Assembly: GCA_000002435.2 (NCBI GenBank)
Contig: CM018791.1
DNA: 64,000 nucleotides
DNA from: Giardia intestinalis
Taxonomy: Eukaryota
Direction: 5' to 3' (one strand)
Shown: positions 1 through 64,000 of the stretch, piece by piece
Layout: the number at the start of each line of letters is the position of its first letter
How positions within the stretch are numbered: the first letter of the stretch is position 1
Notes under the pieces: model-generated
What the model saw: only the letters and a program-made list of their open reading frames with translations
What the model was told of the DNA's origin: nothing
Databases searched by the model: none
Program-made: the position numbers and the translations under genes

Positions 1-1699
1 CACAACCCAATGGAACCCTTTATTTATCTAATGCAAGTTGTAGCTGTGACCTCATAAGCGCAGGACGTTCTAGAATAACCGGTCAACTACAGAGTTCGTC
101 CATTCATGTAGAGCCAGCAGATAGAGAGTGATATCAGTCTCGTCGATCGTCTAAAACGCACACCAGTCAAGTCTCACAGGCGAGCAAGCCCCACCTACCC
201 CGTAGCAATAAGCATCGGTGGGTGTCCCTCATAACGATAAGTAGACAGGCTTTCAACGGTCACGGCACTCGCTTTCCTGTTGAAGGCCTTCCAGTCACTG
301 ACCTAGGTCAGCCTCCTACAAGATCCGTGGCGGAATTGTATCAGAAATGCATGTTTATGGGACTCCCAGCTCAAGGTGTATGCTGCCGGATCCCACTTTC
401 CATACCAGTCTGTATACAGCGGTGTTCTGGCCTCTAATGAAACTACACTGGAGATCACATAAAATATAATGCCCCAGTCGGGTATTATCAGACTCCTATA
501 GCTATGCAATGAGGTCTGCTTTTCGCATTACGCATCAGAGAAGTATGTTGGGCTGTAGTGGTGCAATACCTCGTATGATATGGTTCGTGAGCCCAGAGAT
601 AAGATGCTTGTATCAGTCGATCTGTTTACCTAGGGCCAACCATAAGTTAGACTAACGGTGACAATCAGACTCTGCTCGACTCCCTAACAGCAGATAGAGA
701 TCCGACTACCCTAGTACCTTACCTGAGACCACAGGGACGCTGATTACGGGTCTGATTAATAGCTGGCGGAGCGACACGACAGGCCTAAGTTTTTTCTGCC
801 GAAGTAGCCCACCACAAGAAACTCTTTGTCGTTCATACCAACAAATTCAGGTGCTGCGAGCAATCATGGTTCTACTACTGCTACAATGGACAGCACCAGG
901 ATGATCCAAAAGGGGTAATGAAAGTCCTGGTTTCTTAGCTTAGGAGACAGCGCGGTTTGGGCAGTGCTTCTTGTCCAAATGTAGAAGTGTTGGCCTGCGT
1001 TTCCTGAACTCTAATTGAGTCCTTGTCATGCGGTAAGGTATCCTAAAATATCCACTACAAAAAGCGAAAAATAGCGCCGTCCACGCCCAACAAACCAAGA
1101 CGTCTCACGGGCTAATCTACGCTGGTTCATATCTTCCATGGACCCTAGCGACCACACCGATCTTCTCCTAGAATCTCACAGGAGCTCGTCTTTGAGTGCA
1201 GCTCTCCTACGACAGTCAGTGGTCGTGGACATTATATGGTGGAGGAGAATGCTACAGGGGCTGAGAAGAGAGTGCTGGCAAACGGGGGTCCGCAGGGATC
1301 CGACCCGCGCAAAGAAGGCGCAGGGGGCTGGCTCCTCAAGGATGCAGAGGCGCCAGGAAGGGAGCCGGTAGCGAACATGGTGCACAGCGGGAACACCCGG
1401 ACCATCCTCAGATTAATGGCAGGACAGAGGAGCTGCAGGCGCATGGGGCAGCATCACCGCTTGTTTTTGGATTTTCTGTTTCCCTGTGTGTTGCGTAAGG
1501 GGTTTCAGAGAAGGCGGGGAGTGTTGGGCTGTGTACAGCGGACGTACTTGGCACTCAATGAATTCCTATTTATTAAACAAAGTATCGTAGGGGACAGATC
1601 TTTTTGGATTGTCTGGCATAACATATAATCAGGTAGGGCGTTTTAGCTTTGGATATATTTACTAGTAGATTCTTACTTCTAATAAACTAATGAGCCTCA

Positions 1700-3601
1700 A
1701 TGTTGTTAATAGTATTCTATCTTGTGCTGAGTGCTCTTGCGGCAAATTGTGAAACAGAAGGCAATAAAAGCAATTGTGACAGCGGTCGCTGTGAAATGGT
1801 TGGCATTGTTGAAGTCTGTACTCAGTGCAAGACAAATGGACACGTCCCTATTGACGGAGTATGTACGCCAAAGAACGAAGCAGATGCTAATTGTAAGAAG
1901 GATGGAGGGAGTCCATTAGATCAAGACGCTAAGATCTGCGGGCAGTGTGCTCAAGGATACTTCCTTCATAAAGGTGGATGCTATGCAATTGGTGGAAACG
2001 TTGGACGCATCATCTGTAATGATCCTACTCCTACACTCAAAGGGCGCAATTCTGTTGAGGGTGTTTGCTCAGCGTGCAATTCTACCAGTGGATTCTTTAA
2101 GAATCCTGCCAATGTAGCTAATAAGGATTCGTGCATAGCATGTGATGATACAACTGGTGATAGTGGCAATGTAGGTTTGGAAGGATGCGCCACTTGCCAA
2201 CATTCTGGTTCGGGAGCAGCCACATGCTTAACATGTAAAGATGGATACTATGATAATAATCCAAGTCAGGATACTGTTACATGTGCATCATGTACGGATG
2301 ACTGTAAGACTTGCATAGATACTGGAAATGCTAAATGCACATCTTGTCAGACAAAATATTTAAAAATTACGGACCCTAATGGTGTGTTTGGGGAATGCGT
2401 TGATGAAAACACATGCAAACAGCCAGGAACCCACTTTCCGATAACAACTACAGATAACATAAAGGTATGTGCTCTTTGTAGCGATGCGGAGAATAAGGGC
2501 GTAGTTGGCTGTGCTAAATGTACCTCGACCCCAGCAAGTGATTCCGGCAATGCAATCATTGTTAAATGCATAGAATGCACAACGCCAGATACCACCAAAC
2601 CCAACTTTGCCGGGACAGGGTGCTTTGCTTGTTCTGCAACAGATTGCTCTAATTGCAGTGCAGATAATGTTTGCGAAAAATGTGGGAAAGGAAAGAAGCT
2701 GAGCCCTTTAAAGGATAGTTGTTTAGATAGTTGCCCTGCTGGCACGCACAACAAGGATAACGTTTGTGTCCCTTGCCACACATCTTGTGCAGAATGTGCA
2801 AGTGATTCTGTGGGAGAAAGCTCATGTACAGCTTGCTATCCTGGATTTGCATTGCGCAAAGGCGAGGACGAGGCTACCGGGGCATGTATTCCAGAATGCA
2901 CGGGAAAGTACGCAGAAAACTGTGAAGCTGGCCAGTGCACAGCCATCGTTGGAGGCTCCAAGTACTGCAGCAAGTGCAAGGCTGGATACGTTCCAGTGGA
3001 CGGCGTCTGTGTGTCGACAACAGCAAGGACGCCGACTGGATGCACGCCAAATGATAACAATGATGGAACATGTAAGGAATGCACAACCACATACTTCCTG
3101 CAGTCTGGCGGGTGTTACAATGCACAGACATTTCCGGGCAAATTGCTATGCACAGCGGCCACTGGCAACGGGCAGTGTCAGACATGTGCAGCCAGTGGAC
3201 AAAGCCCAGCTGGAGGAAAATGTCCGGAATGTTCTGAGGGCTGTGCAAAGTGTACTGACTCTAACACTTGTAACGAATGCTTTTCAGGATATTACAAAGG
3301 TGCTGGTAATAAATGCTTTAAATGTACCGATGGTGACAAGGCTAACTCTGATGCAATAACTGGTGTAGAGAACTGCGTAAGCTGCGCGCCTCCAATTAGT
3401 GGCAATGGTGGCTCTGTCATCTGCTACGTCAAGACGGATGGCACTGGCGGTGGTGATAATGATAACAACACCGGCGGAAGCACGAACAAGAGCGGCCTTT
3501 CCACGGGCGCCATCGCAGGCATCGCTGTGGCTGCTGTCATCGTTGTAGGAGGCCTTGTGGGCTTCCTCTGCTGGTGGTTCATCTGCAGAGGAAAGGCGTA
3601 G
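1700..3601 (+). CDS. vsp: Variant-specific surface protein (VSP), complete, 633 aa.
   Basis: ATG at 1700 and TAG at 3599-3601. The protein has an N-terminal signal-like peptide (MLLIVFYLVLSALAANC). It is Cys-rich with dozens of CXXC motifs. GGCY motifs are present (KGGCYAIGG, SGGCYNAQ). It has a single C-terminal TM helix (GAIAGIAVAAVIVVGGLVGFLCWWFI). The last five residues are the VSP-defining CRGKA. A Giardia poly(A) signal AGTAAAC lies 13 nt after the stop. Confidence 0.95.
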   Translation: MLLIVFYLVLSALAANCETEGNKSNCDSGRCEMVGIVEVCTQCKTNGHVPIDGVCTPKNEADANCKKDGGSPLDQDAKICGQCAQGYFLHKGGCYAIGGNVGRIICNDPTPTLKGRNSVEGVCSACNSTSGFFKNPANVANKDSCIACDDTTGDSGNVGLEGCATCQHSGSGAATCLTCKDGYYDNNPSQDTVTCASCTDDCKTCIDTGNAKCTSCQTKYLKITDPNGVFGECVDENTCKQPGTHFPITTTDNIKVCALCSDAENKGVVGCAKCTSTPASDSGNAIIVKCIECTTPDTTKPNFAGTGCFACSATDCSNCSADNVCEKCGKGKKLSPLKDSCLDSCPAGTHNKDNVCVPCHTSCAECASDSVGESSCTACYPGFALRKGEDEATGACIPECTGKYAENCEAGQCTAIVGGSKYCSKCKAGYVPVDGVCVSTTARTPTGCTPNDNNDGTCKECTTTYFLQSGGCYNAQTFPGKLLCTAATGNGQCQTCAASGQSPAGGKCPECSEGCAKCTDSNTCNECFSGYYKGAGNKCFKCTDGDKANSDAITGVENCVSCAPPISGNGGSVICYVKTDGTGGGDNDNNTGGSTNKSGLSTGAIAGIAVAAVIVVGGLVGFLCWWFICRGKA

Positions 3602-3613
3602 ATGTACTTAGGT

Positions 3614-3620
3614 AGTAAAC
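3614..3620 (+). promoter_or_regulatory. Giardia poly(A) signal AGTAAAC (AGTRAAY consensus) for VSP copy 1.
   Basis: Sequence ggtAGTAAACacg, 13 nt downstream of the TAG stop. AGTRAAY is the established Giardia polyadenylation signal. Confidence 0.7.
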
Positions 3621-4086
3621 ACGTTACTTTATGTAGCTTATGTAGATGTGCTGCTGGAGCTATCTGAGCACGGCCCAGGGATCATGTGGGTGGGCCCGTT
3701 CCTTCCTGTCCAGTCCTGAGACGACTGTCGGTCATGGATAACATGACGGAGAGTCCTCTCCAGTGATATATTCAGAGTCTGGGCATTCCTCGGCCACTTC
3801 GCAGGGGTATGCTCTGTCTGGATATCCATACCGATCTGCCTTGGATTCGGGCCTTTTTGTAGACTCTCTGCTCTACCAATGGCGCCTCTCCTTAGTCTCT
3901 CTTCACGGTGGGTGAGGCCCGGGTCGCTGTCTTTTTTAGATGCCCCGTCTGTCAGGGGCTGCCACCGGGCTCTCCGCTGGCTGGGCCCCTCGGTGTCCGG
4001 GCAGCTGTGGTTCTGGGTCAGCGCTCCCACGGTCACGGTCACGTAGGTTCCATAGCGGGCCGGCTGGTGGGGAGGCCGGGGTTGCT

Positions 4087-4133
4087 GGGGCGGTGAGGGC
4101 TGCTGGGACCGGGTGGGGTGGTGAGGTGGGGGG
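4087..4133 (+). other. Putative G-quadruplex motif on the sense strand, about 0.5 kb downstream of VSP copy 1.
   Basis: GGGGcggtgaGGGctgctGGGaccGGGtGGGGtggtgaggtGGGGGG. It has at least four G3+ tracts with loops of 1-6 nt (4087..4118), then a further G6 tract. The surrounding 3' flank (3900-4160) is G-rich on the VSP sense strand. Confidence 0.5.
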
Positions 4134-4160
4134 TGTCTGTATGTGCCCCTGGGTCCGGTG

Positions 4161-5855
4161 AACTGGGGTGATCGCAGCTGTGGTGACTGGGGGCTGTCCA
4201 TCTGTGACTCACCCCTCTGTGGACTCGTGGTCTGTGAGTGCCTCCACCCAGACAGCACCCCAGGAGCCGGAGAGTGGTGCCAGCCTAGCTGCCCTCCCTC
4301 CTCGGTGCCTCCCAGTGCAGACTCACCGGAGGCCACTACCCTGTCAGCCACCCAAAGGAGCCGTGCACACCGGGACAGAGAGGATGACCAAGGGGGTCAA
4401 GCAGCCCTGCCACGAGGGTGCACAGCAACCAGCATGAGATGTAGGGTCTGCTCGAGCGATGTAGTGGCAGACGACTCCCTCTGACAGCGACCCTGGTGAC
4501 TGCACTGGTCTGCTCTCGAGGCTGAGTGACAGTGTGCACAGATGGACATGAGTGCAGGAGGACCGTCCACACACGGACAGACTGTGTGGACCCAGAGAGG
4601 ACTGGAGTCTGCTCGGGACACGCTGACTGTGTGCCCATACGAGAGTGCCAGGCAACTACTCAAGCACCGAGAGGCAGGTACAGACACGGGCACTAGAGAT
4701 CCCCAGCCAGACACATTGCTATGCTCATCCACAGGGGCATCAGAGGGCCAGGTGGAGTCACCCTCACAGTTAGGGCCTGATAGGAAGCCAGAGGACTCAA
4801 ACACTACAGCAGAGCAGGCCCAGAGGAGGCACACTCCAGGCAGGTGAGCAGTGGCAGAGCCTTGATAGCTGCCATCCACCCCCATGACACCCAGGCAGGC
4901 ACCAGACTCCGAAGACTCGCTGGCCTCGACTGATGACCCGAGGGGGCAGCAGCCAGAGGAGCGAGGAGGCCTTCGGACGCCACAAGAGGCCGGCTGTCCA
5001 GCAGGCGATGAGGCAGACAGGTGACCTCTGAGCACCACACAGGCACAGAGCCGACCATCATGAGTGATGCCCGATCACAGAGATGACCACGAGCGCCCTC
5101 CACCGCACTCTGGGGGGCTGTCGATCATCCCACTGCCTCTCATAGCAGACCTCCTTGGGGGCAGTGCAGTGGGTCCCAGCTCATACAGGAGGGTGTGTGC
5201 CCCCCTCAGTATAGGATGCCCCGACTCTTCCCGAGGGGTCATCAGAGCCACGAGGAGGGGTCAAGGTCCTGGTGGATCATATCGGGAACTCCCGAGGGCA
5301 CAGCAGGTGAGGTGTGGGTGACCCTCAGCGTGCTCCTCTCTGCATGGTAGAGCATCCTGAGACCAAGGAAGCTCACCCCTGCCTACGGATGATACACAGC
5401 GCTCCACAACAAGGACCCACAAGGAGCAGCACAGCTGACCACGGGGGCAGTGCAGCCACCCGGTACCCCACCATGCCAGTCTTCTGGGCCATCACACTAG
5501 AGGCCTGAGAGAACCCCATCCCATCCACAGGGTCATCCACACCCCTGCTGGCCCGAGGTGAACTGCACCCATCGAGGCACTGGACAGGGCATGCTGGGGG
5601 CCCAGCAGATCCACACAGAGCATCAGCACAGAGCATCAGCGAGTAGCAGGAGAGGCTGCGATGGCCTGCCTCAGCCCTCACGCACCAGCCAGACAGAGCA
5701 GTACTGCCTGAGGCATGCAGGGGCCAAGGGAGGCGCTCAGTCAGGGGACACGACACGATCGTCGGTGCCTCTGTCTCAGGAGTACAACGAAGGCTGAAGA
5801 GCAGACACAGTCACCTTGGCAAACAGAACGGGGATCACCCACCACCCCAATGGCC
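4161..5855. other. Unique 1695-bp spacer at the centre of the palindrome. It is GC-rich and CA/TG-skewed, not itself palindromic, and has no convincing coding capacity.
   Basis: The sequence diverges from the mirror at both ends. ORFs here (e.g. 4397..5038-, 4542..4847+) are low-complexity, overlap on both strands, and are expected from high GC with few stop codons. Confidence 0.7.
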
Positions 5856-5882
5856 CACCGGACCCAGGGGCACATACAGACA

Positions 5883-5929
5883 CCCCCCACCTCACCACCC
5901 CACCCGGTCCCAGCAGCCCTCACCGCCCC
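5883..5929 (-). other. Mirror G-quadruplex motif downstream of VSP copy 2 (minus strand).
   Basis: Reverse-complement mirror of 4087..4133. The plus strand is C-rich here (ccccccacctcaccaccccacccggtcccagcagccctcaccgcccc). Confidence 0.5.
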
Positions 5930-6395
5930 AGCAACCCCGGCCTCCCCACCAGCCGGCCCGCTATGGAACCTACGTGACCGTGACCGTGGGAGCGCTGACC
6001 CAGAACCACAGCTGCCCGGACACCGAGGGGCCCAGCCAGCGGAGAGCCCGGTGGCAGCCCCTGACAGACGGGGCATCTAAAAAAGACAGCGACCCGGGCC
6101 TCACCCACCGTGAAGAGAGACTAAGGAGAGGCGCCATTGGTAGAGCAGAGAGTCTACAAAAAGGCCCGAATCCAAGGCAGATCGGTATGGATATCCAGAC
6201 AGAGCATACCCCTGCGAAGTGGCCGAGGAATGCCCAGACTCTGAATATATCACTGGAGAGGACTCTCCGTCATGTTATCCATGACCGACAGTCGTCTCAG
6301 GACTGGACAGGAAGGAACGGGCCCACCCACATGATCCCTGGGCCGTGCTCAGATAGCTCCAGCAGCACATCTACATAAGCTACATAAAGTAACGT

Positions 6396-6402
6396 GTTTA
6401 CT
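6396..6402 (-). promoter_or_regulatory. Mirror poly(A) signal AGTAAAC for VSP copy 2.
   Basis: Reverse complement gtttact at 6396..6402, 13 nt after the minus-strand stop at 6415. Confidence 0.7.
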
Positions 6403-6414
6403 ACCTAAGTACAT

Positions 6415-8316
6415 CTACGCCTTTCCTCTGCAGATGAACCACCAGCAGAGGAAGCCCACAAGGCCTCCTACAACGATGACAGCAGCCACAGCGATGCCTG
6501 CGATGGCGCCCGTGGAAAGGCCGCTCTTGTTCGTGCTTCCGCCGGTGTTGTTATCATTATCACCACCGCCAGTGCCATCCGTCTTGACGTAGCAGATGAC
6601 AGAGCCACCATTGCCACTAATTGGAGGCGCGCAGCTTACGCAGTTCTCTACACCAGTTATTGCATCAGAGTTAGCCTTGTCACCATCGGTACATTTAAAG
6701 CATTTATTACCAGCACCTTTGTAATATCCTGAAAAGCATTCGTTACAAGTGTTAGAGTCAGTACACTTTGCACAGCCCTCAGAACATTCCGGACATTTTC
6801 CTCCAGCTGGGCTTTGTCCACTGGCTGCACATGTCTGACACTGCCCGTTGCCAGTGGCCGCTGTGCATAGCAATTTGCCCGGAAATGTCTGTGCATTGTA
6901 ACACCCGCCAGACTGCAGGAAGTATGTGGTTGTGCATTCCTTACATGTTCCATCATTGTTATCATTTGGCGTGCATCCAGTCGGCGTCCTTGCTGTTGTC
7001 GACACACAGACGCCGTCCACTGGAACGTATCCAGCCTTGCACTTGCTGCAGTACTTGGAGCCTCCAACGATGGCTGTGCACTGGCCAGCTTCACAGTTTT
7101 CTGCGTACTTTCCCGTGCATTCTGGAATACATGCCCCGGTAGCCTCGTCCTCGCCTTTGCGCAATGCAAATCCAGGATAGCAAGCTGTACATGAGCTTTC
7201 TCCCACAGAATCACTTGCACATTCTGCACAAGATGTGTGGCAAGGGACACAAACGTTATCCTTGTTGTGCGTGCCAGCAGGGCAACTATCTAAACAACTA
7301 TCCTTTAAAGGGCTCAGCTTCTTTCCTTTCCCACATTTTTCGCAAACATTATCTGCACTGCAATTAGAGCAATCTGTTGCAGAACAAGCAAAGCACCCTG
7401 TCCCGGCAAAGTTGGGTTTGGTGGTATCTGGCGTTGTGCATTCTATGCATTTAACAATGATTGCATTGCCGGAATCACTTGCTGGGGTCGAGGTACATTT
7501 AGCACAGCCAACTACGCCCTTATTCTCCGCATCGCTACAAAGAGCACATACCTTTATGTTATCTGTAGTTGTTATCGGAAAGTGGGTTCCTGGCTGTTTG
7601 CATGTGTTTTCATCAACGCATTCCCCAAACACACCATTAGGGTCCGTAATTTTTAAATATTTTGTCTGACAAGATGTGCATTTAGCATTTCCAGTATCTA
7701 TGCAAGTCTTACAGTCATCCGTACATGATGCACATGTAACAGTATCCTGACTTGGATTATTATCATAGTATCCATCTTTACATGTTAAGCATGTGGCTGC
7801 TCCCGAACCAGAATGTTGGCAAGTGGCGCATCCTTCCAAACCTACATTGCCACTATCACCAGTTGTATCATCACATGCTATGCACGAATCCTTATTAGCT
7901 ACATTGGCAGGATTCTTAAAGAATCCACTGGTAGAATTGCACGCTGAGCAAACACCCTCAACAGAATTGCGCCCTTTGAGTGTAGGAGTAGGATCATTAC
8001 AGATGATGCGTCCAACGTTTCCACCAATTGCATAGCATCCACCTTTATGAAGGAAGTATCCTTGAGCACACTGCCCGCAGATCTTAGCGTCTTGATCTAA
8101 TGGACTCCCTCCATCCTTCTTACAATTAGCATCTGCTTCGTTCTTTGGCGTACATACTCCGTCAATAGGGACGTGTCCATTTGTCTTGCACTGAGTACAG
8201 ACTTCAACAATGCCAACCATTTCACAGCGACCGCTGTCACAATTGCTTTTATTGCCTTCTGTTTCACAATTTGCCGCAAGAGCACTCAGCACAAGATAGA
8301 ATACTATTAACAACAT
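6415..8316 (-). CDS. vsp: Second, identical copy of the VSP (633 aa), convergent with the first.
   Basis: Exact reverse-complement mirror of 1700..3601, with a 100% identical translation in the ORF track. Confidence 0.95.
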   Translation of the reverse strand: MLLIVFYLVLSALAANCETEGNKSNCDSGRCEMVGIVEVCTQCKTNGHVPIDGVCTPKNEADANCKKDGGSPLDQDAKICGQCAQGYFLHKGGCYAIGGNVGRIICNDPTPTLKGRNSVEGVCSACNSTSGFFKNPANVANKDSCIACDDTTGDSGNVGLEGCATCQHSGSGAATCLTCKDGYYDNNPSQDTVTCASCTDDCKTCIDTGNAKCTSCQTKYLKITDPNGVFGECVDENTCKQPGTHFPITTTDNIKVCALCSDAENKGVVGCAKCTSTPASDSGNAIIVKCIECTTPDTTKPNFAGTGCFACSATDCSNCSADNVCEKCGKGKKLSPLKDSCLDSCPAGTHNKDNVCVPCHTSCAECASDSVGESSCTACYPGFALRKGEDEATGACIPECTGKYAENCEAGQCTAIVGGSKYCSKCKAGYVPVDGVCVSTTARTPTGCTPNDNNDGTCKECTTTYFLQSGGCYNAQTFPGKLLCTAATGNGQCQTCAASGQSPAGGKCPECSEGCAKCTDSNTCNECFSGYYKGAGNKCFKCTDGDKANSDAITGVENCVSCAPPISGNGGSVICYVKTDGTGGGDNDNNTGGSTNKSGLSTGAIAGIAVAAVIVVGGLVGFLCWWFICRGKA

Positions 8317-11300
8317 TGAGGCTCATTAGTTTATTAGAAGTAAGAATCTACTAGTAAATATATCCAAAGCTAAAACGCCCTACCTGATTATATGTTATGC
8401 CAGACAATCCAAAAAGATCTGTCCCCTACGATACTTTGTTTAATAAATAGGAATTCATTGAGTGCCAAGTACGTCCGCTGTACACAGCCCAACACTCCCC
8501 GCCTTCTCTGAAACCCCTTACGCAACACACAGGGAAACAGAAAATCCAAAAACAAGCGGTGATGCTGCCCCATGCGCCTGCAGCTCCTCTGTCCTGCCAT
8601 TAATCTGAGGATGGTCCGGGTGTTCCCGCTGTGCACCATGTTCGCTACCGGCTCCCTTCCTGGCGCCTCTGCATCCTTGAGGAGCCAGCCCCCTGCGCCT
8701 TCTTTGCGCGGGTCGGATCCCTGCGGACCCCCGTTTGCCAGCACTCTCTTCTCAGCCCCTGTAGCATTCTCCTCCACCATATAATGTCCACGACCACTGA
8801 CTGTCGTAGGAGAGCTGCACTCAAAGACGAGCTCCTGTGAGATTCTAGGAGAAGATCGGTGTGGTCGCTAGGGTCCATGGAAGATATGAACCAGCGTAGA
8901 TTAGCCCGTGAGACGTCTTGGTTTGTTGGGCGTGGACGGCGCTATTTTTCGCTTTTTGTAGTGGATATTTTAGGATACCTTACCGCATGACAAGGACTCA
9001 ATTAGAGTTCAGGAAACGCAGGCCAACACTTCTACATTTGGACAAGAAGCACTGCCCAAACCGCGCTGTCTCCTAAGCTAAGAAACCAGGACTTTCATTA
9101 CCCCTTTTGGATCATCCTGGTGCTGTCCATTGTAGCAGTAGTAGAACCATGATTGCTCGCAGCACCTGAATTTGTTGGTATGAACGACAAAGAGTTTCTT
9201 GTGGTGGGCTACTTCGGCAGAAAAAACTTAGGCCTGTCGTGTCGCTCCGCCAGCTATTAATCAGACCCGTAATCAGCGTCCCTGTGGTCTCAGGTAAGGT
9301 ACTAGGGTAGTCGGATCTCTATCTGCTGTTAGGGAGTCGAGCAGAGTCTGATTGTCACCGTTAGTCTAACTTATGGTTGGCCCTAGGTAAACAGATCGAC
9401 TGATACAAGCATCTTATCTCTGGGCTCACGAACCATATCATACGAGGTATTGCACCACTACAGCCCAACATACTTCTCTGATGCGTAATGCGAAAAGCAG
9501 ACCTCATTGCATAGCTATAGGAGTCTGATAATACCCGACTGGGGCATTATATTTTATGTGATCTCCAGTGTAGTTTCATTAGAGGCCAGAACACCGCTGT
9601 ATACAGACTGGTATGGAAAGTGGGATCCGGCAGCATACACCTTGAGCTGGGAGTCCCATAAACATGCATTTCTGATACAATTCCGCCACGGATCTTGTAG
9701 GAGGCTGACCTAGGTCAGTGACTGGAAGGCCTTCAACAGGAAAGCGAGTGCCGTGACCGTTGAAAGCCTGTCTACTTATCGTTATGAGGGACACCCACCG
9801 ATGCTTATTGCTACGGGGTAGGTGGGGCTTGCTCGCCTGTGAGACTTGACTGGTGTGCGTTTTAGACGATCGACGAGACTGATATCACTCTCTATCTGCT
9901 GGCTCTACATGAATGGACGAACTCTGTAGTTGACCGGTTATTCTAGAACGTCCTGCGCTTATGAGGTCACAGCTACAACTTGCATTAGATAAATAAAGGG
10001 TTCCATTGGGTTGTGATGCTCCCTGTAGGTCCTACGGGGTGTGAGGCTACATCAGTGCAGTCACCGAGATAGCAGCCCTGCCTAATTGAATTTCGCAGAT
10101 CCAGAGTACAGTGCAGTGCCTTCCAGTTTATGAAATCAAGCCTACCTCAGACAACGAGGACAGATGGAGACTCGGAGATGATCAATGCTAGTCTGGGCTA
10201 CTCCAATCTTTGCTATCCGAGGGAGCAGCAAACCCGCAGAATAACAGAAGTCCACTTATGCCCCTACCCAGGAGGCCGTGCCCTAGTGGAAGTACGTGCC
10301 ACGATCGCCGCTAATACCCGTTGACGGGCCATCATCTGCGCTCAAGGTCATGAGCTGGACCACTAGTTGAATACGAAGCAACAGTAATATTATACATACA
10401 ATAAGCCGAGAAGACCAATGCTGATTGTGTACCTCCCACGCTGAGCATACTCAGTGTGCAGTGCAAAGGGTCTAACGCCCTAAATAGTTTGTTGAAACCA
10501 AATGCGTGGTGCTAATCATATGCATGTGGACTCCAAACAGCGGCTTGCGAGGAGATACTGGGGCACAAGGGCTGTCAGGCCTATATGAGACGCACAGAGG
10601 ATCCCCACGCAGTAAACCGATTGACCCTTTTCCTTGGTAGGAAGACCCTAACCTGTAGTGGCCGCCTGCATGACACATTCCTTTGTGGGACCGATGGAGG
10701 CACCTGTTGATCTAGAAAGGCCATCAATAAATGGTTGCACGAGATGGACAAGCAAGGGACAGGAGCTGACTATACCACCCTGGGTGATGAGCAATCTAAA
10801 CTACATAATGCGTGTGCCAACCTTTGGTCGAAGGTGAAGGTACACTGTAGAACACCACGTGGCCGAAAAGTGTTGTTGATGATCATCTGCCATGAGAAGA
10901 CGTAGGTGAGACATCTGCGGACAGCAACCACGCCGACTGATACCAGCCTGCGCAGTATACCTCTACAAATGATCCTTGCCTGTATACGGAGAGAACTTAA
11001 GCTTCCTCGGTTTCAAGCGAAGTGGACCCCAATAGATATTATGCTGCTACAAATGCATAAAATCAAAAAGCAGCGTCCAGCTTGTCAGCGGGCCTCACGA
11101 TCTTTCCACACTCGAAGGGCAGAAAGATACTACAGGTGTCCCTATTGCAATCCAGACCGGTAGCTGGCCTCTCTAGCACCAGCCTTGCCCAACTGGTCCG
11201 CTGGTCACCCCTACCTTCTCTGTATGAACCGGTTCTCCAGGAATCGCCATGCACGGGCAGCCTTCTACGCACTTAGCCGACATCCTCCTTTGTTAAGGTG

Positions 11301-14300
11301 TGTCATCAAGGGGTAAGTGTTATAAAGAGGGTGCAGCCCGAGGCAGACCCTCTCGCAGTCCTGTCCAACGCTAGCAGCGAGCATGCAAACAAGCACATAG
11401 ATAGGTGAGGAGCGTGCCTTAGTCCAAACCGGTCACCACACTAATATCATAACAATTGATGTGTAGAGTTCTGCCTTTAGCTTTATATGTAGGTCTAGGT
11501 CTCACCTTGAAAGGCAGCAGAGCGTTCCATAACACCTTTCTGAATGTACATTTGTCATTACAACTGGTGGAAGTGCAAGTACAGAAACTGTATGCCTGCC
11601 TAAAAGGGTATCTAGTGCGATTAACTGCTATTCCTTGCTAGCAACAGATGGGTTAGATATTATGGTATCTATGCTACCTACTAGGACGGCACATGGCTAT
11701 GCATGGATCATCAGAGAAGCCGCTGTAATGCTTGTTCAATCTATTGGACAAGTGCAGCTTCTTGTCGCAACAAATGTGGCGGCGGGCAGGCCACCAATGT
11801 AAGCCAGGTGAACTGCCTATCCCGGTGCAGCTGTGCGCATCTAAAAGTTGGAGTACCTCTCCATAAAAGCGACACACCATCTATATATCTTTTTGCCTCA
11901 CTTTGTGCTATTCACAGGCTGTAATGCCTCAGAAGTCAGGGCTAGTGCAGAGTGCCCCAAACAATCCGTCTAGGGGACCAAGGTCGATACCGTGCATAAT
12001 ACATCCTCCTAGGGAGACAGCGGCTGCCGTCGTCGTCCCGGATTTTTTGGTGTCAGACAATCGGGCCCGTGGTGAGTTTACTCCTCGCAGCCCCTGTCCT
12101 GCATATCGAGGCTGACTTCTGGTTGCTTAAGTCGCGGACGAGGAGGTGATGCAGAGCGTCAGTCGCTGGGCTACCTTTTATCCGCACATGGTCCTGAATG
12201 GCAGGTCAGACAGTGCACAACTTCCTCTTCTACTCTGAATGTAGTGTCACCTATCTGAGATATATGCGCTTCCAGGGAGTGATTGGGTAGCATCTGGAGC
12301 TGCTCATGATGGGCATAGTCACTATTCATTTAGCTCTGCCCTTTTCCCAGCCATCAGGGGATACATCTTTAGCTACGTGCCCTAAAGTACTGCATAGCGA
12401 TAACAAGACGGCACCATTACCCCTCAGGTCTTCTTGGCTTGTCCGGCAGTGTGGACTTACCAGATGCATCGACACGACTATGGATACCTTACAGCATCGC
12501 ACCCACCCAGCTCACTGTGCACCCTGTCCCATCTAGAGAGTAGCCCAGTCGTGCACAGGAACCCTCAATTCCCATCCAGGGCCTGGTCCAATGCTCAGCT
12601 GGCTTGAACTCCCTGCTGTACCGTGTTGGATGCCGCGCTGAAGCTATCGGTCCGGCGATGCTCTGGGCACACCACTCCACACTCGCGCCGTCATAGAGCA
12701 CCGGTCCTCAAGCCGCCCGTGGCCCATTACGAGAGCTGTGGGGCATGACCGCACGCAGAGTGCCTGAATCAGTATGTCGTCTACCCGCTAATATGCTTCA
12801 CTAGTGCCCATCGATTCCGCTAGCACCTGTGAACGAAGACGTGTTGCTATGGTCGCACAGCTTTTTATATGTCCTAAAGACTCTCATGCTATACAGTACA
12901 AGGTTTGTTGCCTGGCAGTGGTTCCATGATACTGAGACTTTAAAAGGGGCCTTAAGTGTCTCCAGTCCCGTTCAGAGAGGAGGAGTACAAAAGGGCTAGC
13001 CACTTTCCAACGTGACTTAGAATAGTTAGAATATTGTGTGAAGGCATCTTATCACGTGACCAGCGCGGTGTCCTGCTCCCCGTCACCGATGTGAGGGCTG
13101 GTCCGCTGAGTTAGCATCAAGGCAGAGCACCACCCAACAGTGCGGGCGAGACTTATAACTTGTTCCTTCAATGTGCAGCTGCTTCGACTGAGGTTGCTAA
13201 AGTGTGGGTCCAGTAGCCACTATGCCCGTTGTACTGACAACGACAGCATGCCACTTGCTGTAGGCGCCATCTACCTCCAGGCATGCCCTCCACCGTCGTG
13301 CTGCCTCTGGTGCACTATGCGGCTTGTATGATGATTCATGTCCCCGGCGACCAATGGGAGTGTTGTCCCCGTGCCATCTTGATATCGAGTCTGATAACTG
13401 CTAAACAGAACTCCAGATGTGTATAGCCTCATATGGTAGTCTTGATGGACACACACATGCGTAATAGTTATACTGCAAGATCTAATAACAGCAGCTGGCC
13501 ACTCGCATTGAGGTGAGATACCAGACAGACGTAGAAGTGGAAGACCCAAGAGAAGCCGTACCTGTGATGAACTACAGATACGAAGAGACTCACCTGTCAC
13601 TGCCACGGGAACATGGCCTTATGCAGAGCATCAGCAAGCAATGCCACGAGCAGTACTCTGACTGTGCAGCAGCAAAGTGGCCGATGATATGGAATGCTGA
13701 CACATCTGCTGCCGTCATGGATGGACTGGCAAGCCAGACAAGGATGCTTTACCCTGAGATGAGCTGGCATGAAATTGTGTATGACTGGAGGACACTTCCT
13801 TGTTATGCCTGCTATCGGAAACCAGCTCATGAGATGGACAACCTTGGAGTGGTCAGCCCCCGCGTTCTCCCAGACATCAAAACTGTGAGGGTCTCTGTGA
13901 GTTCTCATGTTCTCGTTTAGTCACGCTGACTTGTCCTCAGAAGCAGTCATAACTGTCGGGCCTGTTCGGATGCCACTCCCCTGCAGGCCTCGGTGCTTTG
14001 AGCACGGTTTCCAGGCTGCATGCGTACGTTGAGGGACATCAGGTACGTCATCTGCTCCCTACTTTCTGAGCCTGCTATGACAAGAGTAGCCCTCACTAGT
14101 CTGAACCAGCCACGCCTCCTGGCGTCTCACCCCGGAAGTTGCAGGGATCAGACAGCTGGTGGCCTTATTTACGTTATGGCTGCCATGATGGCAAATCTAC
14201 TATCAGAGTTTTGATGAAATCCTCTTCGCTGTCCCTGGCGGACCTCCAACTCTTCAATGGGATAGATACGGGGCACAGTCTACCGACACTTCCAGCGAGG

Positions 14301-17300
14301 ATAGCAGGCGCAGTGCTCTCGATACCAATGATGGATCTACAAGAGGGAGCAGATCTTCTGCATGCCCCTGCCAGGAAGTGGCGCTGACGTGGGCCAAACG
14401 TATTGTCCCCGAGATGTCCTTGGAAGGTTGAGACCTCTGCTGATAGCAATCAAGGACTGGGCCAGCAGGTAACTCTAGGAGGATTCGGGTCCAGCTTCAG
14501 CCAGGAGTGTTTGTAAAGCAGCACCCGTGCAGTGAGGCTTCGAGAATCATCCAAGTGGCACTATCCAAGGACCACTTCCCCGAGAGAACAGAAGGTTGGG
14601 GGACCGACTCCTGAAGGGCGCTCTCGCAGTCTACTGAACAGAAGAGAGGGCCAGAAAGCAACAATCATCTCTGGATCCACAGCTCTTCTATCATAGAGAC
14701 ACTGGGATGGTCAGAGCACTCCCCTCAAGAAGAACAGGAAGTAACATAGCGGCACAGCGCTGATGCTCATGGAATATGGTTGATGAGCCCCTGGCTTCTG
14801 CTGGATACGAGATGCGTGCTGAGAGCAAGGTGTCTGGATTGGGACGGTTATGCCTCTCCAGAGAAGAGGCAGGAGGCGCCGTCATAGATGGGCATGTGCC
14901 TGAAGGAGACACACAGGGCGGTGGCTGCTCTGCTGGCAACAGAGGACAATCCGAAGCATGCAGGTCTCAAACAAAGAAACGTGCATTCTGAAGAACTATC
15001 GACGCTAAGGAACGAGCCAGTTCTCTGTATCACCCGGCAGAGGAGTATAAGGGCTGCTACTCGCTTCTCAAGCTTCTCACTCAACTTAGACTTCCCTGGC
15101 TTCCGATTACCACATGGACCACTGAGAGTGCTAACTGCTCTTCCAATCCACAATAGATGCGGAGCAATAGCAAGCTTCGTTTGAGCGCAGTACTAAGCAG
15201 CGTAATATATGCAAAGACAGCTCTTAGAAGTCAATGTAAGGTATCATCTTGGTAACGGCAATCGCCCTTGAATCAGCCGTTCAGTGGAGACAGGGGTCTA
15301 ATACGGCACAGTTGGGCCATATACAGGCAGTGGGTGTAAGAGCTATTGTAGACAGACACCGCCGCTAAGAACGCCAGAGGGGAGCTCCCATCAGCTAATG
15401 TGTTTCCAGAGCCACGTCTCTAGCGGAGCATGGCCTCCCGCAGTAAGATTTTGCAGGTGTCACCTGTAGTAATTCTGGATGCTTTATGGGGTGAAGCAGC
15501 TTATCCACAGACTTCACGAGACCGGGGCTGCCCACATAGCTACTAAGGTGAGAGAGTGTGATTGTACGGAGCAACGCTATGTCTGCTCTTCCATCACTTA
15601 GCGGCCAGAGGATTGCTCTCAGGCTGCACCTCCGCTCATAAGTGTGCGAGGGTTCCTCTAGTGATTGTCTCGTTGGCTAGTTAGCTACAGATGCCATGGC
15701 GACATAGATCACTAGTGCATACGCTGGGTTACTTTTTGCTAGAGCAGACAGAGGCATGACAGATCAATCCAGGAGCGTCTTCTCACGTCGCACGAAAATG
15801 TGGATCTACACACTAGGGGTGCATTCTCATAAACAGCTTCCTCTGCCATGACTCAGAGCTATCAGGCGAGCAGTGACGCTTCAGAGCCATCTGCCTCCTC
15901 TATGCGAGAGTTACTCGATAGACCAGAGTCGCTGCCAGAAGGTGTGCTTTGCAGCAGACAGAGTATCTCGTGTCTCAAGCCTGTCTGGCCGTACTAGGAA
16001 CTGAAGCCATGCCGCTAAGCCTCAGTGGATCAGAAAGCACTCCGCAGCCAGTGTGACTCTTGTGATGTTAGCTTCTGAGGCTATGGAGGAGCCCTTGGCC
16101 TCGTGGTCTTTGCACTATGGGTCCACTCATTTGGCCGTCTTACTCAGATGAGTAGAACGCGGTGCCTTCTGCAAGTCCCTATACTGCGAGTTCGCGCTAG
16201 GATCCATTAGTGTCTAACTAGTTTGGTGGAACTCTGCTCTTATCCCCACAAGTTTGTTACTGCAGATAACTCACTGTATTGACTCTATGGTGATCGCAAG
16301 TATTCCAAAGCTGGGGAACTGTCTGTTAGAGCTACCGGTCCCGGCCTTCATTAAGCCCGCGATTGCCTCATCAAAGCCTCCACACACTACGAAGCAGGTT
16401 TCTACCCGTCTGCTATGTACCTATGGTCTGCCTTAGACTTCGTGTGTCAGAGTCTGGTGTTGAAGGATGCGATTCTGCGTAGCTTAGTCAAAGCCTTACT
16501 AATTGGGTATCTGCTCTCATCTATCCGGATCAAGGATCTGTTGGCGACTATGCCTGAATCTGTTCTCTGCAGGAGTGTCCTCTCGGGCTGTAGATATCCT
16601 CTGTCCTCGAAGTGGTGCTAGTTCAAGCTGTCACAGTAAGTGGGGGCTCCTGCAGCCAGTGGAGTCAGCGTCTTCTGACCCGACATGCACCAGGGCCTCC
16701 AGAAGCAGCGACCTCCATCTGCCATGGCTAGTAAATGCCCTCCATAGAGCTTATACGGTGACATGGCCTTCCAAGCCGTAACGCCTAGGGTTGCGGATGG
16801 ATGTAAGCGATTGCTTCATAGAGTATTGCGACTATCAATAGCAGGGGAAATGAGAACAACAAGTAGCGGCAGCAGACCGTAGAGCAGCAGGTAGGAACGG
16901 GACTGGGTCGCGTTCGCTCTTCTACACTAAACTGGATCGTCTCTCTAAAAGACTCAGAGAGACGCAGCAGTGTCTCCGCGACTGTAAAGCAAGCCTAGTC
17001 AATTACCAGGCTTGTAAGAGAAACATGCAGCCAGACGCTGTAACTGCTGTCCGAGCAAATCCCTCATGCAAGTGCCATGCAAAGAACTTCCCTGCTTGTT
17101 CATCATCTGAAGTCAGGGAATCGAGGTTCAGATGTTGTCCCATTTTGGTGACAAAGGAGAATGCTTCTTCCCTCAAGGCGATAGCGAGTGCAGATGAGCG
17201 TTTGAAGCTGGCAATGGCGCCGATCACTCGCCACGCTTGTCGAGATGGACCCACACGTGATTCATATGAATCCCTTGACAAGAGATGAGGCCCTTGGGGT

Positions 17301-18181
17301 GCTTGGCTGACGGAGGCAAATTGAACACATGACCGCACCGAAGAGCGGTGGCGGCCTGGGCCACCTGCCGGGCGTCTGCTACAACAGCTGGCAGTGCCTG
17401 ACACCCTCGAGTAGGCGGACACTAAGCGAGACGACCTGACGGTGAACCGGTCCTGATCGCTCTTGGTGCTTCGGATGACGCCCCTCGGAGAGGTGGCCCT
17501 GGACTGACGCCTCGACAGACCGAAGCATCACCCCAAGTGTGCTGTGCAGATGGACCAGCCCACACGTCAGCCGAGCCAGACGCACTGCATAGAATGATGC
17601 GCCGACACGGTCTCGTGCTGGGTGACGGAGCACCTGCAAGAGTGCACTGTGATCCATGAGCAGAGGGCCATACTTCTCCCCCGACACAACACATGGGAGC
17701 TGTCCGTGGCATCCACAAACGCGTACCACAACTCCAAGATAGAGGCGCACGGGGAGCAGACCCTCCAATCATACTCGAGACTGATGGTATAATCCACGAG
17801 GAGACGAAGAGGCACCCCAAGGAACGAGGTAGACACCCGAAGTCATAGCGTATCCCATCTTTGTCATGGAGTACCAGAACCCTGGATTCTGTGGAGGCTA
17901 GACTACTCCCAAGGTCAGGTCACCGCAACTAATGCAAGGTCCTGAGATAGTAGGTGCCCACTAGTGCCAGACGGTAGTTGACCCCGACGGGCCAGAGGAT
18001 GGGACGTCCTGGAAGGCACCGTGGAAGCAAGCGATGGCCACCGGGGGAAGGAACACAACATCTTCTTCTCCCGCCGGAGATGGATGGAATCCAGCTTTCA
18101 GAGTCTGATTCCGGGCTTTGCCCAGAGCGGAGCGGCCCGTGTGGGACTTGCTCGGATATATCTCTTCAATAAAATCTATAT

Positions 18182-18808
18182 ATGAGACAGGGGCGTGGCC
18201 AAATTACATATACAGCGCCTCCATTGCAGCAGCCGGCCATTCAAACTCAACAGAATATAGTGTCCATACAGCCTATTGGTCATTCTGGTGCGCCAAGACT
18301 AGACTTTTCTGGACAGCTTTTGCAGACTCTTCAACAAGAGAAGCACATATTCAGCGACGAAGAGCTTGCATTGCCGTCTCTTCATTCAGCTCTGCCATGT
18401 ATTTCAGCAAAAGTTAGTACTACTGCCCGATGGCCTCCAGTACGGCCTAGCTTAGGAAATGTGTGGAATACGGCGTCTACAAAACATATTTCAACGATCC
18501 CAACCACAACTGACTTCCCAAAACCGTGCTCTTCATGGCTAGAGTCACTCAATACGATCTATCTGCAAGACGAGGACACGCTTTTTCTTATATGGATCGT
18601 TATGCCGGGAACACAGGCCCAGGAGCTGGCTGGCGCCGCCCTTGAGAAGCTTGGATGGCGCTACGATATCGACTCATCGGTTTGGTATCTCTGTGACACA
18701 CAAAATAAGGTGCTTTACTACGATACAGTAACCATGAGCCGGAAGGACTCCCTCAGTGCGCCATCTAACCTCTCAAAATGCTCGTTCTACATAGATGGGC
18801 ATATCTAA
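18182..18808 (+). CDS. CCR4-NOT complex NOT2/NOT3/NOT5-family protein (NOT-box), 208 aa.
   Basis: ATG at 18182 preceded by AT-rich caataaaatctatatATG. The C-terminal EDTLFLIWIVMPGTQAQELAGAALEKLGWRYDIDSSVWYL matches the NOT-box of CNOT2 (EDLLFYLYYMNGGDVLQLLAAVELFNRDWRYHKEERVW, recalled from memory). The N-terminus is Gln-rich. Confidence 0.7.
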   Translation: MRQGRGQITYTAPPLQQPAIQTQQNIVSIQPIGHSGAPRLDFSGQLLQTLQQEKHIFSDEELALPSLHSALPCISAKVSTTARWPPVRPSLGNVWNTASTKHISTIPTTTDFPKPCSSWLESLNTIYLQDEDTLFLIWIVMPGTQAQELAGAALEKLGWRYDIDSSVWYLCDTQNKVLYYDTVTMSRKDSLSAPSNLSKCSFYIDGHI

Positions 18809-18826
18809 TCTAATGTCTCTTTATTA

Positions 18827-20176
18827 TCACTCGTTGCTTCCGAAGATTGTCATCGATTGGTCGCCGCGGCACCCTATACCAGAATGCTCGTAGTCCTGCA
18901 TGTGAGTTTCACTTATATATTGCAGCCTGCACCCAGTACCACAAAGACATCTTTTTCTAGGCTTAATATTGCGATTTGTTAACCCAATGGTTGCTGTGCT
19001 TCTATAGAATGTACACATTGCCTCTACAATAATCTTCAAACAGCGATAACAGCAAAGCATTCCCTCACTGACGAACGAGTCTGCTCCGACGTACGGATAA
19101 AACGAGGCCGAATATTGGGCTTGAAGTGTACCGAGCAGTTCTTCCCACCCGTCCTCAATATATGTCTCTCCCTTTATCTGCTTATATATCTCGCATTCCA
19201 CTTGATTTCCGTACAAGGCTGTTAGGTCGCCAACAATAGTTTTTACCTCTTTTGGACTCCATTCTGGTAAGTATCTTATTAGTCTTACATCGGCACTATT
19301 ATTTGGAAAAGTGAATTCTTCTTTATGACGCTTACAAACAACGCAGATATAGGCTTCGTCTTTTTGATGGATTGCATTATCGAGGAAGGTTAGCAAATCT
19401 GGAAACGTGATCACCCCAGGGTCTATCTTTATACCGTTCTTTTGTAGCCCTGTAGTGATATGGGAGTATATATCAAGCGAGTAAGACAGGGTACTCTCAG
19501 ACTTTGTACATGTAAGCTCGGACGTTTGCTGACTCTGAGACTCCTCCGGATCAGCCCCTTGAACATCTGAAGGATTATTTGCTAGGAAAACCATTATGGA
19601 CGATTCCAGAGCTAAGTTCGGAAATATGGACTGTGGACCGAAGTGGCTGCACTTATCATGAATGCATATGCTCTCCAGCACGGGCGATGTGTGGGAGAAT
19701 ACATCAAATGAAAGGCTCAATCGCCCACTGCGGACCTCGTGGAGCTTAAGACACGGAAGGCAAAGGCTATGGCCACACCTGGTAAAGGTGTATGGATGCA
19801 GCAAAATAGTCTTGCAAAGGGGGCAAAGAAATGAACGGCGCATCGATAATTGGAAGGAGTCAACAAATCCATAGGGTATGGATTCAGCTGCCAGCATGTT
19901 GGAGAGCATAAGGATACGCTTGCGAGCAGGCTCAGCGCTTTGGGTAATGTGATCAAAGATTTTCTGCTCATCTACATTCTTGGGAGACGGCGGCTCTTCC
20001 ATGAGCTCGGCGTTTGTAGCATCCTTTAGGACGTAGTTTCTATAGCGTAAATTAAGGAGCTTAGTCTTTCCTAGATCGATCCGCTGAGGCGTTTCCGAAG
20101 ATTCAGAGTCGCTGGAGCTATGTGACTCGTCACCCAACGAGGACCTAGACGAGCTTTCCGACGAAAAGGATGACAT
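18827..20176 (-). CDS. RING-finger (C3HC4-type) protein, 449 aa, family unknown.
   Basis: ATG (cat) at 20174-20176. Motif CPLCKTILLHPYTFTRCGHSLCLPC plus Ser/acidic N-terminus. Convergent with the NOT2 gene, 18 bp apart. Confidence 0.6.
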   Translation of the reverse strand: MSSFSSESSSRSSLGDESHSSSDSESSETPQRIDLGKTKLLNLRYRNYVLKDATNAELMEEPPSPKNVDEQKIFDHITQSAEPARKRILMLSNMLAAESIPYGFVDSFQLSMRRSFLCPLCKTILLHPYTFTRCGHSLCLPCLKLHEVRSGRLSLSFDVFSHTSPVLESICIHDKCSHFGPQSIFPNLALESSIMVFLANNPSDVQGADPEESQSQQTSELTCTKSESTLSYSLDIYSHITTGLQKNGIKIDPGVITFPDLLTFLDNAIHQKDEAYICVVCKRHKEEFTFPNNSADVRLIRYLPEWSPKEVKTIVGDLTALYGNQVECEIYKQIKGETYIEDGWEELLGTLQAQYSASFYPYVGADSFVSEGMLCCYRCLKIIVEAMCTFYRSTATIGLTNRNIKPRKRCLCGTGCRLQYISETHMQDYEHSGIGCRGDQSMTIFGSNE

Positions 20177-20302
20177 TTGAATTTTCTGATGGCCCTGAGA
20201 ACTGGTCCTTCATTTTTCCTGGGCAGACATATTACGAGCCATCTTATTGTAGATTTATACTGTGGGGTCTAGGTTCGCAAAGTTGGTAGACGAGGAAATA
20301 AA

Positions 20303-21139
20303 ATGTTCCTCTCTCGTTGTCCGTCTGTGTTTTTCAATCAAAAACGGATCTGTCGCTATTTGGGGTTCAGCGACGACTCCTTTGCCGTAGCCGTTCCCAT
20401 TGACGAGCAGCCTGAGCCAATCTATCAACTTTCACCTGCCATCAACATAGATAGTACATCAATCCGATTCGCGCCACCTAACGGCCTTACCTTCCAGTTT
20501 ACTACCTTGAGCCAGGTAATAATATCAGTGCTATTTGGGGTAACGCGGCTCGATACCGGGATGCCCTTAGACTACTCGCTCATTGCACCCGGTCAAGTAT
20601 TCAGCTCAAACAGCGGTCAACCCCAGACCTTTGTTTCGCTATCAACCCAGGGGATTCTTAGATCCAACATTGGCTTGATTGTAGTCAATGTAGTTGGCCA
20701 GACAAGCGAAGCGCAGGTTAATGGCCACTTCTTCCTTCTCAATCTTACTCGGAAAGCCCCCGACAATGACCAGATAGACATTATTGGCTCACGGGTCCGT
20801 ATAGGAGACACATTTTTCGACCTTAAGCACATTTACAGAACCTCTGAAACCCCTGGCGATGCTACATCGACGACAGCCGCATCCAATATCAACGCGCCTT
20901 GCGTCATCTGTATGGGGAAACGGTGCAGCTCTATTCTGCTTCCGTGCCGCCATATGTGCCTTTGTCGTTCCTGTGCTCTTGAATTTCGCCGTAAAGCAAC
21001 GCAATGCCCTCTTTGCCGAGCAGAAGTCTCGTCGCTCATTGATATAAGTGACATATCTAGCGAACTGCCGTTGAGCACGGCCGCTACCGGCGGTAGCACA
21101 GCTCAAGTCGGAGCCGTCTCAAACCAGGCAGTGCTCTAG
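20303..21139 (+). CDS. MGRN1 (mahogunin)-like RING E3 ubiquitin ligase, 278 aa.
   Basis: ATG at 20303 after gaaataaaATG. The C-terminal CVICMGKRCSSILLPCRHMCLCRSCALEFRRKATQCPLCR matches the MGRN1 C3HC4 RING ([40 protein letters not shown], from memory). The N-terminal domain is consistent with a DAR2-like region. Confidence 0.65.
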   Translation: MFLSRCPSVFFNQKRICRYLGFSDDSFAVAVPIDEQPEPIYQLSPAINIDSTSIRFAPPNGLTFQFTTLSQVIISVLFGVTRLDTGMPLDYSLIAPGQVFSSNSGQPQTFVSLSTQGILRSNIGLIVVNVVGQTSEAQVNGHFFLLNLTRKAPDNDQIDIIGSRVRIGDTFFDLKHIYRTSETPGDATSTTAASNINAPCVICMGKRCSSILLPCRHMCLCRSCALEFRRKATQCPLCRAEVSSLIDISDISSELPLSTAATGGSTAQVGAVSNQAVL

Positions 21140-24100
21140 TTGGCGCATTCTACGTGAAAGCATTGGAGACCCCCATCAACATATTTGATGGCCAATTTCG
21201 TTGCGTTTCCAGGGTCAATCAGGCCCTTGCATTTATGACACTTGGTAAAGCTGGAAATATCTACACGGGCCTGTCTATATTTGTCTAGCTCACTCTCTTT
21301 TTGTGATAATTTCATACGAACACTCATAGATCCCATCCCAACCTCTGTCTGCTCAACTACGCGGTGTCCTATAGAATTCGTGATGAAGGGCAGTATAAAG
21401 CTGAGCGGATAATCATGGGGTATCATATTAAGAATATCCCTGTACAAATATTTGGCTATATATGGACGAGACCCGCAGCCTCCCGTTCTATTGTCATTGA
21501 GGAGTGCCATGAGGCAATAGCTAAAGTCAGCCTTACTGATAAGGTTATTGGAGTGGCAGATATCTAACCTCCGTAGGACCTCATACAGCAATGCGGCGGG
21601 GGAGCGAGATGGGTCCCCTGGGAGACTACCCTTTTCTTTGGTTATCTCAGATCGGCTCATCAAGAATGCTATGCAATCCTCTCTTGTCACCATCTCTAGA
21701 TTTGTTTGTACCTTGTCGCTATTCCAGAGCTCGTCGAACTTAGTCGTGCCATTTATATATGCTGGATCCTGCATGATTCCAGTAGCCATACAGGGTGCAC
21801 GTGACGCGGTAATGCACCAAAGAATAAGGTTGTTAAATGCCGATCGATTAAGAACGGGATAACTGGATGTTGGGGCTCCAGACTGCTTAGCTAAAGTAGA
21901 AGAGTCTTGCGCTGTCTTGCGGCTGCCTTCTGCCACATCGGCCTCCAGAAAAGGATAAAGGGCGGCACTGACGCCTGGAAATGCTTTTTCATAGAGTGTA
22001 TTGATGGCAGACGCGGTTTCCTGCAACTTAATACAAGCCAGCAGGTAGGAACCATCAAACGCTGGATTTAGACCACTCAACTGCTTGAGCTTTTTTGTGA
22101 TGATCTGCATTACCTCTACATCGTTAGACTCAGACGATGAGCGCAACTGAAACATTCCAACATGTTGTAACAAAAATGTTATAGCGTCAGATGATAGATA
22201 CGTTTCAATGGTGGCTGACGTTGTTGAAGGAACACTGTTCTTCGTTAGCATAGCATATTGCGCTCCGCAGACAACTATTTGCAGAAGAACATTAACATAG
22301 GGTGCTGTCCTTTTGGTCTCCGTCTTAGACAGATACTTTTGGAGAGTGGCCACAGAAACAGTGGACACAAACCTCTCGATGACCTCTTTTTCTGGCTGCC
22401 TAAAAGATAATGCAGATTTTGCACTGTTTATTTGGAGATTTAACAGCGCATTAAAGAGGTCATCCCCAGAGGTCTTCTCAGCAAGCTTAAGTATACGCGA
22501 GCAATAATCCGGGTGGCCAACTGATAGGTTCGCAAGAATTCCACATAAAAAGCTGGTGACAGACGTATTCTTAAGAGCCAAGACGAAAAACAGAATCGTT
22601 TTGTATAACAGAGACATGGAGTGTCTGCTCACGTGCATGTAGGAGATGGCAAGTACAGCAAGCAGTGTTTTTGTATACTCATTGATAATGGAGAAGTCCG
22701 ATGCCTCAAATAGTGTGGATTTGTATGTGTCGACAAGAAGCTCAATTGATGCGTCTGTGGCAAGGCCCGGATATATCTGATCAAGCGCGACAGAACTGAC
22801 GGCCTTAAATGATCCAGGTGCAGTTTTCTTGTTCTCTCCCGTCCCCACATTCGTCCAGGCAGACCAGTCACGACCAAGAATAGTTTTATTCCCACTAGTC
22901 TTGAAGCTCATCCACCCAATGTATGTCTCTAACGATACATATGCCAAGTCGTAAAAGCGACCCAGCACCAGAAGTCCTATTGTAGACAAGAATATATTGC
23001 TATATTGCGCTGAAGAAAGAAAACAGGCTTGGTTTCCGGTGGAGTTCGTTGGCTGCGTGAGTAGGAAGAGCCTCTGTTGGGGGCGCGATATATGATAGGT
23101 CTCACGAGATAGCAGCATTATGAATAGTGCTCGTAAGGGGAAAATGTTGTGATGATCTATTGCTGTTGGCTTGGAGATACGATACGTCTCAACTATGGTT
23201 TTCGACGCATCTGGCACCTGCCTTTTAGTTTCGTCAATAGATTGTTCCTTTAAATGAGGACGGAACATGCTAACTTTCCCAACAAGTGCGTCCTTGGTTG
23301 TCTCGTGTTGCGCCTCCACTTTGCTGAGTACCCCGTGCAATATAAGATTCCAGGAATCATGCGGATCCAAAATAAGCTTTAGATAAAGAAGGCATGCATC
23401 TAGGCGGCTTACAGTATCTTCATCATTGGCAGGACTGCACGGCAAGTTGAAGCGCTCACTAAGATTCGTTATCTCCAGTTCTGGCGGTAGATCTATATAG
23501 TCTTGCTCACTGGAAACTCCCAGGGCATTCATCACCTTGCACATATCGTCCATGAGGTTATTTATATAAAACAAACTCTGGTCTCTGCCATACCGCACTC
23601 TCCCATCTCCATCAGCGGTTTGTGTATACTGCTCATTAGATAGAACCTGCCTTACGCGCTGAGAATAGCAGCCAAAATTGACACCGTCCATGCACGATTG
23701 GCTTGGCTGGTGCCTTCTTGCTGGTGTGTTCTTCAGCAGTGATATACATTCTAAAGAGATACCATGCAAGAGAATCCCAACTATTTGAAGTGGGTTCACC
23801 ATCCTTGCGTTCATGAATGCTAAAGTAGCGCCCCAGAAGTTCTTCTGGAGCAGCCGTAGAGACCCTGTCAGGATCCAGCAAAGACACCAGTCCCGAGATG
23901 ACATGTCAAACCTGTCTACCAGTGTTTTCTCCAGTTTCCCCTCCACGTACTTCAGTAGCTTAGGAAGGCTATCTTTTGCGTGTGTGTTCTTGTCCACATC
24001 TAGAAGGCTAGCACGAATCTGGCGATATAAAGAGGTGCGCTTTATTGCAATTAGTGACATGTTTGTGTGGACGTAAAAGATATTTGTGTCACATGGAAGG

Positions 24101-26379
24101 CAGTTGGGCTTGCCCATGAACATGTTTGTAAGACCGAATATGTGGGAGTTCCCGGTGATAAACGCTGGCACTATCCCTTTGACCATATATTTGCGATCCG
24201 GAACAGGTGGCTGCTTTAATTGCAGCACAGAAACAGACTCAGTTGTCTCCTCGACATAGTTCTTCAACGGTTCCTCCGACGATATTATCTGTTGTAGCAC
24301 AAGGCTCTTCGTAGATTCAGGAAGAAGGTCATGCAGCCCTATAGCAAGTCTGTAGAGCTTGTCTGTAGCAATAATAGATGTGCTGGGGTCCTTGCCATAC
24401 AGCATATTATAGTAATTCCAGATGGATGGATTAGGCTCCTCCGCACACTTATCTGTATCGATGTACGTGTATGGCCTGTTCTTCTCTCCTAATCTTACTC
24501 TCAAAATATAAGGTAGTGGGATGTACGCTCCGCAATTTTTGGTTTTTTGTACATGGATTGAGAGCTCATGATCCAGTTCATCCACTGCTTCTGGCTGCGA
24601 TTCGTGCTCATGGTTATTTGCTTCTTTCCCAGAAAATTGAAGAGCCTTTCTGACGGCCTCAGCCATGGAAGTAGACAAATACCTGAGATCAGACTCCAGC
24701 AGACGTGCAGGGCATCGTAGCAATCCATACTTTGCAGCTTTAGAGAGGGCCTGCACACAGACAAATAGCTCGGGACCCTTTGAAGTGATGACATTACTAT
24801 TCTCAGGGGGCTTTCCCTTCCACTCCAAGTCAACAATATTGCCTGTGAAGACGGAGCTATCCTTCTTGAGATTATTGGCGTCTCGAAGTAGATTGAAACA
24901 CAGTCTGGGGTACTGAGATATGGCCTTAATGGTGGTGCTACCGCCGTAGCTATCCTTGCCATTAGCCATGCGTAGAGATCCCCCGACAGCATCAACAGAA
25001 GAATCCTTTAACGAGCGCTCGGAAGGAATCCCCTTTAGTATTCTATTGTGTGTGTCGCGGTCATCAAGAAAAGATAGATTCATCCGTCTGACTATTTTCT
25101 CAATTGGGGTTCCTTTCTCAGTTGCGTCTGCACGCAGCGCCTCATGAGAAGCGTGGCCGTTGTCTGCCCACCCATAGCTATACATGACTGTCCCAGCGTC
25201 GTATCGGTTACAGAAATTCCGGTCCATCTTCTCTCCGGCACACAACCTCAAATAGATTTCGTGGAGAAGCTGGTTCTTGAGCGCAGAGTCAACGTACGTG
25301 GGTTTCTCAAGAGCAAACAGAGCATAGTCAGAAGTCATCACATCCGTGAGAGGGGTTTCCGCAACGACATTCAGTACTAGTTCACCAAGGTACTTCAAAT
25401 TTTGGTCTTTGAGAACCCCAATCCTGTCTAAGGAGGTGGGGGTTGAAAGGGACGCATCATGTAGCATACTAGTAAAAGTCGTGAGGTATATTAGTTTTCT
25501 GATGTCCATGCTCATAACCTGAAGTTTGTTAGCAAGCATGTTTCGCTGGGCAAAGAAGAGATATTCTCCAACCCAGGCATACGAATTGAGGGTCTGCCCT
25601 ATGTCCAGCAACATTATGTTGAACCGAGATAGATTCTCTGTAGCTGGCTCGTAAGAGAACTCAAGAGGGTTGATATTCTTTCTGGCAGAAGCTACCTTGT
25701 TATCTATGAAGGAGACGGTACTGGTTTGGTACTGAAGAGATGACACAGGTAGGGGGAAGGCAGCAACAGGCTCTTTACTTGTACAGAGCACCACAGACAT
25801 GCTTGTGCCAGAGCCCAGGCCTCCCCCTTCCTGAATCACAATGAAATCAAAAAGCCCATGGCGTAATGTGTTGAGGCATGGTCGCTTAGATGCTGATAGT
25901 GCGCGCTGCATGAGAGCTGGATTGGTTGAAATGGGGGCATAATAGATAGACCTCTGGGATAGATCTATGATCTCCGTGTGAGTCACATCGGGAAAGCGAA
26001 TATAGACCGGCTCATATCCACAGCAGTGAGGTACCAGAGCAATAACATTCGGAAGAGACGTAAGCTCATGGGATGCCATTGTCTCGGTATTGACGGCATG
26101 GACGGCTCGGTCCACATGTGCCAGTATGAGATTGACCTCAGGATAGACCACAAAACTGTGTATTTGTGTCTTGAAAGAGAGTGAACCTACACTCGTTACC
26201 TTGCGGGTGCTCGAAAAGGTGTACCGCTTTAGAACGCTTCCAGACTCTACTGTATAAATGTCCCCAGGAGAAGTGACAACGCATGCGTTGAGCATGCTGC
26301 TACTGATAAGAGTCTCCAACTGAAAAGGGCTTGCTTCTGCCTTCATATTTATTTTAATTTTCCACAACTGTATTTCCAT
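21136..26379 (-). CDS. Large hypothetical protein (1747 aa). Possibly a Vps39/Vam6- or Vps3-like tethering-complex subunit (tentative).
   Basis: Uninterrupted 5.2-kb ORF with ATG (cat) at 26377-26379. The extreme C-terminus CHKCKGLIDPGNATKLAIKYVDGGLQCFHVEC resembles the terminal zinc-finger of Vps39 (C-x2-C-K...I..N..A..Y..G...H..C, recalled from memory). The N-terminal third looks beta-rich. The product assignment is low-confidence. Confidence 0.7.
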   Translation of the reverse strand: MEIQLWKIKINMKAEASPFQLETLISSSMLNACVVTSPGDIYTVESGSVLKRYTFSSTRKVTSVGSLSFKTQIHSFVVYPEVNLILAHVDRAVHAVNTETMASHELTSLPNVIALVPHCCGYEPVYIRFPDVTHTEIIDLSQRSIYYAPISTNPALMQRALSASKRPCLNTLRHGLFDFIVIQEGGGLGSGTSMSVVLCTSKEPVAAFPLPVSSLQYQTSTVSFIDNKVASARKNINPLEFSYEPATENLSRFNIMLLDIGQTLNSYAWVGEYLFFAQRNMLANKLQVMSMDIRKLIYLTTFTSMLHDASLSTPTSLDRIGVLKDQNLKYLGELVLNVVAETPLTDVMTSDYALFALEKPTYVDSALKNQLLHEIYLRLCAGEKMDRNFCNRYDAGTVMYSYGWADNGHASHEALRADATEKGTPIEKIVRRMNLSFLDDRDTHNRILKGIPSERSLKDSSVDAVGGSLRMANGKDSYGGSTTIKAISQYPRLCFNLLRDANNLKKDSSVFTGNIVDLEWKGKPPENSNVITSKGPELFVCVQALSKAAKYGLLRCPARLLESDLRYLSTSMAEAVRKALQFSGKEANNHEHESQPEAVDELDHELSIHVQKTKNCGAYIPLPYILRVRLGEKNRPYTYIDTDKCAEEPNPSIWNYYNMLYGKDPSTSIIATDKLYRLAIGLHDLLPESTKSLVLQQIISSEEPLKNYVEETTESVSVLQLKQPPVPDRKYMVKGIVPAFITGNSHIFGLTNMFMGKPNCLPCDTNIFYVHTNMSLIAIKRTSLYRQIRASLLDVDKNTHAKDSLPKLLKYVEGKLEKTLVDRFDMSSRDWCLCWILTGSLRLLQKNFWGATLAFMNARMVNPLQIVGILLHGISLECISLLKNTPARRHQPSQSCMDGVNFGCYSQRVRQVLSNEQYTQTADGDGRVRYGRDQSLFYINNLMDDMCKVMNALGVSSEQDYIDLPPELEITNLSERFNLPCSPANDEDTVSRLDACLLYLKLILDPHDSWNLILHGVLSKVEAQHETTKDALVGKVSMFRPHLKEQSIDETKRQVPDASKTIVETYRISKPTAIDHHNIFPLRALFIMLLSRETYHISRPQQRLFLLTQPTNSTGNQACFLSSAQYSNIFLSTIGLLVLGRFYDLAYVSLETYIGWMSFKTSGNKTILGRDWSAWTNVGTGENKKTAPGSFKAVSSVALDQIYPGLATDASIELLVDTYKSTLFEASDFSIINEYTKTLLAVLAISYMHVSRHSMSLLYKTILFFVLALKNTSVTSFLCGILANLSVGHPDYCSRILKLAEKTSGDDLFNALLNLQINSAKSALSFRQPEKEVIERFVSTVSVATLQKYLSKTETKRTAPYVNVLLQIVVCGAQYAMLTKNSVPSTTSATIETYLSSDAITFLLQHVGMFQLRSSSESNDVEVMQIITKKLKQLSGLNPAFDGSYLLACIKLQETASAINTLYEKAFPGVSAALYPFLEADVAEGSRKTAQDSSTLAKQSGAPTSSYPVLNRSAFNNLILWCITASRAPCMATGIMQDPAYINGTTKFDELWNSDKVQTNLEMVTREDCIAFLMSRSEITKEKGSLPGDPSRSPAALLYEVLRRLDICHSNNLISKADFSYCLMALLNDNRTGGCGSRPYIAKYLYRDILNMIPHDYPLSFILPFITNSIGHRVVEQTEVGMGSMSVRMKLSQKESELDKYRQARVDISSFTKCHKCKGLIDPGNATKLAIKYVDGGLQCFHVECAN

Positions 26380-26381
26380 AA

Positions 26382-26750
26382 CTAATAAGTCTTCATGTAT
26401 TGCTTGAAGGCAGAAAGAAGCAAGGGCATGAAAAGCAGGACAGGATAGATGTATGCTGTGATAAGCTCATCATCTATTTTCATCCTTACCTCAGGAACGA
26501 GTCCTTTGGAAGCATAGATCAAGATACTGTTGAGAGGCCAGTATCCAAGTCTGTTCGTGACTATGAACTTATCTGCTGGCGAAGCTTTAGAGAGGAGAAT
26601 GTGAGATGTCGCTGTCTGGAGTATCCAGGTCACAGCCCAAACGGAACAGTATATTGTCAGAGCAAAAAAGGGTATTCTTGCTGCCATTACGGACATACGC
26701 CGTCTCTGCTTAGAAGCAGCTGTAAGCTCAGTACACCTCTTGCCTGCCAT
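26382..26750 (-). CDS. Small predicted membrane protein (122 aa), hypothetical.
   Basis: ATG (cat) at 26748-26750, immediately preceded on its strand by AT-rich ttttaaatattaaaagggtgcATG. It has two or three hydrophobic helices. Its stop lies only 2 nt upstream of the ATG of the 1747-aa gene. Confidence 0.4.
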   Translation of the reverse strand: MAGKRCTELTAASKQRRRMSVMAARIPFFALTIYCSVWAVTWILQTATSHILLSKASPADKFIVTNRLGYWPLNSILIYASKGLVPEVRMKIDDELITAYIYPVLLFMPLLLSAFKQYMKTY

Positions 26751-26831
26751 GCACCCTTTTAATATTTAAAATCTCTGCAGCTTCCTGGTTCCCTGGCTGT
26801 GTGCGAGGGTTGTTAAGCTAGTACGAACCAT
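26751..26831. promoter_or_regulatory. Short divergent intergenic region (81 bp) likely holding both promoters.
   Basis: Lies between the minus-strand ATG at 26750 and the plus-strand ATG at 26832. It contains the AT-rich stretch ttttaatatttaaaatctct, typical of Giardia initiator regions. Confidence 0.4.
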
Positions 26832-29800
26832 ATGTCGATTCAAGGGTCCTATAAGCCGCGTAAGCCGAAGCTCGGTCTGATATGCATGGACAAAAAGGCG
26901 AAGTCCGAGCCGATGAAAGCCTTGCTCTCAAAGCTCAATCATGACGATTACCTCGATATAGTTGAGTTTCCTGAATGTATGCTATTGAATGAAGATATAG
27001 ACAAGTGGCCCGCGGTGGATGTCATCATTGGGTTCCATTCAAAGGGTTTTCCTCTAAGAAAGGCTATAGCATATGAAAGACTACACCGCCGCGCCCTTAC
27101 CATCAATTCCTTGAGTGACCAGAGGGTCCTGCTGAGCAGATTTGACGTTTATAGACGCATGGATCAGCACTCAATTCCCACATGTATGCACATACTTTTA
27201 GAGCGGGAGCCGCCAGCACCAGAGCGCATATGCGATGCATGCAAAGCCATCATGCTCAAGACAGGGAATTCGGAAACACGAGCTGATTCCATTTGTTGCA
27301 CTTGCAAATATAAGGACCCTCCCGGGTTCATAGACGAAGGTGAGTACATAGAATATGAGGGCACACGAATCTACCGACCATTCTTAGAAAAACCTCAGGA
27401 CAGCGAAGACCATAATATCTGGATTTATTACCCTTCGGTCAAGGGTCCACTTACAGAGGCAGGCGAAAAGCCCAGGTCTGCTCGACAGGAAGGAGTTACA
27501 AAGCTCTTCAGGAAGGTTGATAATAGATCTTCTGTTTTTGTGGAAGGCTACTTCCCCATTCGTCGAAATGGCTCCTATGTCTACGAGGCATTTCTGCAGC
27601 CGGAGGGTAATACAGATGTCAAAATCTATGCTATCTTTCCAAACTACATCCTTGCAGAAAAGCGAAAAGCCCCACACATTGACGGTGTTGTCCTGCGAGA
27701 CCCTGAGACTCGCAAGGAGGTGCGTGAGCCTACTGAGCTGACCAGTAAGGAGCGCGATATCTCAAACCTCATCTGGCGCGCGTTCAAGCAACGCGTCTGT
27801 GGTTATGACTTTATCCGCTCTGGCAACAAGTCCTACGTCTGTGATGTCAATGGCTGGTCCTTTGTGAAAACTAACTCCCACTATTATGACAACTGTGCAC
27901 GAATCCTTCGAGAGCTTATCCACCAAGCACTAAACATTGATCAAAGGGCTCTCACAGTGACGTATGGCCTTCAGCTGGAAGAGTATTGCTTTCGTAAATA
28001 TGAGCACGATACTACGACGACAAATGTCGGCGAGTACACATACAAAAGCTCCAACAAGTACTTCATTGACCATGGCTATCTGAAGGTTCTAGCCAACAAG
28101 AAGAGCTCTCTATCTCAAAAGATCTCTACGTTTTTAATGAGCAAGGACGTCTTTTCATCGTCAAGCTCGTCAGGACCGTCCAGTACAGACAGCTGTGCTC
28201 CAAAGTCTTCTGAGCTACCTGCTTCCGAAAGCAAGGCCCATGTCTCTTTTGGGGACTACGTAGGATGCACAATGAAACCGCGAGGCCTTGTTTCAATCCT
28301 ACGACACGGAGATCGCATCCCTAAGTTTAAGCTCAAAATAACATCATCTAATAACAGCCTTTTCAAGATATTTGCCGGTATTCTTGATCGCGATGTTGAG
28401 CTAAAGGAGTATAACAGACGAGAGGAGGAACTGCGCGACTTTGTGCTGAGACCAGAGTACTCTGTTGGCCGTGCAGAGGAAATAGCGACCACAATAAGCT
28501 CTATCTTAACGGAAATAGGCTATGACCTGATGGAGTTGGAGACAGCTCCACTCCTTACTGAATCTATCGACACTTCCTATGACAGCCCATCGTCCTCCTC
28601 TGCTGAGTGCGACGGGGGCCCTGAAAAGGGTGACTGTTGCTCTGTACGAGAGAAAGTTCGCAAGCATCTTACCATGGTTCGTGATGGGATTTCCATCAAA
28701 CTGTCATCCCTGAAGATATTAAAGTCCTTACCTCAACATAGACAGTCCGAGCCTTCACTTATATCAGAGACTAACACAGAGGCTAGCAGTGCAACTCAGT
28801 TTACAGATGCAATTTTCTTTTCAACACAAGAGATTGAGGCTCTAAAATTGGCTTATGCATTGCTCCGCAATGAGATTGCAGGCACAAAGATTCAGCTTAG
28901 GGTGGTCAAGAAAGCGCCTCTCATGTTTCAGATGATAATCAAGTGGGGTGGGTATCTATCCATCGCAGGACTTCGCCAGTCGTTTCTGATGGGCAAACAG
29001 ATCAGGCGAATGTTCCTGACATACTTTGATGATCCTGCAACGTACTTTAGAGACAAGGATGCGCTAACTGCCTCCTTGCGCCGAGAAGGTACTGCTCCGT
29101 CTCAGCCTCCAACCAATGTGAGCTCTCCACTCATAGCCCCCAGAGCCACTCCCCTTCAAGATGAGGACATTGGCAGCGAGGCACAGGCGGCCATTCGTGA
29201 AAAGCGGTGCCGTCTGTTTAGTCAGATACTCCACGTGTTCTATGGAAATGAGCGACGGGTGAGGAAGACGGCCATAGGTGTGCTGCTTGGAATCTGCGCT
29301 GACATAGATGCAGAGATAGACGACATCTTTCCGTGCCTATCTAACTATGACAGCTATGAATTAGCACCCAATGCATTGAAGCTACTCAACAAGCTATATG
29401 GGAATGATCAGCCGCTACCGTACATTCACCTCTATCCCTCGCAACTGTCACAGATCCTTGTGGAGGGAGGAGACATTCTAGCATCAAAGTCCAGGTTAGT
29501 TACAGCTGCGATGCGAGCAGAGCAGCACAAGATCAACGAAATCCTTAACAGAACGGTCAGCAGTGTTGACAAGTTCTTCTCAAAGACTCCTGGGTCTGCC
29601 ATACAATCAACTAAAATTTCAAATGATTGTGCACATTCTGCAATTCTTTCGTTAGATAAGTTAGCTAACAAGCATGCTTTCAATGTTGATCACAATACAG
29701 AGACAGAGTTATGCCCTGTTCCCGATTTCACGACTTCCAATTTAAACGGAACCCTCGCCTGCGAGTCTACTCCAAATATCCCAGCCTTTCAGAATGATAC

Positions 29801-32800
29801 GCACTTACCTCACCAAGCAAGAAGGCTATTAATGAACGTCGTGGATAGCAGCCGTACCTTGGACTATAGCGATTTCTTGTGTGCACGCACTGGTCGAGAA
29901 GCATCAGGCAGGTCTGTTAAAAAGTCAATCATGAACATGTTTTCTTCGGCCTTCTCTACTACCCCTACGGGTACTACTGCAGCCGAGTCATCAAGCCTCA
30001 CTTCCCACTTCAAGAGGCCTTCCAGCAAATTACCAACGGTTTGTTCCCAGCCAGGCTTGGAGCTATTATGTCCAGACCAGAAAGAACTTACTGCTTGTAC
30101 AGAGCTTGAAGTAAGCACCAGCTCTGATCTTCTATCTGCACGTACAGACCTTTCTACCATGTATAGTCACAGAAGCATATCACCAAGCAGTAAGCACGAG
30201 CTTGTTCCCCAATACGCCTTAGCTGAACCGGCAGCTGAGATGACTGACTCAAGTGTCACGAATCATGCAGCGCTTAGGTCGCAACCAAATCATGGTCTAT
30301 GTCCCAGGGATGTAGCAGCAGACTACGCTTATACTAGACCGCAAGGAGCGCTTATTAGCTTAAGCAGAGAGTGTTCTGAGCCGGACAGCATAAGAATTCT
30401 TGAGGCGCCCCTGCCCGTAGATTCTCGGAGGCATGTTCCGGACAAGTATGTCTCCACAGTAATGCAAGCCTTTCGAGGCTGTCTCCGACCGACGACATTC
30501 GCACTACATAGGGATGCCGCGTATAGTATCTACACCAGCATGAAAACCTTTATCAAAGAAGCCCAGAGGTTTTTAGCTACAGATGGAGCCACGAGTAACA
30601 CCTCATTTAATTTGAGCAAGATCTACCGCGATTTCGGGGACGAAATTTACCTTAAATCATCCAGACCCCTAGACTGTGAGAAGCTATGTACCAATACTTC
30701 AGCACCTGACAATTCAGTTGTGGCTACTCAAGGCTTCGTAGAAAATCAAGATCAGCTGGACCCCAAGCATACTCAGATTTGCCCTTCTAAATTGCCCATA
30801 AGAATTCAGTCATCAAAGATTCCAATCTTATCTCAACTTAAGTTTGTTCTTAAAAGCATGAGGAAAGACGGATACTATGACTTTTCAAAGCTTGTGGACA
30901 TTTATCAATGCCTTAGATTTGTAAGCATACACTACGATAAGCTGGCATATATGGATAGCTTTAATAAGTTATATAAACACGTAGAACTTTACGCACAAAA
31001 CTTAGCATACTACAACTATGGAGTGCAGGAGCTGGACCGTGGCCGCATTGCTTATAGCATAGGTGGCATGCTTTTGGATGCCGTGCTTGGAGACCTCGTT
31101 CAGTACACATTGCGATTGACAAAGAAACAGAGTGCACAGCACAGGCGCATGCTTTTAACAGAATCTAGCACTGGCGGTATTGCTGAGTCCAGCCTTGATT
31201 GCAAGGCTCAACATGCTGTAACGTCGATAAGCTCTACTGCACAGATGTGTGCCTCTGCGGGCGACCAGCATGGCACACCGAAGGACGAAGAGGGTCTTTC
31301 AGAACAAAGCATGCTTGCAGAGATTTATGTCGGCGGTGAGGCTTATCTCCATGCAACAATCAATTTGCTGCTCTCTCAGGACCATTTGCTGCCATTTTTA
31401 GCCAAAGAACGGTGTATAACCCGCAATATCTCGTATCTTGCCAATGTACACTTTGTTCTTTGGGAGCTGTCTAAGCCGGGGCTTGACCCAACTTACCTGA
31501 TGGAGACCTTCTTCTCTCCTGGAACAACGAGTGATATCTTTCAGCCTAACACGCATAATACCCAACCAATTGACCAACCAGAAACCCTCATACACCCCAT
31601 CCCACTCCAGTTTCTCAACGGACTCGTGAGCAAGTCCATACGGCAGGCACAGCAAAAGAAGACGTCTGAGCGACTTCTCTCAACGGTCTGCGTGTTGAGG
31701 CATGCCGATCGAACACCGAAGCAGAGGCTTAAATTCAGAGTCCAAGATGAACACCTAGTTGTTAGCATAATGGCAGAGCTCTCGTCAAGTCCAATTGCAC
31801 CGGCCGACGTTACTTTGTGGAGCGCTAATCACACGGATAAAAAGCTAATAGACGCCATATCTAAAATCATAGATGGACATATTGCTAGATTGGCCAGCTT
31901 ATGCTACGAAAGCGGCACTGGACCTGCAAGTTCGTCAAAGAGCGACCAGAACCTTCTAGCTAATCTGAATGATCTCTTGACAATTATAAGGAATAATCCA
32001 CCAGCACTAAAAATTCAGGTCAAGTTCCCTACACCATGGAAGGGTGTGAAGGTCCTTACACTAATTGCCAAGTATGGGGGATTATTAACTAAGATGGGGA
32101 CGATTCAAAGCCGACAGTGTGGCCAGCAGATTTTTAGAACCCTCGTTGACGATGTCCTTGACAACGAAGAGTCCAATCAGACCCCTGAGCAGCGCCTCAA
32201 TTATCTCCACTTCCTCATTCGTACTTGTAGGGTTTACTGCAATGATGAACCCCGAGTTCGAGAAACAGCAGAAGAGTGTGTGTCACGCATTGTTGAGTGC
32301 TGGAACTCTCACTTGGCTGGCGACAACAAAGATGGCATCATCCACTGGGACAAAACTAGCGTCACAGAACTCACAATGCTTTCAGAAGTGGACAAGTATG
32401 CACGATCACTGATAGACGATCAAAAGCGAACCCTTAACGAGGCTCTGACAAGCAGCGTTAATCTGTCAAACGCAAACCCCAGCACCCTGTCTCCAACGCT
32501 CCGGATGCTTCTCCGCAACATACCCCCCACAACCCAGGTGGAACTGCAAATACCAAGCCTCCGCTTGGGAACTCTTAAAGACTTACTTTTTAAATTGATT
32601 AGCGACTATGAGGAGTTCTTCCTCAACTCAAATGCAAATAATAAATCTTGCGGCGGAACCCCAGACGAAGTGGATAATGATAATGAGACCCCAGAAATTG
32701 TATTGCTCCGCATGCGCTCGATTGCCGAGAGTTTCTACAAACGCAAGGACGGGTCGTACGATGTAAGCAAGATATCGGATATTGTAGACCTTCTGCGCTA

Positions 32801-33383
32801 TGAAGTTCTTCAGCGACGAGCCATTCTAACAACGGATATTCAGAACACACTAAAGCAGGCCTGGGACGCGGCTAAGATATTAGCTAAAGTCACTGTTCAC
32901 CAGGAGTTTGGGCTGGCAGATCTCTGGAAGTTCGCCATTGCATCTCTAATCTGTAACGACTTGTTGAAGTATATTATCGATGATCTAAAAAGTCCGGGGT
33001 TGCTCTTCTACTTCACTTCTGAAAGCCATCTGCACGGGCTCCTAAACCTCCTATTATGCTCTCCTATCTCCAAGTGCCAGGTTGAGCGCGACTCTGTGTC
33101 TAGTGTAGACTTCTTATCGCATTTCATTTTTAAGGCGTACACAGACTCCAGCGATGGTAGATGTTCACGAATTGAGGTATACTGGAGTCGTGGCAGTGCA
33201 CACTCCCCCTACAAACTGGACACGTCGAGCTCAGAAAGCGTTCTGCGTGTCCAGGAGCCCATTCTAATGTCTGATATCTTGATTCCTAGCGATCTACAAG
33301 ATATGCTAGACAGTAGCAAAGATATCATTGATTTAATAAAAGCTAGAGACGCCGATCTGATGCCACTCTTGCCCACAATGTGA
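26832..33383 (+). CDS. Diphosphoinositol-pentakisphosphate / inositol-hexakisphosphate kinase (PPIP5K/Vip1 family), 2183 aa, with two tandem histidine-acid-phosphatase-like domains.
   Basis: The N-terminal ATP-grasp region aligns closely to PPIP5K. [16 protein letters not shown]...[26 protein letters not shown] matches IGVCAMDVKARSKPCRNIL...[31 protein letters not shown] matches [33 protein letters not shown] matches [23 protein letters not shown]. There are two RHxDR phosphatase motifs: [11 protein letters not shown] (nt 28302-28316) and [14 protein letters not shown] (nt 31698-31715). Each is followed by a KWGG/KYGG motif, as in the PPIP5K phosphatase-like domain. Confidence 0.9.
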   Translation: [2183 protein letters not shown]

Positions 33384-33411
33384 CAGATCAGACAAGTTGA
33401 TCCTTAACTCG

Positions 33412-36400
33412 TTAAGTTGCGAAGTCGACCCAATACTCGTCTAATTCTGCACTTGTCGGTATCTGCGTGCCAACCTCCATCACCTCTGCATCTGCTGGTC
33501 TTGCCATGGTCACAAACGGCAACCGGAGATTGACGTCCCCACAGGGGGCGATGCTTTCAACATATCTCTTGCACTGCTCGTAACGGCATCGGTGCCTGAG
33601 GGGAAAGTTTCCCTCACGAAACTGGAAGGGGAACCGTCGTGAAACCCAGCTCTTGAATAGCTCAAATGAGTACTCGTCCTTTCCGAATTCAGATGCTATG
33701 AATGCACTTTTCTGCTCCACAGCCTCTAACTTTATAAAGCAGTCCTTCTGTTCTATCTTAGAGATACACTCAGAGCAGACACACCTTCTACAGTAGTGGA
33801 TGTACGGCTGTCTGTTTGCTAGTTTAAACGACGACTGTGTGTAGTCCTCCACCATGTGTTGATACACTGTGTCTGGCTTATTGTGGTTGTGGATAGACGT
33901 CCCCGTGCTAGTACCTAGATCCTCAACAGTATAGGCTGTTGTAGCAGACACTGCGGAGGAGCGCATGCACTCATCCAGGTAGAGGGCGTTGAAATATCCG
34001 TCACTAGATTCATCATACTGGATTGTTACGTCAAACGACACCTGCTTATGATACGTGTTCATTTCCAAGAGAAAGCGTAGATCTTGGAGTTTGCCAACCT
34101 TATATATCTCTTCGGTTAACTCAAATGCCGAACCGTTCGCACCGAGGTACTTGCACCACTTATCCTTTTGCTGGAACTGCTTTATGGACATGATGCCTGG
34201 GAGCGATACTTCTGGCTTCCGCTGGTGTGAGCAACACAATGGAGTCAATGCTTCAGCAACTTTCTCCTTTATTGCTTTACGATATCTTGCCGAAGCACCT
34301 ATGTTAAGCCACGACAATTCAGCTATTGGTATAAGTGCCACGGGGGTGTTACCATTGGCATGAAAGTAAAACTTGAGACCAGCAGACAGAGGCACAGCTG
34401 TTTCAACAGACGGCTCGGTATCAAAGTGCTTATATGTTTCAAAGCATTCTTCAGACTCCGTGTCTAACTCTTGTATGCATACGGTGTTGGAGGTGCGGCG
34501 CTTGTCAAACACAGCCATGTAGCTGTTTGTTGAATGTTCCTCATTGAGATCTCGCGAAACCAGCGGTATCTCGTCATCCAGCTGCACTGAGCTGACCTTT
34601 TTGTTACTCATGGTTGCGCGTTTGACAAGTACGCTTCCAGACACCTCCGGTGCTTTTGAAGTTGTCTTTTCATTGGCAGCGCTCAATCCTTGTGGGAATA
34701 CAATGGTTGGGATCTGCGTGACGCTTGTCTGTTGTGATTTTAGAGACGCCAAAAGAGCATCGTTGATAATTTCACCTGTGGGTAGTTCCTTGAAGACGTC
34801 ACCTCCGCACGTATAACATGGAGATGCATGCCTAATGGTTACGTCATAGTTTGTATCAATATTGTCGCTTAGCTTAACCCGGCGCTCATTTTGACAAATA
34901 CAAATGCAGTGCGGCTCGACTTTGTCCACTATGGTAGTACCGAGAGGAGGGAGGATTGCTTGCTTGTTATTTAGAACATAGAGGATAGTAAGGAACTTCC
35001 CTATAACACCTATATTCTCTCTGTATTGGAGAAGAAGCCTGTCACCGCAGTATCCGAGAATCCTCGGTAGGGGGAGCGTAGGATAAGGAAGCAATTCAGC
35101 TGCACTTGAAACAGCATATATCTTTGCCAGCAAGCACCTGACAGAATAGGAATGAGATCCGAGAATGGCCTGTGTAGATGCTGTTGTTATCCGAATGTGA
35201 GACGACTGATTGGCGACATTTGTCGGCAACTCAGGGAACTCTCCCAGTATCATGCTTTGAAGAGAATTTAGGGTATCACGCTTATTAATTACAGCAGAAG
35301 CGTGGCCTGAAGGGGCTACTGCAGGCGTCACGCTGTGTCCTGGCGTCTCATCCATGTATGTCAAGAGCCCTGGTATATCTGTGGGTAGGTCACTCTGCTT
35401 TTGCGGGATGGCTTTGTTTGGGGACGACTGGGGATACACAGGAGTTTCATACTTATATTGACAAGAGTTTAGGGGTGGGGTTATTAATGATGCACTGTTA
35501 CGTTCCGTGTGTAGAGGAGATGTCAGCGTTACTTGTTGCACAATTGAATCCAGGTGAGCCTGATTTATTCCATCCATGATGCCACCGTCCTGGTAGCTTT
35601 TCCCGTCAACTGAAACCCTTGCCGCCTGCTCACTGGAGGGTAGCACGTGCCCGGATTCCTCTAGATTGATAAGTGAGTCGTTTGCATGAAAGAACTCAAA
35701 CAGGTCCTTTTCTTGTTTTGAAATTACCTGTACGCTCATTGATTGTCTGTTTGTGATACTGCTTAGCGTACTGGCTCCACTCATGCGTGCCTGATCTTTG
35801 TACATATCGCTCTGAAGTTCTTCATCATCGACATTAGCTGAAGAAGGGAGACAGCACTCTGCACTCGATCTCCTCATGTTGGGCAAGTTAGGAAATTGAG
35901 TTCCGTAAATAGCTGAATCTTTTTCTGATGCGGGCTTAGGTTTAGTAGCGAGAGGAGGGTTTAAGAGGAGAGCAGTGCCACTTAACTGTGAGATTTGACC
36001 GGATTGCACAAAACCGGATTGAAGCTCTTTCAACTCAGGAGTTGCACACAGTGTAGACGAAGCTTGTACTGCTTCCTGGGTAGTCAGCTCCACTGTAGGA
36101 CCAGATATCGCTGATTGTTGGTCAGGCAGAGTGGTAGAACCATCCAAGGGTTGATCCTGCCGATTTTTGTACACAACCACATCCTCCTGTGTTTTCTTCA
36201 GCCTGTCAATGGCCTTCTGCACAGAAGACCTTGTCTCATACCTCGACATAGCTTCTATATTGTCCATCTCTGGCTGAATACCTGAGATGAGCGCCAGGCG
36301 TGAGTGCAAACGTATCTCCTTCTCTGAAACTGGGAGCCAGCGAGGATCCATTTTGAGTATGTACTGTATGGTGCTGCTCCCGTTGTTAGAGACCTGAGCC

Positions 36401-37956
36401 ACGTTACCACACGTGTTACAGAAGCCGTTCTTGAAGAGACGGCCTTTACACATCTCACAGCGCATATCTTGATCTGATACTTTGACGAGATTTGCTCTGT
36501 TGGCCATTATGTTCGCCATTGCTGTCTTCCCATTCACAGAGTACATGGTCATATAACGTAGCCACAAGTCACAAAGATCCTTAGTCAGTACCTCTGCTGT
36601 GAAGCAATTTTGTCCTAGAGTAAATTCAATTGTCCGCTCACCTATTCGTGTAATCTTTAGATTGGTCGACGTCATGTCTATTTCGCCCTTCTGAACCATT
36701 GTGGACACATCAATATAAAAGAGTCGGGGAAAATCCGTAAGCACAAAACGACGTTGCTTGGGAAGCCGAAGCACGCGTCTTTTAACCACATCTATGCTGT
36801 ATATGATGTTCTCGCCAGGAATTAAAAATCTACGCAACGGAGAATCCTTGGAGCGATATTCGCTAGTATCTATCAAGTTCAGCATATTGGCTTGATCTGA
36901 ATTCATAATTTTAGGCACTTTCATGTGTTTAAACTCCTGCAGATCAGAAAATACAATGGAAGGATTGAAAGGAGGCATTTGGTTGTTGAGATTGGCGAAG
37001 TCCACGTTATGCTCAGTAAAAAACGGGTGCTTCTTAATGGCCCGCCAGCCACCGTTGAAGCGTTTAGTGGGGTCTTTTGTCAACAAGCGTTTTATTAAAT
37101 CTGCTGCATCAGGGCTCACGGTCTTCGGTACAATCACCTTTTGCTTCTCTATCGCCTGCATAATAGCAAGCTCAACGTCTCCCATGAAGGCAGGCATCCC
37201 TGTCAGACACTCATAAAGGATACACCCGAGACCCCAGACATCTTGAGGAGACATGTAGAGGAGACCATGCCTATTTGACTCTGGGGCGTTGTAGCAAACC
37301 GTGCCATATATGCTACATCTGGGCTGTTGGTCCATATTCTGCAGTTTCTTCTGCAAGGTACCCTGAGAATCATTACTTGCAGCTGCTGAAGAGGTAGACA
37401 TATAGGCAGAGGGTGGAAAAGACTTGGTGCCGATAGCCATAGACACCTCATCGAGAGGCAGCTGCTTAGAGGTCCCGAAGTCAGCAATACGAACATGTCC
37501 GCCACGGGTAAGAAGGATATTCGATGGCTTAATATCTCGGTGGCAGTATCCGATGCTGTGAAGGCCTTCTAACCCCAGAATGATTTCTGCAATTAAGAAC
37601 CGCGTCCAATCCTCAGGAAGCACACGGTAACATTTTATTAAGCTAGAAAGATCTCCCAGGCTTGCATACTCCAGGATAAGCGTTGTAAAATCGTTTTTGT
37701 CAGTCTTTGAATAGAGGCGAATTATATTGGTCAGGTTTTTGTTTTGCGCGGTCCTCAGTGCTACTACTTCCCGATCCAAGGTGTACAGAAGCTTGTCGTT
37801 CTCCAATGCTTTCCTATTAATTACCTTTAGCCCTACCTCCAAGCCTGTTTCTGCATCGATGGCGCGATATACTTTGCCGTAGCTTCCTTCTCCAAGGAAG
37901 TCTATAACATCAAATCCTGGAAAGTCGCCGGTTGTGCTCTGCTGTTCAAAAGGCAT
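33412..37956 (-). CDS. AGC-type Ser/Thr protein kinase, PDK1-like, 1514 aa. It has a kinase domain, a PDK1-type PH domain and a long C-terminal extension.
   Basis: ATG (cat) at 37954-37956 with AT-rich upstream aaaaattaaattgcacaATG. Kinase motifs GEGSYGKVY, HRDIKPSNILL, DFGTSK and APE are present (DFGTAK in PDK1). The segment RRVLRLPKQRRFVLTDFPRLFYIDVSTMVQKGEI...WLRYM resembles the PDK1 PH domain (RRQLLLTEGPHLYYVDPVNKVLKGEI...). The C-terminal region contains C-x2-C...C-x2-C (CEMCKGRLFKNGFCNTCGN). Confidence 0.8.
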   Translation of the reverse strand: MPFEQQSTTGDFPGFDVIDFLGEGSYGKVYRAIDAETGLEVGLKVINRKALENDKLLYTLDREVVALRTAQNKNLTNIIRLYSKTDKNDFTTLILEYASLGDLSSLIKCYRVLPEDWTRFLIAEIILGLEGLHSIGYCHRDIKPSNILLTRGGHVRIADFGTSKQLPLDEVSMAIGTKSFPPSAYMSTSSAAASNDSQGTLQKKLQNMDQQPRCSIYGTVCYNAPESNRHGLLYMSPQDVWGLGCILYECLTGMPAFMGDVELAIMQAIEKQKVIVPKTVSPDAADLIKRLLTKDPTKRFNGGWRAIKKHPFFTEHNVDFANLNNQMPPFNPSIVFSDLQEFKHMKVPKIMNSDQANMLNLIDTSEYRSKDSPLRRFLIPGENIIYSIDVVKRRVLRLPKQRRFVLTDFPRLFYIDVSTMVQKGEIDMTSTNLKITRIGERTIEFTLGQNCFTAEVLTKDLCDLWLRYMTMYSVNGKTAMANIMANRANLVKVSDQDMRCEMCKGRLFKNGFCNTCGNVAQVSNNGSSTIQYILKMDPRWLPVSEKEIRLHSRLALISGIQPEMDNIEAMSRYETRSSVQKAIDRLKKTQEDVVVYKNRQDQPLDGSTTLPDQQSAISGPTVELTTQEAVQASSTLCATPELKELQSGFVQSGQISQLSGTALLLNPPLATKPKPASEKDSAIYGTQFPNLPNMRRSSAECCLPSSANVDDEELQSDMYKDQARMSGASTLSSITNRQSMSVQVISKQEKDLFEFFHANDSLINLEESGHVLPSSEQAARVSVDGKSYQDGGIMDGINQAHLDSIVQQVTLTSPLHTERNSASLITPPLNSCQYKYETPVYPQSSPNKAIPQKQSDLPTDIPGLLTYMDETPGHSVTPAVAPSGHASAVINKRDTLNSLQSMILGEFPELPTNVANQSSHIRITTASTQAILGSHSYSVRCLLAKIYAVSSAAELLPYPTLPLPRILGYCGDRLLLQYRENIGVIGKFLTILYVLNNKQAILPPLGTTIVDKVEPHCICICQNERRVKLSDNIDTNYDVTIRHASPCYTCGGDVFKELPTGEIINDALLASLKSQQTSVTQIPTIVFPQGLSAANEKTTSKAPEVSGSVLVKRATMSNKKVSSVQLDDEIPLVSRDLNEEHSTNSYMAVFDKRRTSNTVCIQELDTESEECFETYKHFDTEPSVETAVPLSAGLKFYFHANGNTPVALIPIAELSWLNIGASARYRKAIKEKVAEALTPLCCSHQRKPEVSLPGIMSIKQFQQKDKWCKYLGANGSAFELTEEIYKVGKLQDLRFLLEMNTYHKQVSFDVTIQYDESSDGYFNALYLDECMRSSAVSATTAYTVEDLGTSTGTSIHNHNKPDTVYQHMVEDYTQSSFKLANRQPYIHYCRRCVCSECISKIEQKDCFIKLEAVEQKSAFIASEFGKDEYSFELFKSWVSRRFPFQFREGNFPLRHRCRYEQCKRYVESIAPCGDVNLRLPFVTMARPADAEVMEVGTQIPTSAELDEYWVDFAT

Positions 37957-38110
37957 CTGTGCAATTTAATTTTTGAGACGATCTTCTCAGTGGTGCATGG
38001 TAGATGTTTGCAGAGCCACGCCACTATGAGGACAAATGAGTAAGAATGGCAAAAGCTATCCACGCTGAGTACAAATCCAAGTATGAAGAACTATGATTCG
38101 AGAGTGCAAT

Positions 38111-40588
38111 TTACAGATCGCTTGCGATGGACATTGAAACCGAGGCTTGCTCGTTAACGGGAGCGTTGTTTCTTTCTAGATACAAACATTCTTCTTGGAT
38201 GTGGTGTTCTACGTCAGAAGCAAGCGAGGGCACAGAAATGGATTCGACGGGAGAGTCTTGTGGCCTGTGGAAGGCAGAGCCATCTGTAGCCACACTGTAG
38301 TGTATATCAACATCAGGAGCGTTGGGAGACAGCGTTGCCCGAGAGCCACGGTCAGACGATCTGACAGACATGTTACCTGGAACCATGGATGCATGGCCAG
38401 AGCCATGAGATCTGATTGTTCGATAAGCTGGCTCTGGAGAAGCTGTGAGCAGGTTTTCTGGTTCTGTCTTATGAACAACATCAACCACACTTGCCATCTC
38501 AGCGTTTGTCACCAAGTCTTGAAGTGCTTGATAGACAAGTGGTTCACAATGGTCTCGGAGATAATCCATTGAGGGCCTTCCCTTGCGCACTATAACGTTC
38601 CACTCAGCTAGTCCCAAAAGCTCTATGATTTGAAGTTTCGTGTCAGCAGGTACGGAGCTGGTTAAGCCGTATATCAAAGCAGTAAACCCTTCATTGGATT
38701 GAATGCCTACCTCGTAATCCCTCAGGATTGCAACTATGTCCAAGTGCCCGGCGGCCGCTGCATACATCATGGCTGTCATGCCCTCCTTGTTTCTGTATCT
38801 ACACTCATGTGCAAGTAGAAGTCCTGCACCCTGATAAAAGCCAGCGTTTGCACACTCCATAAGGGCTGTGCAGCCTCTAGTATCAGTGGCTCCTACCATC
38901 CTTGTTGTGCTAAGAAGCTGAATCACATCAGAGTTTCCATGCTGACACGCAAGCATCAAGGGGGTCCTACCGTGCTCTTCGGTGACATCCTCCTCATAAG
39001 GAAGCAGGATCTCCGCTATGTCCCTATACCCGAGAACAGCCGCAAAGCAAAGAGCTGTAGATCCATTCCGTGTCTTCATCCCGGCCTCCATCCCGGCGAG
39101 AAGACGGACAATCCCTTCTCGCCGAGAAGTTGTAGCATAAATGAGTGCAGTGGTGCGCTGTATGTCTGTCATCCGTGCCTCTTTTGAGACAAGAAGAGCA
39201 GCAAGATCCTCGCGCCCGTGCATGGCAGCTACCATCAAGGCCGTTTTTCCATCCTCTGTTTGATATCTCGCCTCACTTTCCATCAGCAGTTGCACGAGTT
39301 CCGGGGTTCCATTTGCGATCGATATCATCAGTGCCGTCCGCCCGTCCTTCCGGCGCATCTGCTTCTCATAGTCATACAAAAGGGCTGCTATTTCATAGTG
39401 GCCCCTATCACACGCAATCATTAGTGCAGTTGTACCATCCTTTTGGGTATTCCTCACGTATTGCATAGACCTCATTGCAACGCCTAAGTCGCCGATCCGA
39501 GCTGCATGCATAAGGGGGGTTTCCTGAGGTAACCTAGATCCAGCTGAAGTGTGCCTTGTAACTCCTGTAATGGGCAACGGACTTGGCTGTTCATACTGTT
39601 GTAAGCGCTGCATTCGTGCATGCTGCGCAGAAAATATAATCTCGCAATCATCTTCATCGACTCCAACAGCCTCAGATGGGTAGGCTGTATGATTCCCTTG
39701 AAGATTGTTCTGATGATAAGTAGGACACCCAATGGCAGATGTGGAATGGTGGCGTGCATTAACAGAATGTGCAGAATCCGGAGTAGGAGGTGTACTCTGG
39801 TAATGTTGCCGCCCAGGGGGAGGAATCTGTGCTGGCCCTGAGAATGGCTGAGGTTGGGTAGAGAGCTGTTGAGCTAGTGCAGATCCCGGTCTGCTTAGTG
39901 TCCTGGATGCCTGAGTTGATTTGCGAGATGAGCCAAAAACGGTGTGGCCTAACTGGCCAGATTGACCCATTCCATATCCTGAAGATGGTCGCTTACGCGA
40001 TACAGAAGAAGCCCTTTTCAGTTCAGCTCTGGCACGTGCTGCACTTCTTTCGTTTTTCTCTGCCTCCTGTAGATTACTATAGACATAAAGCACTCCCAAA
40101 TCATCCGGAATCATCGCACGAAGGGCGTGATTGATCTGCTTCGTCGTAAGATGTGGTAGAAACTGTTTTATCGTATCTCCGTCAGCCGTAGAGACAGCAA
40201 ATCTAAAGAACTCGGCGAGATGTTTCTTGTCCTTGGCATACTGAGGCAGTAATAACTTAACGTACTCATGTGCCGTATATTGCACAGCTACATACAAAGG
40301 CAGTATATTCTTCTTGGTTAAATGGGCGCCTTCAAGTGCCAAAAGACGCTTGAACGCCGTCATGTTGTCGTACTTAATGGCGTACATGATTGCTGTCCAT
40401 CCTTTTTCTGTTTCGATCCCTGCTTCCTTCGCTATAAGTAAATCCACGCATCTATTATGTCCATGTTGGACACTAATAACCAGTGCAGTACGCCCTTGCT
40501 TATCCTGTTGCTGTGCAAAGGTGTCGATGTTGTCTTTCAAAAAGGTTTCGTCCCCGCGACGAGCGGCGTCGAACCATTCAAATTGCAT
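38111..40588 (-). CDS. Ankyrin-repeat protein (Giardia 'Protein 21.1' type), 825 aa.
   Basis: ATG (cat) at 40586-40588. There are more than ten tandem ankyrin repeats (G-TALM-A---GH---V-LL pattern, e.g. GRTALMISIANGTPELVQLL). The C-terminal half is low-complexity Ser/Pro/Gln-rich. Confidence 0.8.
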   Translation of the reverse strand: MQFEWFDAARRGDETFLKDNIDTFAQQQDKQGRTALVISVQHGHNRCVDLLIAKEAGIETEKGWTAIMYAIKYDNMTAFKRLLALEGAHLTKKNILPLYVAVQYTAHEYVKLLLPQYAKDKKHLAEFFRFAVSTADGDTIKQFLPHLTTKQINHALRAMIPDDLGVLYVYSNLQEAEKNERSAARARAELKRASSVSRKRPSSGYGMGQSGQLGHTVFGSSRKSTQASRTLSRPGSALAQQLSTQPQPFSGPAQIPPPGRQHYQSTPPTPDSAHSVNARHHSTSAIGCPTYHQNNLQGNHTAYPSEAVGVDEDDCEIIFSAQHARMQRLQQYEQPSPLPITGVTRHTSAGSRLPQETPLMHAARIGDLGVAMRSMQYVRNTQKDGTTALMIACDRGHYEIAALLYDYEKQMRRKDGRTALMISIANGTPELVQLLMESEARYQTEDGKTALMVAAMHGREDLAALLVSKEARMTDIQRTTALIYATTSRREGIVRLLAGMEAGMKTRNGSTALCFAAVLGYRDIAEILLPYEEDVTEEHGRTPLMLACQHGNSDVIQLLSTTRMVGATDTRGCTALMECANAGFYQGAGLLLAHECRYRNKEGMTAMMYAAAAGHLDIVAILRDYEVGIQSNEGFTALIYGLTSSVPADTKLQIIELLGLAEWNVIVRKGRPSMDYLRDHCEPLVYQALQDLVTNAEMASVVDVVHKTEPENLLTASPEPAYRTIRSHGSGHASMVPGNMSVRSSDRGSRATLSPNAPDVDIHYSVATDGSAFHRPQDSPVESISVPSLASDVEHHIQEECLYLERNNAPVNEQASVSMSIASDL

Positions 40589-40609
40589 AAAATTTACATG
40601 AATGTTGCC

Positions 40610-42022
40610 TCACCGGTGCATATCTATCCATTTGGCAATAATCTTGGAGGAAACATCCTCTCCAGTGCGTAGAAGGGTGCCAAGATGGCCTCCCTTATTT
40701 AGTACAATGGCAACAACGCACGGATGCTCCTTCAGTTCATCGATATAAATGTTCTTTCCTGTGATGAAGTCATCAAGAGCATTAAGGAACAAAACAGGAA
40801 CCGTCGGATGGAAGAGGCGTATCTTCCCAGTCGGAAGTAGCTCCTTGTAATAGTCTGCATAGTTTTCAAACTCATAGAGTGCGCAACTGAGATGTGCATC
40901 CAAGTCGGACAGTAGCCCACTGCTCATTGCTCGCTCTAACACTTCTGCTGGGTTGTCCACCTTCTCCGCCAGATGTTTCATCAAGTATGCTCTCTTCTCG
41001 GCGTTTTCTCTAAACTCCTGGATCAAGTGTTTGGCTAGCATGCGCTGCACATGCTTTGGGTGATTAAGGGGCGCTTGCACATCGAACGTAGCGTAGCCAC
41101 AGGAGGCAGAGGCTATCACAGCAGAAAGTTCGATGAACGGATAGCGACCTCCTACCCGTTGTACGATATCTGCAAGTGCTTTATCCATGTTGCTATCTGC
41201 CAAAATGCGTGATATTCGCATAGCTCCAAGCGAATAGCCCACAAAGTGGAAGCGCAGGTGCAAAGTCAGTGATTGGCTGTGCCCATCACTCCTCCCTTGG
41301 TTCATGACTGGGTTAGATCGGAGGGCTGCGTACTCTAGCAACAACTTCTGATTCAACTTTATGGAACTGGTTCCCTGCTCTTTTTCTGTTGCGGCAAGTT
41401 GTATACACAAAGCGTCTGCTAAAAACTCCACTGAGAGGTAAGAGTCATGATGGTCCAGGTAGGAGTTCCTCCGAGGCTCGCAGGTATATGGGAACTCGTA
41501 GCCTGGAGTGTTACGGTCGATCATGCAAATAGTCGGAACTCCTCGCTTTTCTATCTCGTGAATCAATCGCCGTACCGGACGAGAGTAGTGCGTCGAGCCG
41601 AAGGGCAACAGCACTATGGCAAGATTGACGACAGGCCCTGCACGTATCTGTTCTCCCGTAAGGTCCATGAACTCTGTTGTCACCGCTGCGTGAAAGAAGT
41701 CGTCGTGATTGTCATGTGCAGAAATCTTGATAACATCGTATTCAAGAGAGACAGCAGGAATACTATAGGGCGCCTTTGCCACCTGAAACTGCGTAAGATG
41801 GGTCCACGGGATGCGATAGTGGCCTGAGAACTCATTCTTCAATGCCGTTAAAATGTCACTGTAACTCTTACTTGTAGCCAATGTACGTACAAAAACATAA
41901 CGCCGCTGAAACAAATAGAGATAGGCGGGCACCGATACTATCATAAGCATGACAAGTACGATGAAGAACGCTCCAAACACTCCAGATATGGGTTCATGGA
42001 ACGTGGTAAGAGATGAAGCCAT
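40610..42022 (-). CDS. Membrane-anchored alpha/beta-hydrolase fold protein (lipase/esterase-like), 470 aa.
   Basis: ATG (cat) at 42020-42022. An N-terminal TM helix (GAFFIVLVMLMIVSVPAYLYLF) is present. The nucleophile-elbow motif GYSLG (HFVGYSLGAM) is in an alpha/beta-hydrolase context. Confidence 0.65.
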   Translation of the reverse strand: MASSLTTFHEPISGVFGAFFIVLVMLMIVSVPAYLYLFQRRYVFVRTLATSKSYSDILTALKNEFSGHYRIPWTHLTQFQVAKAPYSIPAVSLEYDVIKISAHDNHDDFFHAAVTTEFMDLTGEQIRAGPVVNLAIVLLPFGSTHYSRPVRRLIHEIEKRGVPTICMIDRNTPGYEFPYTCEPRRNSYLDHHDSYLSVEFLADALCIQLAATEKEQGTSSIKLNQKLLLEYAALRSNPVMNQGRSDGHSQSLTLHLRFHFVGYSLGAMRISRILADSNMDKALADIVQRVGGRYPFIELSAVIASASCGYATFDVQAPLNHPKHVQRMLAKHLIQEFRENAEKRAYLMKHLAEKVDNPAEVLERAMSSGLLSDLDAHLSCALYEFENYADYYKELLPTGKIRLFHPTVPVLFLNALDDFITGKNIYIDELKEHPCVVAIVLNKGGHLGTLLRTGEDVSSKIIAKWIDMHR

Positions 42023-42241
42023 GAAATAAAGCCAGAGTCTAGTAGAAAAATGAATTACTGCAATTACTGCAATCTGTAGACTCTTGAAATAAGCTTCTCA
42101 GGAGTTGTGCGAGCAACGGGGCCAGCAATCTTCCACAGAAGTTTCATTTGTCCGTCAACAGACGTAGACTAATAGGAAGTTAAAAAAATAAAAGAATTTT
42201 AAATCAATATTAGAGGGCACTTTTAAGCGGCCCTCGAAGCG
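42023..42241. promoter_or_regulatory. Divergent promoter region between the hydrolase and RPL27 genes.
   Basis: A 219-bp AT-rich segment (aagttaaaaaaataaaagaattttaaatcaatattagag) between two divergent ATGs. Confidence 0.35.
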
Positions 42242-42649
42242 ATGTCTCAGCCCATAATCAAGCCCGGTCTGGTCTGCATAGTCCTCCAGGGCCGCCACGC
42301 GGGGAAGAAGGCCGTGATAGTGGAGGCCTTGCCGCACAACGAGAGGGGGAGCTATGCTATCGTGGCAGGTATCGCTGCCCTCCCTCGTCGCATCACCAAT
42401 TCCATGAGCGATGAGGAGGCCGTGTGCCGTGGAAGAGTTCGCTCGTTTGTCAAATGCATGAATGTGAACCACCTGATGCCCACCTCGTGCAGGCTGGAGA
42501 ACAACTACAAGGACTTCATCTCTACACAGACCGTCGCTGACGTTACCAAGAGGAGGGAGATCATTGAGACAGTCAACAAGGACTTTCAGAGGCGCATCCT
42601 GGAGCACAGGGACACATGGTTCTTCACCAAGTTGCCCATTGATGCTTGA
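42242..42649 (+). CDS. RPL27: 60S ribosomal protein L27e, 135 aa.
   Basis: KPGLVCIVLQGRHAGKKAVIV... fits the KOW-like N-terminus of eL27 ([21 protein letters not shown]). Size is 135 aa. The poly(A) signal AGTAAAT lies 4 nt after the TGA stop. Confidence 0.9.
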   Translation: MSQPIIKPGLVCIVLQGRHAGKKAVIVEALPHNERGSYAIVAGIAALPRRITNSMSDEEAVCRGRVRSFVKCMNVNHLMPTSCRLENNYKDFISTQTVADVTKRREIIETVNKDFQRRILEHRDTWFFTKLPIDA

Positions 42650-42652
42650 GCA

Positions 42653-42659
42653 AGTAAAT
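42653..42659 (+). promoter_or_regulatory. Poly(A) signal AGTAAAT for RPL27.
   Basis: Sequence tgagcaAGTAAATcgg immediately after the stop at 42647-42649. Confidence 0.6.
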
Positions 42660-42833
42660 CGGCCATGTGGTTAGGCCCTACTTTTCCGCCGGGTGAGTTT
42701 GGATTGTAGAGGGGTCCTGTCTGTCCGCGTTTGCTGGATGAGCAGCCAACTCCTGTTACATTTATGGTATGTGCCTCCGCTGGAAAGTAGCCGATGAACT
42801 GCATAAATTTTCAAATTCAAGAAAATTGGCAGG

Positions 42834-45329
42834 ATGAGCCAAGCGTCTGCATCTCCTCACTTGCAGGACCACAGACTAGCACCCGACATCGCTCTGGCCA
42901 ATGATCTGGACAAGGCCTCTCAGCTTGTTGTAGAAATAAAACGGAAGGCCTTGGACGTCGAACACCTACTCCAAGAGGATATACGAGCCTCGCAGAGCTC
43001 TTCCTACGGAGCTTCCACACATTCTGCAGACCTTACATCTTCACGATCTCCGCAGCGAAACTTCAGTCTCTCGCCATCGGCCTCACGGCCGCCGTTGTCC
43101 ATAGAGGAGAGGCAAATTTTATCAGATAAAATATATCAACTAGAGGACGATCTTAGGATTGAAAAGCTGAAAAACAAATCTCTCTGCAGTACGTACACAA
43201 CGGATGTCGCTGAACTCATGGCTCAAGTCTCGGATTTAAAGGCATCTAGTGCAGTTAATAACACTCAGGCATTTCTTCATCAAAAGCCCCATGGTCTTTC
43301 TAATAGTGTAATGAATGCAAGCATGCTTGGATTGCAAGATTTGGGTAAAAGTGTGGGTGATAGGCTGCTTCTCAGCGGCTATTTTCGTGATGATCCTCCA
43401 AATATAGCTCTTTCTGCCGATAATAGTGTCACTGGCTCATCCCTAGCCAACTCTACCACTGTGCCACCTTTGGGAACAACCCTCACGGCGAGTAGGGTTA
43501 ATCCCGGCTTTATGGGTCGCCTTGGGCCGGAGTACCCCGATGTTTATGATCACAGATATGCCACGATCAGTGCCCCCGACCATGATAGAAATTCAGCTAG
43601 GGTGGATGTACTTATTACCGATTCCACAACCTCTGTGGGGCCCCCATTTGCTATGGTCCATCCTGACTTGGATAAGTCAGTGCCTGAACCAGCAGCTGAC
43701 CCTGTTTCTCTATCAGTCCCTGCAACACCTGGCCCGAAAAGCTTCCTCTCTGTCATTTCCTTTAACCCAGCGGTCATTTCAAACCACCAGCGCATCCTGA
43801 ATATGATGGCCCGCTCCAAACTTGGAGCAATGGCACAGCTTAACGCGATTACTGCATCTATGACAGAGAGTGCTGCCCTCGCATCTACTTATACAGGCAT
43901 AGACCCAAGACTTACAATGGAAACACCTACAGGTCACGTAGAAGGACATAACTACACTCTAACTCCGCTAACGGATTTCGTGAATCGCCAGCAATCACCC
44001 ACCACGTTAGACAACCTTACTACAAGGTCTAACAACACACGCACCGAACACTATGAGCGCCAGCTACAGACACCAGGCCCACGCAGACCCAACTATCAAG
44101 TTAGAGTAGATGCCATGAGCAGCTCACTAAAGACTCCCATACTGGGGCAGGATCTTGTTAATCCAGCACTAATCCAGAACTTGGAATTTGTTCGCTTATA
44201 CCTCTCCAACACTTTTGAAAAGAACGATGCTGTCAAAAGCCTTTATAATTCAATAGTATCTATGCCAGAGTTTCAGTCTGCCGTGCAAATAATGACTGAA
44301 AGCTGTGTTGAGGAGGCACTAACTGCGACATCTTTACTTGAAGTAAAGTCTGTAGAAGCAGAGGTTCTTAAGTCGCGCATTATAGAGCTCGAAGCCACAG
44401 TGGCACAGACCCTCAAAGATCAATTAGCCAATGTCAAGGAGGTGGCACATCTAAAGTCTAGCCATTGGGAGCACGAAGGGAGAGGAAATAACGCAGCGAA
44501 TCCACTGGAGTCTAGCGTTACAACGGTGAGCCAGCTTGAGCACAAAGCACCACTGGTTAGTGATGCGGATAAAGTTATTGCAAGCTACGAATCAACAATT
44601 GATAATCTGACCCAGATGGTAAATTATAGTGCAGCGGAAGCACTGAGGATCTCTGTCGATGAGACCGAGCAGCGACGCGAAAAGGAAGCGTACAAGGCAA
44701 AGTTGGAGGCTCTCACCTCCAGCTTTGAAAAGATAACAAAGTCAAACTATGAGCTCCAGCAGCAACTAGATACACTCACTGTTCGATCAAAGGTCATAGA
44801 GGATGATAAAAAGCGCATAAGAATCAGCCAGTTACATGACGAAATCCAGACATATAGAGCAGAGAATAGAGAGCTCAAAGCACAGTTGGACAGAATAAAG
44901 GAGGCTGCAAAAGCATATCAGGGTGCGACCTCAGACGATATTCCCGTTGACCTGATGATTCAAACGCTTGTTGACTGCATTGCTACAAAGTCAGCCGACT
45001 TACGACAAGTGGAGCAGGACAATAAGAAACTTAGAGAAGAAAATGCTAAACTTGTTACTGAGATGGATTCCTTGCGCGCACAGATGCAAGAGTTAAGAAA
45101 TCAGCAAGACGGTGCTGCGAAGAGCTTTAATGATATGCGCCTGCTGTACATCGAAGAAAACAAGATACTAAAAGAGGAAAACACGCTCCTAGAAAAAGAG
45201 AAGAGGCTGAGCGAATACAAGAATGGTCTTCTCCAAAAGAAGCTGAAGACTCTAAGCGACCTCAGTGAGTGTGAATACACCCACGGAAACATGGTTGAAA
45301 CCAGCCCCCTGCAAAGCGGTCTTCAGTAA
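42834..45329 (+). CDS. Hypothetical coiled-coil protein, 831 aa.
   Basis: ATG at 42834 after an AT-rich aaattttcaaattcaagaaaattggcagg stretch. The C-terminal 350 aa are heptad-rich (E/K/L/Q). No catalytic motif was recognised. Confidence 0.6.
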   Translation: MSQASASPHLQDHRLAPDIALANDLDKASQLVVEIKRKALDVEHLLQEDIRASQSSSYGASTHSADLTSSRSPQRNFSLSPSASRPPLSIEERQILSDKIYQLEDDLRIEKLKNKSLCSTYTTDVAELMAQVSDLKASSAVNNTQAFLHQKPHGLSNSVMNASMLGLQDLGKSVGDRLLLSGYFRDDPPNIALSADNSVTGSSLANSTTVPPLGTTLTASRVNPGFMGRLGPEYPDVYDHRYATISAPDHDRNSARVDVLITDSTTSVGPPFAMVHPDLDKSVPEPAADPVSLSVPATPGPKSFLSVISFNPAVISNHQRILNMMARSKLGAMAQLNAITASMTESAALASTYTGIDPRLTMETPTGHVEGHNYTLTPLTDFVNRQQSPTTLDNLTTRSNNTRTEHYERQLQTPGPRRPNYQVRVDAMSSSLKTPILGQDLVNPALIQNLEFVRLYLSNTFEKNDAVKSLYNSIVSMPEFQSAVQIMTESCVEEALTATSLLEVKSVEAEVLKSRIIELEATVAQTLKDQLANVKEVAHLKSSHWEHEGRGNNAANPLESSVTTVSQLEHKAPLVSDADKVIASYESTIDNLTQMVNYSAAEALRISVDETEQRREKEAYKAKLEALTSSFEKITKSNYELQQQLDTLTVRSKVIEDDKKRIRISQLHDEIQTYRAENRELKAQLDRIKEAAKAYQGATSDDIPVDLMIQTLVDCIATKSADLRQVEQDNKKLREENAKLVTEMDSLRAQMQELRNQQDGAAKSFNDMRLLYIEENKILKEENTLLEKEKRLSEYKNGLLQKKLKTLSDLSECEYTHGNMVETSPLQSGLQ

Positions 45330-45670
45330 ATCAATCTTTGCGCCCTGCAGGTGTATACTTTAATTGTTTAATATATTTGTATAAACAATCGATAAAAGAA
45401 AAAGTCAATCAGAGCAGGTATTTGTTTTGCCTAGAATCTTTCTATGGATGGAGTGGATAGGAACAATAGGCAATAGTAAACCTGTAAAGACATAGAGTTA
45501 TATGAGTGTAGAAAAAGGTAGAACTAAAATGACCTACAGGCTTGGGTAAGATACCGATGTAGTATGCTTGCAACGCTTAGCCTCTACTGCGAAAGTGCCA
45601 ACACGATAGACTTGTCTATAAAGTCAAATGTGAAAAGCATTTAAAGCTTACCATAAGGACCTAGTAATAA

Positions 45671-48592
45671 ATGGGGCGCCAGGCTAAGAGTAAGCGAGGC
45701 TCACGCGTAAACAAAGCAAGGAGCCCGAAGAGTTTATCTGGGACACATCCTAGAGCTATAGATATGCCCAGCACGTCTGTGGCTCCATCCAGTTTATCCC
45801 CCTATTCACATCCGCTAATACCCCTCCCACTTCTGGCATGTCGCTTAGTGATCACGGGGCTACTCTTGCACCGTGGTTTTGCCCGCTATAACTCAACTCC
45901 CCGCTCAAATATCTGTCTGTTGTTAGGTGTAATTCACACGCTTTTTGTAACTTTAGATATAACTATGAGTCTGATGGTCTGTATGCACCATGGCTTTAGG
46001 ATCAGTTTTATAACTAGCCCCTTGGCGACTAGCTGGGGCTTAGGTGCAGTATCTGCCAGAAAAAAGTCCGGGTGTTGGAGACGCACTACCACTTGCTACT
46101 ACATTCTGCAGGACTTGCTCTTCATTACTTTTGTTCTTAGTAGAGATAAGCACTTGCCCCTCGGTACTATATTTTTTTCTTGCATGTCAATCCTTATTCT
46201 ATTATTGGATTGCTTTTTCCTTCGTAACTCTCCAGGCAAAGATGGAGACCAATTAGTCAGTGAAGCAAACATTAAGATAATTAACCCATGCAACCCACAT
46301 GACCTATGCGACACCTCGGCTAAACCATTGTCCGAGCCTATATACTCAGAGTTTGATGGTGTGGTCACCAATGAGTTGACACGCCAGGAGTTAACTTCCA
46401 TTCCCTTACTCAGCTCTCCTAAAGATGATCTGATACCTGAGTGTACCCAAGTGGTGACAGTGTCCCCCGACACGGATGTCTCGGTTGCTGTCCCTCAACT
46501 TACTTCTGATTCTGGCAGCGGTACTATGGATGGAATGGGAGCTACATCGTTTTCTTGTGAGAAGAATAACTCCTCCCAGAATGTGGTAAAGGACATAAAA
46601 GACAAGAGCGCTAACTCAAGTGTCCCATCTACTTTACCTATCAGTGTTTCTACCAAGGCTTCATCAACTCGACTTACTGACTCTACACTAGGGAACTCTA
46701 AGTTAAATAAGCCGCTCGTTAGTCAGCACTCATCATCTACAAATACACAGGCATCTAACATCACAAAGAAATCCCATGTAATTACCATCAATTCCAAGAG
46801 CCATGTAGAGGTCCACAAACCGATTACTTCTAACGCAAAACCGACATCACAAACTGAGCCAGATTCACAACCACCAGTTTCAGTCAGTTGTCTAAGCCTT
46901 TCCGCCTGTAAAAGCTCGTCAAATGGAACCCGTAAGCGGCAACAAAGATCAGCAGTACCTCAGTCCTCTTTGGTTCGGTCCTCGCATAGCAGATCTCTCG
47001 ATGAATACGCTCCAAGAAGGCGTAAGCATTTTGACAAGAAGATTATCCCTGACAATATAAATACTACAATAAGCATCTCATCAGACAGTATCCCACGCTC
47101 AGGAACTGGTGGAGTAGCTGGTGAGAGCAACCAAAGGACGCTACTTATAACCGCTCCCATGTCTGAAGGCACTAATGAAGGGGGCCACACCAGTAAAGCA
47201 CCCAAGTTGGATAGTATAGATCCCGATCTGGAGATAGATAGTAGTGCCAACGATTTGCTTGATTTTAACGATCTTGCTGACCTTCATCAATATGGTCAAG
47301 ATAACGTAAAGTGCATTGGAGCTGCAGCTACTTGTGACATCACTCCCGACATCGATCGCTCTAATGTGATTAAAAACATAACCTCTTCTCTCTTTGCCTT
47401 TACAAGCGCCCCAACAAAAGATATAGTGAAGCTCCCCCATACGCCATCGCAGACTACCTTCAAACAAGCCGTTTTGCCAATTTCAGAAAAGCAATCAGTC
47501 ACTCTTTCCGAGAGCGATATGTTAATTCTAGCTGCCAAGAACAGCGATACTGTTGCTATAGAAATGTATAAAGGATTCACAGGGGAATATGACTCATCAG
47601 GCATGTTTGCACTTGCTTACTGTGTACTAGCGAACAATGTTGTAGGTGTTAAAGCTCTATTGGTAGAGTCAAAGATGCGCACGATCAAGTCCATGAGATT
47701 TAACGAAGTGGACTACGTTGACATGGACGCTCTTATGCTATCTGTGCTCTCAAATGCTGATAAAGAAATTATTGAGATCCTGGTACCCATAAGCGACGTA
47801 GCCATAGAAGGATACTCCTCTATGACTGCTCTAATGTTGGCAGCAGCTAGTGGGAACACTATTGCTGTAGGACTCCTTATAGATTCCCAAAGGGACCGAA
47901 AGACGAAGGATGGACGGACAGCTCTCATGATTGCGGCTGAGACTGGCCAGGACAAATGTGTGGAGATGCTGCTGGAGAAGACGTCGGAAGTTTGCTCACA
48001 GAACACGATGGGCTGGACGGCACTTTGCTTTGCTGCGGACAATGGGCACACGGCTTGTGTGCGTCTTTTGGCCCCGAAGGAATCGATGATGGTGATTATC
48101 TTTGCATACGATAGATACTCTGCCTCTGGATTTGTAATGAACTTTATGTCTGGCACAAGCTTGATGCTAGCCGCCTGGTACGGGTCCGCTGAGTGCGTTA
48201 GTATATTAAAGGATTCAGAGGCGCAGATAAAGACCCATAAATATGAGAACACTGCCCTCATCTTTGCTGCAACCGCAGGCCACGCTGACTGTGTCAAGTT
48301 ACTGATAGATGTAGAGGCAAAAATGCAGGATAGCTCTGGAAGAACGGCTCTGATGAAGGCTGTGACGGAAGACAATGTTTCTTGTGTCGAACTGCTAGCG
48401 CCAGTGGAGAATGGGATGGTAGACGAGCGTGGAACCCCTGCTATCGTGTTTGCAGCAAGAAAGAACCATCTAGACTGCGTGTCGCTTCTTGCCCCTTACG
48501 AAGCGGATGCGTTCCACCACCTAGTATTGAACCGTAACTGGTGTTCTCCAGAGGTCGAGCACATTATTAAAAAGAATTTGCACAGGCAGTGA
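45671..48592 (+). CDS. Ankyrin-repeat protein (Protein 21.1-like), 973 aa as drawn. The true start is uncertain.
   Basis: C-terminal ankyrin repeats (MTALMLAAASGNTIAVGLL, GRTALMIAAETGQDKCVEMLL, GWTALCFAADNGHTACVRLL, GRTALMKAVTEDNVSCVELL). ATG at 45671. The first ~170 aa are hydrophobic and odd, and the middle is Ser/Thr-rich, so the real start may be an internal Met. Confidence 0.6.
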   Translation: MGRQAKSKRGSRVNKARSPKSLSGTHPRAIDMPSTSVAPSSLSPYSHPLIPLPLLACRLVITGLLLHRGFARYNSTPRSNICLLLGVIHTLFVTLDITMSLMVCMHHGFRISFITSPLATSWGLGAVSARKKSGCWRRTTTCYYILQDLLFITFVLSRDKHLPLGTIFFSCMSILILLLDCFFLRNSPGKDGDQLVSEANIKIINPCNPHDLCDTSAKPLSEPIYSEFDGVVTNELTRQELTSIPLLSSPKDDLIPECTQVVTVSPDTDVSVAVPQLTSDSGSGTMDGMGATSFSCEKNNSSQNVVKDIKDKSANSSVPSTLPISVSTKASSTRLTDSTLGNSKLNKPLVSQHSSSTNTQASNITKKSHVITINSKSHVEVHKPITSNAKPTSQTEPDSQPPVSVSCLSLSACKSSSNGTRKRQQRSAVPQSSLVRSSHSRSLDEYAPRRRKHFDKKIIPDNINTTISISSDSIPRSGTGGVAGESNQRTLLITAPMSEGTNEGGHTSKAPKLDSIDPDLEIDSSANDLLDFNDLADLHQYGQDNVKCIGAAATCDITPDIDRSNVIKNITSSLFAFTSAPTKDIVKLPHTPSQTTFKQAVLPISEKQSVTLSESDMLILAAKNSDTVAIEMYKGFTGEYDSSGMFALAYCVLANNVVGVKALLVESKMRTIKSMRFNEVDYVDMDALMLSVLSNADKEIIEILVPISDVAIEGYSSMTALMLAAASGNTIAVGLLIDSQRDRKTKDGRTALMIAAETGQDKCVEMLLEKTSEVCSQNTMGWTALCFAADNGHTACVRLLAPKESMMVIIFAYDRYSASGFVMNFMSGTSLMLAAWYGSAECVSILKDSEAQIKTHKYENTALIFAATAGHADCVKLLIDVEAKMQDSSGRTALMKAVTEDNVSCVELLAPVENGMVDERGTPAIVFAARKNHLDCVSLLAPYEADAFHHLVLNRNWCSPEVEHIIKKNLHRQ

Positions 48593-48615
48593 CGCTTGTT
48601 GTAAACACGCTTGTG

Positions 48616-49779
48616 ATGATTGCGCCACGCCTGTCTATGCCAGCTATAGTGAACGCTCAGTCTCTCGTTGCTAAGCTTCGTCAGCTGAACTGTGAGAAGA
48701 ACTACTGTCATCCCAACAACCTTCCTGGCTTTACTGCGTCGGCATTCTACAAGGAGTCGTCCAGCCCGCTTGACCAGCTAGTGCAGACCGCGCGTCTCTG
48801 TCACTGGCTTCTTTCCCAGCTTGGTATTTCTGTCCAGGGGGTCAGCGAATTTGACGACCCCATTGCCATTTCCACTGACCTATTGGTTGCTTGCAAAGAT
48901 ATAGTTAACGTAGCGAACATTCCACCTCACCGCATAAGAATGGGGTACGGAGACGACCTTACAGCTCTGGTTTTGGGGATTGCCGATGCATGTCTAGCCA
49001 AATTGCAGCCAAACATTGTTTCTTGGAAATCACTAGGCTCAGAAAACGCTAATGCCGGGGTAGAACGAGATAATGACGACGATGACGCCCCCATCTTGGA
49101 CGATCTCATTGTGGACGATGCACTCATAGGCACCATGACTGCTAAAAAAGGAACATTTACAACCGCAGCTGGATTGGCAACTGGTTCCCTGACAACTGAT
49201 TCTGGCTGTATTGCCCCAGGGCTTATATCCGAAGCAGACTGGGAACAGGAGCTCATGGCTGTGGACAGTCAGCTGGGAGGCAAGCAGCTGGGAGGGGTCT
49301 ATGCTGGACAGGATTGGCGCAAGGATGTTGTTTCCATGTCACTCCTTGCTAAGGCCCTGTCAAAGGAGACAGGGTCGTGCGCTCAATCCATCAGTGGCCT
49401 TGTGACAGACTTTGGCAAGCAACTAGAGCGTATTTCCACGCGTGAGCAGCATCTTAATAGCCAGGTAGGCCAGTATAGCGCAAAGCTGGGAGACGCTAAT
49501 AGAACTCATGCTGGAGTAACGGAAGAACTTGCTGAACTTTCTCAATCGATTTCAGCCTTAACTGGGGAGCTATCTACAATAAACGAGAAACTCCGAGCCC
49601 TCAAGGTTGAGCTACAAGTGGAATCAGCCCGTGCCTCTGACACAAGCAACATCCACATTGTGAAGACAGCATTTTCATCCCTTTCTGGAGAGATTAGGCA
49701 GCTGGATCTGCGCATCACATTGGCGCAACAACGCCTGTTCTCTATTGCTCCACCAGAGCCCAACACTGTCAGGATATGA
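48616..49779 (+). CDS. IFT57: Intraflagellar transport protein IFT57 homologue, about 387 aa.
   Basis: The track ORF starts at GTG 48589. The first in-frame ATGs are at 48616 and 48637. VAKLRQLNCEKNYC...RMGYGDDLTALVLGIADACLAKL matches human IFT57 (LRLLNYEEEFC...KSGYGEHVCYVLDCLAEEALK, from memory). QDWRKDV matches KDWRIHV. The C-terminal coiled coil (LERISTREQHLNSQVGQY...) matches LEKISSREKYINNQLENL. The ORF's first codon overlaps the stop of the upstream gene. Confidence 0.75.
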   Translation: MIAPRLSMPAIVNAQSLVAKLRQLNCEKNYCHPNNLPGFTASAFYKESSSPLDQLVQTARLCHWLLSQLGISVQGVSEFDDPIAISTDLLVACKDIVNVANIPPHRIRMGYGDDLTALVLGIADACLAKLQPNIVSWKSLGSENANAGVERDNDDDDAPILDDLIVDDALIGTMTAKKGTFTTAAGLATGSLTTDSGCIAPGLISEADWEQELMAVDSQLGGKQLGGVYAGQDWRKDVVSMSLLAKALSKETGSCAQSISGLVTDFGKQLERISTREQHLNSQVGQYSAKLGDANRTHAGVTEELAELSQSISALTGELSTINEKLRALKVELQVESARASDTSNIHIVKTAFSSLSGEIRQLDLRITLAQQRLFSIAPPEPNTVRI

Positions 49780-49782
49780 GAA

Positions 49783-51768
49783 CTAGTACTCAGTAGCTAT
49801 GTCAGAGCCCGTGTCGCTTGTTAGAGTCGCTTTTCCCGTACTGCTAGTCGCACTAGACTCTTGCGATCGCACGTTCTTAGTTTCATGAATAGCGGACTTG
49901 CGTTTTGGAATGTTGGACAAGCTTCTATCAGAAAGCGCCATTATCTTAGGTGGATGGCGTCTTCTTATGCTCGTTTCACTCCGTCCCACCTCTCTTTCAC
50001 TCGATGTACATTTGCCCCCTTTATTATTCGTATTACTTGCTCTTCTATTGCCAGAAGAGCTACTCTTGCTGCTAGACCCATTAGTCTGTGCAATGCAACT
50101 GTGTATGAAACCGCAAGCTGGTTGATATACAGCGATAGCCGGGTCATTCAAGATCTTTAGCAATGTTCTTCCTTCGTCTTCTTGTGCGCTCTTTTCTATC
50201 TCCAATCCACATGGCTTCCACCGCTGCATCACCTGAGTGAACATGTTCAGTCTTGTCACAACTGGCTGATCCGCTTTCAACCCATTCCACCGGAGCTCTG
50301 TCGAAGGGACCTTGGCATCGGGTCTGCCAGTAAACAAAAGATCCGTGGAAGGTCGTTTTCCGGACCTTGCCTCCGAGTATGCTTTCCACAGCTTATCACG
50401 GTACGCCCTGGGCGGCGGAAAGAGCTTATCAATCGTCAGGTCCATGAGGTCATCCAGCATCTTGGGAAGAAGCTCCCATGAGACAACAGATGACAGGGCT
50501 AAGCAAGGGTTGCTATTAATCTCTATGAGAATAGGGCGATATCCATTACTCTTGCAATCTATCATGAAGTCAAAGCCAAACAACTCGAAGCATCCGTCGC
50601 ATGCATGTGCACCCAGCACAGCTTTGCCAAACGCAACAAGAACCGCGGCCATAATACGCTTCATGACTGGCCATATGAAGCTTGTGAAGTGTGTTTTGGA
50701 AAGGCTATCATCGGAAACACTCATCTGCACGTCGAGGTCTCTGAAGTGCAGCATATTACCATCCTCAAACTGATTGTAACCGTGGATGTTTTTCTGCACT
50801 GCGTTGTTCGTTAAGTGTACTGTTGTATCAGTTGTGTCCAGAGAATATTTGGCAGAAGTAAGGCGTAAGTAGCCATATTCATAGATATATGCATTCCCAT
50901 CCGAGGTGATTAACGCATATGTGCGTATGTCAAATTTCCGCCCGTTAATAAGGAACGGCTCCTCTACATACTTCTGAACAATGAAAGACATAGACGTGGT
51001 GATATTGGTAATTTTGTCAAGAGTAGGAACATCATCTGACTGCTGTTCGAGATTCTCTGCCTTGTTAGCTTTGGTTTTCTGCTCTTCCCTTGCACGCTCT
51101 TGGCATCCCTTCATGTGCTCTATGGCATCTTCCGGATTGGTGACAACTTTTATTCCTCTACCCCTGTTAAGACCGATTGGTTTCACAATCCAAAGGTTTC
51201 TCATGTTAGTTTGGTAAGGGGTCGAAGATAACTCAACGTTGATTGATGACTTAGATCGTACTGCTTGCTCTTCTGCACAGGCAGATTCCACGACCAAATC
51301 TTTGTCGGCTTTCTTAGCTGGCTCTCCTGCTCCCACATTCTCTGTGCATTGGGAGGCCTTATACCGGTCAATGACAGAAGCAAGTGCTGCAAAATGACGT
51401 CTAAATTTGTCTCTCTCGTGGGGCACAGTAAGAATATATGTCACAGGTAAGAAGTCTAGTGCTGGCTTACCAAGTTTGCGTAGAAGAATTTGGTATAGCG
51501 ACACCTTAGAATGCAGAGTGCCATTGCCTGGCAGATGATTAAAAACGGTCCTCCGCATAGTGGAGCACATACTAGCAAATCGCATAGGCGCTGGAGTTAA
51601 CTGCTGCCACCTCAAGTTGAAGTCATTCTCATCGTCTGTCGAAGTCCACCATGGGCGAGACTTTAGGACCTGCTCCACGAGTGCTGCATTGTTCCCGGGT
51701 CCAAAGGAGTATTTACAAACAATATAGCTGTGTTTGATGCCGTCTAATGCTGTAATATCATTATTCAT
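49783..51768 (-). CDS. Tubulin tyrosine ligase-like (TTLL) family protein, about 662 aa.
   Basis: The track start at 51867 is GTG. The first ATG is at 51766-51768 (MNNDITALDGIKH...). TTL-domain signatures are present: LWIVKPIGLNRGRGIKVV, HLTNNAVQK and FELFGFDFMID...ILIEINSNP. The ATG sits inside the last codons of the upstream WD gene (aATGAATAA). Confidence 0.8.
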   Translation of the reverse strand: MNNDITALDGIKHSYIVCKYSFGPGNNAALVEQVLKSRPWWTSTDDENDFNLRWQQLTPAPMRFASMCSTMRRTVFNHLPGNGTLHSKVSLYQILLRKLGKPALDFLPVTYILTVPHERDKFRRHFAALASVIDRYKASQCTENVGAGEPAKKADKDLVVESACAEEQAVRSKSSINVELSSTPYQTNMRNLWIVKPIGLNRGRGIKVVTNPEDAIEHMKGCQERAREEQKTKANKAENLEQQSDDVPTLDKITNITTSMSFIVQKYVEEPFLINGRKFDIRTYALITSDGNAYIYEYGYLRLTSAKYSLDTTDTTVHLTNNAVQKNIHGYNQFEDGNMLHFRDLDVQMSVSDDSLSKTHFTSFIWPVMKRIMAAVLVAFGKAVLGAHACDGCFELFGFDFMIDCKSNGYRPILIEINSNPCLALSSVVSWELLPKMLDDLMDLTIDKLFPPPRAYRDKLWKAYSEARSGKRPSTDLLFTGRPDAKVPSTELRWNGLKADQPVVTRLNMFTQVMQRWKPCGLEIEKSAQEDEGRTLLKILNDPAIAVYQPACGFIHSCIAQTNGSSSKSSSSGNRRASNTNNKGGKCTSSEREVGRSETSIRRRHPPKIMALSDRSLSNIPKRKSAIHETKNVRSQESSATSSTGKATLTSDTGSDIATEY

Positions 51769-53119
51769 TAAGATTTTTATTTTCAGCCTTAGATTGTTGG
51801 TTTTTATGATTCCTATCTTGCACTGCTCGGACTCCCATGCGGTAAAGATGAAGCGTAGTGCTATCACTAGACACTAACACCAGTCCCTGATTTTCTAGTT
51901 CCAAAACGTTTGGCTTGAGATATACGGCCCGAGCGTTTCGGCCGATTTTGTGAGGTCTTTTGTAAATGTAACTTAAACGTTGTCTATAGTCCTTTTGGCT
52001 CACCACACTCAAGGGAAGAGCGTCCTCATTAGCACCAGCAGATCCCTTTGACTGTCCACGACCAATAGTTAGTAGACATGGCGTGCTCTTTGGTGACTCG
52101 GATCGATTTGGAAGCAGATTGCAGGCTAAGATATCACATATAGTCGACACTGAGAACTCATCTGCACACTCTATAACACGAAAGGTATCATCTAAGGCTA
52201 TCCGGAACAACCCCTTACTTGTGAGGATTGCCCATTCACACGAAGTAGAGTGTATTTTAGCTTGTATCTCCAGGTAGCTAGCAGCGTCTAAGGCTGTATT
52301 CAAAAGTACTAGACTCTCTGCACAAGACGGCAGCATATTGGCACTAGTCACCGGGCGACAATTGTATCTAAGGTCCCACAGAGACAGGAACGTGCCACTG
52401 GCCGACACAAAGTAGCTAGGATTGGGGGTGAATCGAGCCAGTGCAACAGGGAAGGTAGACCCGGCGTTTTCGCAAGAGTATAGACAGAGGGGTCTCTGGG
52501 CTTTCTGTGACCACATGTGCACTTGGCCGCTTCTGTTTGCACTGATGAAAATGTCATTCTGGGGCTCATATGAAATGGAAGTAATTCCAGTAGCACTGCC
52601 TACGAAGGTTTGCACAGTCATAGCTCTTTCATATAAGTTCAGCTTGATTAGATGATCATCAGAGCCACTAAGGAAATGTGTTGGCCGATCTGTACTTTGT
52701 GTTCCCTGTGCACGAAACGAATGCAGAACGGAAATCCTGTTGCTGTGTAGTTGGTGAAAGATAGAAGCCTTCTGTAGGTCGGTGTTAAATTCTATTACAG
52801 AGTGTGACGCTGTCCCCACTAAGAATCTATTCGAGTTGACCTGCTCTAAAGTGGCTATCGGCTCCACCAAAGTGAACTCCCGTATCCGCTTCAGTAATAA
52901 ATCCGTGTGGACTCGAATGGGAGCTTGGCTTGCAAATTGATAGCTCGCAGCAGTATAGCTTTGTGGCTTCAACGCAAGCAAGCCATGCTCAGAGCTTACA
53001 ACGAATCTTGGGAACTTTGCAGATGAAGGCGTTGGACCTATCCCAAAGTCATCAATGTCAACTTCGGGACAATAGAATCTAGCTAGCTGTGTGTAAATAT
53101 CTCTTTCGTTGGACCCCAT
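51761..53119 (-). CDS. Putative WD40-repeat protein, 452 aa.
   Basis: ATG (cat) at 53117-53119. WD-like repeat ends are present (SGSDDHLIKLNL, SGQVHMWS, FLSLWDLR). No further family assignment was possible. Confidence 0.55.
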   Translation of the reverse strand: MGSNERDIYTQLARFYCPEVDIDDFGIGPTPSSAKFPRFVVSSEHGLLALKPQSYTAASYQFASQAPIRVHTDLLLKRIREFTLVEPIATLEQVNSNRFLVGTASHSVIEFNTDLQKASIFHQLHSNRISVLHSFRAQGTQSTDRPTHFLSGSDDHLIKLNLYERAMTVQTFVGSATGITSISYEPQNDIFISANRSGQVHMWSQKAQRPLCLYSCENAGSTFPVALARFTPNPSYFVSASGTFLSLWDLRYNCRPVTSANMLPSCAESLVLLNTALDAASYLEIQAKIHSTSCEWAILTSKGLFRIALDDTFRVIECADEFSVSTICDILACNLLPNRSESPKSTPCLLTIGRGQSKGSAGANEDALPLSVVSQKDYRQRLSYIYKRPHKIGRNARAVYLKPNVLELENQGLVLVSSDSTTLHLYRMGVRAVQDRNHKNQQSKAENKNLNE

Positions 53120-53168
53120 AAGTTATCTTTCGGGACGTGTGATGATCCATTTGAAAAGAAACCTTAAA

Positions 53169-55475
53169 ATGAAAGGCCTGTCGATCTCCTCCTTTTCCCA
53201 AGCCGAGGTGGATTTCGGCACGCGCCTCTTCAAGTTCCTGGCCACCAATGGAGAGTATGTCACTGCAGACCAAATGGGAGCGTTTTTACGTCAATCTAAT
53301 CTGGGAAACCAACGACTTTCGCCTTTGTGGGAGAAGACGATAGGTGCTAGTCGCAAGAACTTCCAATTGGTTGACACACTTTATCTCTTAAGAATGCTAG
53401 CTATGGTACAGCAGGGAAAGGAGCTTGACGATGAGGTTCTCTCAGGTAATTCGTTTGAATGCCTCGCTGACCTGTCGTTCTTTCCTTTTGATAGCGGATT
53501 TGATGTCGACAGCATTGAGGATTCTCAACCCTCAACTCCAACGGGCAGCGTTTATCTGAAGAACCAAGGATCCAATGAGTCTCCTTTACGTGATGCCTCA
53601 CGCCTGCAAAATGTCCAGCAAGTGACTGATTTGAGCATTTCTCGGTGTATTAGTTTGAATAACGAGGCCACAGCTGACCCGGCGCCCACAGAAAGCATGG
53701 CTTCTATCATGCATGCTGGGGTGGATGATCTGGCCAGTCATGACCTCGCAGAGCATCCTGGGACAGCCTCCCACTTGTTTCTAACCGATAGTACTGTACC
53801 TCCTGCTTTGTCTCACGCTAGTGATAGACACAGCGATGCAAGGGAGTCAGTTGATGCACGTGCGCAGCAAGACGATACGGCTGAGAATTCCAAGCAACAC
53901 TTGCCGCATGCGAGCTCTCCTGTACCAGTTGTTGCGTCTTCCATGGTACCTACTGGAAACTCCAGTATCTTGTCGTCTTTCGTTGAAATTGCAAAACACT
54001 TTCAAGGAGCACTTCTTCAGACTCAGGAGATGGTAGATAGGGTTATTGATGCTAGTAATCCACTGGGAGGATTGATCGTAGTCCCGCCAGAGCAGATTGT
54101 TGTATTGAAGAAAAGACTTTCCGAAATGAGTAAGAAACTAATTGATCAACTTAATACATTGTCTGATCAGGGCTTCACCAGCTCGCTGAGTTCATGCTTG
54201 AAGGGCCTCGAGTCTTTATCTAACGCCCTTACAATGCTCATCTCCAAAGAGAAGCAAGTAATTAAGATGACTAATGAGATTATCTGCTATTTAGATGGCT
54301 CTGACAGTGAAGAGGGACCACAAGTTAATGATTCACAAGGAACTTGTGTCAGAGGCACTTCTACTGACGGCTCAGAAACAGATGAAAAGTGCACTCAGGA
54401 CTGCTCTGAAGTGGATAACGGGAACACTTATGAGAAGCTAAAGAGCAGCAAGGGTACTTTTTCTTCACATTCAGAGAACATTCTCTCCACCGCTGCCTCT
54501 ATTTTTCCCGCTGCAACTGCTGCCTCATCATCGGCGACTTATCAGGACGGTGAGAAGCTTCCTCCTGTGCACCCTCCCCTGCACCTCACTTCAGCCAAGA
54601 AGAAGAGTCTCATCAAGTTGGTCCAGGATACAAGAGAGGTGGTTGACAAAGCACGGAACGTCGAGGCCTCCTATGCACGTGCTCAGGAGGCTAACCGTAT
54701 GTACAAGAGCTTCTCAGAGTCATTAGAGACCCTGTTGCAGACAGAACTAGAGACAAATACTAACTTGGAGGAACAGCAGAAAAAGCTAGAGAAAAAGGCA
54801 AATGAGAAAACTCAATTGATAACTAAGCAACTGGAACAGTTGAAAAGCATTCTTTCTGAGCAAGCAATTATGTTTACAAGTATCTTAAGCGCCAAATTAT
54901 CGTCCCCGAACTTCATGGATCAATTAAACTTATTCACCATTGACCTAGCTGACAAGGCCGTTTCCGAAATGAGCAGGGTACTGGCTGAAGCGCCCAAGCT
55001 GGAATCTTTATCTGTTGAACTGAAAAATCTTGCACAGGCAAGATTTGTGAAGGAATCGGCACAAGGTCACACTATTCCATTAGAGATTCCTGAGACACCA
55101 GGGAGCGATTCTGGCCAACACCGTGGATCTCAGAGTTCCTACAACACGTTCTCTCATAAGGTAACAAGTACGAGAGCCGAACTTGTTGCCCAGCAGACCA
55201 TCAGATCCATTGTACGTGATGAATTGCGGTCTCTCAAGGGAGAGCTAATAGAGGAGATCAAGACGATGATTTGTGGGATAATTGGAGGGGAAGCAGGTGT
55301 CCGAGGTAACCCTGATGGCTCTATCCCTCAGGCAGATGCTGCTTTGGCTCCGGTTGAATCGGGGCGACTCCATCCAGGTAGTGGTAACAGCATTGCAAAT
55401 ACACCATCTTTGCCCGTGGCTGATCGGCTGAAGCCCTGGACTTATCATTTTGGCTCCAACATGCCATCTTCTTAG
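53169..55475 (+). CDS. Hypothetical protein with a possible EH/EF-hand-like N-terminus and a long coiled-coil C-terminus, about 768 aa.
   Basis: The track start at 53109 is TTG. In-frame ATGs are at 53142 and 53169. 53169 was preferred because of the AT-rich gaaaagaaaccttaaaATG context; 53142 remains an alternative. Heptad-rich regions occur around LEEQQKKLEKKANEKTQLITKQLEQLK. Confidence 0.5.
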   Translation: MKGLSISSFSQAEVDFGTRLFKFLATNGEYVTADQMGAFLRQSNLGNQRLSPLWEKTIGASRKNFQLVDTLYLLRMLAMVQQGKELDDEVLSGNSFECLADLSFFPFDSGFDVDSIEDSQPSTPTGSVYLKNQGSNESPLRDASRLQNVQQVTDLSISRCISLNNEATADPAPTESMASIMHAGVDDLASHDLAEHPGTASHLFLTDSTVPPALSHASDRHSDARESVDARAQQDDTAENSKQHLPHASSPVPVVASSMVPTGNSSILSSFVEIAKHFQGALLQTQEMVDRVIDASNPLGGLIVVPPEQIVVLKKRLSEMSKKLIDQLNTLSDQGFTSSLSSCLKGLESLSNALTMLISKEKQVIKMTNEIICYLDGSDSEEGPQVNDSQGTCVRGTSTDGSETDEKCTQDCSEVDNGNTYEKLKSSKGTFSSHSENILSTAASIFPAATAASSSATYQDGEKLPPVHPPLHLTSAKKKSLIKLVQDTREVVDKARNVEASYARAQEANRMYKSFSESLETLLQTELETNTNLEEQQKKLEKKANEKTQLITKQLEQLKSILSEQAIMFTSILSAKLSSPNFMDQLNLFTIDLADKAVSEMSRVLAEAPKLESLSVELKNLAQARFVKESAQGHTIPLEIPETPGSDSGQHRGSQSSYNTFSHKVTSTRAELVAQQTIRSIVRDELRSLKGELIEEIKTMICGIIGGEAGVRGNPDGSIPQADAALAPVESGRLHPGSGNSIANTPSLPVADRLKPWTYHFGSNMPSS

Positions 55476-55513
55476 CAGAAATGCACGGTAAAAAGCCTGA
55501 ACTGGAGTAAAAA

Positions 55514-56284
55514 ATGCCAGCCTTGACAAGGGAGGAGCTCGAGGCCAGAAAGCGTGCTAGGAACAGCCGCATCATGGAGAGCCGCGTGGACCGCATGGCC
55601 CTTGTCCAAGACACAACTGCCGACAGGGTCACCATGCCCGAAGAGTACTATCGGGAGCCGCAAAGTAGAGGGGGTGAGCAGTCTAGGAGTGGCCAACAAC
55701 AGGGGCCTGGAACACAGAGATCCACCGGGAATGAGTTCATGGACTCAATGCTGCACGGTAACATGAACTTTTCTGAACTCTTAAATTCATTGAGTCCTGA
55801 GGTGAGGCAAGCTCTGGAAAGCGGAAGCATGGTCCAGCTGCTGTCAAGCTTACGGAGTATGCTACCGAATGTGTCCAATAACTCAGAGGAAGCCAAGAAG
55901 CAGAAGAAGGCGAGTCTACTGGCAATGTATCTAAGCATTGCATTCTATGTGTTGGCTGCATTTTCCTCCCTTGTTAGGATGTGCGTTGCATACTATGCAA
56001 CTTCTAATACTGCGCGCTGGATCACAGAACACACTGTTGGACCCCTCTTCGCTTTCTTTCATACTGTCGAGAGCATAGAAGACTTTCCTCAAATAAAATT
56101 TAAATTGGGATTGCTCCAGCTCATTATGTTGTTCCTTATGGCGTACTATGGATTAGTGTACAAGGTAGCAGGAATGGGACTTATGTCCTTCTTAGGTCTT
56201 CTTTTCAAGGGTGTTCTCAGCATTACAGTGGTTCATATTCTCGTGTACACTATACTGTGGTGTATAGTTTACGTTGGTCACTAG
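55514..56284 (+). CDS. Candidate Get2/CAML-like receptor for tail-anchored-protein insertion, 256 aa (tentative).
   Basis: ATG at 55514 after gagtaaaaaATG. The N-terminal basic motif REELEARKRARNSRIMESRVDRMAL resembles the Get3-binding motif of CAML ([23 protein letters not shown], from memory). There are exactly three C-terminal hydrophobic helices (ASLLAMYLSIAFYVLAAF, LLQLIMLFLMAYYGLVYKVAGMGLMSFLGLLF, VLSITVVHILVYTILWCIVYV), as in Get2/CAML. Confidence 0.45.
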   Translation: MPALTREELEARKRARNSRIMESRVDRMALVQDTTADRVTMPEEYYREPQSRGGEQSRSGQQQGPGTQRSTGNEFMDSMLHGNMNFSELLNSLSPEVRQALESGSMVQLLSSLRSMLPNVSNNSEEAKKQKKASLLAMYLSIAFYVLAAFSSLVRMCVAYYATSNTARWITEHTVGPLFAFFHTVESIEDFPQIKFKLGLLQLIMLFLMAYYGLVYKVAGMGLMSFLGLLFKGVLSITVVHILVYTILWCIVYVGH

Positions 56285-57277
56285 TTCTGGAGTCGCTGAT
56301 GATATATTACTGATACCTCCATAAATAGACTCATAATAGCGTAGAGGGATGGCCCACAGGTCGCATAGGTAGTTTCCTGCTTGATCTAATCCACCATATA
56401 CAAGTATATTGTCTCCAGCAATAACCCCAGCACAGTTGTAACGGTGAGGAACTTCCCAATACCCAGATCCAGGCACAGGGGAGGGGAGTCCGCAGTCAGA
56501 AGAGGACATCCAGACGTCGGCTTCCATGTTATAAAAGGTTATGTCTCTTGCCTGCCTATCGTCTTCTGTAAACCCAAGAATAAATATCAAATACTCCCTC
56601 CACAAGAAGGACATGTGACGGTAGCGTGGCTTTGGCATTGCTCTCTTTGTCCAGGTGCAGTGGTCTAGATGATACTCGTAGATAACTGCAGATGGTGTCC
56701 GCCCACCAGCCAATCCGCCAATAAACCATATGCTGTCGGAGTGGTACACCAAAGTAAAGTCTGTCAATCCGTCAGGTATTGTAGTATCCACCCTGTGGCA
56801 GTATCCCGTGCGTATGTCTATCACATATGCATCGTACAGGGACGTGTAGCTCTTATCCTTTCCTCCTGCAAGGAATACAAAGTCATCTCCGATGGAGCAA
56901 CAGGAGTGTAGTTGCCTCGGACAGATAATATGGTTCTGCAGGCGTACCCTGCTTGCACGCACAGTAGTCCCGGTCACCTGTAGATAGAAGAAGAACATGG
57001 AATCATTCAAGCATCCCAATCTGGGATTACTTCCGCCGTGCAAGAATAGTCCGCAGCGATTCAGGAGTGAGCACATGGCATAGTTCTGTCTTGGGTGAAC
57101 AATGTCCGGTGCCCGAATTGTGGCTAGCTCAGCCACATTCTTGCTTATCAGGTACATCTTTGAGCTGACTCCGTTGGGGCCCTGCCCCGTACCGATAACC
57201 ACAGGGCCCTCCGGAGTCGATGCTGCTTGCATGCATGCCCGCGGCTCTAAATCTGTCGCTAAACAGATCCCCAACAT
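56192..57277 (-). CDS. Putative kelch-repeat (beta-propeller) protein, 361 aa.
   Basis: ATG (cat) at 57275-57277. Repeated kelch-like blades are present (FVFLAGG...YDAYVIDIRTGYC, IWFIGGLAGG...YEYHLDHCTWT, ILVYGGLDQAGNYLCDLW). Its 3' end overlaps the 3' end of the 55514..56284 gene by 93 nt. Confidence 0.5.
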   Translation of the reverse strand: MLGICLATDLEPRACMQAASTPEGPVVIGTGQGPNGVSSKMYLISKNVAELATIRAPDIVHPRQNYAMCSLLNRCGLFLHGGSNPRLGCLNDSMFFFYLQVTGTTVRASRVRLQNHIICPRQLHSCCSIGDDFVFLAGGKDKSYTSLYDAYVIDIRTGYCHRVDTTIPDGLTDFTLVYHSDSIWFIGGLAGGRTPSAVIYEYHLDHCTWTKRAMPKPRYRHMSFLWREYLIFILGFTEDDRQARDITFYNMEADVWMSSSDCGLPSPVPGSGYWEVPHRYNCAGVIAGDNILVYGGLDQAGNYLCDLWAIPLRYYESIYGGISNISSATPELVTNVNYTPQYSVHENMNHCNAENTLEKKT

Positions 57278-57631
57278 CGTGTATCGTTCGTTCGTGTCAC
57301 AAGCACCAATTGGCGAAAAAAGTACTCAGGATAAACTTGTCAGTAAGTGATTTACAAACGTTGATGTCAGCTCTACTCCCGATGACTGTTGCAGAGCAAG
57401 CCTTCTGGGCCTAAAGTTTATCACTTCTATTAACGAATTTACTGGTCCTGTTGAAGGTAGAACCAACAAAATGCCCACTGTATACCGACTCAAAGTCTAT
57501 AAGAGTGTCAATGTGTTTATGCTCACGATAGTAAGCGTGCTACAGGTAGTTGGCAAAGTATGGGCGTATACCTTGCGAACCTGGTTAGTCAAATCTTTTC
57601 AATCATTGCAAATTCAACAGGGGCTTTTTAA

Positions 57632-58915
57632 ATGTCTGTCTTCTCAGGGTTTCCTGCTTCCCCACCAGATGCTATCCTGAATCTCACGGTACTCTACAAC
57701 GCCGATACCAACCCGAAAAAGGTGAACCTGGGGGTTGGCGCGTATCGTGACGAGAGCGGTAAACCATGGATTCTGCCGGCCGTGAAGGAGGCAGAGGCCA
57801 TTATATCTTCCGATCTTTCGAAGTATAATAAGGAGTATCCTCCAGTCGCCGGATTTCCTCTGTTTCTGGAGGCCGCCCAGTTCCTGATGTTCGGCAAGGA
57901 CAGCAAGGCAGCCCAGGAGGGTCGCATTGCTAGCTGCCAGTCTCTCTCTGGCACCGGCTCTCTCCACATCGGGTTTGAGTTCCTGCACCTCTGGATGCCA
58001 AAGGCAGAGTTTTACATGCCGAGCACAACGTGGCCCAACCACTACGGAATATACGATAAGGTGTTCAACAAATTGAAGGTGCCATACAAGGAGTATACGT
58101 ATCTTCGTAAAGACGGAGAGCTTGAGATAGACTTTTCCAACACGAAGAAGGACATCCAGTCGGCTCCAGAGAAAAGCATATTCCTGTTCCACGCCTGTGC
58201 CCACAACCCGTCTGGGATCGACTTCACTGAGGCTCAGTGGAAGGAGCTCCTTCCGATCATGAAGGAGAAGAAGCACATTGCCTTTTTCGATTCAGCATAC
58301 CAGGGCTTTGCTACGGGCTCCTTTGAGGCCGACGCCTTCGCTGTGCGCATGTTTGTCGATGCGGGGGTAGAGGTCCTTGTCGCCCAGAGCTTCTCCAAGA
58401 ACTTCGGGCTCTATGGAGAGCGTATCGGCTGCCTACATGTTGTCCATGCAGGAGTGGAGGGGTCCGTCGAGAAGAACAAGGCGCTTTCTGCTGCTATGGT
58501 GAGTGGAATGACTCTCCAGATCCGTAAGACGTGGTCCATGTCTGCGATCCACGGGGCCTATATCGTCCAAGTCATCGTTCACGACAAGCGCCTTCTGCAG
58601 ATGTTTTATGACAATGTCAAGGAGATGAGTGCTCGCATTCACCGAATGCGTAGTCTCCTGCATGCCTCCCTTGCGAAGCGCAAGACTCCAGGCCCCGGTT
58701 CCAAAGGGACCTGGGACCATATACTGACAGCCATCGGCATGTTCACTTTCACCGGGCTCACCCCAGAGCACGTTGATTATCTGAAGGAGAAGTGGAGTAT
58801 CTATCTTGTGAAGGCAGGGGGACGCATGAGTATGTGCGGGCTCACTGAGTCTAATTGTGACTATGTGGCTGAGGCGATTCACGACGCCGTCACGAAGCTC
58901 CCGTTCAAGAAATGA
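57632..58915 (+). CDS. Aspartate aminotransferase (PLP-dependent, cytosolic type), 427 aa.
   Basis: Textbook AAT motifs are present: VNLGVGAYRDESGKPWILPAV and NPSGIDFT. The PLP-lysine region is SFSKNFGLYGERIG. ATG at 57632 after ggcttttttaaATG. The poly(A) signal AGTGAAC lies 10 nt after the stop. Confidence 0.95.
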   Translation: MSVFSGFPASPPDAILNLTVLYNADTNPKKVNLGVGAYRDESGKPWILPAVKEAEAIISSDLSKYNKEYPPVAGFPLFLEAAQFLMFGKDSKAAQEGRIASCQSLSGTGSLHIGFEFLHLWMPKAEFYMPSTTWPNHYGIYDKVFNKLKVPYKEYTYLRKDGELEIDFSNTKKDIQSAPEKSIFLFHACAHNPSGIDFTEAQWKELLPIMKEKKHIAFFDSAYQGFATGSFEADAFAVRMFVDAGVEVLVAQSFSKNFGLYGERIGCLHVVHAGVEGSVEKNKALSAAMVSGMTLQIRKTWSMSAIHGAYIVQVIVHDKRLLQMFYDNVKEMSARIHRMRSLLHASLAKRKTPGPGSKGTWDHILTAIGMFTFTGLTPEHVDYLKEKWSIYLVKAGGRMSMCGLTESNCDYVAEAIHDAVTKLPFKK

Positions 58916-58924
58916 GCGTCTAGT

Positions 58925-58931
58925 AGTGAAC
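58925..58931 (+). promoter_or_regulatory. Poly(A) signal AGTGAAC for the aminotransferase gene.
   Basis: Sequence ctagtAGTGAACgttt; matches AGTRAAY. Confidence 0.6.
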
Positions 58932-58933
58932 GT

Positions 58934-60772
58934 TTAGTTCTGTGACTTCTTTTTCTTTTTATAGACAACAGGGATTCCGCAGATCTGGTCTAGGCGCGGC
59001 TGATTGCTCGAGCTGTTTGTGTTGCTTGCTGCTGCTCTTTGATACAGCTCTAGACTTGCTTGGACAGACGTCTTTGAATTTGTGCCTGTATCAACGGGGA
59101 AGCGCATGGCACCAGAATCAATGGGCTGTTGTTGTTGCTGTTGCTTTTGGTTAGCTATCTCAGGGATTAATTTCTGAGTGTCTGCTGGCGTGGGAGTACC
59201 GTAGAACAGCCCGAGATCCTGAACCTGAACGAGGTCATTGCTATGCTCAGCATCCTTCCCATCTGTGGAGGGAGGTGCCTCAACAACCTCTGCAGGATGC
59301 ACTTTTTTCTTCTTTGCAGGTTTATGCACAATGCCAAGTCGTTCATGGGTGCGCTGAAGAAGTTCTGCACGAGAAAGCGGTGTAGGCGTGGTGGTATCAA
59401 AAACGGTAGAAATGGATGAAGAGCTATTCTGTGCATCTTTTTTCCTATTGAGAAACCGATCTAGTGTTGCCTGTATCGCGGTCGGGGGTGTGTTGTCATA
59501 TACATTTGCTTGTTCCTGCCTATAGTCCGGACCTGGAAGCGCCATTGAAGCAACAAGTACTGGTGAGTGGCTTGGCTCGGGCTTAGATATTGTGCTAAGT
59601 TGCTCCTTGTTCCGTTCTATTAATTCTATTGCAGGATCGTAGATTGACTGCGTGGATCCTGATGCAGGATTCAAAACTAATTGAGGGTCTGTCAGAGCTG
59701 CTGCCTGGTCCGTGTCTGGCTCACGCATCAAGCTTTCCAGTCTAGCCGTTTCTAGTGAGTTCTTTATTGCAAGCTTGGTGTGCATTTCAAAAATAGCATC
59801 CTCAGCAATAGCAGAAGCACGATTATTGTAATTGTTAGAATAATTGTTAAAGCGCCTTCTACCATCCAGATCTCCATTTTTAAGTCGATTATTAAGGCTA
59901 AACTGGGCCAAGCCGATCAAGCTGGTAACATCTCTCCGTTTTGGCTTACGCTGTCTCGTAGGATTAGAGCTAGTATCCGGAGCGGCCCCACAGAACAGAC
60001 GCATCTGTGTGTCTTCAAGTTCTCTTTGTGTAAAGAGCTCTGGGTGTGTGCTGACCTGGTGTGCAAGAAGCTCGTCCTTAGTACCAAACGCCACCATGAC
60101 AGTTTTGCAGGCAGGAGCTGTACAGACATAGTGATCATTGTGGTGATGCTCGATGAGATCATTGGCTGTCCTCCAGTATGAGTCGCTCACGCCATGCTCA
60201 CGGCAGATTTCGCAGCGGTGATGCTCTGTGAGTAGGTGATCTTTATATGAGTCATTGTCGTACTGCGGTCTTTTGCATAGAGGACACAAGGGGTGATGGG
60301 TCATATGTTTCCGCAGAGCATCTCGATTGTATGTCAGCTGATCACTCATAAAACTTGGCTTATTAGCTATGCAAACACGACAGTACTCTACTTCATGTTC
60401 TTTCCGCACATGCTCCTGTAGCTCATGCTTGTTAGTAGGGTGGTGACTGCATATTGGGCAAGGTGGTAGGTCGAGGAGATTGACTTCACTTATAACGTCA
60501 GCGGCAACTACGGCATGGTACCGCGATATGTAACGAGCCTCGAAGGCTTTATAACGGTGATCGTGACGTAGCTGCTCTTGGATTGCATCTAAACTCAGCG
60601 ATCCCTTCTTGTAAATGATAGCGTTTTTAATGACGTCTGAGCACAGAAGGCAGGCTTTCCGCCCACAAAGTACGCGGTTACGCAGGAAGCAGCTGTAGCA
60701 AACAGTGTGCAAGCAATTTGTAGTTGCTGCGACGGTAAACTCCTCGTAGCAAATACCGCACTCTTCAGTCAT
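58934..60772 (-). CDS. ZNF598/Hel2-like RING + C2H2 zinc-finger E3 ubiquitin ligase, 612 aa.
   Basis: ATG (cat) at 60770-60772 after tttttgttaaaATG. It has an N-terminal RING (CGICYEEF...CLHTVCYSCFLRNRVLCGRKACLLC) followed by spaced C2H2 fingers. HHPLCPLCKRPQYDNDSYKDHLLTEHHRCEICREH matches ZNF598 GHPLCKFCDERYLDNDELLKHLRRDHYFCHFCD (from memory). Confidence 0.7.
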   Translation of the reverse strand: MTEECGICYEEFTVAATTNCLHTVCYSCFLRNRVLCGRKACLLCSDVIKNAIIYKKGSLSLDAIQEQLRHDHRYKAFEARYISRYHAVVAADVISEVNLLDLPPCPICSHHPTNKHELQEHVRKEHEVEYCRVCIANKPSFMSDQLTYNRDALRKHMTHHPLCPLCKRPQYDNDSYKDHLLTEHHRCEICREHGVSDSYWRTANDLIEHHHNDHYVCTAPACKTVMVAFGTKDELLAHQVSTHPELFTQRELEDTQMRLFCGAAPDTSSNPTRQRKPKRRDVTSLIGLAQFSLNNRLKNGDLDGRRRFNNYSNNYNNRASAIAEDAIFEMHTKLAIKNSLETARLESLMREPDTDQAAALTDPQLVLNPASGSTQSIYDPAIELIERNKEQLSTISKPEPSHSPVLVASMALPGPDYRQEQANVYDNTPPTAIQATLDRFLNRKKDAQNSSSSISTVFDTTTPTPLSRAELLQRTHERLGIVHKPAKKKKVHPAEVVEAPPSTDGKDAEHSNDLVQVQDLGLFYGTPTPADTQKLIPEIANQKQQQQQQPIDSGAMRFPVDTGTNSKTSVQASLELYQRAAASNTNSSSNQPRLDQICGIPVVYKKKKKSQN

Positions 60773-60897
60773 TTTAACAAAAAGTCAGTCCAAGCATTAC
60801 ACTGGACAGGTGGCATGAAAATTGTAATAGGAAAATCTCGCGCGTGTTCCTTGGATAAGCTTGAATCTCAAAGGCCGGTTGCACAAAAATAAAGGCG

Positions 60898-61311
60898 ATG
60901 ACTGCCGGGCTACAGAGCACGATCCTTCGACTCTTAGTGTTTACTCCTCCGCAAGACTTGGACAAGCAAGCAACGCTCATATTCGACAAATCTCTTTCTG
61001 GTGAACCTTTAAAAGGTAGACCGGAAGCCATCCTAGCCATGGTTCAGGCTATGGCCCGGTGCTCCGAAAGCACTGAGACAGGTGATGAGAATGACTTTCG
61101 TGTTGTGATTCTTGGAGCCGGATCGTCTCCACAGACCTCTATGCTCTACAAGCGGACGGCCTCTATCATTGCTATCGCCGTCCTTACATACCCTCTCCAG
61201 CTAAGGCGCTACATCGAACTCTTCCTGAACAGCCTCGCTGTAGAACCCGTTGCTAACATAACAGACGAACGCGTCGACGAGCTGCTCAAAGACTCTTTTC
61301 CGCAACGGTAA
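60898..61311 (+). CDS. Small hypothetical protein, 137 aa.
   Basis: ATG at 60898 after AT-rich gcacaaaaataaaggcgATG. It fills the gap between neighbouring genes. No motif was recognised. Confidence 0.4.
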   Translation: MTAGLQSTILRLLVFTPPQDLDKQATLIFDKSLSGEPLKGRPEAILAMVQAMARCSESTETGDENDFRVVILGAGSSPQTSMLYKRTASIIAIAVLTYPLQLRRYIELFLNSLAVEPVANITDERVDELLKDSFPQR

Positions 61312-61361
61312 CACCGAGTCACTAGACGTGCAGCAAGGCACAAAATAGTTTACCCCCGATA

Positions 61362-62156
61362 TTAATAGTAAACCCCTGTAGGTGCACTTCCGGAATAGCT
61401 CCCGGACTCGCGGATGCAGTGCTTCAGTTCGCTTGTCCCGTCCAGGCGGAGAATCACCAGGTCTACTCCGCTTCCAGAGCCAAGGTCGTTGAAAACACCG
61501 GCTTCAACAGCTTTGCAGGCGCACTCTACGGCGTCATTCTCCTCCATGTCCGGCTTCCAGTGCTTTTCGAGCATGGACTGGGCTGCGAGGCGGCCAGACC
61601 CATCGGTCACGAAGGGCTGAGCAGTGATGGAGCCGTGGGCGTCGATGCTACATAGATGAGCCCCTTTATAATCAACTCCAGCGATAATCACGTATGCAGA
61701 GACGTAACCCATGTAGCGAAATAGATGATCCGAGATAAGCTTCACAGCGGATTGCACTAGGGGTTTCCTACCGGTCTTGTATGCATGGAGCCTAAGACTT
61801 GATGCGGCCATCCGCCCAACCGCAGCCGTGTCTGCAGCTGTGCCGGCACCAGCCATGTACATCTGTTCATTTATGCACACCAACTTCTTCTTGTTTTTAT
61901 TCATGACCACAGGTCCGCCTGTTGAACGAGTATCTGCGGCGAGGATGACACCACCTTTGAAGGTGAGGCCCATGATGGTCGTGCCCGTTTTTTTGAAGCT
62001 CTTTGAACACTCTGCAAGGAAGTCCTGAGGAAGCTGCGCGTTGCGCTTACAATTCTCAAACGACAGCGGGGCTACCTTTGTCAAATCGTCGATTGTCTGC
62101 AGCATTGGGCCTTTTACTTTTGACAAAAACTGCAATTTCATGCAAAATTGTGACAT
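61362..62156 (-). CDS. 20S proteasome beta subunit, beta2 (PSMB7/Pup1) type, about 265 aa including propeptide.
   Basis: The track start at 62216 is TTG. ATG candidates are at 62156, 62141 and 62105. 62156 was preferred because of the AT-rich tatttaatcgatATG context. The mature part TTIMGLTFKGGVILAADTRST...AGAGTAADT...LFRYMGY...GVFNDLGSGSGVDL closely parallels human beta2 ([21 protein letters not shown]...CGAGTAADT...LFRYQGY...GIFNDLGSGSNIDL, from memory). Confidence 0.85.
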   Translation of the reverse strand: MSQFCMKLQFLSKVKGPMLQTIDDLTKVAPLSFENCKRNAQLPQDFLAECSKSFKKTGTTIMGLTFKGGVILAADTRSTGGPVVMNKNKKKLVCINEQMYMAGAGTAADTAAVGRMAASSLRLHAYKTGRKPLVQSAVKLISDHLFRYMGYVSAYVIIAGVDYKGAHLCSIDAHGSITAQPFVTDGSGRLAAQSMLEKHWKPDMEENDAVECACKAVEAGVFNDLGSGSGVDLVILRLDGTSELKHCIRESGSYSGSAPTGVYY

Positions 62157-62172
62157 ATCGATTAAATAGGCG

Positions 62173-63876
62173 CTACTCGACATTGACAAGACTGCGGAGA
62201 GTCTCCAAGATGACAAGGTCGCCGTTGATAAGCTTAGACTCAGGGAAGTACTTGAAGTCCGACTCTAGGGGAAGATCTAGCAGCTTATCCACCTCCCCCC
62301 TATCAGATGCACAACCAATAGGTAGCTTCCGAGCCATTTTCATCAGGTTGTTGATATTTGCCTTAATACCCTCTATATCGAATTCGCTATCGTCAGGCTG
62401 ATAGAGATACGGATACTCCTGGGCTGAGTAATTTGAAAGAACAGATTCTATTCCCGCATCCGTCCTGCTTACAGGAATCTTAGAAGCATTCATCTTTGCC
62501 ACAAATGCAGACTCTAGGGCATCATATTCTGATCCAACTTTATCAGAAAGTTTGGACGAGGCGCGCTGGAGCACTTCTGAATAGAGCCCAGACTCGGCGT
62601 CTTGATCAGCTGCATCAATCCCAGTTATTTTTATTTTTCCTGGAATTGACGACAGATTGCCTGCGTTAGTACGAACCTTTGCAGGGCTTAGTAGTCCGCC
62701 CTGATAACTAATTAAATCGGGGATCCTCCGCTGTGGTGAAAAGGCCTTTCCTTGATGAAAAATAACAGAGTCAGCGCCCATCTGTTCGCCTGCGCATTGT
62801 ACACCGGGGACACCAATTGTGTTATCCAACGGTTCCTCCCCATCGTTACCTAAAGCTGAGATTGTGACATCAGTGAACTGAAGCGGCCGAGAGTTGGCTA
62901 CAATAGACCCACCTGCAGTGGAGCAAAGCTTGGAAAACTCGCCGTCTTGATACAGAGCTGTCCTGATGATGGACCTCACTGTCTCATTAATTCCAACATA
63001 GGGGGCGCATGGCTCTGTCCACACAGCCAAGACAATTTTGAGATCCTCTGCGGTAAACCCACTGCGAACCTGCGAGCAGACGCACTGTCCTCGTTCATCA
63101 TAGAATCCTTGCATGACAGTTCTTGAATCGACAGAGTAACGCACACCTATACCATACGCATAGTCTGAACTGAATGTGCCTATAAACACATCCCCGTTTG
63201 GAAAGATTACTCTCCCCAAGCCATGCCTTCTATCCGCATTCCACATGCCTTTGTATATGCATCCGAACGGAAACCTAGAAGACTTTATAGTGATCTTTTT
63301 GTACTGAGAAGGCCGAGACACTCCCTTTTTAACGTTTGATCTAAAGAGATCTGAGTGGACCACAATGTGCTTCTGCGCTAGCACATTGTTTACAACCTTG
63401 TCGAGTTGCTTGAGGTGCTCTTCTCGACTGAGTAGTAGATTACATGGCTGCAAGGTCTCAGGATAAAAGTGGCAGCCAAAGCCGCTTCGGAGGCCCTGGT
63501 GCCACATGCCCTCGTATCGTTCATTAGGGCTGTAGTAATACTTTCCGAAGTGATGACGCTCACCGCAGTCCCAATACCCTGCATACGTGAGTACAAGGGT
63601 TGGACAGGAGGCAGGATCGTCCGGGATGACCTTCTTGACACCCTTGCCGGGCCGCGGCTCAAGACAGGTGTAAAATTCCCCATATCCCTGAGGGAGGTTA
63701 AAGGCCCACTCACCTGTATAGCAGTCTCCGTTCGGATAGACATGAGTACCCTGTCCGTGGCGCAAGGAGTTGTACCATGTCCCCTTATATGCGGATCCAT
63801 CTGGTGAAAACACAGCACGCACGCTGGTCAAGTTCTTCATCGGGTCAATGTTTCCGGTGGAAAGAGAAGCCCGCAT
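62173..63876 (-). CDS. MORN-repeat-containing protein, about 567 aa.
   Basis: The track start at 63921 is GTG. The first ATG is at 63874-63876 (MRASLSTGN...). The N-terminal half has several MORN repeats (YKGTWYNSLRHGQGTHVYPNGDCYTGEW, YEGMWHQGLRSGFGCHFY, YKGMWNADRRHGLGRVIFPNGDVFIGTF). Confidence 0.7.
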   Translation of the reverse strand: MRASLSTGNIDPMKNLTSVRAVFSPDGSAYKGTWYNSLRHGQGTHVYPNGDCYTGEWAFNLPQGYGEFYTCLEPRPGKGVKKVIPDDPASCPTLVLTYAGYWDCGERHHFGKYYYSPNERYEGMWHQGLRSGFGCHFYPETLQPCNLLLSREEHLKQLDKVVNNVLAQKHIVVHSDLFRSNVKKGVSRPSQYKKITIKSSRFPFGCIYKGMWNADRRHGLGRVIFPNGDVFIGTFSSDYAYGIGVRYSVDSRTVMQGFYDERGQCVCSQVRSGFTAEDLKIVLAVWTEPCAPYVGINETVRSIIRTALYQDGEFSKLCSTAGGSIVANSRPLQFTDVTISALGNDGEEPLDNTIGVPGVQCAGEQMGADSVIFHQGKAFSPQRRIPDLISYQGGLLSPAKVRTNAGNLSSIPGKIKITGIDAADQDAESGLYSEVLQRASSKLSDKVGSEYDALESAFVAKMNASKIPVSRTDAGIESVLSNYSAQEYPYLYQPDDSEFDIEGIKANINNLMKMARKLPIGCASDRGEVDKLLDLPLESDFKYFPESKLINGDLVILETLRSLVNVE

Positions 63877-64000
63877 GCTCCCACCCACGCTGCGAAATAT
63901 CTGTTTTTGAAATTCCAACACTTCAAAGAGAAGAGATTTACAATCGTAGCGCTAATCTACTTCTTCTTAGACTTCTGCTCAGTAACAGGCTCTCCGCGCT

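What the first reader, a model, noticed from the sequence alone, without database searches (positions are those of the whole stretch)
1..10016. A 10-kb near-perfect palindrome with two identical, convergent, complete VSP genes
Two 4160-bp arms are reverse-complement identical at every position I checked. Each arm carries 1.7 kb of 5' flank, a full 633-aa VSP gene and 0.56 kb of 3' flank. The genes point at each other, with stops 2.8 kb apart across a unique 1.7-kb spacer. The left arm reaches the window edge, so the true repeat may be larger. Tail-to-tail VSP gene pairs about 3 kb apart have been described in Giardia, so this is not unprecedented. Complete identity over more than 4 kb in a family that otherwise diverges quickly suggests very recent duplication or ongoing gene conversion between the arms. 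A structure like this is also the classic look of a long-read foldback or chimeric-read assembly artefact, and that needs to be excluded.
Basis: partly seen in the sequence, partly recalled or inferred. Interest (0 to 1): 0.8.

Follow-up and report, generated by a model that had tools for sequence, protein, structure and literature searches.

The report
Known identical tail-to-tail Giardia VSP pair
This is a real but already published feature of the Giardia intestinalis WB genome: two identical copies of one surface-antigen (VSP) gene that face each other across a 1.7-kb spacer. It is one of about 13 such pairs in that genome, so it is ordinary for this organism.

Summary
Window 1-4160 and 5856-10015 are reverse complements with 0 mismatches, separated by a 1695-nt spacer. 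Each arm holds 1699 nt of 5' flank, a 633-aa VSP gene and 559 nt of 3' flank.

The protein is GenBank 'VSP with INR', present twice in both Giardia WB assemblies. The locus is vsp1.1/vsp1.2 (GL50803_115830/115831, chromosome 3). Adam et al. 2010 tabulate it with 3' divergence 559 nt and ORF distance 2814. Xu et al. 2020 tabulate it as -> <-, 633 aa, 2813 bp. A Sanger assembly and a PacBio/Illumina/optical-map assembly therefore agree, which excludes a foldback artefact. Novelty: already known.

New here: the 3' flank-spacer-3' flank block is a multi-copy non-coding module. Six sequence-distinct homologous modules were found across five gut-metagenome samples. They are 87-96% identical to WB in the spacer and less in the arms. 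Each junction recovered lies at the same position as in WB.

One homologue has a single VSP and decayed arms (79% overall, up to 88% in the best block). The inverted repeat is therefore older than the perfect identity of the WB arms. This favours arm-to-arm gene conversion, or repair seeded by the repeat, over a simple recent duplication.

The outer end of the repeat lies beyond the window edge and is unresolved.

The parts
1..4160 (+). Left arm of the inverted repeat, cut off by the window edge
   Evidence: 100% reverse-complementary to 5856-10015 with 0 mismatches
1..1699 (+). 5' flank of vsp1.1, inside the arm. It has no ORF longer than 130 aa.
   Evidence: It is 67.6% identical to the upstream region of an unrelated 506-aa VSP in loci L002/L008.
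1698..1704 (+). VSP initiator element CAATGTT, which spans the start codon
   Evidence: It matches the Inr type listed for vsp1.1/1.2 in Adam 2010 Additional file 1.
1700..3601 (+). vsp1.1 (GL50803_115830): 633 aa, 74 Cys, 26 CXXC motifs, GGCY at residues 92 and 470, C-terminal CRGKA
   Evidence: Pfam PF03302 E=2.1e-80. Exact match to XP_001709824/5 and KAE8302857/8.
3614..3619 (+). Giardia poly(A) signal AGTAAA, starting 13 nt after the stop codon
   Evidence: This block is conserved in the VSP-proximal arms of homologous loci.
3602..4160 (+). 3' flank of vsp1.1 (559 nt), forming the inner part of the left arm. T exceeds A on the sense strand.
   Evidence: The length of 559 nt equals the '3' divergence' given for pair 1 in Adam 2010 Table 5.
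4069..4118 (+). G-rich tract that fits a canonical G-quadruplex motif, 42 nt from the arm/spacer junction
   Evidence: It is one of only three such motifs in the 64-kb window, and all three lie at the junctions.
4161..5855 (.). Unique non-coding spacer: 1695 nt, 62% G+C, with A=401 and T=244 on the + strand
   Evidence: It shows no codon periodicity (p=0.37), has indels that are not multiples of 3, and has no Pfam or Rfam hit. It is 87-96% identical to spacers next to other VSPs.
4270..4349 (.). Insertion of roughly 80-95 nt specific to this WB spacer (approximate limits)
   Evidence: All six homologous spacers lack it. BLAST alignments break at 4269/4350, and MAFFT shows a 95-nt gap.
5838..5865 (-). 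G-quadruplex-type motif on the - strand that straddles the right arm/spacer junction
5898..5947 (-). Mirror copy of the G-rich tract at 4069-4118
5856..10015 (-). Right arm of the inverted repeat
6415..8316 (-). vsp1.2 (GL50803_115831; earlier clone name S4), identical to vsp1.1
6397..6402 (-). Poly(A) signal of vsp1.2, the mirror of 3614-3619
   Evidence: Follows from the perfect symmetry of the arms
8312..8318 (-). Inr CAATGTT of vsp1.2, the mirror of 1698-1704
   Evidence: Follows from the perfect symmetry of the arms
10016..11517 (-). Continuation of the conserved VSP upstream region beyond the visible end of the arm. Whether it also belongs to the repeat cannot be seen from this window.
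   Evidence: Homology at 68% with locus L008 runs unbroken from 8523 to 11517

Best explanation
This is the published vsp1.1/vsp1.2 locus (GL50803_115830/115831) on chromosome 3 of Giardia intestinalis WB. It belongs to the known class of identical inverted VSP gene pairs. It is a genuine genomic palindrome, not an assembly artefact.

The two convergent genes flank a roughly 2.8-kb non-coding module: a 559-nt 3' flank, a 1695-nt spacer, and the same 3' flank inverted. This module is an old, multi-copy family found downstream of many different VSP genes.

The arm/spacer junctions are shared with diverged family members, yet the WB arms are perfectly identical. I therefore infer that the identity is produced by intrachromosomal repair templated by the other arm. 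This could be ongoing arm-to-arm gene conversion. It could equally be one recent repair event, seeded by the inverted repeat, that re-copied one arm outward from the ancestral short repeat.

The consequence is two copies of one antigen gene that evolve as a unit. No separate function of the pairing is shown.

Shown: the identity of the locus, its reality, the module family, and the conserved junctions. Inferred: the conversion mechanism.
For: Identity of the locus:
- The protein is an exact match to XP_001709824/5 and KAE8302857/8.
- Adam 2010 Table 5 lists pair 1 with 3' divergence 559 and distance 2814. Additional file 1 gives 633 aa, 74 Cys, 26 CXXC, CAATGTT and chromosome 3. All of these were reproduced from the window.
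- Xu 2020 Table 2 lists chr 3, 115830/115831, -> <-, 633 aa, 2813 bp.

The module is a family:
- A spacer ORF used as a probe found ENA metagenome contigs.
- Six sequence-distinct homologous modules (L002-L007) came from four samples. Further contigs carrying the L002-type VSP (L008-L013) came from other samples, one of which (L011) reaches the spacer.
- Identity to WB is 87-96% in the spacer, 82-90% in the inner arm, 57-78% in the outer arm and 68% in the 5' flank. The VSP coding regions are essentially unalignable.
- The donor genome is assemblage-A-like. Its VSP is 100% identical to ESU34817.1, and its cathepsin B is 97% identical to WB.

The repeat is older than the arm identity:
- The junction ...TGTATGTGCCCCTGGGTCCGGTG| falls at the same alignment column in WB and in L003. 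The two different spacer ends (a-type and b-type) are each conserved.
- L003 has only one VSP. Its arms are 79% identical overall and 88% in the best block, with one perfect 77-nt tract.
- Which arm is most similar to which changes from block to block along the arms.

Polarity is conserved. The A-T skew switches at about 4243, next to the left junction, and not at the palindrome centre (5008). L003 shows the same polarity.

Literature context:
- In the 2007 WB assembly no identical VSPs were found outside inverted pairs, and in the 2020 assembly all 20 pairs are nucleotide-identical.
- G. muris also has seven identical inverted pairs.
Against: - No orthologous pair from a diverged isolate was compared, so concerted evolution is not directly demonstrated.
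- The homologous loci come from metagenome contigs, which could be chimeric. None of them carries two full arms.
- The shared junction could reflect a recurrent hotspot rather than common descent.
- A recent whole-module duplication followed by replacement of the VSP cannot be fully separated from ongoing conversion.
- Published authors interpret the pairs as recent duplication and transposition (Adam 2010; preprint).
Confidence: 0.75

Rival explanations
1. Simple recent duplication. The inverted copy was made so recently that no mutation has yet occurred, and there is no continuing exchange between the arms.
For: There are 0 differences in 4160 nt. WB has very low sequence variation in general. 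Adam 2010 and the 2022 preprint favour duplication or transposition.
Against: The arm/spacer junctions and both spacer ends are shared with family members that differ by 4-13% in the spacer and 15-40% in the arms. All 20 WB pairs are nucleotide-identical, and no identical VSPs were found outside inverted pairs in the 2007 assembly. G. muris shows the same pattern. Twenty independent duplications, each with zero divergence and all inverted, are unlikely.
Confidence: 0.25
2. Assembly artefact: a long-read foldback or chimeric read created a false palindrome.
For: A perfect palindrome that reaches a sequence edge is the typical appearance of such artefacts. Doubts of this kind were raised about the earlier assembly.
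Against: Two copies are present in both the Sanger (2007) and the PacBio+Illumina+optical-map (2020) assemblies. The geometry matches to the base in two papers. There are 12-13 analogous pairs with distances of 2.5-2.8 kb. The vsp1267 pair was described before any genome assembly existed. Homologous a-type and b-type junctions occur in independent short-read metagenome assemblies.
Confidence: 0.02
3. The 2.8-kb block is, or derives from, a mobile element with terminal inverted repeats of about 0.4-0.56 kb. This element spreads among VSP loci and drives their duplication.
For: The module is multi-copy and keeps the same ends. In L003 it occurs with a VSP on one side only. The preprint reports transposable-element relics around duplicated VSPs.
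Against: The spacer has no coding capacity and no Pfam hit. No target-site duplications were identified. In WB the 'terminal repeats' continue outward through the VSP and at least 1.7 kb of 5' flank, so the repeat is not bounded like an element. The arms diverge more than the spacer does.
Confidence: 0.12
4. The convergent arrangement has a regulatory role. Read-through transcripts from the two genes would overlap in the spacer, form double-stranded RNA and feed RNAi-type VSP silencing.
For: The genes are convergent, and the spacer is better conserved than its flanks. RNAi has been proposed for VSP control; this rests on general knowledge and was not tested here.
Against: A canonical poly(A) signal starts 13 nt after each stop codon, so transcripts should end about 0.5 kb before the spacer. 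Seven of the pairs are head-to-head and are equally identical. There is no Rfam hit and no structural evidence. No expression data were examined.
Confidence: 0.05

Closest known systems
Identical inverted VSP pairs of Giardia intestinalis WB (vsp1267 prototype; Adam et al. 2010 Tables 4-5; Xu et al. 2020 Table 2)
   Same: It is literally one of them, pair 'vsp1' = 115830/115831. It is tail-to-tail, has identical ORFs, has 2813 nt between the ORFs, and its flanks stay identical up to an abrupt divergence point 559 nt past the stop codon.
   Different: Nothing differs in kind. The identical 5' flank is at least 1699 nt. That exceeds the 139-729-nt range quoted for the divergence points that were measured. 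The 5' divergence of tail-to-tail pairs was left unreported in that paper.
Identical head-to-head and tail-to-tail VSP pairs of Giardia muris (Xu et al. 2020, Microb Genom)
   Same: These are also identical VSP genes in inverted pairs.
   Different: In G. muris the intervening DNA carries NEK, ankyrin or zinc-finger genes or pseudogenes. Here the spacer is non-coding.
Human Y-chromosome ampliconic palindromes (P1-P8), maintained by arm-to-arm gene conversion
   Same: Both have long, near-perfect inverted arms around a unique spacer, with genes in mirror copies. In both, arm identity is higher than the age of the structure would predict. This comparison rests on general knowledge.
   Different: The scale differs: 4 kb or more here against 9 kb-1.45 Mb there. 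Conversion is inferred here and not demonstrated by cross-species comparison. The genes here are antigen genes in an asexual tetraploid protist.
Neisseria pilE G4-initiated gene conversion (antigenic variation)
   Same: A G-quadruplex-type motif lies next to an antigen gene, at the edge of the tract that is recombined. The analogy is drawn from general knowledge.
   Different: There is no evidence that the Giardia motif folds or initiates anything. The canonical motif is only partly conserved in the family. VSP switching is regarded as epigenetic, not recombinational.

Membership tests
Giardia variant-specific surface protein (VSP) | C-terminal transmembrane segment followed by the invariant CRGKA tail | tested here: met
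   The protein ends ...[31 protein letters not shown]
Giardia variant-specific surface protein (VSP) | Cysteine-rich ectodomain with many CXXC motifs and GGCY motifs | tested here: met
   74 Cys (11.7%), 26 CXXC motifs, GGCY at residues 92 and 470. These values equal those in Adam 2010 Additional file 1.
Giardia variant-specific surface protein (VSP) | Match to the Pfam VSP profile (PF03302) above the gathering threshold | tested here: met
   E=2.1e-80, 271 bits against a cut-off of 31.4
Giardia variant-specific surface protein (VSP) | N-terminal signal peptide | not tested
   A hydrophobic N-terminus, MLLIVFYLVLSALAANC, is visible. No signal-peptide predictor was available.
Giardia variant-specific surface protein (VSP) | Inr (C/T)AATGTT at the start codon and a poly(A) signal AGTRAA just after the stop codon | tested here: met
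   CAATGTT at 1698 and AGTAAA at 3614
Identical inverted VSP pair (Adam 2010 / Xu 2020 class) | Two identical ORFs in inverted orientation | tested here: met
   1700-3601 (+) and 6415-8316 (-) are 100% identical
Identical inverted VSP pair (Adam 2010 / Xu 2020 class) | 2-4 kb of intervening non-coding DNA | tested here: met
   2813 nt lie between the ORFs. The spacer shows no coding signal.
Identical inverted VSP pair (Adam 2010 / Xu 2020 class) | Flanks identical up to an abrupt point of divergence | tested here: met
   The inner divergence falls exactly at 4160/4161 and 5855/5856, and only 32 of the next 100 positions match. The outer divergence point is not visible because of the window edge.
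Identical inverted VSP pair (Adam 2010 / Xu 2020 class) | Listed as such in the published catalogues | tested here: met
   Adam 2010 Table 5, pair 1 (559; 2814), with gene numbers 115830/115831 in Additional file 1. Xu 2020 Table 2, 115830/115831, 633 aa, 2813 bp.
Palindrome homogenised by arm-to-arm gene conversion (Y-chromosome type) | The inverted-repeat structure is older than the arm-to-arm divergence would imply | tested here: inconclusive
   The junctions are shared with family members whose spacers differ by 4-13%, while the WB arms differ by 0%. However, the comparison is with paralogous metagenome loci, not with orthologous pairs.
Palindrome homogenised by arm-to-arm gene conversion (Y-chromosome type) | Arms within a locus share derived substitutions relative to the orthologous locus in a sister lineage | not testable with these tools
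   No other Giardia genome assembly can be reached. Exact look-up of the VSP in the contig index found nothing, and its 90% cluster has only two members.
Palindrome homogenised by arm-to-arm gene conversion (Y-chromosome type) | Patchy conversion tracts where the arms have begun to diverge | tested here: inconclusive
   The L003 arms are 77-88% identical but contain one perfect 77-nt tract, and the nearest-neighbour relations change from block to block. This is suggestive, but conservation of a functional block could mimic it.
Transposable element with terminal inverted repeats | Defined termini, target-site duplication and coding capacity or an autonomous partner | tested here: not met
   The spacer has no coding signal or Pfam hit. 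In WB the repeat continues through the gene and at least 1.7 kb of upstream DNA, so it has no element-like terminus. Target-site duplications were not sought systematically.

The most novel reading that the evidence does not exclude
The roughly 2.8-kb block between tail-to-tail VSPs may not be passive junk. It consists of two inverted 3' flanks with G-quadruplex-prone inner ends around a polar, non-coding spacer that is better conserved than its flanks. It could be a dedicated recombination scaffold. Breaks or stalled replication forks at its G-rich junctions would be repaired from the opposite arm. That would both create perfect VSP palindromes from single-VSP loci such as L003 and keep them identical. 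In effect it would be a built-in duplication and homogenisation device for antigen genes.
Probability: 0.15. Interest if true: 0.6.

Novelty: already known. Interest (0 to 1): 0.15.

Why it matters
As a finding it adds nothing new. The pair is tabulated in two genome papers and a preprint, and the artefact question has been settled by independent assemblies.

It matters in practice for three reasons. Identical inverted pairs break short-read assemblies. They make RNA-seq reads map to two places. They also inflate counts of the VSP repertoire.

The side result here is of modest interest for how Giardia's antigen repertoire evolves. The inter-gene module is an old, conserved, polar, non-coding family with fixed junctions, so the perfect arm identity most likely reflects templated repair rather than youth. 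This could be tested directly with the complete genomes now available.

Tried and rejected
- **Contig look-up of the VSP.** Exact look-up in the contig index found nothing on two attempts. No independent contig of this very locus could be fetched.
- **RNA families.** An Rfam scan of 1-20000 at E<=1 gave no RNA family.
- **Protein domains.** Pfam on five ORFs over the spacer and 3' flanks, four ORFs from 13.3-17.8 kb of the ORF-poor region and one 5'-flank ORF gave nothing. One sub-threshold 'Myogenic Basic' hit (E=0.01, below the cut-off) was dismissed as compositional.
- **Is the spacer a gene or pseudogene?** Rejected. Substitutions are spread evenly over codon phases (p=0.37), and most indels are not multiples of 3.
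- **Is the spacer a decayed continuation of the palindrome?** Rejected. Only 32 of 100 positions match past the junction, and the A-T skew does not flip at the centre. Only a GGGTGATC 8-mer aligns, with a 10-nt indel.
- **Further VSP genes or pseudogenes in the window.** None found (tblastn).
- **Other repeats in the window.** None found.
- **JGI metagenome scan.** A scan with a 26-mer conserved across the whole family gave 0 hits.
- **G4 motif as a conserved family feature.** Only partly supported, in WB and L003 arm A.
- **Outer boundary of the repeat.** It could not be determined. The only clue is that a short-read contig ends near window 17970, which is not interpretable on its own.
Full report
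**Observation.** The inverted repeat is exactly as described. Arms 1-4160 and 5856-10015 are 100% complementary, and a base-by-base count gives 0 mismatches in 4160 nt. The spacer is 4161-5855, 1695 nt. The finding's end of 10016 is one base too far. Each arm contains 1699 nt of 5' flank, a 633-codon ORF (1700-3601 +; 6415-8316 -) and 559 nt of 3' flank. The stop codons are 2813 nt apart. Complementarity ends abruptly, with only 32 of the next 100 positions matching. No other repeat of 40 nt or more exists in the 64-kb window. The left arm runs into window position 1, so the outer limit of the repeat cannot be seen.

**What the gene is.** The protein has all the VSP hallmarks:
- 74 cysteines, 26 CXXC motifs and two GGCY motifs;
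- a hydrophobic C-terminal segment ending in CRGKA;
- the initiator CAATGTT across the ATG;
- an AGTAAA poly(A) signal starting 13 nt after the stop codon;
- a Pfam PF03302 match at E=2e-80.

The exact sequence is in GenBank as 'VSP with INR' of Giardia intestinalis. It has two accessions from the 2007 assembly (XP_001709824.1 and XP_001709825.1) and two from the 2020 assembly (KAE8302857.1 and KAE8302858.1).

**It is already published.**
- Adam et al. 2010 (PMC2996952) describe 14 identical inverted VSP pairs in WB.
- Their Table 5 lists tail-to-tail pair '1' with a 3' divergence point 559 nt beyond the stop codon and 2814 nt between the ORFs.
- Their Additional file 1 gives vsp1.1/1.2 = GL50803_115830/115831, chromosome 3, 633 aa, 74 Cys, 26 CXXC, Inr CAATGTT. 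Every number matches the window.
- Xu et al. 2020 (PMC7000408; PacBio plus Illumina, checked against optical maps) list '3 | 115830 | 115831 | -> <- | 633 | 2813'.
- A 2022 preprint (10.1101/2022.03.07.483299) notes that such pairs had been questioned as artefacts of the older assembly. It confirms 20 nucleotide-identical pairs, 13 tail-to-tail and 7 head-to-head.
- G. muris has seven identical inverted pairs as well.

The foldback-artefact reading is therefore excluded by independent sequencing technologies.

**Surroundings.** To the right of the repeat, 8317-18181 has no ORF of 140 aa or more, no Pfam hit among the ORFs tested and no VSP-like sequence. This fits the published remark that VSP neighbourhoods are gene-poor. 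Ordinary genes follow from 18.2 kb: a NOT2/3/5-domain protein, a RING finger protein, a PPIP5K-type kinase/phosphatase, a protein kinase and an ankyrin protein. A short-read Logan contig covering these genes ends at about window 17970.

**The spacer and 3' flanks form a conserved non-coding module.** The spacer is G+C-rich (about 62%) and strongly A>T on the + strand (401 A against 244 T, p=7e-10). I used its longest ORF purely as a probe and found seven predicted 'proteins' on ENA metagenome contigs. I fetched the DNA for five of them. Further contigs came from the neighbouring VSP.

The donor genome is Giardia of assemblage-A type:
- its 506-aa VSP is 100% identical to GenBank ESU34817.1;
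- a flanking cathepsin B is 97% identical to the WB paralogues and 98-100% identical to ESU proteins;
- a flanking tubulin-acetyltransferase-like gene is 94% identical to GL50803_117393.

These loci carry different VSP genes, and the coding regions barely align. They nevertheless share the WB architecture. Identity to WB is 87-96% across the spacer, 82-90% in the inner arm, 57-78% in the outer arm and about 85% again at the poly(A) block. The upstream region is 68% identical over about 3 kb, from window 8523 to 11517. Three different spacers come from a single sample (L002, L003, L006), so these are paralogous copies within a genome.

The spacer is non-coding. Substitutions show no codon periodicity (p=0.37), most indels are not multiples of three, and neither Pfam nor Rfam finds anything. 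The preprint had already noted 'almost identical intergenic sequences' between some duplicated VSPs, so the existence of this family is only partly new.

**Junctions and polarity.** In a multiple alignment of arm ends, the arm/spacer boundary falls at the same column in WB and in L003. The sequence there is ...TGTATGTGCCCCTGGGTCCGGTG|. The two non-complementary spacer ends are each conserved in every locus that reaches them. The 'a' end begins AACTGGGGTGATCGCAGC... and the 'b' end begins GGCCATTGGGGTGGTGGGTGATCCCC....

The A-T skew changes sign at about 4243, next to the left junction, and not at the palindrome centre (5008). L003 has the same polarity. Compositionally, the spacer is a continuation of the 3' flank of the right-hand gene. 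This suggests that the ancestral unit was one VSP with a long 3' region, against which an inverted copy was placed. That origin is an inference.

**Why the arms are identical.** L003 carries only one VSP. Its second arm is a remnant of about 400 nt. The two arms are 79% identical overall and 88% in the best block, and they include one perfect 77-nt tract. Which arm is closest to which changes from block to block along the arms. This mosaic pattern is typical of patchy recombination.

The inverted repeat and its junctions therefore predate the divergence of family members, which differ by 4-13% in the spacer. Yet the WB arms differ at 0 of 4160 positions. The literature adds two facts. In the 2007 assembly no identical VSPs were found outside inverted pairs, and in the 2020 assembly all 20 pairs are nucleotide-identical.

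Taken together, the most economical explanation is repair templated by the opposite arm. This could be continuing arm-to-arm gene conversion, as in human Y-chromosome palindromes. It could also be a recent break-induced copying event seeded by the old short repeat, which extended perfect identity outward through the gene. I put this at about 0.6, against about 0.25 for a simple recent duplication with no exchange.

It is not proven. No orthologous pair from another isolate could be retrieved, and the comparison loci are metagenome contigs.

**Lesser readings.** A transposon-like element with terminal repeats is unlikely as a current mechanism. The spacer has no coding capacity, and the WB repeat has no element-like terminus. 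A role for convergent read-through transcripts in RNA silencing is not supported by the sequence. Poly(A) signals start 13 nt after each stop codon, and head-to-head pairs are equally identical.

**A detail noticed in passing.** The only three canonical G-quadruplex motifs in the 64-kb window sit within 100 nt of the two arm/spacer junctions. This fits the idea of a break-prone or fork-stalling boundary. However, the canonical motif is conserved only in WB and one L003 arm, so it is a lead and not evidence.

**Verdict.** The feature is already known: it is one named member of a catalogued class. Interest is low. The added value is the evidence that the inter-gene module is an old, polar, non-coding family with fixed junctions, which shifts the balance from 'recent duplication' towards 'templated homogenisation'. 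The open points are the outer boundary of the repeat and a direct test of conversion. Both need only a BLAST against the complete Giardia assemblies, which these tools cannot reach.

Noticed in passing
window 4069-4118 (+), 5898-5947 (-), 5838-5865 (-): The only three canonical G-quadruplex motifs (G3+N1-7, four runs) in the whole 64-kb window lie within 100 nt of the two arm/spacer junctions. One of them straddles the right junction. The canonical motif recurs in L003 arm A (885-944). The other family members have only a G-rich tract with longer loops or a 40-nt deletion.
   Followed up: partly
window 8317-18181: About 9.9 kb has no ORF of 140 aa or more, no Pfam hit among the ORFs tested, no VSP-like sequence, no tandem repeats and no Rfam hit. 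This is unusual for a genome that is 81% coding. A short-read Logan contig (L001) that covers the genes to the right stops at about window 17970. That stop might mark a repeat boundary.
   Followed up: partly
window 8523-11517 vs L008 6268-9291: The region upstream of the VSP is 68% identical over about 3 kb to the region upstream of an unrelated 506-aa VSP in an assemblage-A-like metagenome genome. The homology runs 1.5 kb past the visible end of the arm at 10015. VSP upstream regions are therefore long conserved units, and the repeat may extend beyond the window.
   Followed up: partly
window ~4270-4349: The WB spacer has an insertion of roughly 80-95 nt that is absent from all six homologous spacers.
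   Followed up: no
L003 425-2951: This is a 'solo' version of the module. There is one VSP, a full spacer and an inverted remnant of the 3' flank about 400 nt long. The arms are 79% identical overall and 88% in the best block, with one perfect 77-nt tract. A tubulin-acetyltransferase-like gene (94% identical to GL50803_117393) sits where the second VSP would be.
   Followed up: partly
L002 191-480: The left end of this contig carries a fragment of the 3'-flank arm in direct, not inverted, orientation relative to its VSP-proximal arm. It is joined to the spacer at the position equivalent to window 5354, so the b-side 500 nt of the spacer are missing. This is either a rearranged locus or a chimeric metagenome contig.
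   Followed up: no
L011, L012, L013: Contigs from three different samples that carry the same 506-aa VSP all begin 2762 nt upstream of the ATG and end about 860-890 nt past the stop codon. This points to fixed repeat boundaries around that locus in the donor genome.
   Followed up: no
window 3602-4160 vs homologues: Divergence among family members rises with distance from the spacer. Identity is 87-96% in the spacer, 82-90% in the inner arm and 57-78% in the outer arm. It is higher again (81-86%) in the 60 nt around the poly(A) signal. It is unexplained why a non-coding spacer is better conserved than the gene flanks.
   Followed up: partly

Follow-up and report, generated by a model that had tools for sequence, protein, structure and literature searches.

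Results

The VSP pair and its inverted duplication

The window analysed here, a stretch of 64,000 nt, maps to chromosome 3 of G. intestinalis WB and contains the VSP pair GL50803_115830/115831, in agreement with the tables of Xu 2020 and Adam 2010. The left arm of an inverted duplication (1-4160, cut by the window start) holds VSP copy 1 (1700-3601, plus strand), and the right arm, as visible in the window (5856-10015), holds VSP copy 2 (6415-8316, minus strand). The two arms are 100% complementary and are separated by a unique palindrome centre (4161-5855), whose ORFs showed weak codon bias and gave no Pfam match reaching the curated threshold, apart from one weak sub-threshold match. Both VSP genes match PF03302 (E 2e-80); an exact look-up of the VSP protein returned no record. 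The inter-ORF spacer (3602-6414) is 2813 nt long, has a GC content of 61% and includes the inner 559 nt of each arm. Identity between the two copies ends 559 nt beyond the stop codon on the 3' side, and on the 5' side it extends for at least 1699 nt, limited by the window edge alone.

This pair has been described before. It is listed as convergent (-> <-), with 633 aa and 2813 bp, in Table 2 of Xu 2020 (PMC7000408), and as the tail-to-tail 'vsp 1' pair, with 2814 bp and a 3' divergence at 559 nt, in Table 5 of Adam 2010 (PMC2996952). The spacer length and the 559 nt of 3' identity reported for the identical inverted pairs of Adam 2010 (PMC2996952) were reproduced here; that study gives no 5' divergence point for tail-to-tail pairs, whereas we found at least 1699 nt of 5' identity.

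The end of the right arm at 10015 is the mirror image of window base 1, since 1+10015 = 4160+5856. It is therefore the window edge that fixes this arm end, and the inverted duplication must continue past 10015; the Logan contig L004 crosses 10016 unbroken and reaches 10088. The initial annotation had taken 10017 as the end of the palindrome and the start of a gene-free tract of 8165 nt, but the gene-free interval runs from the start codon of VSP copy 2 (8316/8317) to the ATG of a NOT2-like gene (18182), which amounts to 9865 nt. At least 10 short-read contigs from at least nine runs begin exactly at 978/9038, inside the identical arms. Such starts are not predicted by a simple two-copy inverted repeat, and they imply either an additional, partial copy or a structural variant between alleles.

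Coding capacity of the tract

The region directly 5' of VSP copy 2 (8317-17021) is anonymous non-coding DNA, with no detectable coding, repeat or RNA-family ancestry. The longest start-to-stop ORF within 8781-18181 has 139 aa, which bears out the earlier observation of an 8.2-kb tract with no ORF longer than about 140 codons. The ORF lengths are also random-like, as had been proposed: the longest stop-free segment in 10017-18181 has 174 aa and eight segments have at least 100 aa; in 300 approximately dinucleotide-preserving (first-order) shuffles of the same sequence, the longest segment averaged 152 aa (sd 27) and the number of segments reaching 100 aa averaged 6.9 (sd 2.4). A codon-bias scan, one of the checks proposed in the initial annotation, was trained on the window's own genes. 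Its log-likelihood was flat in all six frames over 8800-18000 (-8 to +12 per 300 nt), with the best local score at the ORF 13513-13920(+) (11.7), while nearly all 500-nt bins in the genes to the right of the tract scored 13-33.

Long ORFs cover ~95% of 18182-64000 (as the sum of ORF lengths), making the tract a strong local outlier. Its GC content is 52.3%, against 47.3% in the genes (18182-64000) and 57-59% in the reverse transcriptase (RT) regions of DH and P15; the section 10017-17000 has a GC content of 51.7% and a CpG observed/expected ratio of 0.59. Except for its NOT2-proximal end, the tract has no detectable coding capacity or coding history.

Searches for gene families, repeats and RNAs

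No Pfam family was found at E<=1 in a six-frame scan of 9600-18181, and the six-frame scan of the tract gave no RT, integrase, gag or transposase. The proposal that the tract is a VSP-pseudogene graveyard found no support, since none of the features of a VSP pseudogene (PF03302 similarity, a CXXC-rich frame and a CRGKA tail) was found in it: PF03302 was absent from the six-frame scan, and no frame contained more than 2 CXXC per 200 aa, compared with 4.1 per 100 aa in the VSP. The best VSP-like tblastn match (11724-11870, E 0.019, obtained without composition correction) was put down to cysteine composition.

Non-coding RNA loci, another of the earlier suggestions, gained no support either: an Rfam scan of 1-20000 gave no match at E<=1, a tRNA scan detected no tRNAs, and the RNA folding z-scores of the tract averaged +0.2, like those of the coding control. 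One hairpin window (16881-17030, minus strand) reached a z-score of -3.5, about the chance level for 124 windows, and was therefore not accepted as a signal.

In blastn and tblastx comparisons the tract matched neither itself nor the rest of the window, and no terminal repeats, other repeats or motifs were detected in it. For 10017-17000, the six-frame Pfam scan, the comparison with 150 RT relatives and the VSP, Rfam and repeat searches all returned nothing. An nhmmer search of 8781-17000 against four other loci gave no match, and a fifth locus (L027), compared by blastn and tblastx, matched only the retroelement relic described below and nothing else in the tract. Scans of JGI metagenomes with a protein pattern and a 24-mer were also without a match. 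A search of 38 concatenated stop-free segments against a set of 5.8 billion proteins found no match, but it was discarded as a negative result, having missed P0004 (87% identical), which is in the set.

A retrotransposon relic at the right-hand end

At 17022-18078, on the plus strand, tblastn with RT-family proteins revealed a 5'-truncated and frameshifted non-LTR (LINE-like) retrotransposon relic. The matching proteins were P0043 (E 1.2e-9), P0021 (E 2.6e-5), P0023 (E 0.001) and P0018 (aa 261-336, E 0.007), with HSPs in frames +3, +1, +3 and +2 and an in-frame stop in three of the HSPs shown. The relic appears to retain the end of the RT domain, together with the C-terminal region and 3' UTR. 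In P0018 the RVT_1 domain spans aa 98-304, and the relic covers only its last ~45 residues (aa 261-304); RVT_1 (PF00078) gave no match in the six-frame scan of the tract. Significant homology (E 1.2e-9) lies downstream of the domain. At the DNA level, the relic is ~65% identical to several P15 copies, which belong to a dispersed multicopy family with a common 3' end; they align at 17234-18078 and three of them stop at 18078, which is 104 nt from the first conserved gene. Its best matches are P15-type and metagenome fragments, with ~50% amino-acid identity.

To the left of 17022, none of the 150 RT-family proteins and none of the P15 or DH elements matched. The zinc-finger N-terminal parts of the family (P0016, P0017 and the P15 203- and 387-aa ORFs) had no match in the tract. 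These homologies mark 17022-18078 (+) as the dead remnant, truncated at its 5' end, of an element from a dispersed non-LTR retrotransposon family. The initial suggestion of a decayed retroelement is supported for the right-hand 1.1 kb (17022-18078), but the other 7 kb bear no trace of one. A frameshifted pseudogene had also been proposed from three minus-strand ORFs at 17003-17820; these lie on the wrong strand, as the RT relic in that place is on the plus strand.

GilM, GilT and GilD are non-LTR retrotransposons of Giardia (Arkhipova & Morrison 2001, as cited in Xu 2020, PMC7000408). The relic shows homology to the C-terminal portion and the 3' region of the Giardia LINE-like RT elements, but the N-terminal C2H2 zinc-finger region and the single intact ORF that Gil elements carry are both missing, as is most of the RT domain. 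GilD is a dead, chromosome-internal element, and the relic resembles it in these two respects.

The boundary with the conserved gene block

The first gene of a conserved syntenic block is a NOT2/3/5-like gene (18182-18808, plus strand; PF04153, E 2.5e-8), and from this gene onward the gene order is common to DH, P15 and Logan contigs. Similarity to assemblages AII and E at the level of genes stops shortly upstream of it. The zone between the variable island and this block (17970-18181) is marked by short-read contig ends and a drop in identity. A WB-type contig (L001) begins at 17970, AII-type contigs end at about 17885-18262, and another contig (L016) has a mosaic haplotype at the boundary. 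WB and DH (AII) share 94.5-99% identity per 200 nt rightward of 18000; leftward of it, inside the relic and as far as 17361, they share 72-83%, and beyond that point DH has another RT element followed by EamA, FMN_red and ABC genes. P15 (E) is 88% identical to WB down to 18161, where homology ends, and continues with a disrupted RT element, in which one ORF matches RVT_1 weakly, and then with DM10 and LMBR1 genes. Relative to WB, the P15 copy of the relic is inverted and lies 3.5 kb away, indicating a history more complex than a single shared insertion.

A homology search for the WB orthologue of the far-side neighbours in DH and P15 yielded only DM10 proteins of other lineages, and the two loci retrieved from it (L025 and L026) had no match to the window. 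No VSP pair was found at the orthologous position in DH or P15. From these alignments, the same chromosomal position in AII (DH) and E (P15) is seen to hold fragments of other RT elements, with a different set of genes downstream and without the VSP pair.

Independent copies of the tract

Exact look-up found records for three of 27 tract ORFs: 13513-13920(+), 13597-13908(-), which is XP_001709827.1 / GL50803_119070 of the 2007 WB annotation, and 14888-15184(+), which is UPI0001CA7243. Two independent contigs are 100% (L003) and 99.97% (L004) identical to the window. In the sections that could be compared (8388-10088 and about 13286-15184), the tract is real WB DNA, and there the earlier suggestion of misassembled or foreign sequence is refuted. 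The contigs covering 13444-14434 and 6968-10088 come from runs whose assemblies comprise several hundred thousand to more than 1 million contigs.

A second Giardia lineage, represented by orthologous contigs from two metagenomes (ERZ28637962 and ERZ18497307), matches 13286-14273 at 90-92% identity. Two gaps were counted in ~810 nt, and a 2-nt indel lies inside the longest plus-strand ORF (13513-13920). The substitutions (52 transitions and 12 transversions) are distributed over codon positions as 7/9/14, with no 3-periodicity and no third-position excess. This pattern looks neutral and free of coding constraint, although 90-92% identity with few gaps, to a lineage of unspecified distance, could instead mean constraint. 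No homologous long ORF, which the initial annotation had named as evidence against its reading, was found in other isolates for the bulk of the tract.

Discussion

A gene-poor VSP flank

Regions around VSPs in G. intestinalis WB are gene-poor and show more allelic variation (Xu 2020, PMC7000408). Intergenic distances at VSPs have a median of 1280 nt and a mean of 2131 nt (79 and 392 nt across the whole genome), GC content is 53.9% in the 2-kb upstream regions of VSPs, and duplicated VSP pairs are 'always surrounded by retrotransposon relics' (Rodríguez-Walker 2022, bioRxiv 10.1101/2022.03.07.483299). The tract agrees with this picture in several ways: it adjoins a VSP of a listed duplicated pair, directly at its 5' end, it is far longer than the genome median, it has an elevated GC content, a retrotransposon relic is present within it, and it lies at a synteny break between assemblages. 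It differs in extent, its 9.9 kb being several times the published mean VSP intergenic length (2.1 kb), and in that only ~1.1 kb is tied to a transposable element. The tract is a large but ordinary example of the gene-poor VSP flank already described, and the VSP-associated island of the initial annotation is right as a description, one already published (Xu 2020; Rodríguez-Walker 2022).

Origin of the tract

Our preferred reading, which we consider probable, sees the tract as a long non-coding flank on the 5' side of VSP copy 2 and as part of a lineage-specific 'VSP island' that abuts the conserved block at about 18000-18160. Such an island may have arisen when retroelements inserted and decayed, after which the VSP was duplicated and inverted along with its flank. 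The relic would have become the synteny breakpoint as dispersed copies of it rearranged or underwent gene conversion, and the other roughly 7 kb would be filler, drifting neutrally, that the duplication took along. Calling the ~7 kb (10017-17000) neutral filler is an argument from absence, with no positive identification. As the arm is cut off, so far as it is visible, by the window edge alone, the tract probably belongs, in part or as a whole, to the outer right arm of a larger inverted duplication.

The relic at 17022-18078, a GC content elevated like that of the DH and P15 RT regions, and the relics reported around duplicated VSP pairs (bioRxiv 10.1101/2022.03.07.483299) would also fit a tract derived in its entirety from decayed retroelements, either a single large one (GilD-like, with long untranslated regions) or several stacked together, of which only the youngest piece can be recognised. 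This is unlikely, as the 150 RT-family proteins and the P15 zinc-finger parts match nothing left of 17022, Pfam found no RT, integrase, gag or transposase, and the tract has neither self-matches nor terminal repeats, with the nhmmer search empty in four loci and the L027 match confined to the relic. Moreover, the relic has its truncated 5' end towards the tract, the orientation expected if a 5'-truncated LINE had inserted into pre-existing DNA. Even harder to credit is a hidden protein-coding gene broken by sequencing errors, frameshifts or introns, which we regard as very improbable. Before polishing, this assembly is known to have contained PacBio homopolymer errors (Xu 2020, PMC7000408), and the ORF 13513-13920 has the best local codon score, but codon bias is flat in six frames, Pfam gave no matches, L003 and L004 agree almost completely with the window, and this same ORF contains a 2-nt indel in the other lineage, with no third-position excess. 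Least probable of all is a misassembled or foreign origin: short-read contigs do stop at the right edge of the tract and only a few tract ORFs can be traced in short-read assemblies, yet two tract ORFs were already in the 2007 WB annotation, an independent contig is 100% identical, diverged orthologous contigs occur in two metagenomes, and the long ORFs that bacterial DNA would have are missing.

A functional non-coding VSP domain, for example a block of heterochromatin, an insulator, or an inverted duplication that gives rise to long antisense RNA or dsRNA, would aid mutually exclusive VSP expression. Its position directly 5' of a VSP in an inverted pair would suit this, as would the 90-92% identity with few indels in the second lineage, the unusually long and GC-rich upstream regions of VSPs (bioRxiv 10.1101/2022.03.07.483299) and a 991-nt contig (13444-14434) and a 3.1-kb contig (6968-10088) that, at a guess, may come from RNA-seq runs. 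The tract has no structural RNA signal, repeats or motifs, however, the island is missing at the orthologous position in DH and P15, and the divergence pattern looks neutral, so that this explanation has a small chance of being correct. The chance is, if anything, slimmer that the ~7 kb form a conserved cis-acting chromatin or RNA domain, namely a silencing or insulator block, a dsRNA source from a palindrome of at least 24 kb, or an unmapped Giardia centromere (no Giardia centromere map was found in the literature searched). If this were true, the ~90% identity in the second lineage would have been kept through the need for one-at-a-time VSP expression or through chromosome function. A role of the tract in chromatin-level VSP silencing is speculation.

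Significance of the locus

As a caution, an apparent end of a palindrome at a window edge must not be taken for its boundary. The locus raises no question beyond those already posed in the literature, and that ORF-free Giardia DNA concentrates around VSP genes is already published. What it offers is a base-level view of one VSP-island border, in which a dead LINE-like relic lies next to a conserved block. The drop in sub-assemblage identity inside the relic and the mosaic haplotype in one isolate fit relics as seams of antigen-region rearrangement.

The VSP pair and its inverted repeat

The gene-free DNA between the second VSP copy and the NOT2/3/5-like gene is the non-coding flank of a VSP island, WB-lineage-specific at this position, and a dead LINE-like relic is the seam between this island and the conserved chromosome. 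The window contains one perfect inverted repeat, with arms at 1-4160 and 5856-10015, which carry identical VSP genes of 633 aa at 1700-3601 (+) and 6415-8316 (-), each matching Pfam family PF03302 (E 2e-80). The pair agrees exactly with the chromosome 3 entry 115830/115831 of Xu et al. 2020 (PMC7000408, Table 2; -> <-, 633 aa, 2813 bp apart). In Adam et al. 2010 (PMC2996952, Table 5) this pair appears under the name 'vsp 1', in tail-to-tail orientation, with 2814 bp between genes and a 3' divergence of 559 nt, equal to the identity past the VSP stop in the window (4160 minus 3601). The ORF at 18827-20176 (-) is GL50803_0011054 of G. intestinalis WB.

Position 10016 had been taken as the palindrome end, a reading that we reject. 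The right arm ends exactly at the mirror of window base 1 (1+10015 = 4160+5856), so the boundary is set by the window edge; the left arm is cut by the window start, and the duplication must be bigger than visible, running past the left side.

The spacer between the VSP tails (3602-6414) has a GC of 61%, a CpG o/e of 0.44 and a strong excess of CA (1.44) and TG (1.38). On its minus strand are two ORFs, 237 and 213 aa long, with weak codon bias, for which a Pfam search gave nothing at or above the curated threshold and one weak sub-threshold match (E 0.01). Upstream of each VSP there is a 130-aa ORF (1236-1628 (+) and 8388-8780 (-); UniParc UPI0001CA7240) that is predicted as a gene on 18 Logan contigs. 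Pfam gives no match for it and its codon-bias score is low, so it is probably spurious.

At least ten short-read contigs that include the VSP 5' flank (L007-L013 among them), from at least nine runs, begin exactly at the mirror positions 978/9038, which lie 722 nt ahead of the VSP ATG within the 100%-identical arms, and three contigs (L004-L006) read through them. These shared starts suggest either a partial third copy or structural variation between alleles. The site has no low-complexity sequence.

Non-coding character and authenticity of the tract

The initial annotation had described a stretch lacking long ORFs from 10017 to 18181. The stretch exists: between VSP copy 2 and the NOT2/3/5-like gene at 18182 the longest ORF measures 139 aa. 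Its true left limit, however, is the VSP start codon, which makes it 9865 nt long. The proposed likeness to random sequence also held: stop-free segments in 10017-18181 extend to at most 174 aa, eight of them to 100 aa or more, against a mean maximum of 152 aa (sd 27) and 6.9 such segments (sd 2.4) in 300 approximately dinucleotide-preserving (first-order) shuffles. These counts lie within the shuffle values, so the ORF content is as expected for random DNA with the same composition. A codon-usage log-likelihood scan, a check that had been suggested at the outset, was trained on the long genes of the window itself and gave scores of -8 to +12 per 300 nt throughout 8800-18000, versus 13-33 in nearly all 500-nt bins of the genes from 18182 on. 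Long ORFs cover about 95% of 18182-64000 (sum of ORF lengths), and the tract is a real, extreme local outlier. Its GC is 52.3%, versus 47.3% in genes. CpG depletion is stronger in 10017-17000 (o/e 0.59) than in genes (0.73).

Misassembled or foreign DNA, another proposed explanation, is refuted for 8388-10088 and about 13286-15184, the parts covered by independent sequence. The ORF at 13597-13908 (-) is XP_001709827.1, 'hypothetical protein GL50803_119070', of the 2007 annotation, and the ORF at 14888-15184 (+) has an exact UniParc entry. Over 13444-14434 the window has 100% identity to a Logan contig assembled from an unrelated run; a second Logan contig spans 6968-10088, unbroken across the supposed palindrome end. 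Two ENA metagenome contigs, both from one other Giardia lineage, match 13286-14273 with 92% and 90% identity. By these comparisons the tract is genuine wherever checkable.

The metagenome lineage has a 2-nt deletion within the longest + ORF of the compared segment, and differs from WB by 7/9/14 substitutions by codon position and by 52 transitions and 12 transversions; coding constraint is thus not indicated. Transitions make up 80-85% of the divergence of these contigs (L014/L015), and CG in WB corresponds to TG or CA in the other lineage at 8-10 sites, with none in the reverse direction, suggesting CpG-to-TpG decay in these VSP flanks.

Searches for ancestry were negative over most of the tract. 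Stop-masked translations of 9600-18181 in all six frames matched no Pfam family at E<=1, and no repeats within the tract or against the whole window were found by blastn (word size 7), tblastx or a repeat finder. A VSP-pseudogene graveyard is unsupported, as no VSP remnant was present in the tract. Non-coding RNA loci likewise find no support, with empty Rfam and tRNA scans and RNA-folding z-scores (mean +0.2, sd 1.1) indistinguishable from the coding control. Just beyond the relic 5' end, 16881-17030 (-) contains two perfect hairpins of 10 and 11 bp, and 1 of 200 shuffles folds equally well; it was rejected as an RNA signal, its z of -3.5 being about chance among 124 scanned windows. Tract ORFs concatenated with X gave no match, though the 87%-identical protein P0004 was in the same collection; this miss makes negatives of such queries unreliable.

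A retrotransposon relic at the synteny break

In P15 (assemblage E), a broken non-LTR reverse transcriptase (RT) element lies beyond NOT2 as three consecutive ORFs. Their products and 150 relatives (HMMER) matched the window solely at 17022-17666 (+), with a best E of 1.2e-9, and had zero matches left of 17022, where P15 and DH (assemblage AII) loci also gave none. The synteny comparison with P15 provided the sole positive identification within the tract. An in-frame stop interrupts at least three alignments, the matches spread over frames +3, +1, +3 and +2 (from coordinates), and the alignments begin at about residue 261 of the retrieved protein P0018, whose RVT_1 domain spans residues 98-304, indicating that the copy is 5'-truncated and dead. 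Several P15 copies align to the DNA of 17234-18078 with about 65% identity, and three of these alignments stop at 18078, which we read as the 3' terminus of the element, 104 nt upstream of the NOT2 start codon.

A decayed retroelement, as had been proposed, thus accounts for 1.1 kb (17022-18078), with no retroelement trace left of 17022. The pseudogene suspected at 17003-17820 is indeed decayed coding sequence, the RT relic, but on the + and not the minus strand; the minus-strand ORFs are antisense by-products of the GC-rich relic (57%).

In P15 contig L019 (ACVC01000226.1), the LINE-like element adjoining NOT2 occupies 10274-13317, and its three ORFs comprise a weak C2H2 zinc-finger match, a weak RVT_1 match (CxxC zinc-finger-like motifs by eye) and a C-terminal part. 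Another P15 contig, L027 (ACVC01000108.1), has at its end a further RT-family locus, with ankyrin and NEK genes around it; there the ~1-kb 3' segment of the family occurs in both orientations, as three or more long copies plus several short pieces.

P15 is 88% identical to WB across the gene block as far as 18161; past it lie 3.5 kb without window counterpart, an inverted RT element, a 236-aa ORF, and DM10 and LMBR1 genes. DH is 95-99% identical per 200 nt in genes and 72-83% within the relic; the match ends at 17361, followed by a different RT element and EamA-like, FMN-reductase and ABC-transporter genes. The VSP pair and the 7-kb tract are absent at this position in both isolates.

A multiple alignment of the relic zone displayed a steep identity gradient and a 17-nt indel. 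The AII-type contig L016 is near-identical to WB right of ~17935 and carries the DH-type haplotype to the left (versus L021/L023), a mosaic indicative of recombination or gene conversion within the relic. NOT2-bearing short-read contigs stop in the boundary zone in each assembly shown (WB-type at 17970, AII-type at about 17885-18262). The WB-type contig that begins at 17970 has its other end at about 37990, in the narrow interval separating ORFs 33412-37956 and 38111-40588.

Discussion

For this VSP flank, the direct observations are its non-coding nature, the relic, the break in synteny and an elevated GC. The island probably formed by retroelement insertion and decay, with duplication/inversion of the VSP plus flank, and exchange among dispersed relic copies could have produced the paralogue-level AI/AII identity inside the relic. 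Neutral evolution would then account for the remaining tract as filler, some or all of which probably belongs to the outer arm of an inverted duplication larger than the visible one.

Xu et al. 2020 reported that the surroundings of VSPs contain few genes and show increased allelic variation. Rodríguez-Walker et al. 2022 (10.1101/2022.03.07.483299) gave figures for this, with VSP intergenic regions of median 1280 nt and mean 2131 nt, versus 79 and 392 nt genome-wide; the 2 kb preceding VSPs have a GC of 53.9%. They described duplicated VSP pairs as 'always surrounded by retrotransposon relics', and a 7-kb region upstream of VSP1267 like those of other pairs. The novelty remaining here is that the unidentifiable 7 kb might form a functional chromatin or RNA domain, which we consider very unlikely. 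Otherwise the region is of an already known kind, and the tract is a large example of this published class of VSP flanks.

Follow-up and report, generated by a model that had tools for sequence, protein, structure and literature searches.

PPIP5Ks are generally described as switches built of two domains, a kinase and a phosphatase, through which 1,5-InsP8 levels are set and phosphate and energy signaling is controlled. Canonical members of the family (PPIP5K/Vip1/Asp1/VIH, such as human PPIP5K2 and S. cerevisiae Vip1; structures 3t7a and 9grh/9grn/9gro) consist of an N-terminal PPIP5K2_N plus ATP-grasp kinase and a branch-2 phosphatase domain with an RHxDRxPK loop, a GAF-like insertion, a KWGG hinge, a helical insertion domain, and a proton-donor Glu. 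The literature describes this architecture as dual-domain, with one phosphatase domain per polypeptide (PMC8024741, PMC12694804). Giardia, too, is cited as having the standard two-domain PPIP5K. In the yeast protein (ScVip1), the GAF insertion, the channel residues K623, Q625, and K627, the hinge residues P553, G646, and G647, and Glu991 have been described (PMC11836120).

The window analyzed here is a 64,000-nt stretch of Giardia intestinalis DNA. The ORF at 26832..33383 (plus strand) encodes Giardia's single PPIP5K/Vip1 orthologue. It has the same kinase and the same branch-2 domain as canonical PPIP5Ks; unlike them, it carries two tandem phosphatase domains, PD1 and PD2, in the order kinase, PD1, PD2. 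The second phosphatase domain is a variant feature, and the protein stays within the PPIP5K/Vip1 family. The features of the locus are as follows:

26832..33383, plus strand: complete, uninterrupted ORF, 2183 aa plus stop; identical to G. intestinalis WB GL50803_103074 / XP_001709835.1 / KAE8302864.1
26865..27929, plus strand: PPIP5K kinase domain (PPIP5K2_N plus ATP-grasp), aa 12-366 (Pfam PF18086, phmmer)
27231..27311, plus strand: kinase-domain insertion of about 30 aa, specific to Giardia, aa ~134-160; conserved pattern CxxC...(C/H)CxC (alignment)
27942..28268, plus strand: linker between kinase and PD1, aa 371-479; rich in Ser (19%), with poor conservation (alignment, composition)
28269..31631, plus strand: PD1, PPIP5K-type histidine phosphatase domain with large inserts, aa 480-1600 (hhalign to PD2 and canonical domains, AF2/Foldseek)
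28302..28316, plus strand: PD1 catalytic loop RHGDR, aa 491-495, with putative nucleophile His492, followed by IPKFKLK; equivalent to ScVip1 R547-H548-x-D550-R551-x-P553-K554
28326..28931, plus strand: PD1 segment between RHGDR and KWGG, aa ~499-700, equivalent of the PPIP5K-specific GAF insertion (alignment, model)
28941..28952, plus strand: PD1 KWGG hinge motif, aa 704-707 (motif search, alignment)
29577..30821, plus strand: large disordered insert of PD1, aa 916-1330 (pLDDT below 50 over most of its length)
31338..31352, plus strand: PD1 EAYLH, aa 1503-1507; Glu1503 corresponds to ScVip1 Glu991, and Tyr replaces His993 (alignment; PMC11836120)
31665..33380, plus strand: PD2, canonical PPIP5K phosphatase domain, aa 1612-2183 (Pfam His_Phos_2, hhalign, phmmer)
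31698..31712, plus strand: PD2 catalytic loop RHADR, aa 1623-1627, with putative nucleophile His1624 (motif search, alignment)
32070..32081, plus strand: PD2 KYGG hinge motif, aa 1747-1750 (motif search, alignment)
33021..33035, plus strand: PD2 ESHLH, aa 2064-2068; Glu2064 corresponds to ScVip1 Glu991 (motif search, alignment)

The translated ORF shows no differences from database protein P0267. Pfam matched the whole protein to PPIP5K2_N (88.9 bits against a 35-bit cut-off) and, in two stretches, to His_Phos_2. The kinase assignment made in the first-pass annotation was borne out by this score and by phmmer, which aligned aa 5-366 with the human PPIP5K2 kinase domain 3t7a at E=3.5e-70 and also matched the yeast/fungal kinase domains 9gr8 and 8e1h. 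In the alignment to 3t7a, the motifs TDVKIY and CGYDFIR and a third motif of 12 residues are conserved. The kinase active-site motifs of PPIP5K2 structures are the DVKxY Lys, GxD, and the Asp/Asn of CDVNGxSFVK.

Downstream, the motif order is RHGDR (aa 491-495, nt 28302), KWGG (aa 704), RHADR (aa 1623-1627, nt 31698), and KYGG (aa 1747), so each RHxDR is followed by its KWGG or KYGG, as had been noted from the sequence. PD2 alone scored 60.6 bits with His_Phos_2 (cut-off, 23.6 bits), and it was matched to canonical domains by hhalign (E=1.8e-56) and to 9grn by phmmer (3.4e-13). It is canonical in every species compared. Set against ScVip1, Giardia PD2 departs from the canonical residues only at two of the tested positions, the Zn ligands H651 and H836, both of which are absent.

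PD1 is more divergent. Its identity to PD2 is only about 25%, in three collinear BLASTP HSPs, and Pfam recognized only its N-terminal part when PD1 was searched alone (21.7 bits, E=1.5e-4, below the 23.6-bit cut-off). Profile-profile comparison by hhalign nevertheless matched both halves of PD1 to PD2 and to canonical PPIP5K domains with probabilities of 98 to 99.9%; against PD2, the C-terminal half gave 99.9% (E=1.7e-32) and the N-terminal half 99.3% (E=1.1e-20). When the AlphaFold model of PD1 was searched with Foldseek, only structures of the ScVip1 phosphatase domain matched (9gro/9grn/9grh; probability 1.00; TM 0.45 to 0.53 normalized to the target). The mean pLDDT of this model is 49 because of the inserts, and only the cores (pLDDT 70 to 90) are usable. 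The GAF-equivalent segment contains the counterparts of K623 and Q625 and an Arg for K627, along with a variable insert at aa 561-670; the channel, hinge, and Glu991 features of ScVip1 were likewise found by alignment in both PD2 and PD1, with K627R in PD1. With core fold, GAF-like insertion, and helical domain all represented, PD1 is a complete second phosphatase module of the PPIP5K type. Both His-phosphatase-like units proposed in the first-pass annotation are real, PD2 by its Pfam score and PD1 by profile-profile comparison and fold match.

One might still suppose that an artifact of assembly or annotation fused two genes into this long ORF, or that the second RHxDR is a chance match, since PD1 alone falls slightly under the Pfam threshold and its central 415 aa are predicted to be disordered and have no detectable homology. 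Against this, the ORF contains no stops or frameshifts; in particular, no frameshift or join was found between 29500 and 31500, where the sequence stays in frame, is shared by G. muris and three G. intestinalis lineages, and has a pN clearly lower than pS. The same layout and synteny recur in independent assemblies of assemblage B, the third lineage, and G. muris. The inserts of PD1 have a pN of 0.25 against a pS of 0.64, which indicates a translated sequence under constraint. Chance similarity is excluded by the hhalign E-values of 1e-20 to 1e-32. Neither of the refuting outcomes named in the first pass, a lone His_Phos_2 match or a frameshift or join, was observed. The probability of an artifact or a chance motif is therefore negligible.

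The extra length of the protein comes mostly from ~620 aa of fast-evolving disordered inserts inside PD1, which canonical PPIP5Ks do not have and which are by far the largest among the metamonad PD1s compared. The Giardia kinase-PD1 linker is also longer, at about 110 aa, than the kinase-phosphatase linker of yeast, at about 15 aa (PMC11836120). The length had been ascribed to a tandem duplication plus long Ser-rich linkers. The duplication and the low-complexity inserts hold, but Ser enrichment in these segments is only moderate (13 to 19% compared to 10% in the whole protein).

A single phosphatase unit is the rule elsewhere, as had been stated for canonical PPIP5Ks: exactly one RHxDR and one ESHxH were found in 110 of the other matches from the initial search, and 142 of 146 newly retrieved top matches to the PD1 profile are single-unit proteins. 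The two-unit layout is present in G. intestinalis assemblages A and B and a third lineage, G. muris (TNJ28398.1), Kipferlia bialata, Carpediemonas membranifera (two paralogues), Blattamonas nauphoetae (two paralogues, KAK2951193.1 and P0008), Paratrimastix pyriformis (KAJ4460437.1), and two further fragments. In these named metamonads, PD1 and PD2 are each orthologous to those of G. intestinalis.

From the Giardia sequence alone, the duplication would most simply be read as a recent internal event confined to Giardia. This is very improbable given the ~25% identity between PD1 and PD2, the PD1 orthologues in Kipferlia, Carpediemonas, Blattamonas, and Paratrimastix, and the neighbor-joining (NJ) tree. 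In the latter, PD1 copies cluster across species (92% bootstrap for Giardia plus Kipferlia; 86% for Preaxostyla plus Carpediemonas) and never with PD2 of their own species, a pairing seen in 0 to 2% of bootstraps and in 0% for Giardia; BLAST rankings concur. The PD2 subtree parallels the species tree. The trees are distance-based and PD1 branches are long; a clade uniting every metamonad unit receives modest bootstrap support (51 to 57%), and a single all-PD1 clade appears in only about 20% of replicates. Since PD1 clusters across species rather than with its own PD2, the data point to one tandem duplication before Fornicata and Preaxostyla diverged, with both copies kept since, and they refute Giardia-specific or other lineage-specific duplications. 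The tandem duplication noticed in the first pass thus stands, though as an ancient event common to Fornicata and Preaxostyla. We are highly confident in the kinase-PD1-PD2 layout and in the ancient origin of the duplication.

Residues of PD1 were mapped onto positions tested in ScVip1 (PMC11836120); in the resulting table, the N-terminal columns of fragments P0123 and P0124 are forced alignments and were disregarded. All residues essential in yeast Vip1 are retained in PD1 of three G. intestinalis lineages. The tested positions kept by G. intestinalis PD1 are the equivalents of R547, H548, D550, R551, P553, K554, K556, K558, K623, Q625, K644, G646, G647, R688, H836, and E991. The features of branch-2 His phosphatases are present, namely the catalytic loop (R491, H492, R495), the second substrate-binding Arg (equivalent of ScVip1 R688 and AppA R92), and an acidic residue in the proton-donor place (Glu1503, E991 equivalent). 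Of 44 near-invariant positions in the family, 13 are non-consensus in this PD1. Among the differences, TSESH is changed to GGEAY around Glu991, and the outer site carries K732Q, R804Q, and D828Q; the Zn ligand H651 is missing. The change of ESH to EAY does not amount to loss of a catalytic His, since ScVip1 His993 is not within the active site and the relevant residue is the Glu (PMC11836120).

Elsewhere, the PD1 loop is intact in Kipferlia, whose essential residues are kept apart from hinge G646A, and degenerate in four lineages that have lost the nucleophile His or its partner Arg: G. muris (RSGDR), Carpediemonas (RYADR), Blattamonas (SPCER and QFAEN), and Paratrimastix (RHGDI). In G. muris, six positions are replaced and the domain is retained (H548, K556, K558, Q625, K644, and E991, the last by Ile). 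Judged by these residues, PD1 is catalytically dead in all four lineages, and the losses in the sister species G. muris (RSGDR, E991I) indicate that this species, at least, can do without catalysis by PD1. The question of whether one copy is catalytic and the other a pseudo-domain therefore has a lineage-dependent answer: the loss of an essential residue that defines a pseudophosphatase is seen in these four lineages, but G. intestinalis PD1 has the full catalytic set.

Constraint within G. intestinalis was assessed from dN and from pN versus pS rather than from dN/dS, since synonymous sites are saturated (pS 0.64 to 0.81) and several dS values are undefined. Between assemblages A and B, PD1 cores are 88 to 97% identical, compared to 54% for the large insert (aa 916-1330). 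Values of dN were 0.033 in the kinase, 0.039 in PD1 cores, 0.059 in PD2, and 0.304 in the inserts, so that the PD1 core is as slow-evolving as the kinase domain. The essential residues of PD1 are kept in all three G. intestinalis lineages despite this saturation.

Homology predicts that the N-terminal ATP-grasp kinase acts on an inositol polyphosphate or pyrophosphate, placing a 1-beta-phosphate on it, and that PD2 takes this phosphate off again through a phospho-histidine formed at His1624. Activities of the family are those of a 1-kinase on InsP6 and 5-InsP7 and of a 1-pyrophosphatase on 1-InsP7 and 1,5-InsP8; for Giardia, in which no IPPK is listed (Laha et al. 2021), these would be tentative substrates. 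Because four lineages lost the nucleophile or partner Arg yet keep the domain, the role that maintains PD1 across metamonads would have to be one that needs no catalysis, most plausibly inositol (pyro)phosphate binding, or intramolecular regulation or scaffolding beside the kinase. Receptor-type protein tyrosine phosphatases likewise carry tandem modules, an active D1 and an inactive or regulatory D2. In them and in pseudophosphatases, whose roles are summarized in PMC13573052, one copy has repeatedly lost catalytic residues and is nevertheless kept, which by analogy would suggest a regulatory or binding role for PD1. The folds (PTP versus histidine acid phosphatase) and chemistries are unrelated, so this is analogy and not membership, and, unlike in receptor-type PTPs, the divergent copy of G. 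intestinalis retains its catalytic residues.

Since these residues are kept under strong purifying selection, PD1 of G. intestinalis would be expected to bind substrate and could well be a second active pyrophosphatase, possibly with a shifted specificity in view of the substitutions next to Glu991 and at K732. We consider a functional ligand-binding site likely, and catalytic activity about as likely as not. A competing explanation, to which we give appreciably less than even weight, is that the PD1 of G. intestinalis, too, is a catalytically inert pseudo-phosphatase, with a regulatory, ligand-sensing, or scaffolding role only, and that PD2 is the sole active phosphatase. The retention of PD1 in G. 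muris, Carpediemonas, Blattamonas, and Paratrimastix after loss of the His or essential Arg fits this explanation, as do the non-consensus residues around Glu991, the absent H651 Zn ligand, and the large inserts. However, every position whose mutation inactivates ScVip1 is intact in three lineages with saturated synonymous sites, including the six that proved replaceable in G. muris, and Kipferlia keeps the same residues apart from G646A, which indicates unbroken retention throughout the lineage to G. intestinalis. The account we favor as a whole, a single PPIP5K/Vip1 orthologue with kinase, PD1, and PD2 in the roles proposed above, is somewhat more probable than even.

A more far-reaching and rather unlikely proposal is that PD1 forms a distinct second site, either a pyrophosphatase of other positional or substrate specificity or an intramolecular inositol-pyrophosphate receptor that would sense the level of the messenger and tune the kinase and PD2 accordingly. 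If so, a second pyrophosphatase specificity would suit an organism reported to lack IPPK and perhaps InsP6, and a three-module self-regulating PP-InsP switch would have arisen in metamonads about a billion years ago, its PD1 catalysis being discarded later several times and its sensing role kept.

Literature searches with the gene ID, "two phosphatase domains," and PPIP5K combined with metamonad taxa returned nothing relevant among searchable papers. The locus represents a known enzyme family in a new layout, with a second phosphatase module long kept across a eukaryotic supergroup (Fornicata plus Preaxostyla). A PD1 that lost catalysis in several lineages and is intact and strongly constrained in the human parasite G. 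intestinalis constitutes a natural experiment on roles of PPIP5K phosphatase domains besides hydrolysis, such as ligand sensing or kinase control. The layout is also a possible shared derived character for metamonads, and the parasite enzyme is structurally unlike host PPIP5K1/2. The biochemical questions are directly approachable with assays established for yeast Vip1.

The Giardia kinase domain further differs from that of canonical PPIP5Ks by its Cys-rich insertion. In the alignment, G. muris and the three G. intestinalis lineages have this segment, whereas the Carpediemonas, Blattamonas, fish, and alga sequences lack it.

The PPIP5K gene occupies a single open reading frame with no internal stop codon or frameshift in the translation of the window. 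Its product matches G. intestinalis WB GL50803_103074 (XP_001709835.1) without a single difference. That protein originally carried the annotation "hypothetical"; its present name is [quoted passage not shown]. The following features were located on its translation.

Features of the PPIP5K gene
26832–33383, + strand: PPIP5K open reading frame, 2183 codons in a single frame
N-terminal 366 aa, + strand: PPIP5K kinase domain (Pfam PPIP5K2_N, 88.9 bits)
aa 491, nt 28302, + strand: RHGDR motif of the first phosphatase domain, PD1 (motif search)
aa 704, + strand: KWGG motif of PD1 (motif search)
aa 1623, nt 31698, + strand: RHADR motif of the second phosphatase domain, PD2 (motif search)
aa 1747, + strand: KYGG motif of PD2 (motif search)
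aa 561–670, 746–790, 916–1330, and 1446–1494, + strand: inserts within PD1

The assignment of the N-terminal domain as a PPIP5K kinase was borne out: besides the Pfam match, it aligned with human PPIP5K2 (3t7a; phmmer E = 3.5e-70) and keeps the active-site motifs. A Cys-rich insertion of ~30 aa (27231–27311, + strand; aa ~134–160) follows the conserved pattern CxxC...(C/H)CxC, reading CDAC...CCTC in G. intestinalis and CEAC...HCTC in G. muris. This Giardia-specific insertion, a candidate zinc knuckle, was not found in the aligned Carpediemonas, Blattamonas, fish, and algal PPIP5Ks. A smaller, G. intestinalis–specific insertion lies C-terminal to it (aa ~205–221).

The first-pass annotation had also proposed two histidine phosphatase units, each with an RHxDR motif followed by KWGG or KYGG, and all four motifs are present as it described. 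Pfam reported two His_Phos_2 stretches in the full protein. When scanned separately, PD2 (aa 1612–2183) scored 60.6 bits, while PD1 (aa 480–1600) matched in its N-terminal part only and, at 21.7 bits (E = 1.5e-4), fell short of the 23.6-bit cut-off. Yet profile-profile alignment of PD1 with PD2 matched the N-terminal halves at a probability of 99.3% (E = 1.1e-20) and the C-terminal halves at 99.9% (E = 1.7e-32), with similar values against canonical PPIP5K phosphatase domains, and BLASTP of PD1 against PD2 returned three collinear HSPs. The mean pLDDT of the PD1 AlphaFold2 model is low (49), as disorder is predicted for 646 of its 1121 residues; the structured blocks reach 70 to 90. The only significant structural matches of this model were crystal structures of the phosphatase domain of S. 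cerevisiae Vip1 (ScVip1; 9gro, 9grn, and 9grh), covered over their whole length with a probability of 1.00 and a target-normalized TM score of 0.45 to 0.53; E-values for generic phytases and acid phosphatases were nonsignificant in this search. The BLASTP, profile-profile, and structural matches therefore identify PD1 unambiguously as a complete PPIP5K-type phosphatase domain interrupted by inserts.

These inserts explain most of the extra length of the protein. The long Ser-rich linkers that had been invoked for this purpose, together with a duplication, are only moderately enriched in serine (13 to 19% versus 10% in the whole protein); the duplication and the inserts themselves are real. A frameshift or assembly join at 29500–31500, fusing two genes, was not found: the reading frame is unbroken, and the kinase-PD1-PD2 architecture and its flanking genes recur in assemblage B (2197 aa), a third G. 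intestinalis–like lineage (2171 aa), and G. muris (1897 to 1911 aa), all from independent assemblies. Between assemblages A and B, pN in the inserts (0.25) is far below pS (0.64); the inserts are therefore translated sequence under some constraint. Together, these observations exclude an assembly or annotation artefact.

Two phosphatase units are also present in Kipferlia bialata and in both Carpediemonas membranifera paralogs. HMM scans of Blattamonas nauphoetae revealed a degenerate first unit directly after the kinase domain and ahead of a canonical one. An exhaustive HMMER search with the PD1 profile over 1.84 billion representative proteins added two-unit proteins from a second Blattamonas paralog and Paratrimastix pyriformis as well as two fragments; the other 142 newly retrieved top matches had one unit only. 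In bootstrapped, distance-based neighbor-joining trees, the two units of any one species paired in 0 to 2% of replicates. PD1 copies clustered as Giardia with Kipferlia (92%) and Preaxostyla with Carpediemonas (86%), the PD2 subtree mirrored accepted species relationships, and all metamonad units formed one clade in 51 to 57% of replicates. BLAST rankings likewise placed PD1 of other species as the best matches to PD1. The simplest history suggested by these distance trees, with modest support at the deepest nodes, is one tandem duplication predating the Fornicata/Preaxostyla split. The proposed tandem duplication thus stands, but it is not confined to Giardia.

Work on ScVip1 (Raia et al. 2025, PMC11836120) has shown that R547, H548, and R551 are essential, that D550 stabilizes the catalytic loop via H836, and that activity depends on the hinge (P553, G646, and G647) and requires K554, K644, and the GAF residues E576/K623/Q625/K627. 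E991 occupies the proton-donor position, and His993, traditionally the second catalytic histidine, sits outside the active site. We reconstructed ScVip1 numbering from the PDB alignment and mapped key positions onto metamonad PD1 and PD2.

State of PD1 at the mapped ScVip1 positions
G. muris: RSGDR; K556W, K558A, K644S, E991I
Carpediemonas: RYADR; GAF K/Q/K triad absent; E991T
Blattamonas, two paralogs: SPCER and QFAEN replacing RHxDR
Paratrimastix: RHGDI; E991G
Kipferlia: all mapped residues retained except G646A
G. intestinalis, three lineages: R547, H548, D550, R551, P553, K554, K556, K558, K623, Q625, K644, G646, G647, R688, H836, and E991 kept; K627R

PD2 is canonical at all mapped positions in every metamonad, except for the Giardia Zn ligands H651 and H836 and G646D in G. 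muris. Giardia PD2 (31665–33380, + strand) lacks these two of the four ScVip1 Zn ligands (H651 to Lys and H836 to Gln); Giardia PD1, unlike PD2, retains H836. H651 is likewise missing from the aligned animal PPIP5Ks, which have Pro at this position, and the Zn site is therefore not universal. In the G. muris gene (locus sequence L001, 6001–11694), the G646D substitution in PD2 converts the hinge glycine to Asp (KYDG).

The earlier question of whether one copy is a pseudo-domain thus receives a lineage-dependent answer: the PD1 loop is degenerate in G. muris, Carpediemonas, Blattamonas, and Paratrimastix, whereas the catalytic set of G. intestinalis PD1 is intact. The latter retains 31 of the 44 columns whose conservation in canonical and PD2 domains is at least 90%; its changes cluster beside Glu991 (TSESH to GGEAY) and at K732Q, R804Q, D828Q, and E796S. 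Between assemblages A and B, identity in the structured blocks of PD1 (88 to 97%) equals that in the kinase domain (94%) and PD2 (90 to 94%); in the PD1 inserts it is 37 to 63%. The corresponding dN values are 0.039 (PD1 cores), 0.033, 0.059, and 0.304, with synonymous sites saturated and ratios representing bounds only. G. intestinalis PD1 is under strong constraint and is no decaying relic.

The data establish the architecture, its age, the constraint on G. intestinalis PD1, and the loss of catalytic residues from PD1 in particular lineages; beyond this, the kinase domain and PD2 presumably act as in other PPIP5Ks. Since metamonads have kept PD1 even in lineages whose copy is catalytically dead, its common role would be non-catalytic. 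The PKxKxK stretch survives in almost every PD1 copy (with P553 and K554 invariably present), making ligand binding or intramolecular regulation the most plausible such role. The main rival reading is that PD1 is a pure pseudo-enzyme in G. intestinalis too; we consider it the less probable one. Six positions replaced in G. muris PD1 are all intact in G. intestinalis and Kipferlia, which argues for continued selection on the G. intestinalis active site. We therefore favor a PD1 that still binds PP-InsPs and may well hydrolyze them: binding appears fairly likely, hydrolysis is evenly balanced, and specificity is perhaps altered. Since Laha et al. 2021 list one IPK and one PPIP5K but no IPPK or ITPK1 for Giardia, physiological substrates may differ from the textbook InsP6-derived ones.

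Surveys count the annotated Giardia gene as an ordinary dual-domain PPIP5K (PMC8024741 and PMC12694804). Our literature search, of incomplete coverage, found no paper on two phosphatase domains in a PPIP5K and no discussion of PPIP5K in metamonads, and no such protein is mentioned in a review of PP-InsP phosphatases published in 2026. Given this coverage, and since domain databases would show both matches for less divergent homologs, we rate the layout as a variation on a known enzyme family and nothing categorically new.

Two further genes flank the PPIP5K gene.

Flanking genes
21136–26379, − strand: divergent upstream gene, 1747-aa protein
33412–37956, − strand: convergent downstream gene, 1514-aa protein

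The downstream protein begins with a protein kinase domain and a PH domain of the PDK1 type (PH_3); its remaining ~1000 aa had no Pfam match. The two stop codons are 28 nt apart, and the gene likewise adjoins PPIP5K in two other lineages, assemblage B and the third G. intestinalis–like one. The upstream protein matched no Pfam family. Synteny of its gene extends to assemblage B, and in G. muris a 34% identical ortholog occupies the same position; the product is therefore a conserved Giardia protein.

Some homologs are unusual. The second Blattamonas paralog (P0008, 3258 aa) carries a phospholipase-B–like domain (PF04916) besides the kinase-PD1-PD2 module, with the kinase domain beginning only at aa ~684, which may reflect a fusion in the gene model. 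P0122, the model from Paratrimastix, begins within the kinase domain and therefore looks truncated. A JGI metagenome fragment (P0124, 1397 aa) contains the C-terminal part of a PD1, in which the DEAH motif is intact, and a PD2 whose features (RHADRSPKQRLKF and KYGG) resemble those of Giardia. It falls between Kipferlia and Giardia in the tree and probably derives from an unsampled diplomonad-like organism.
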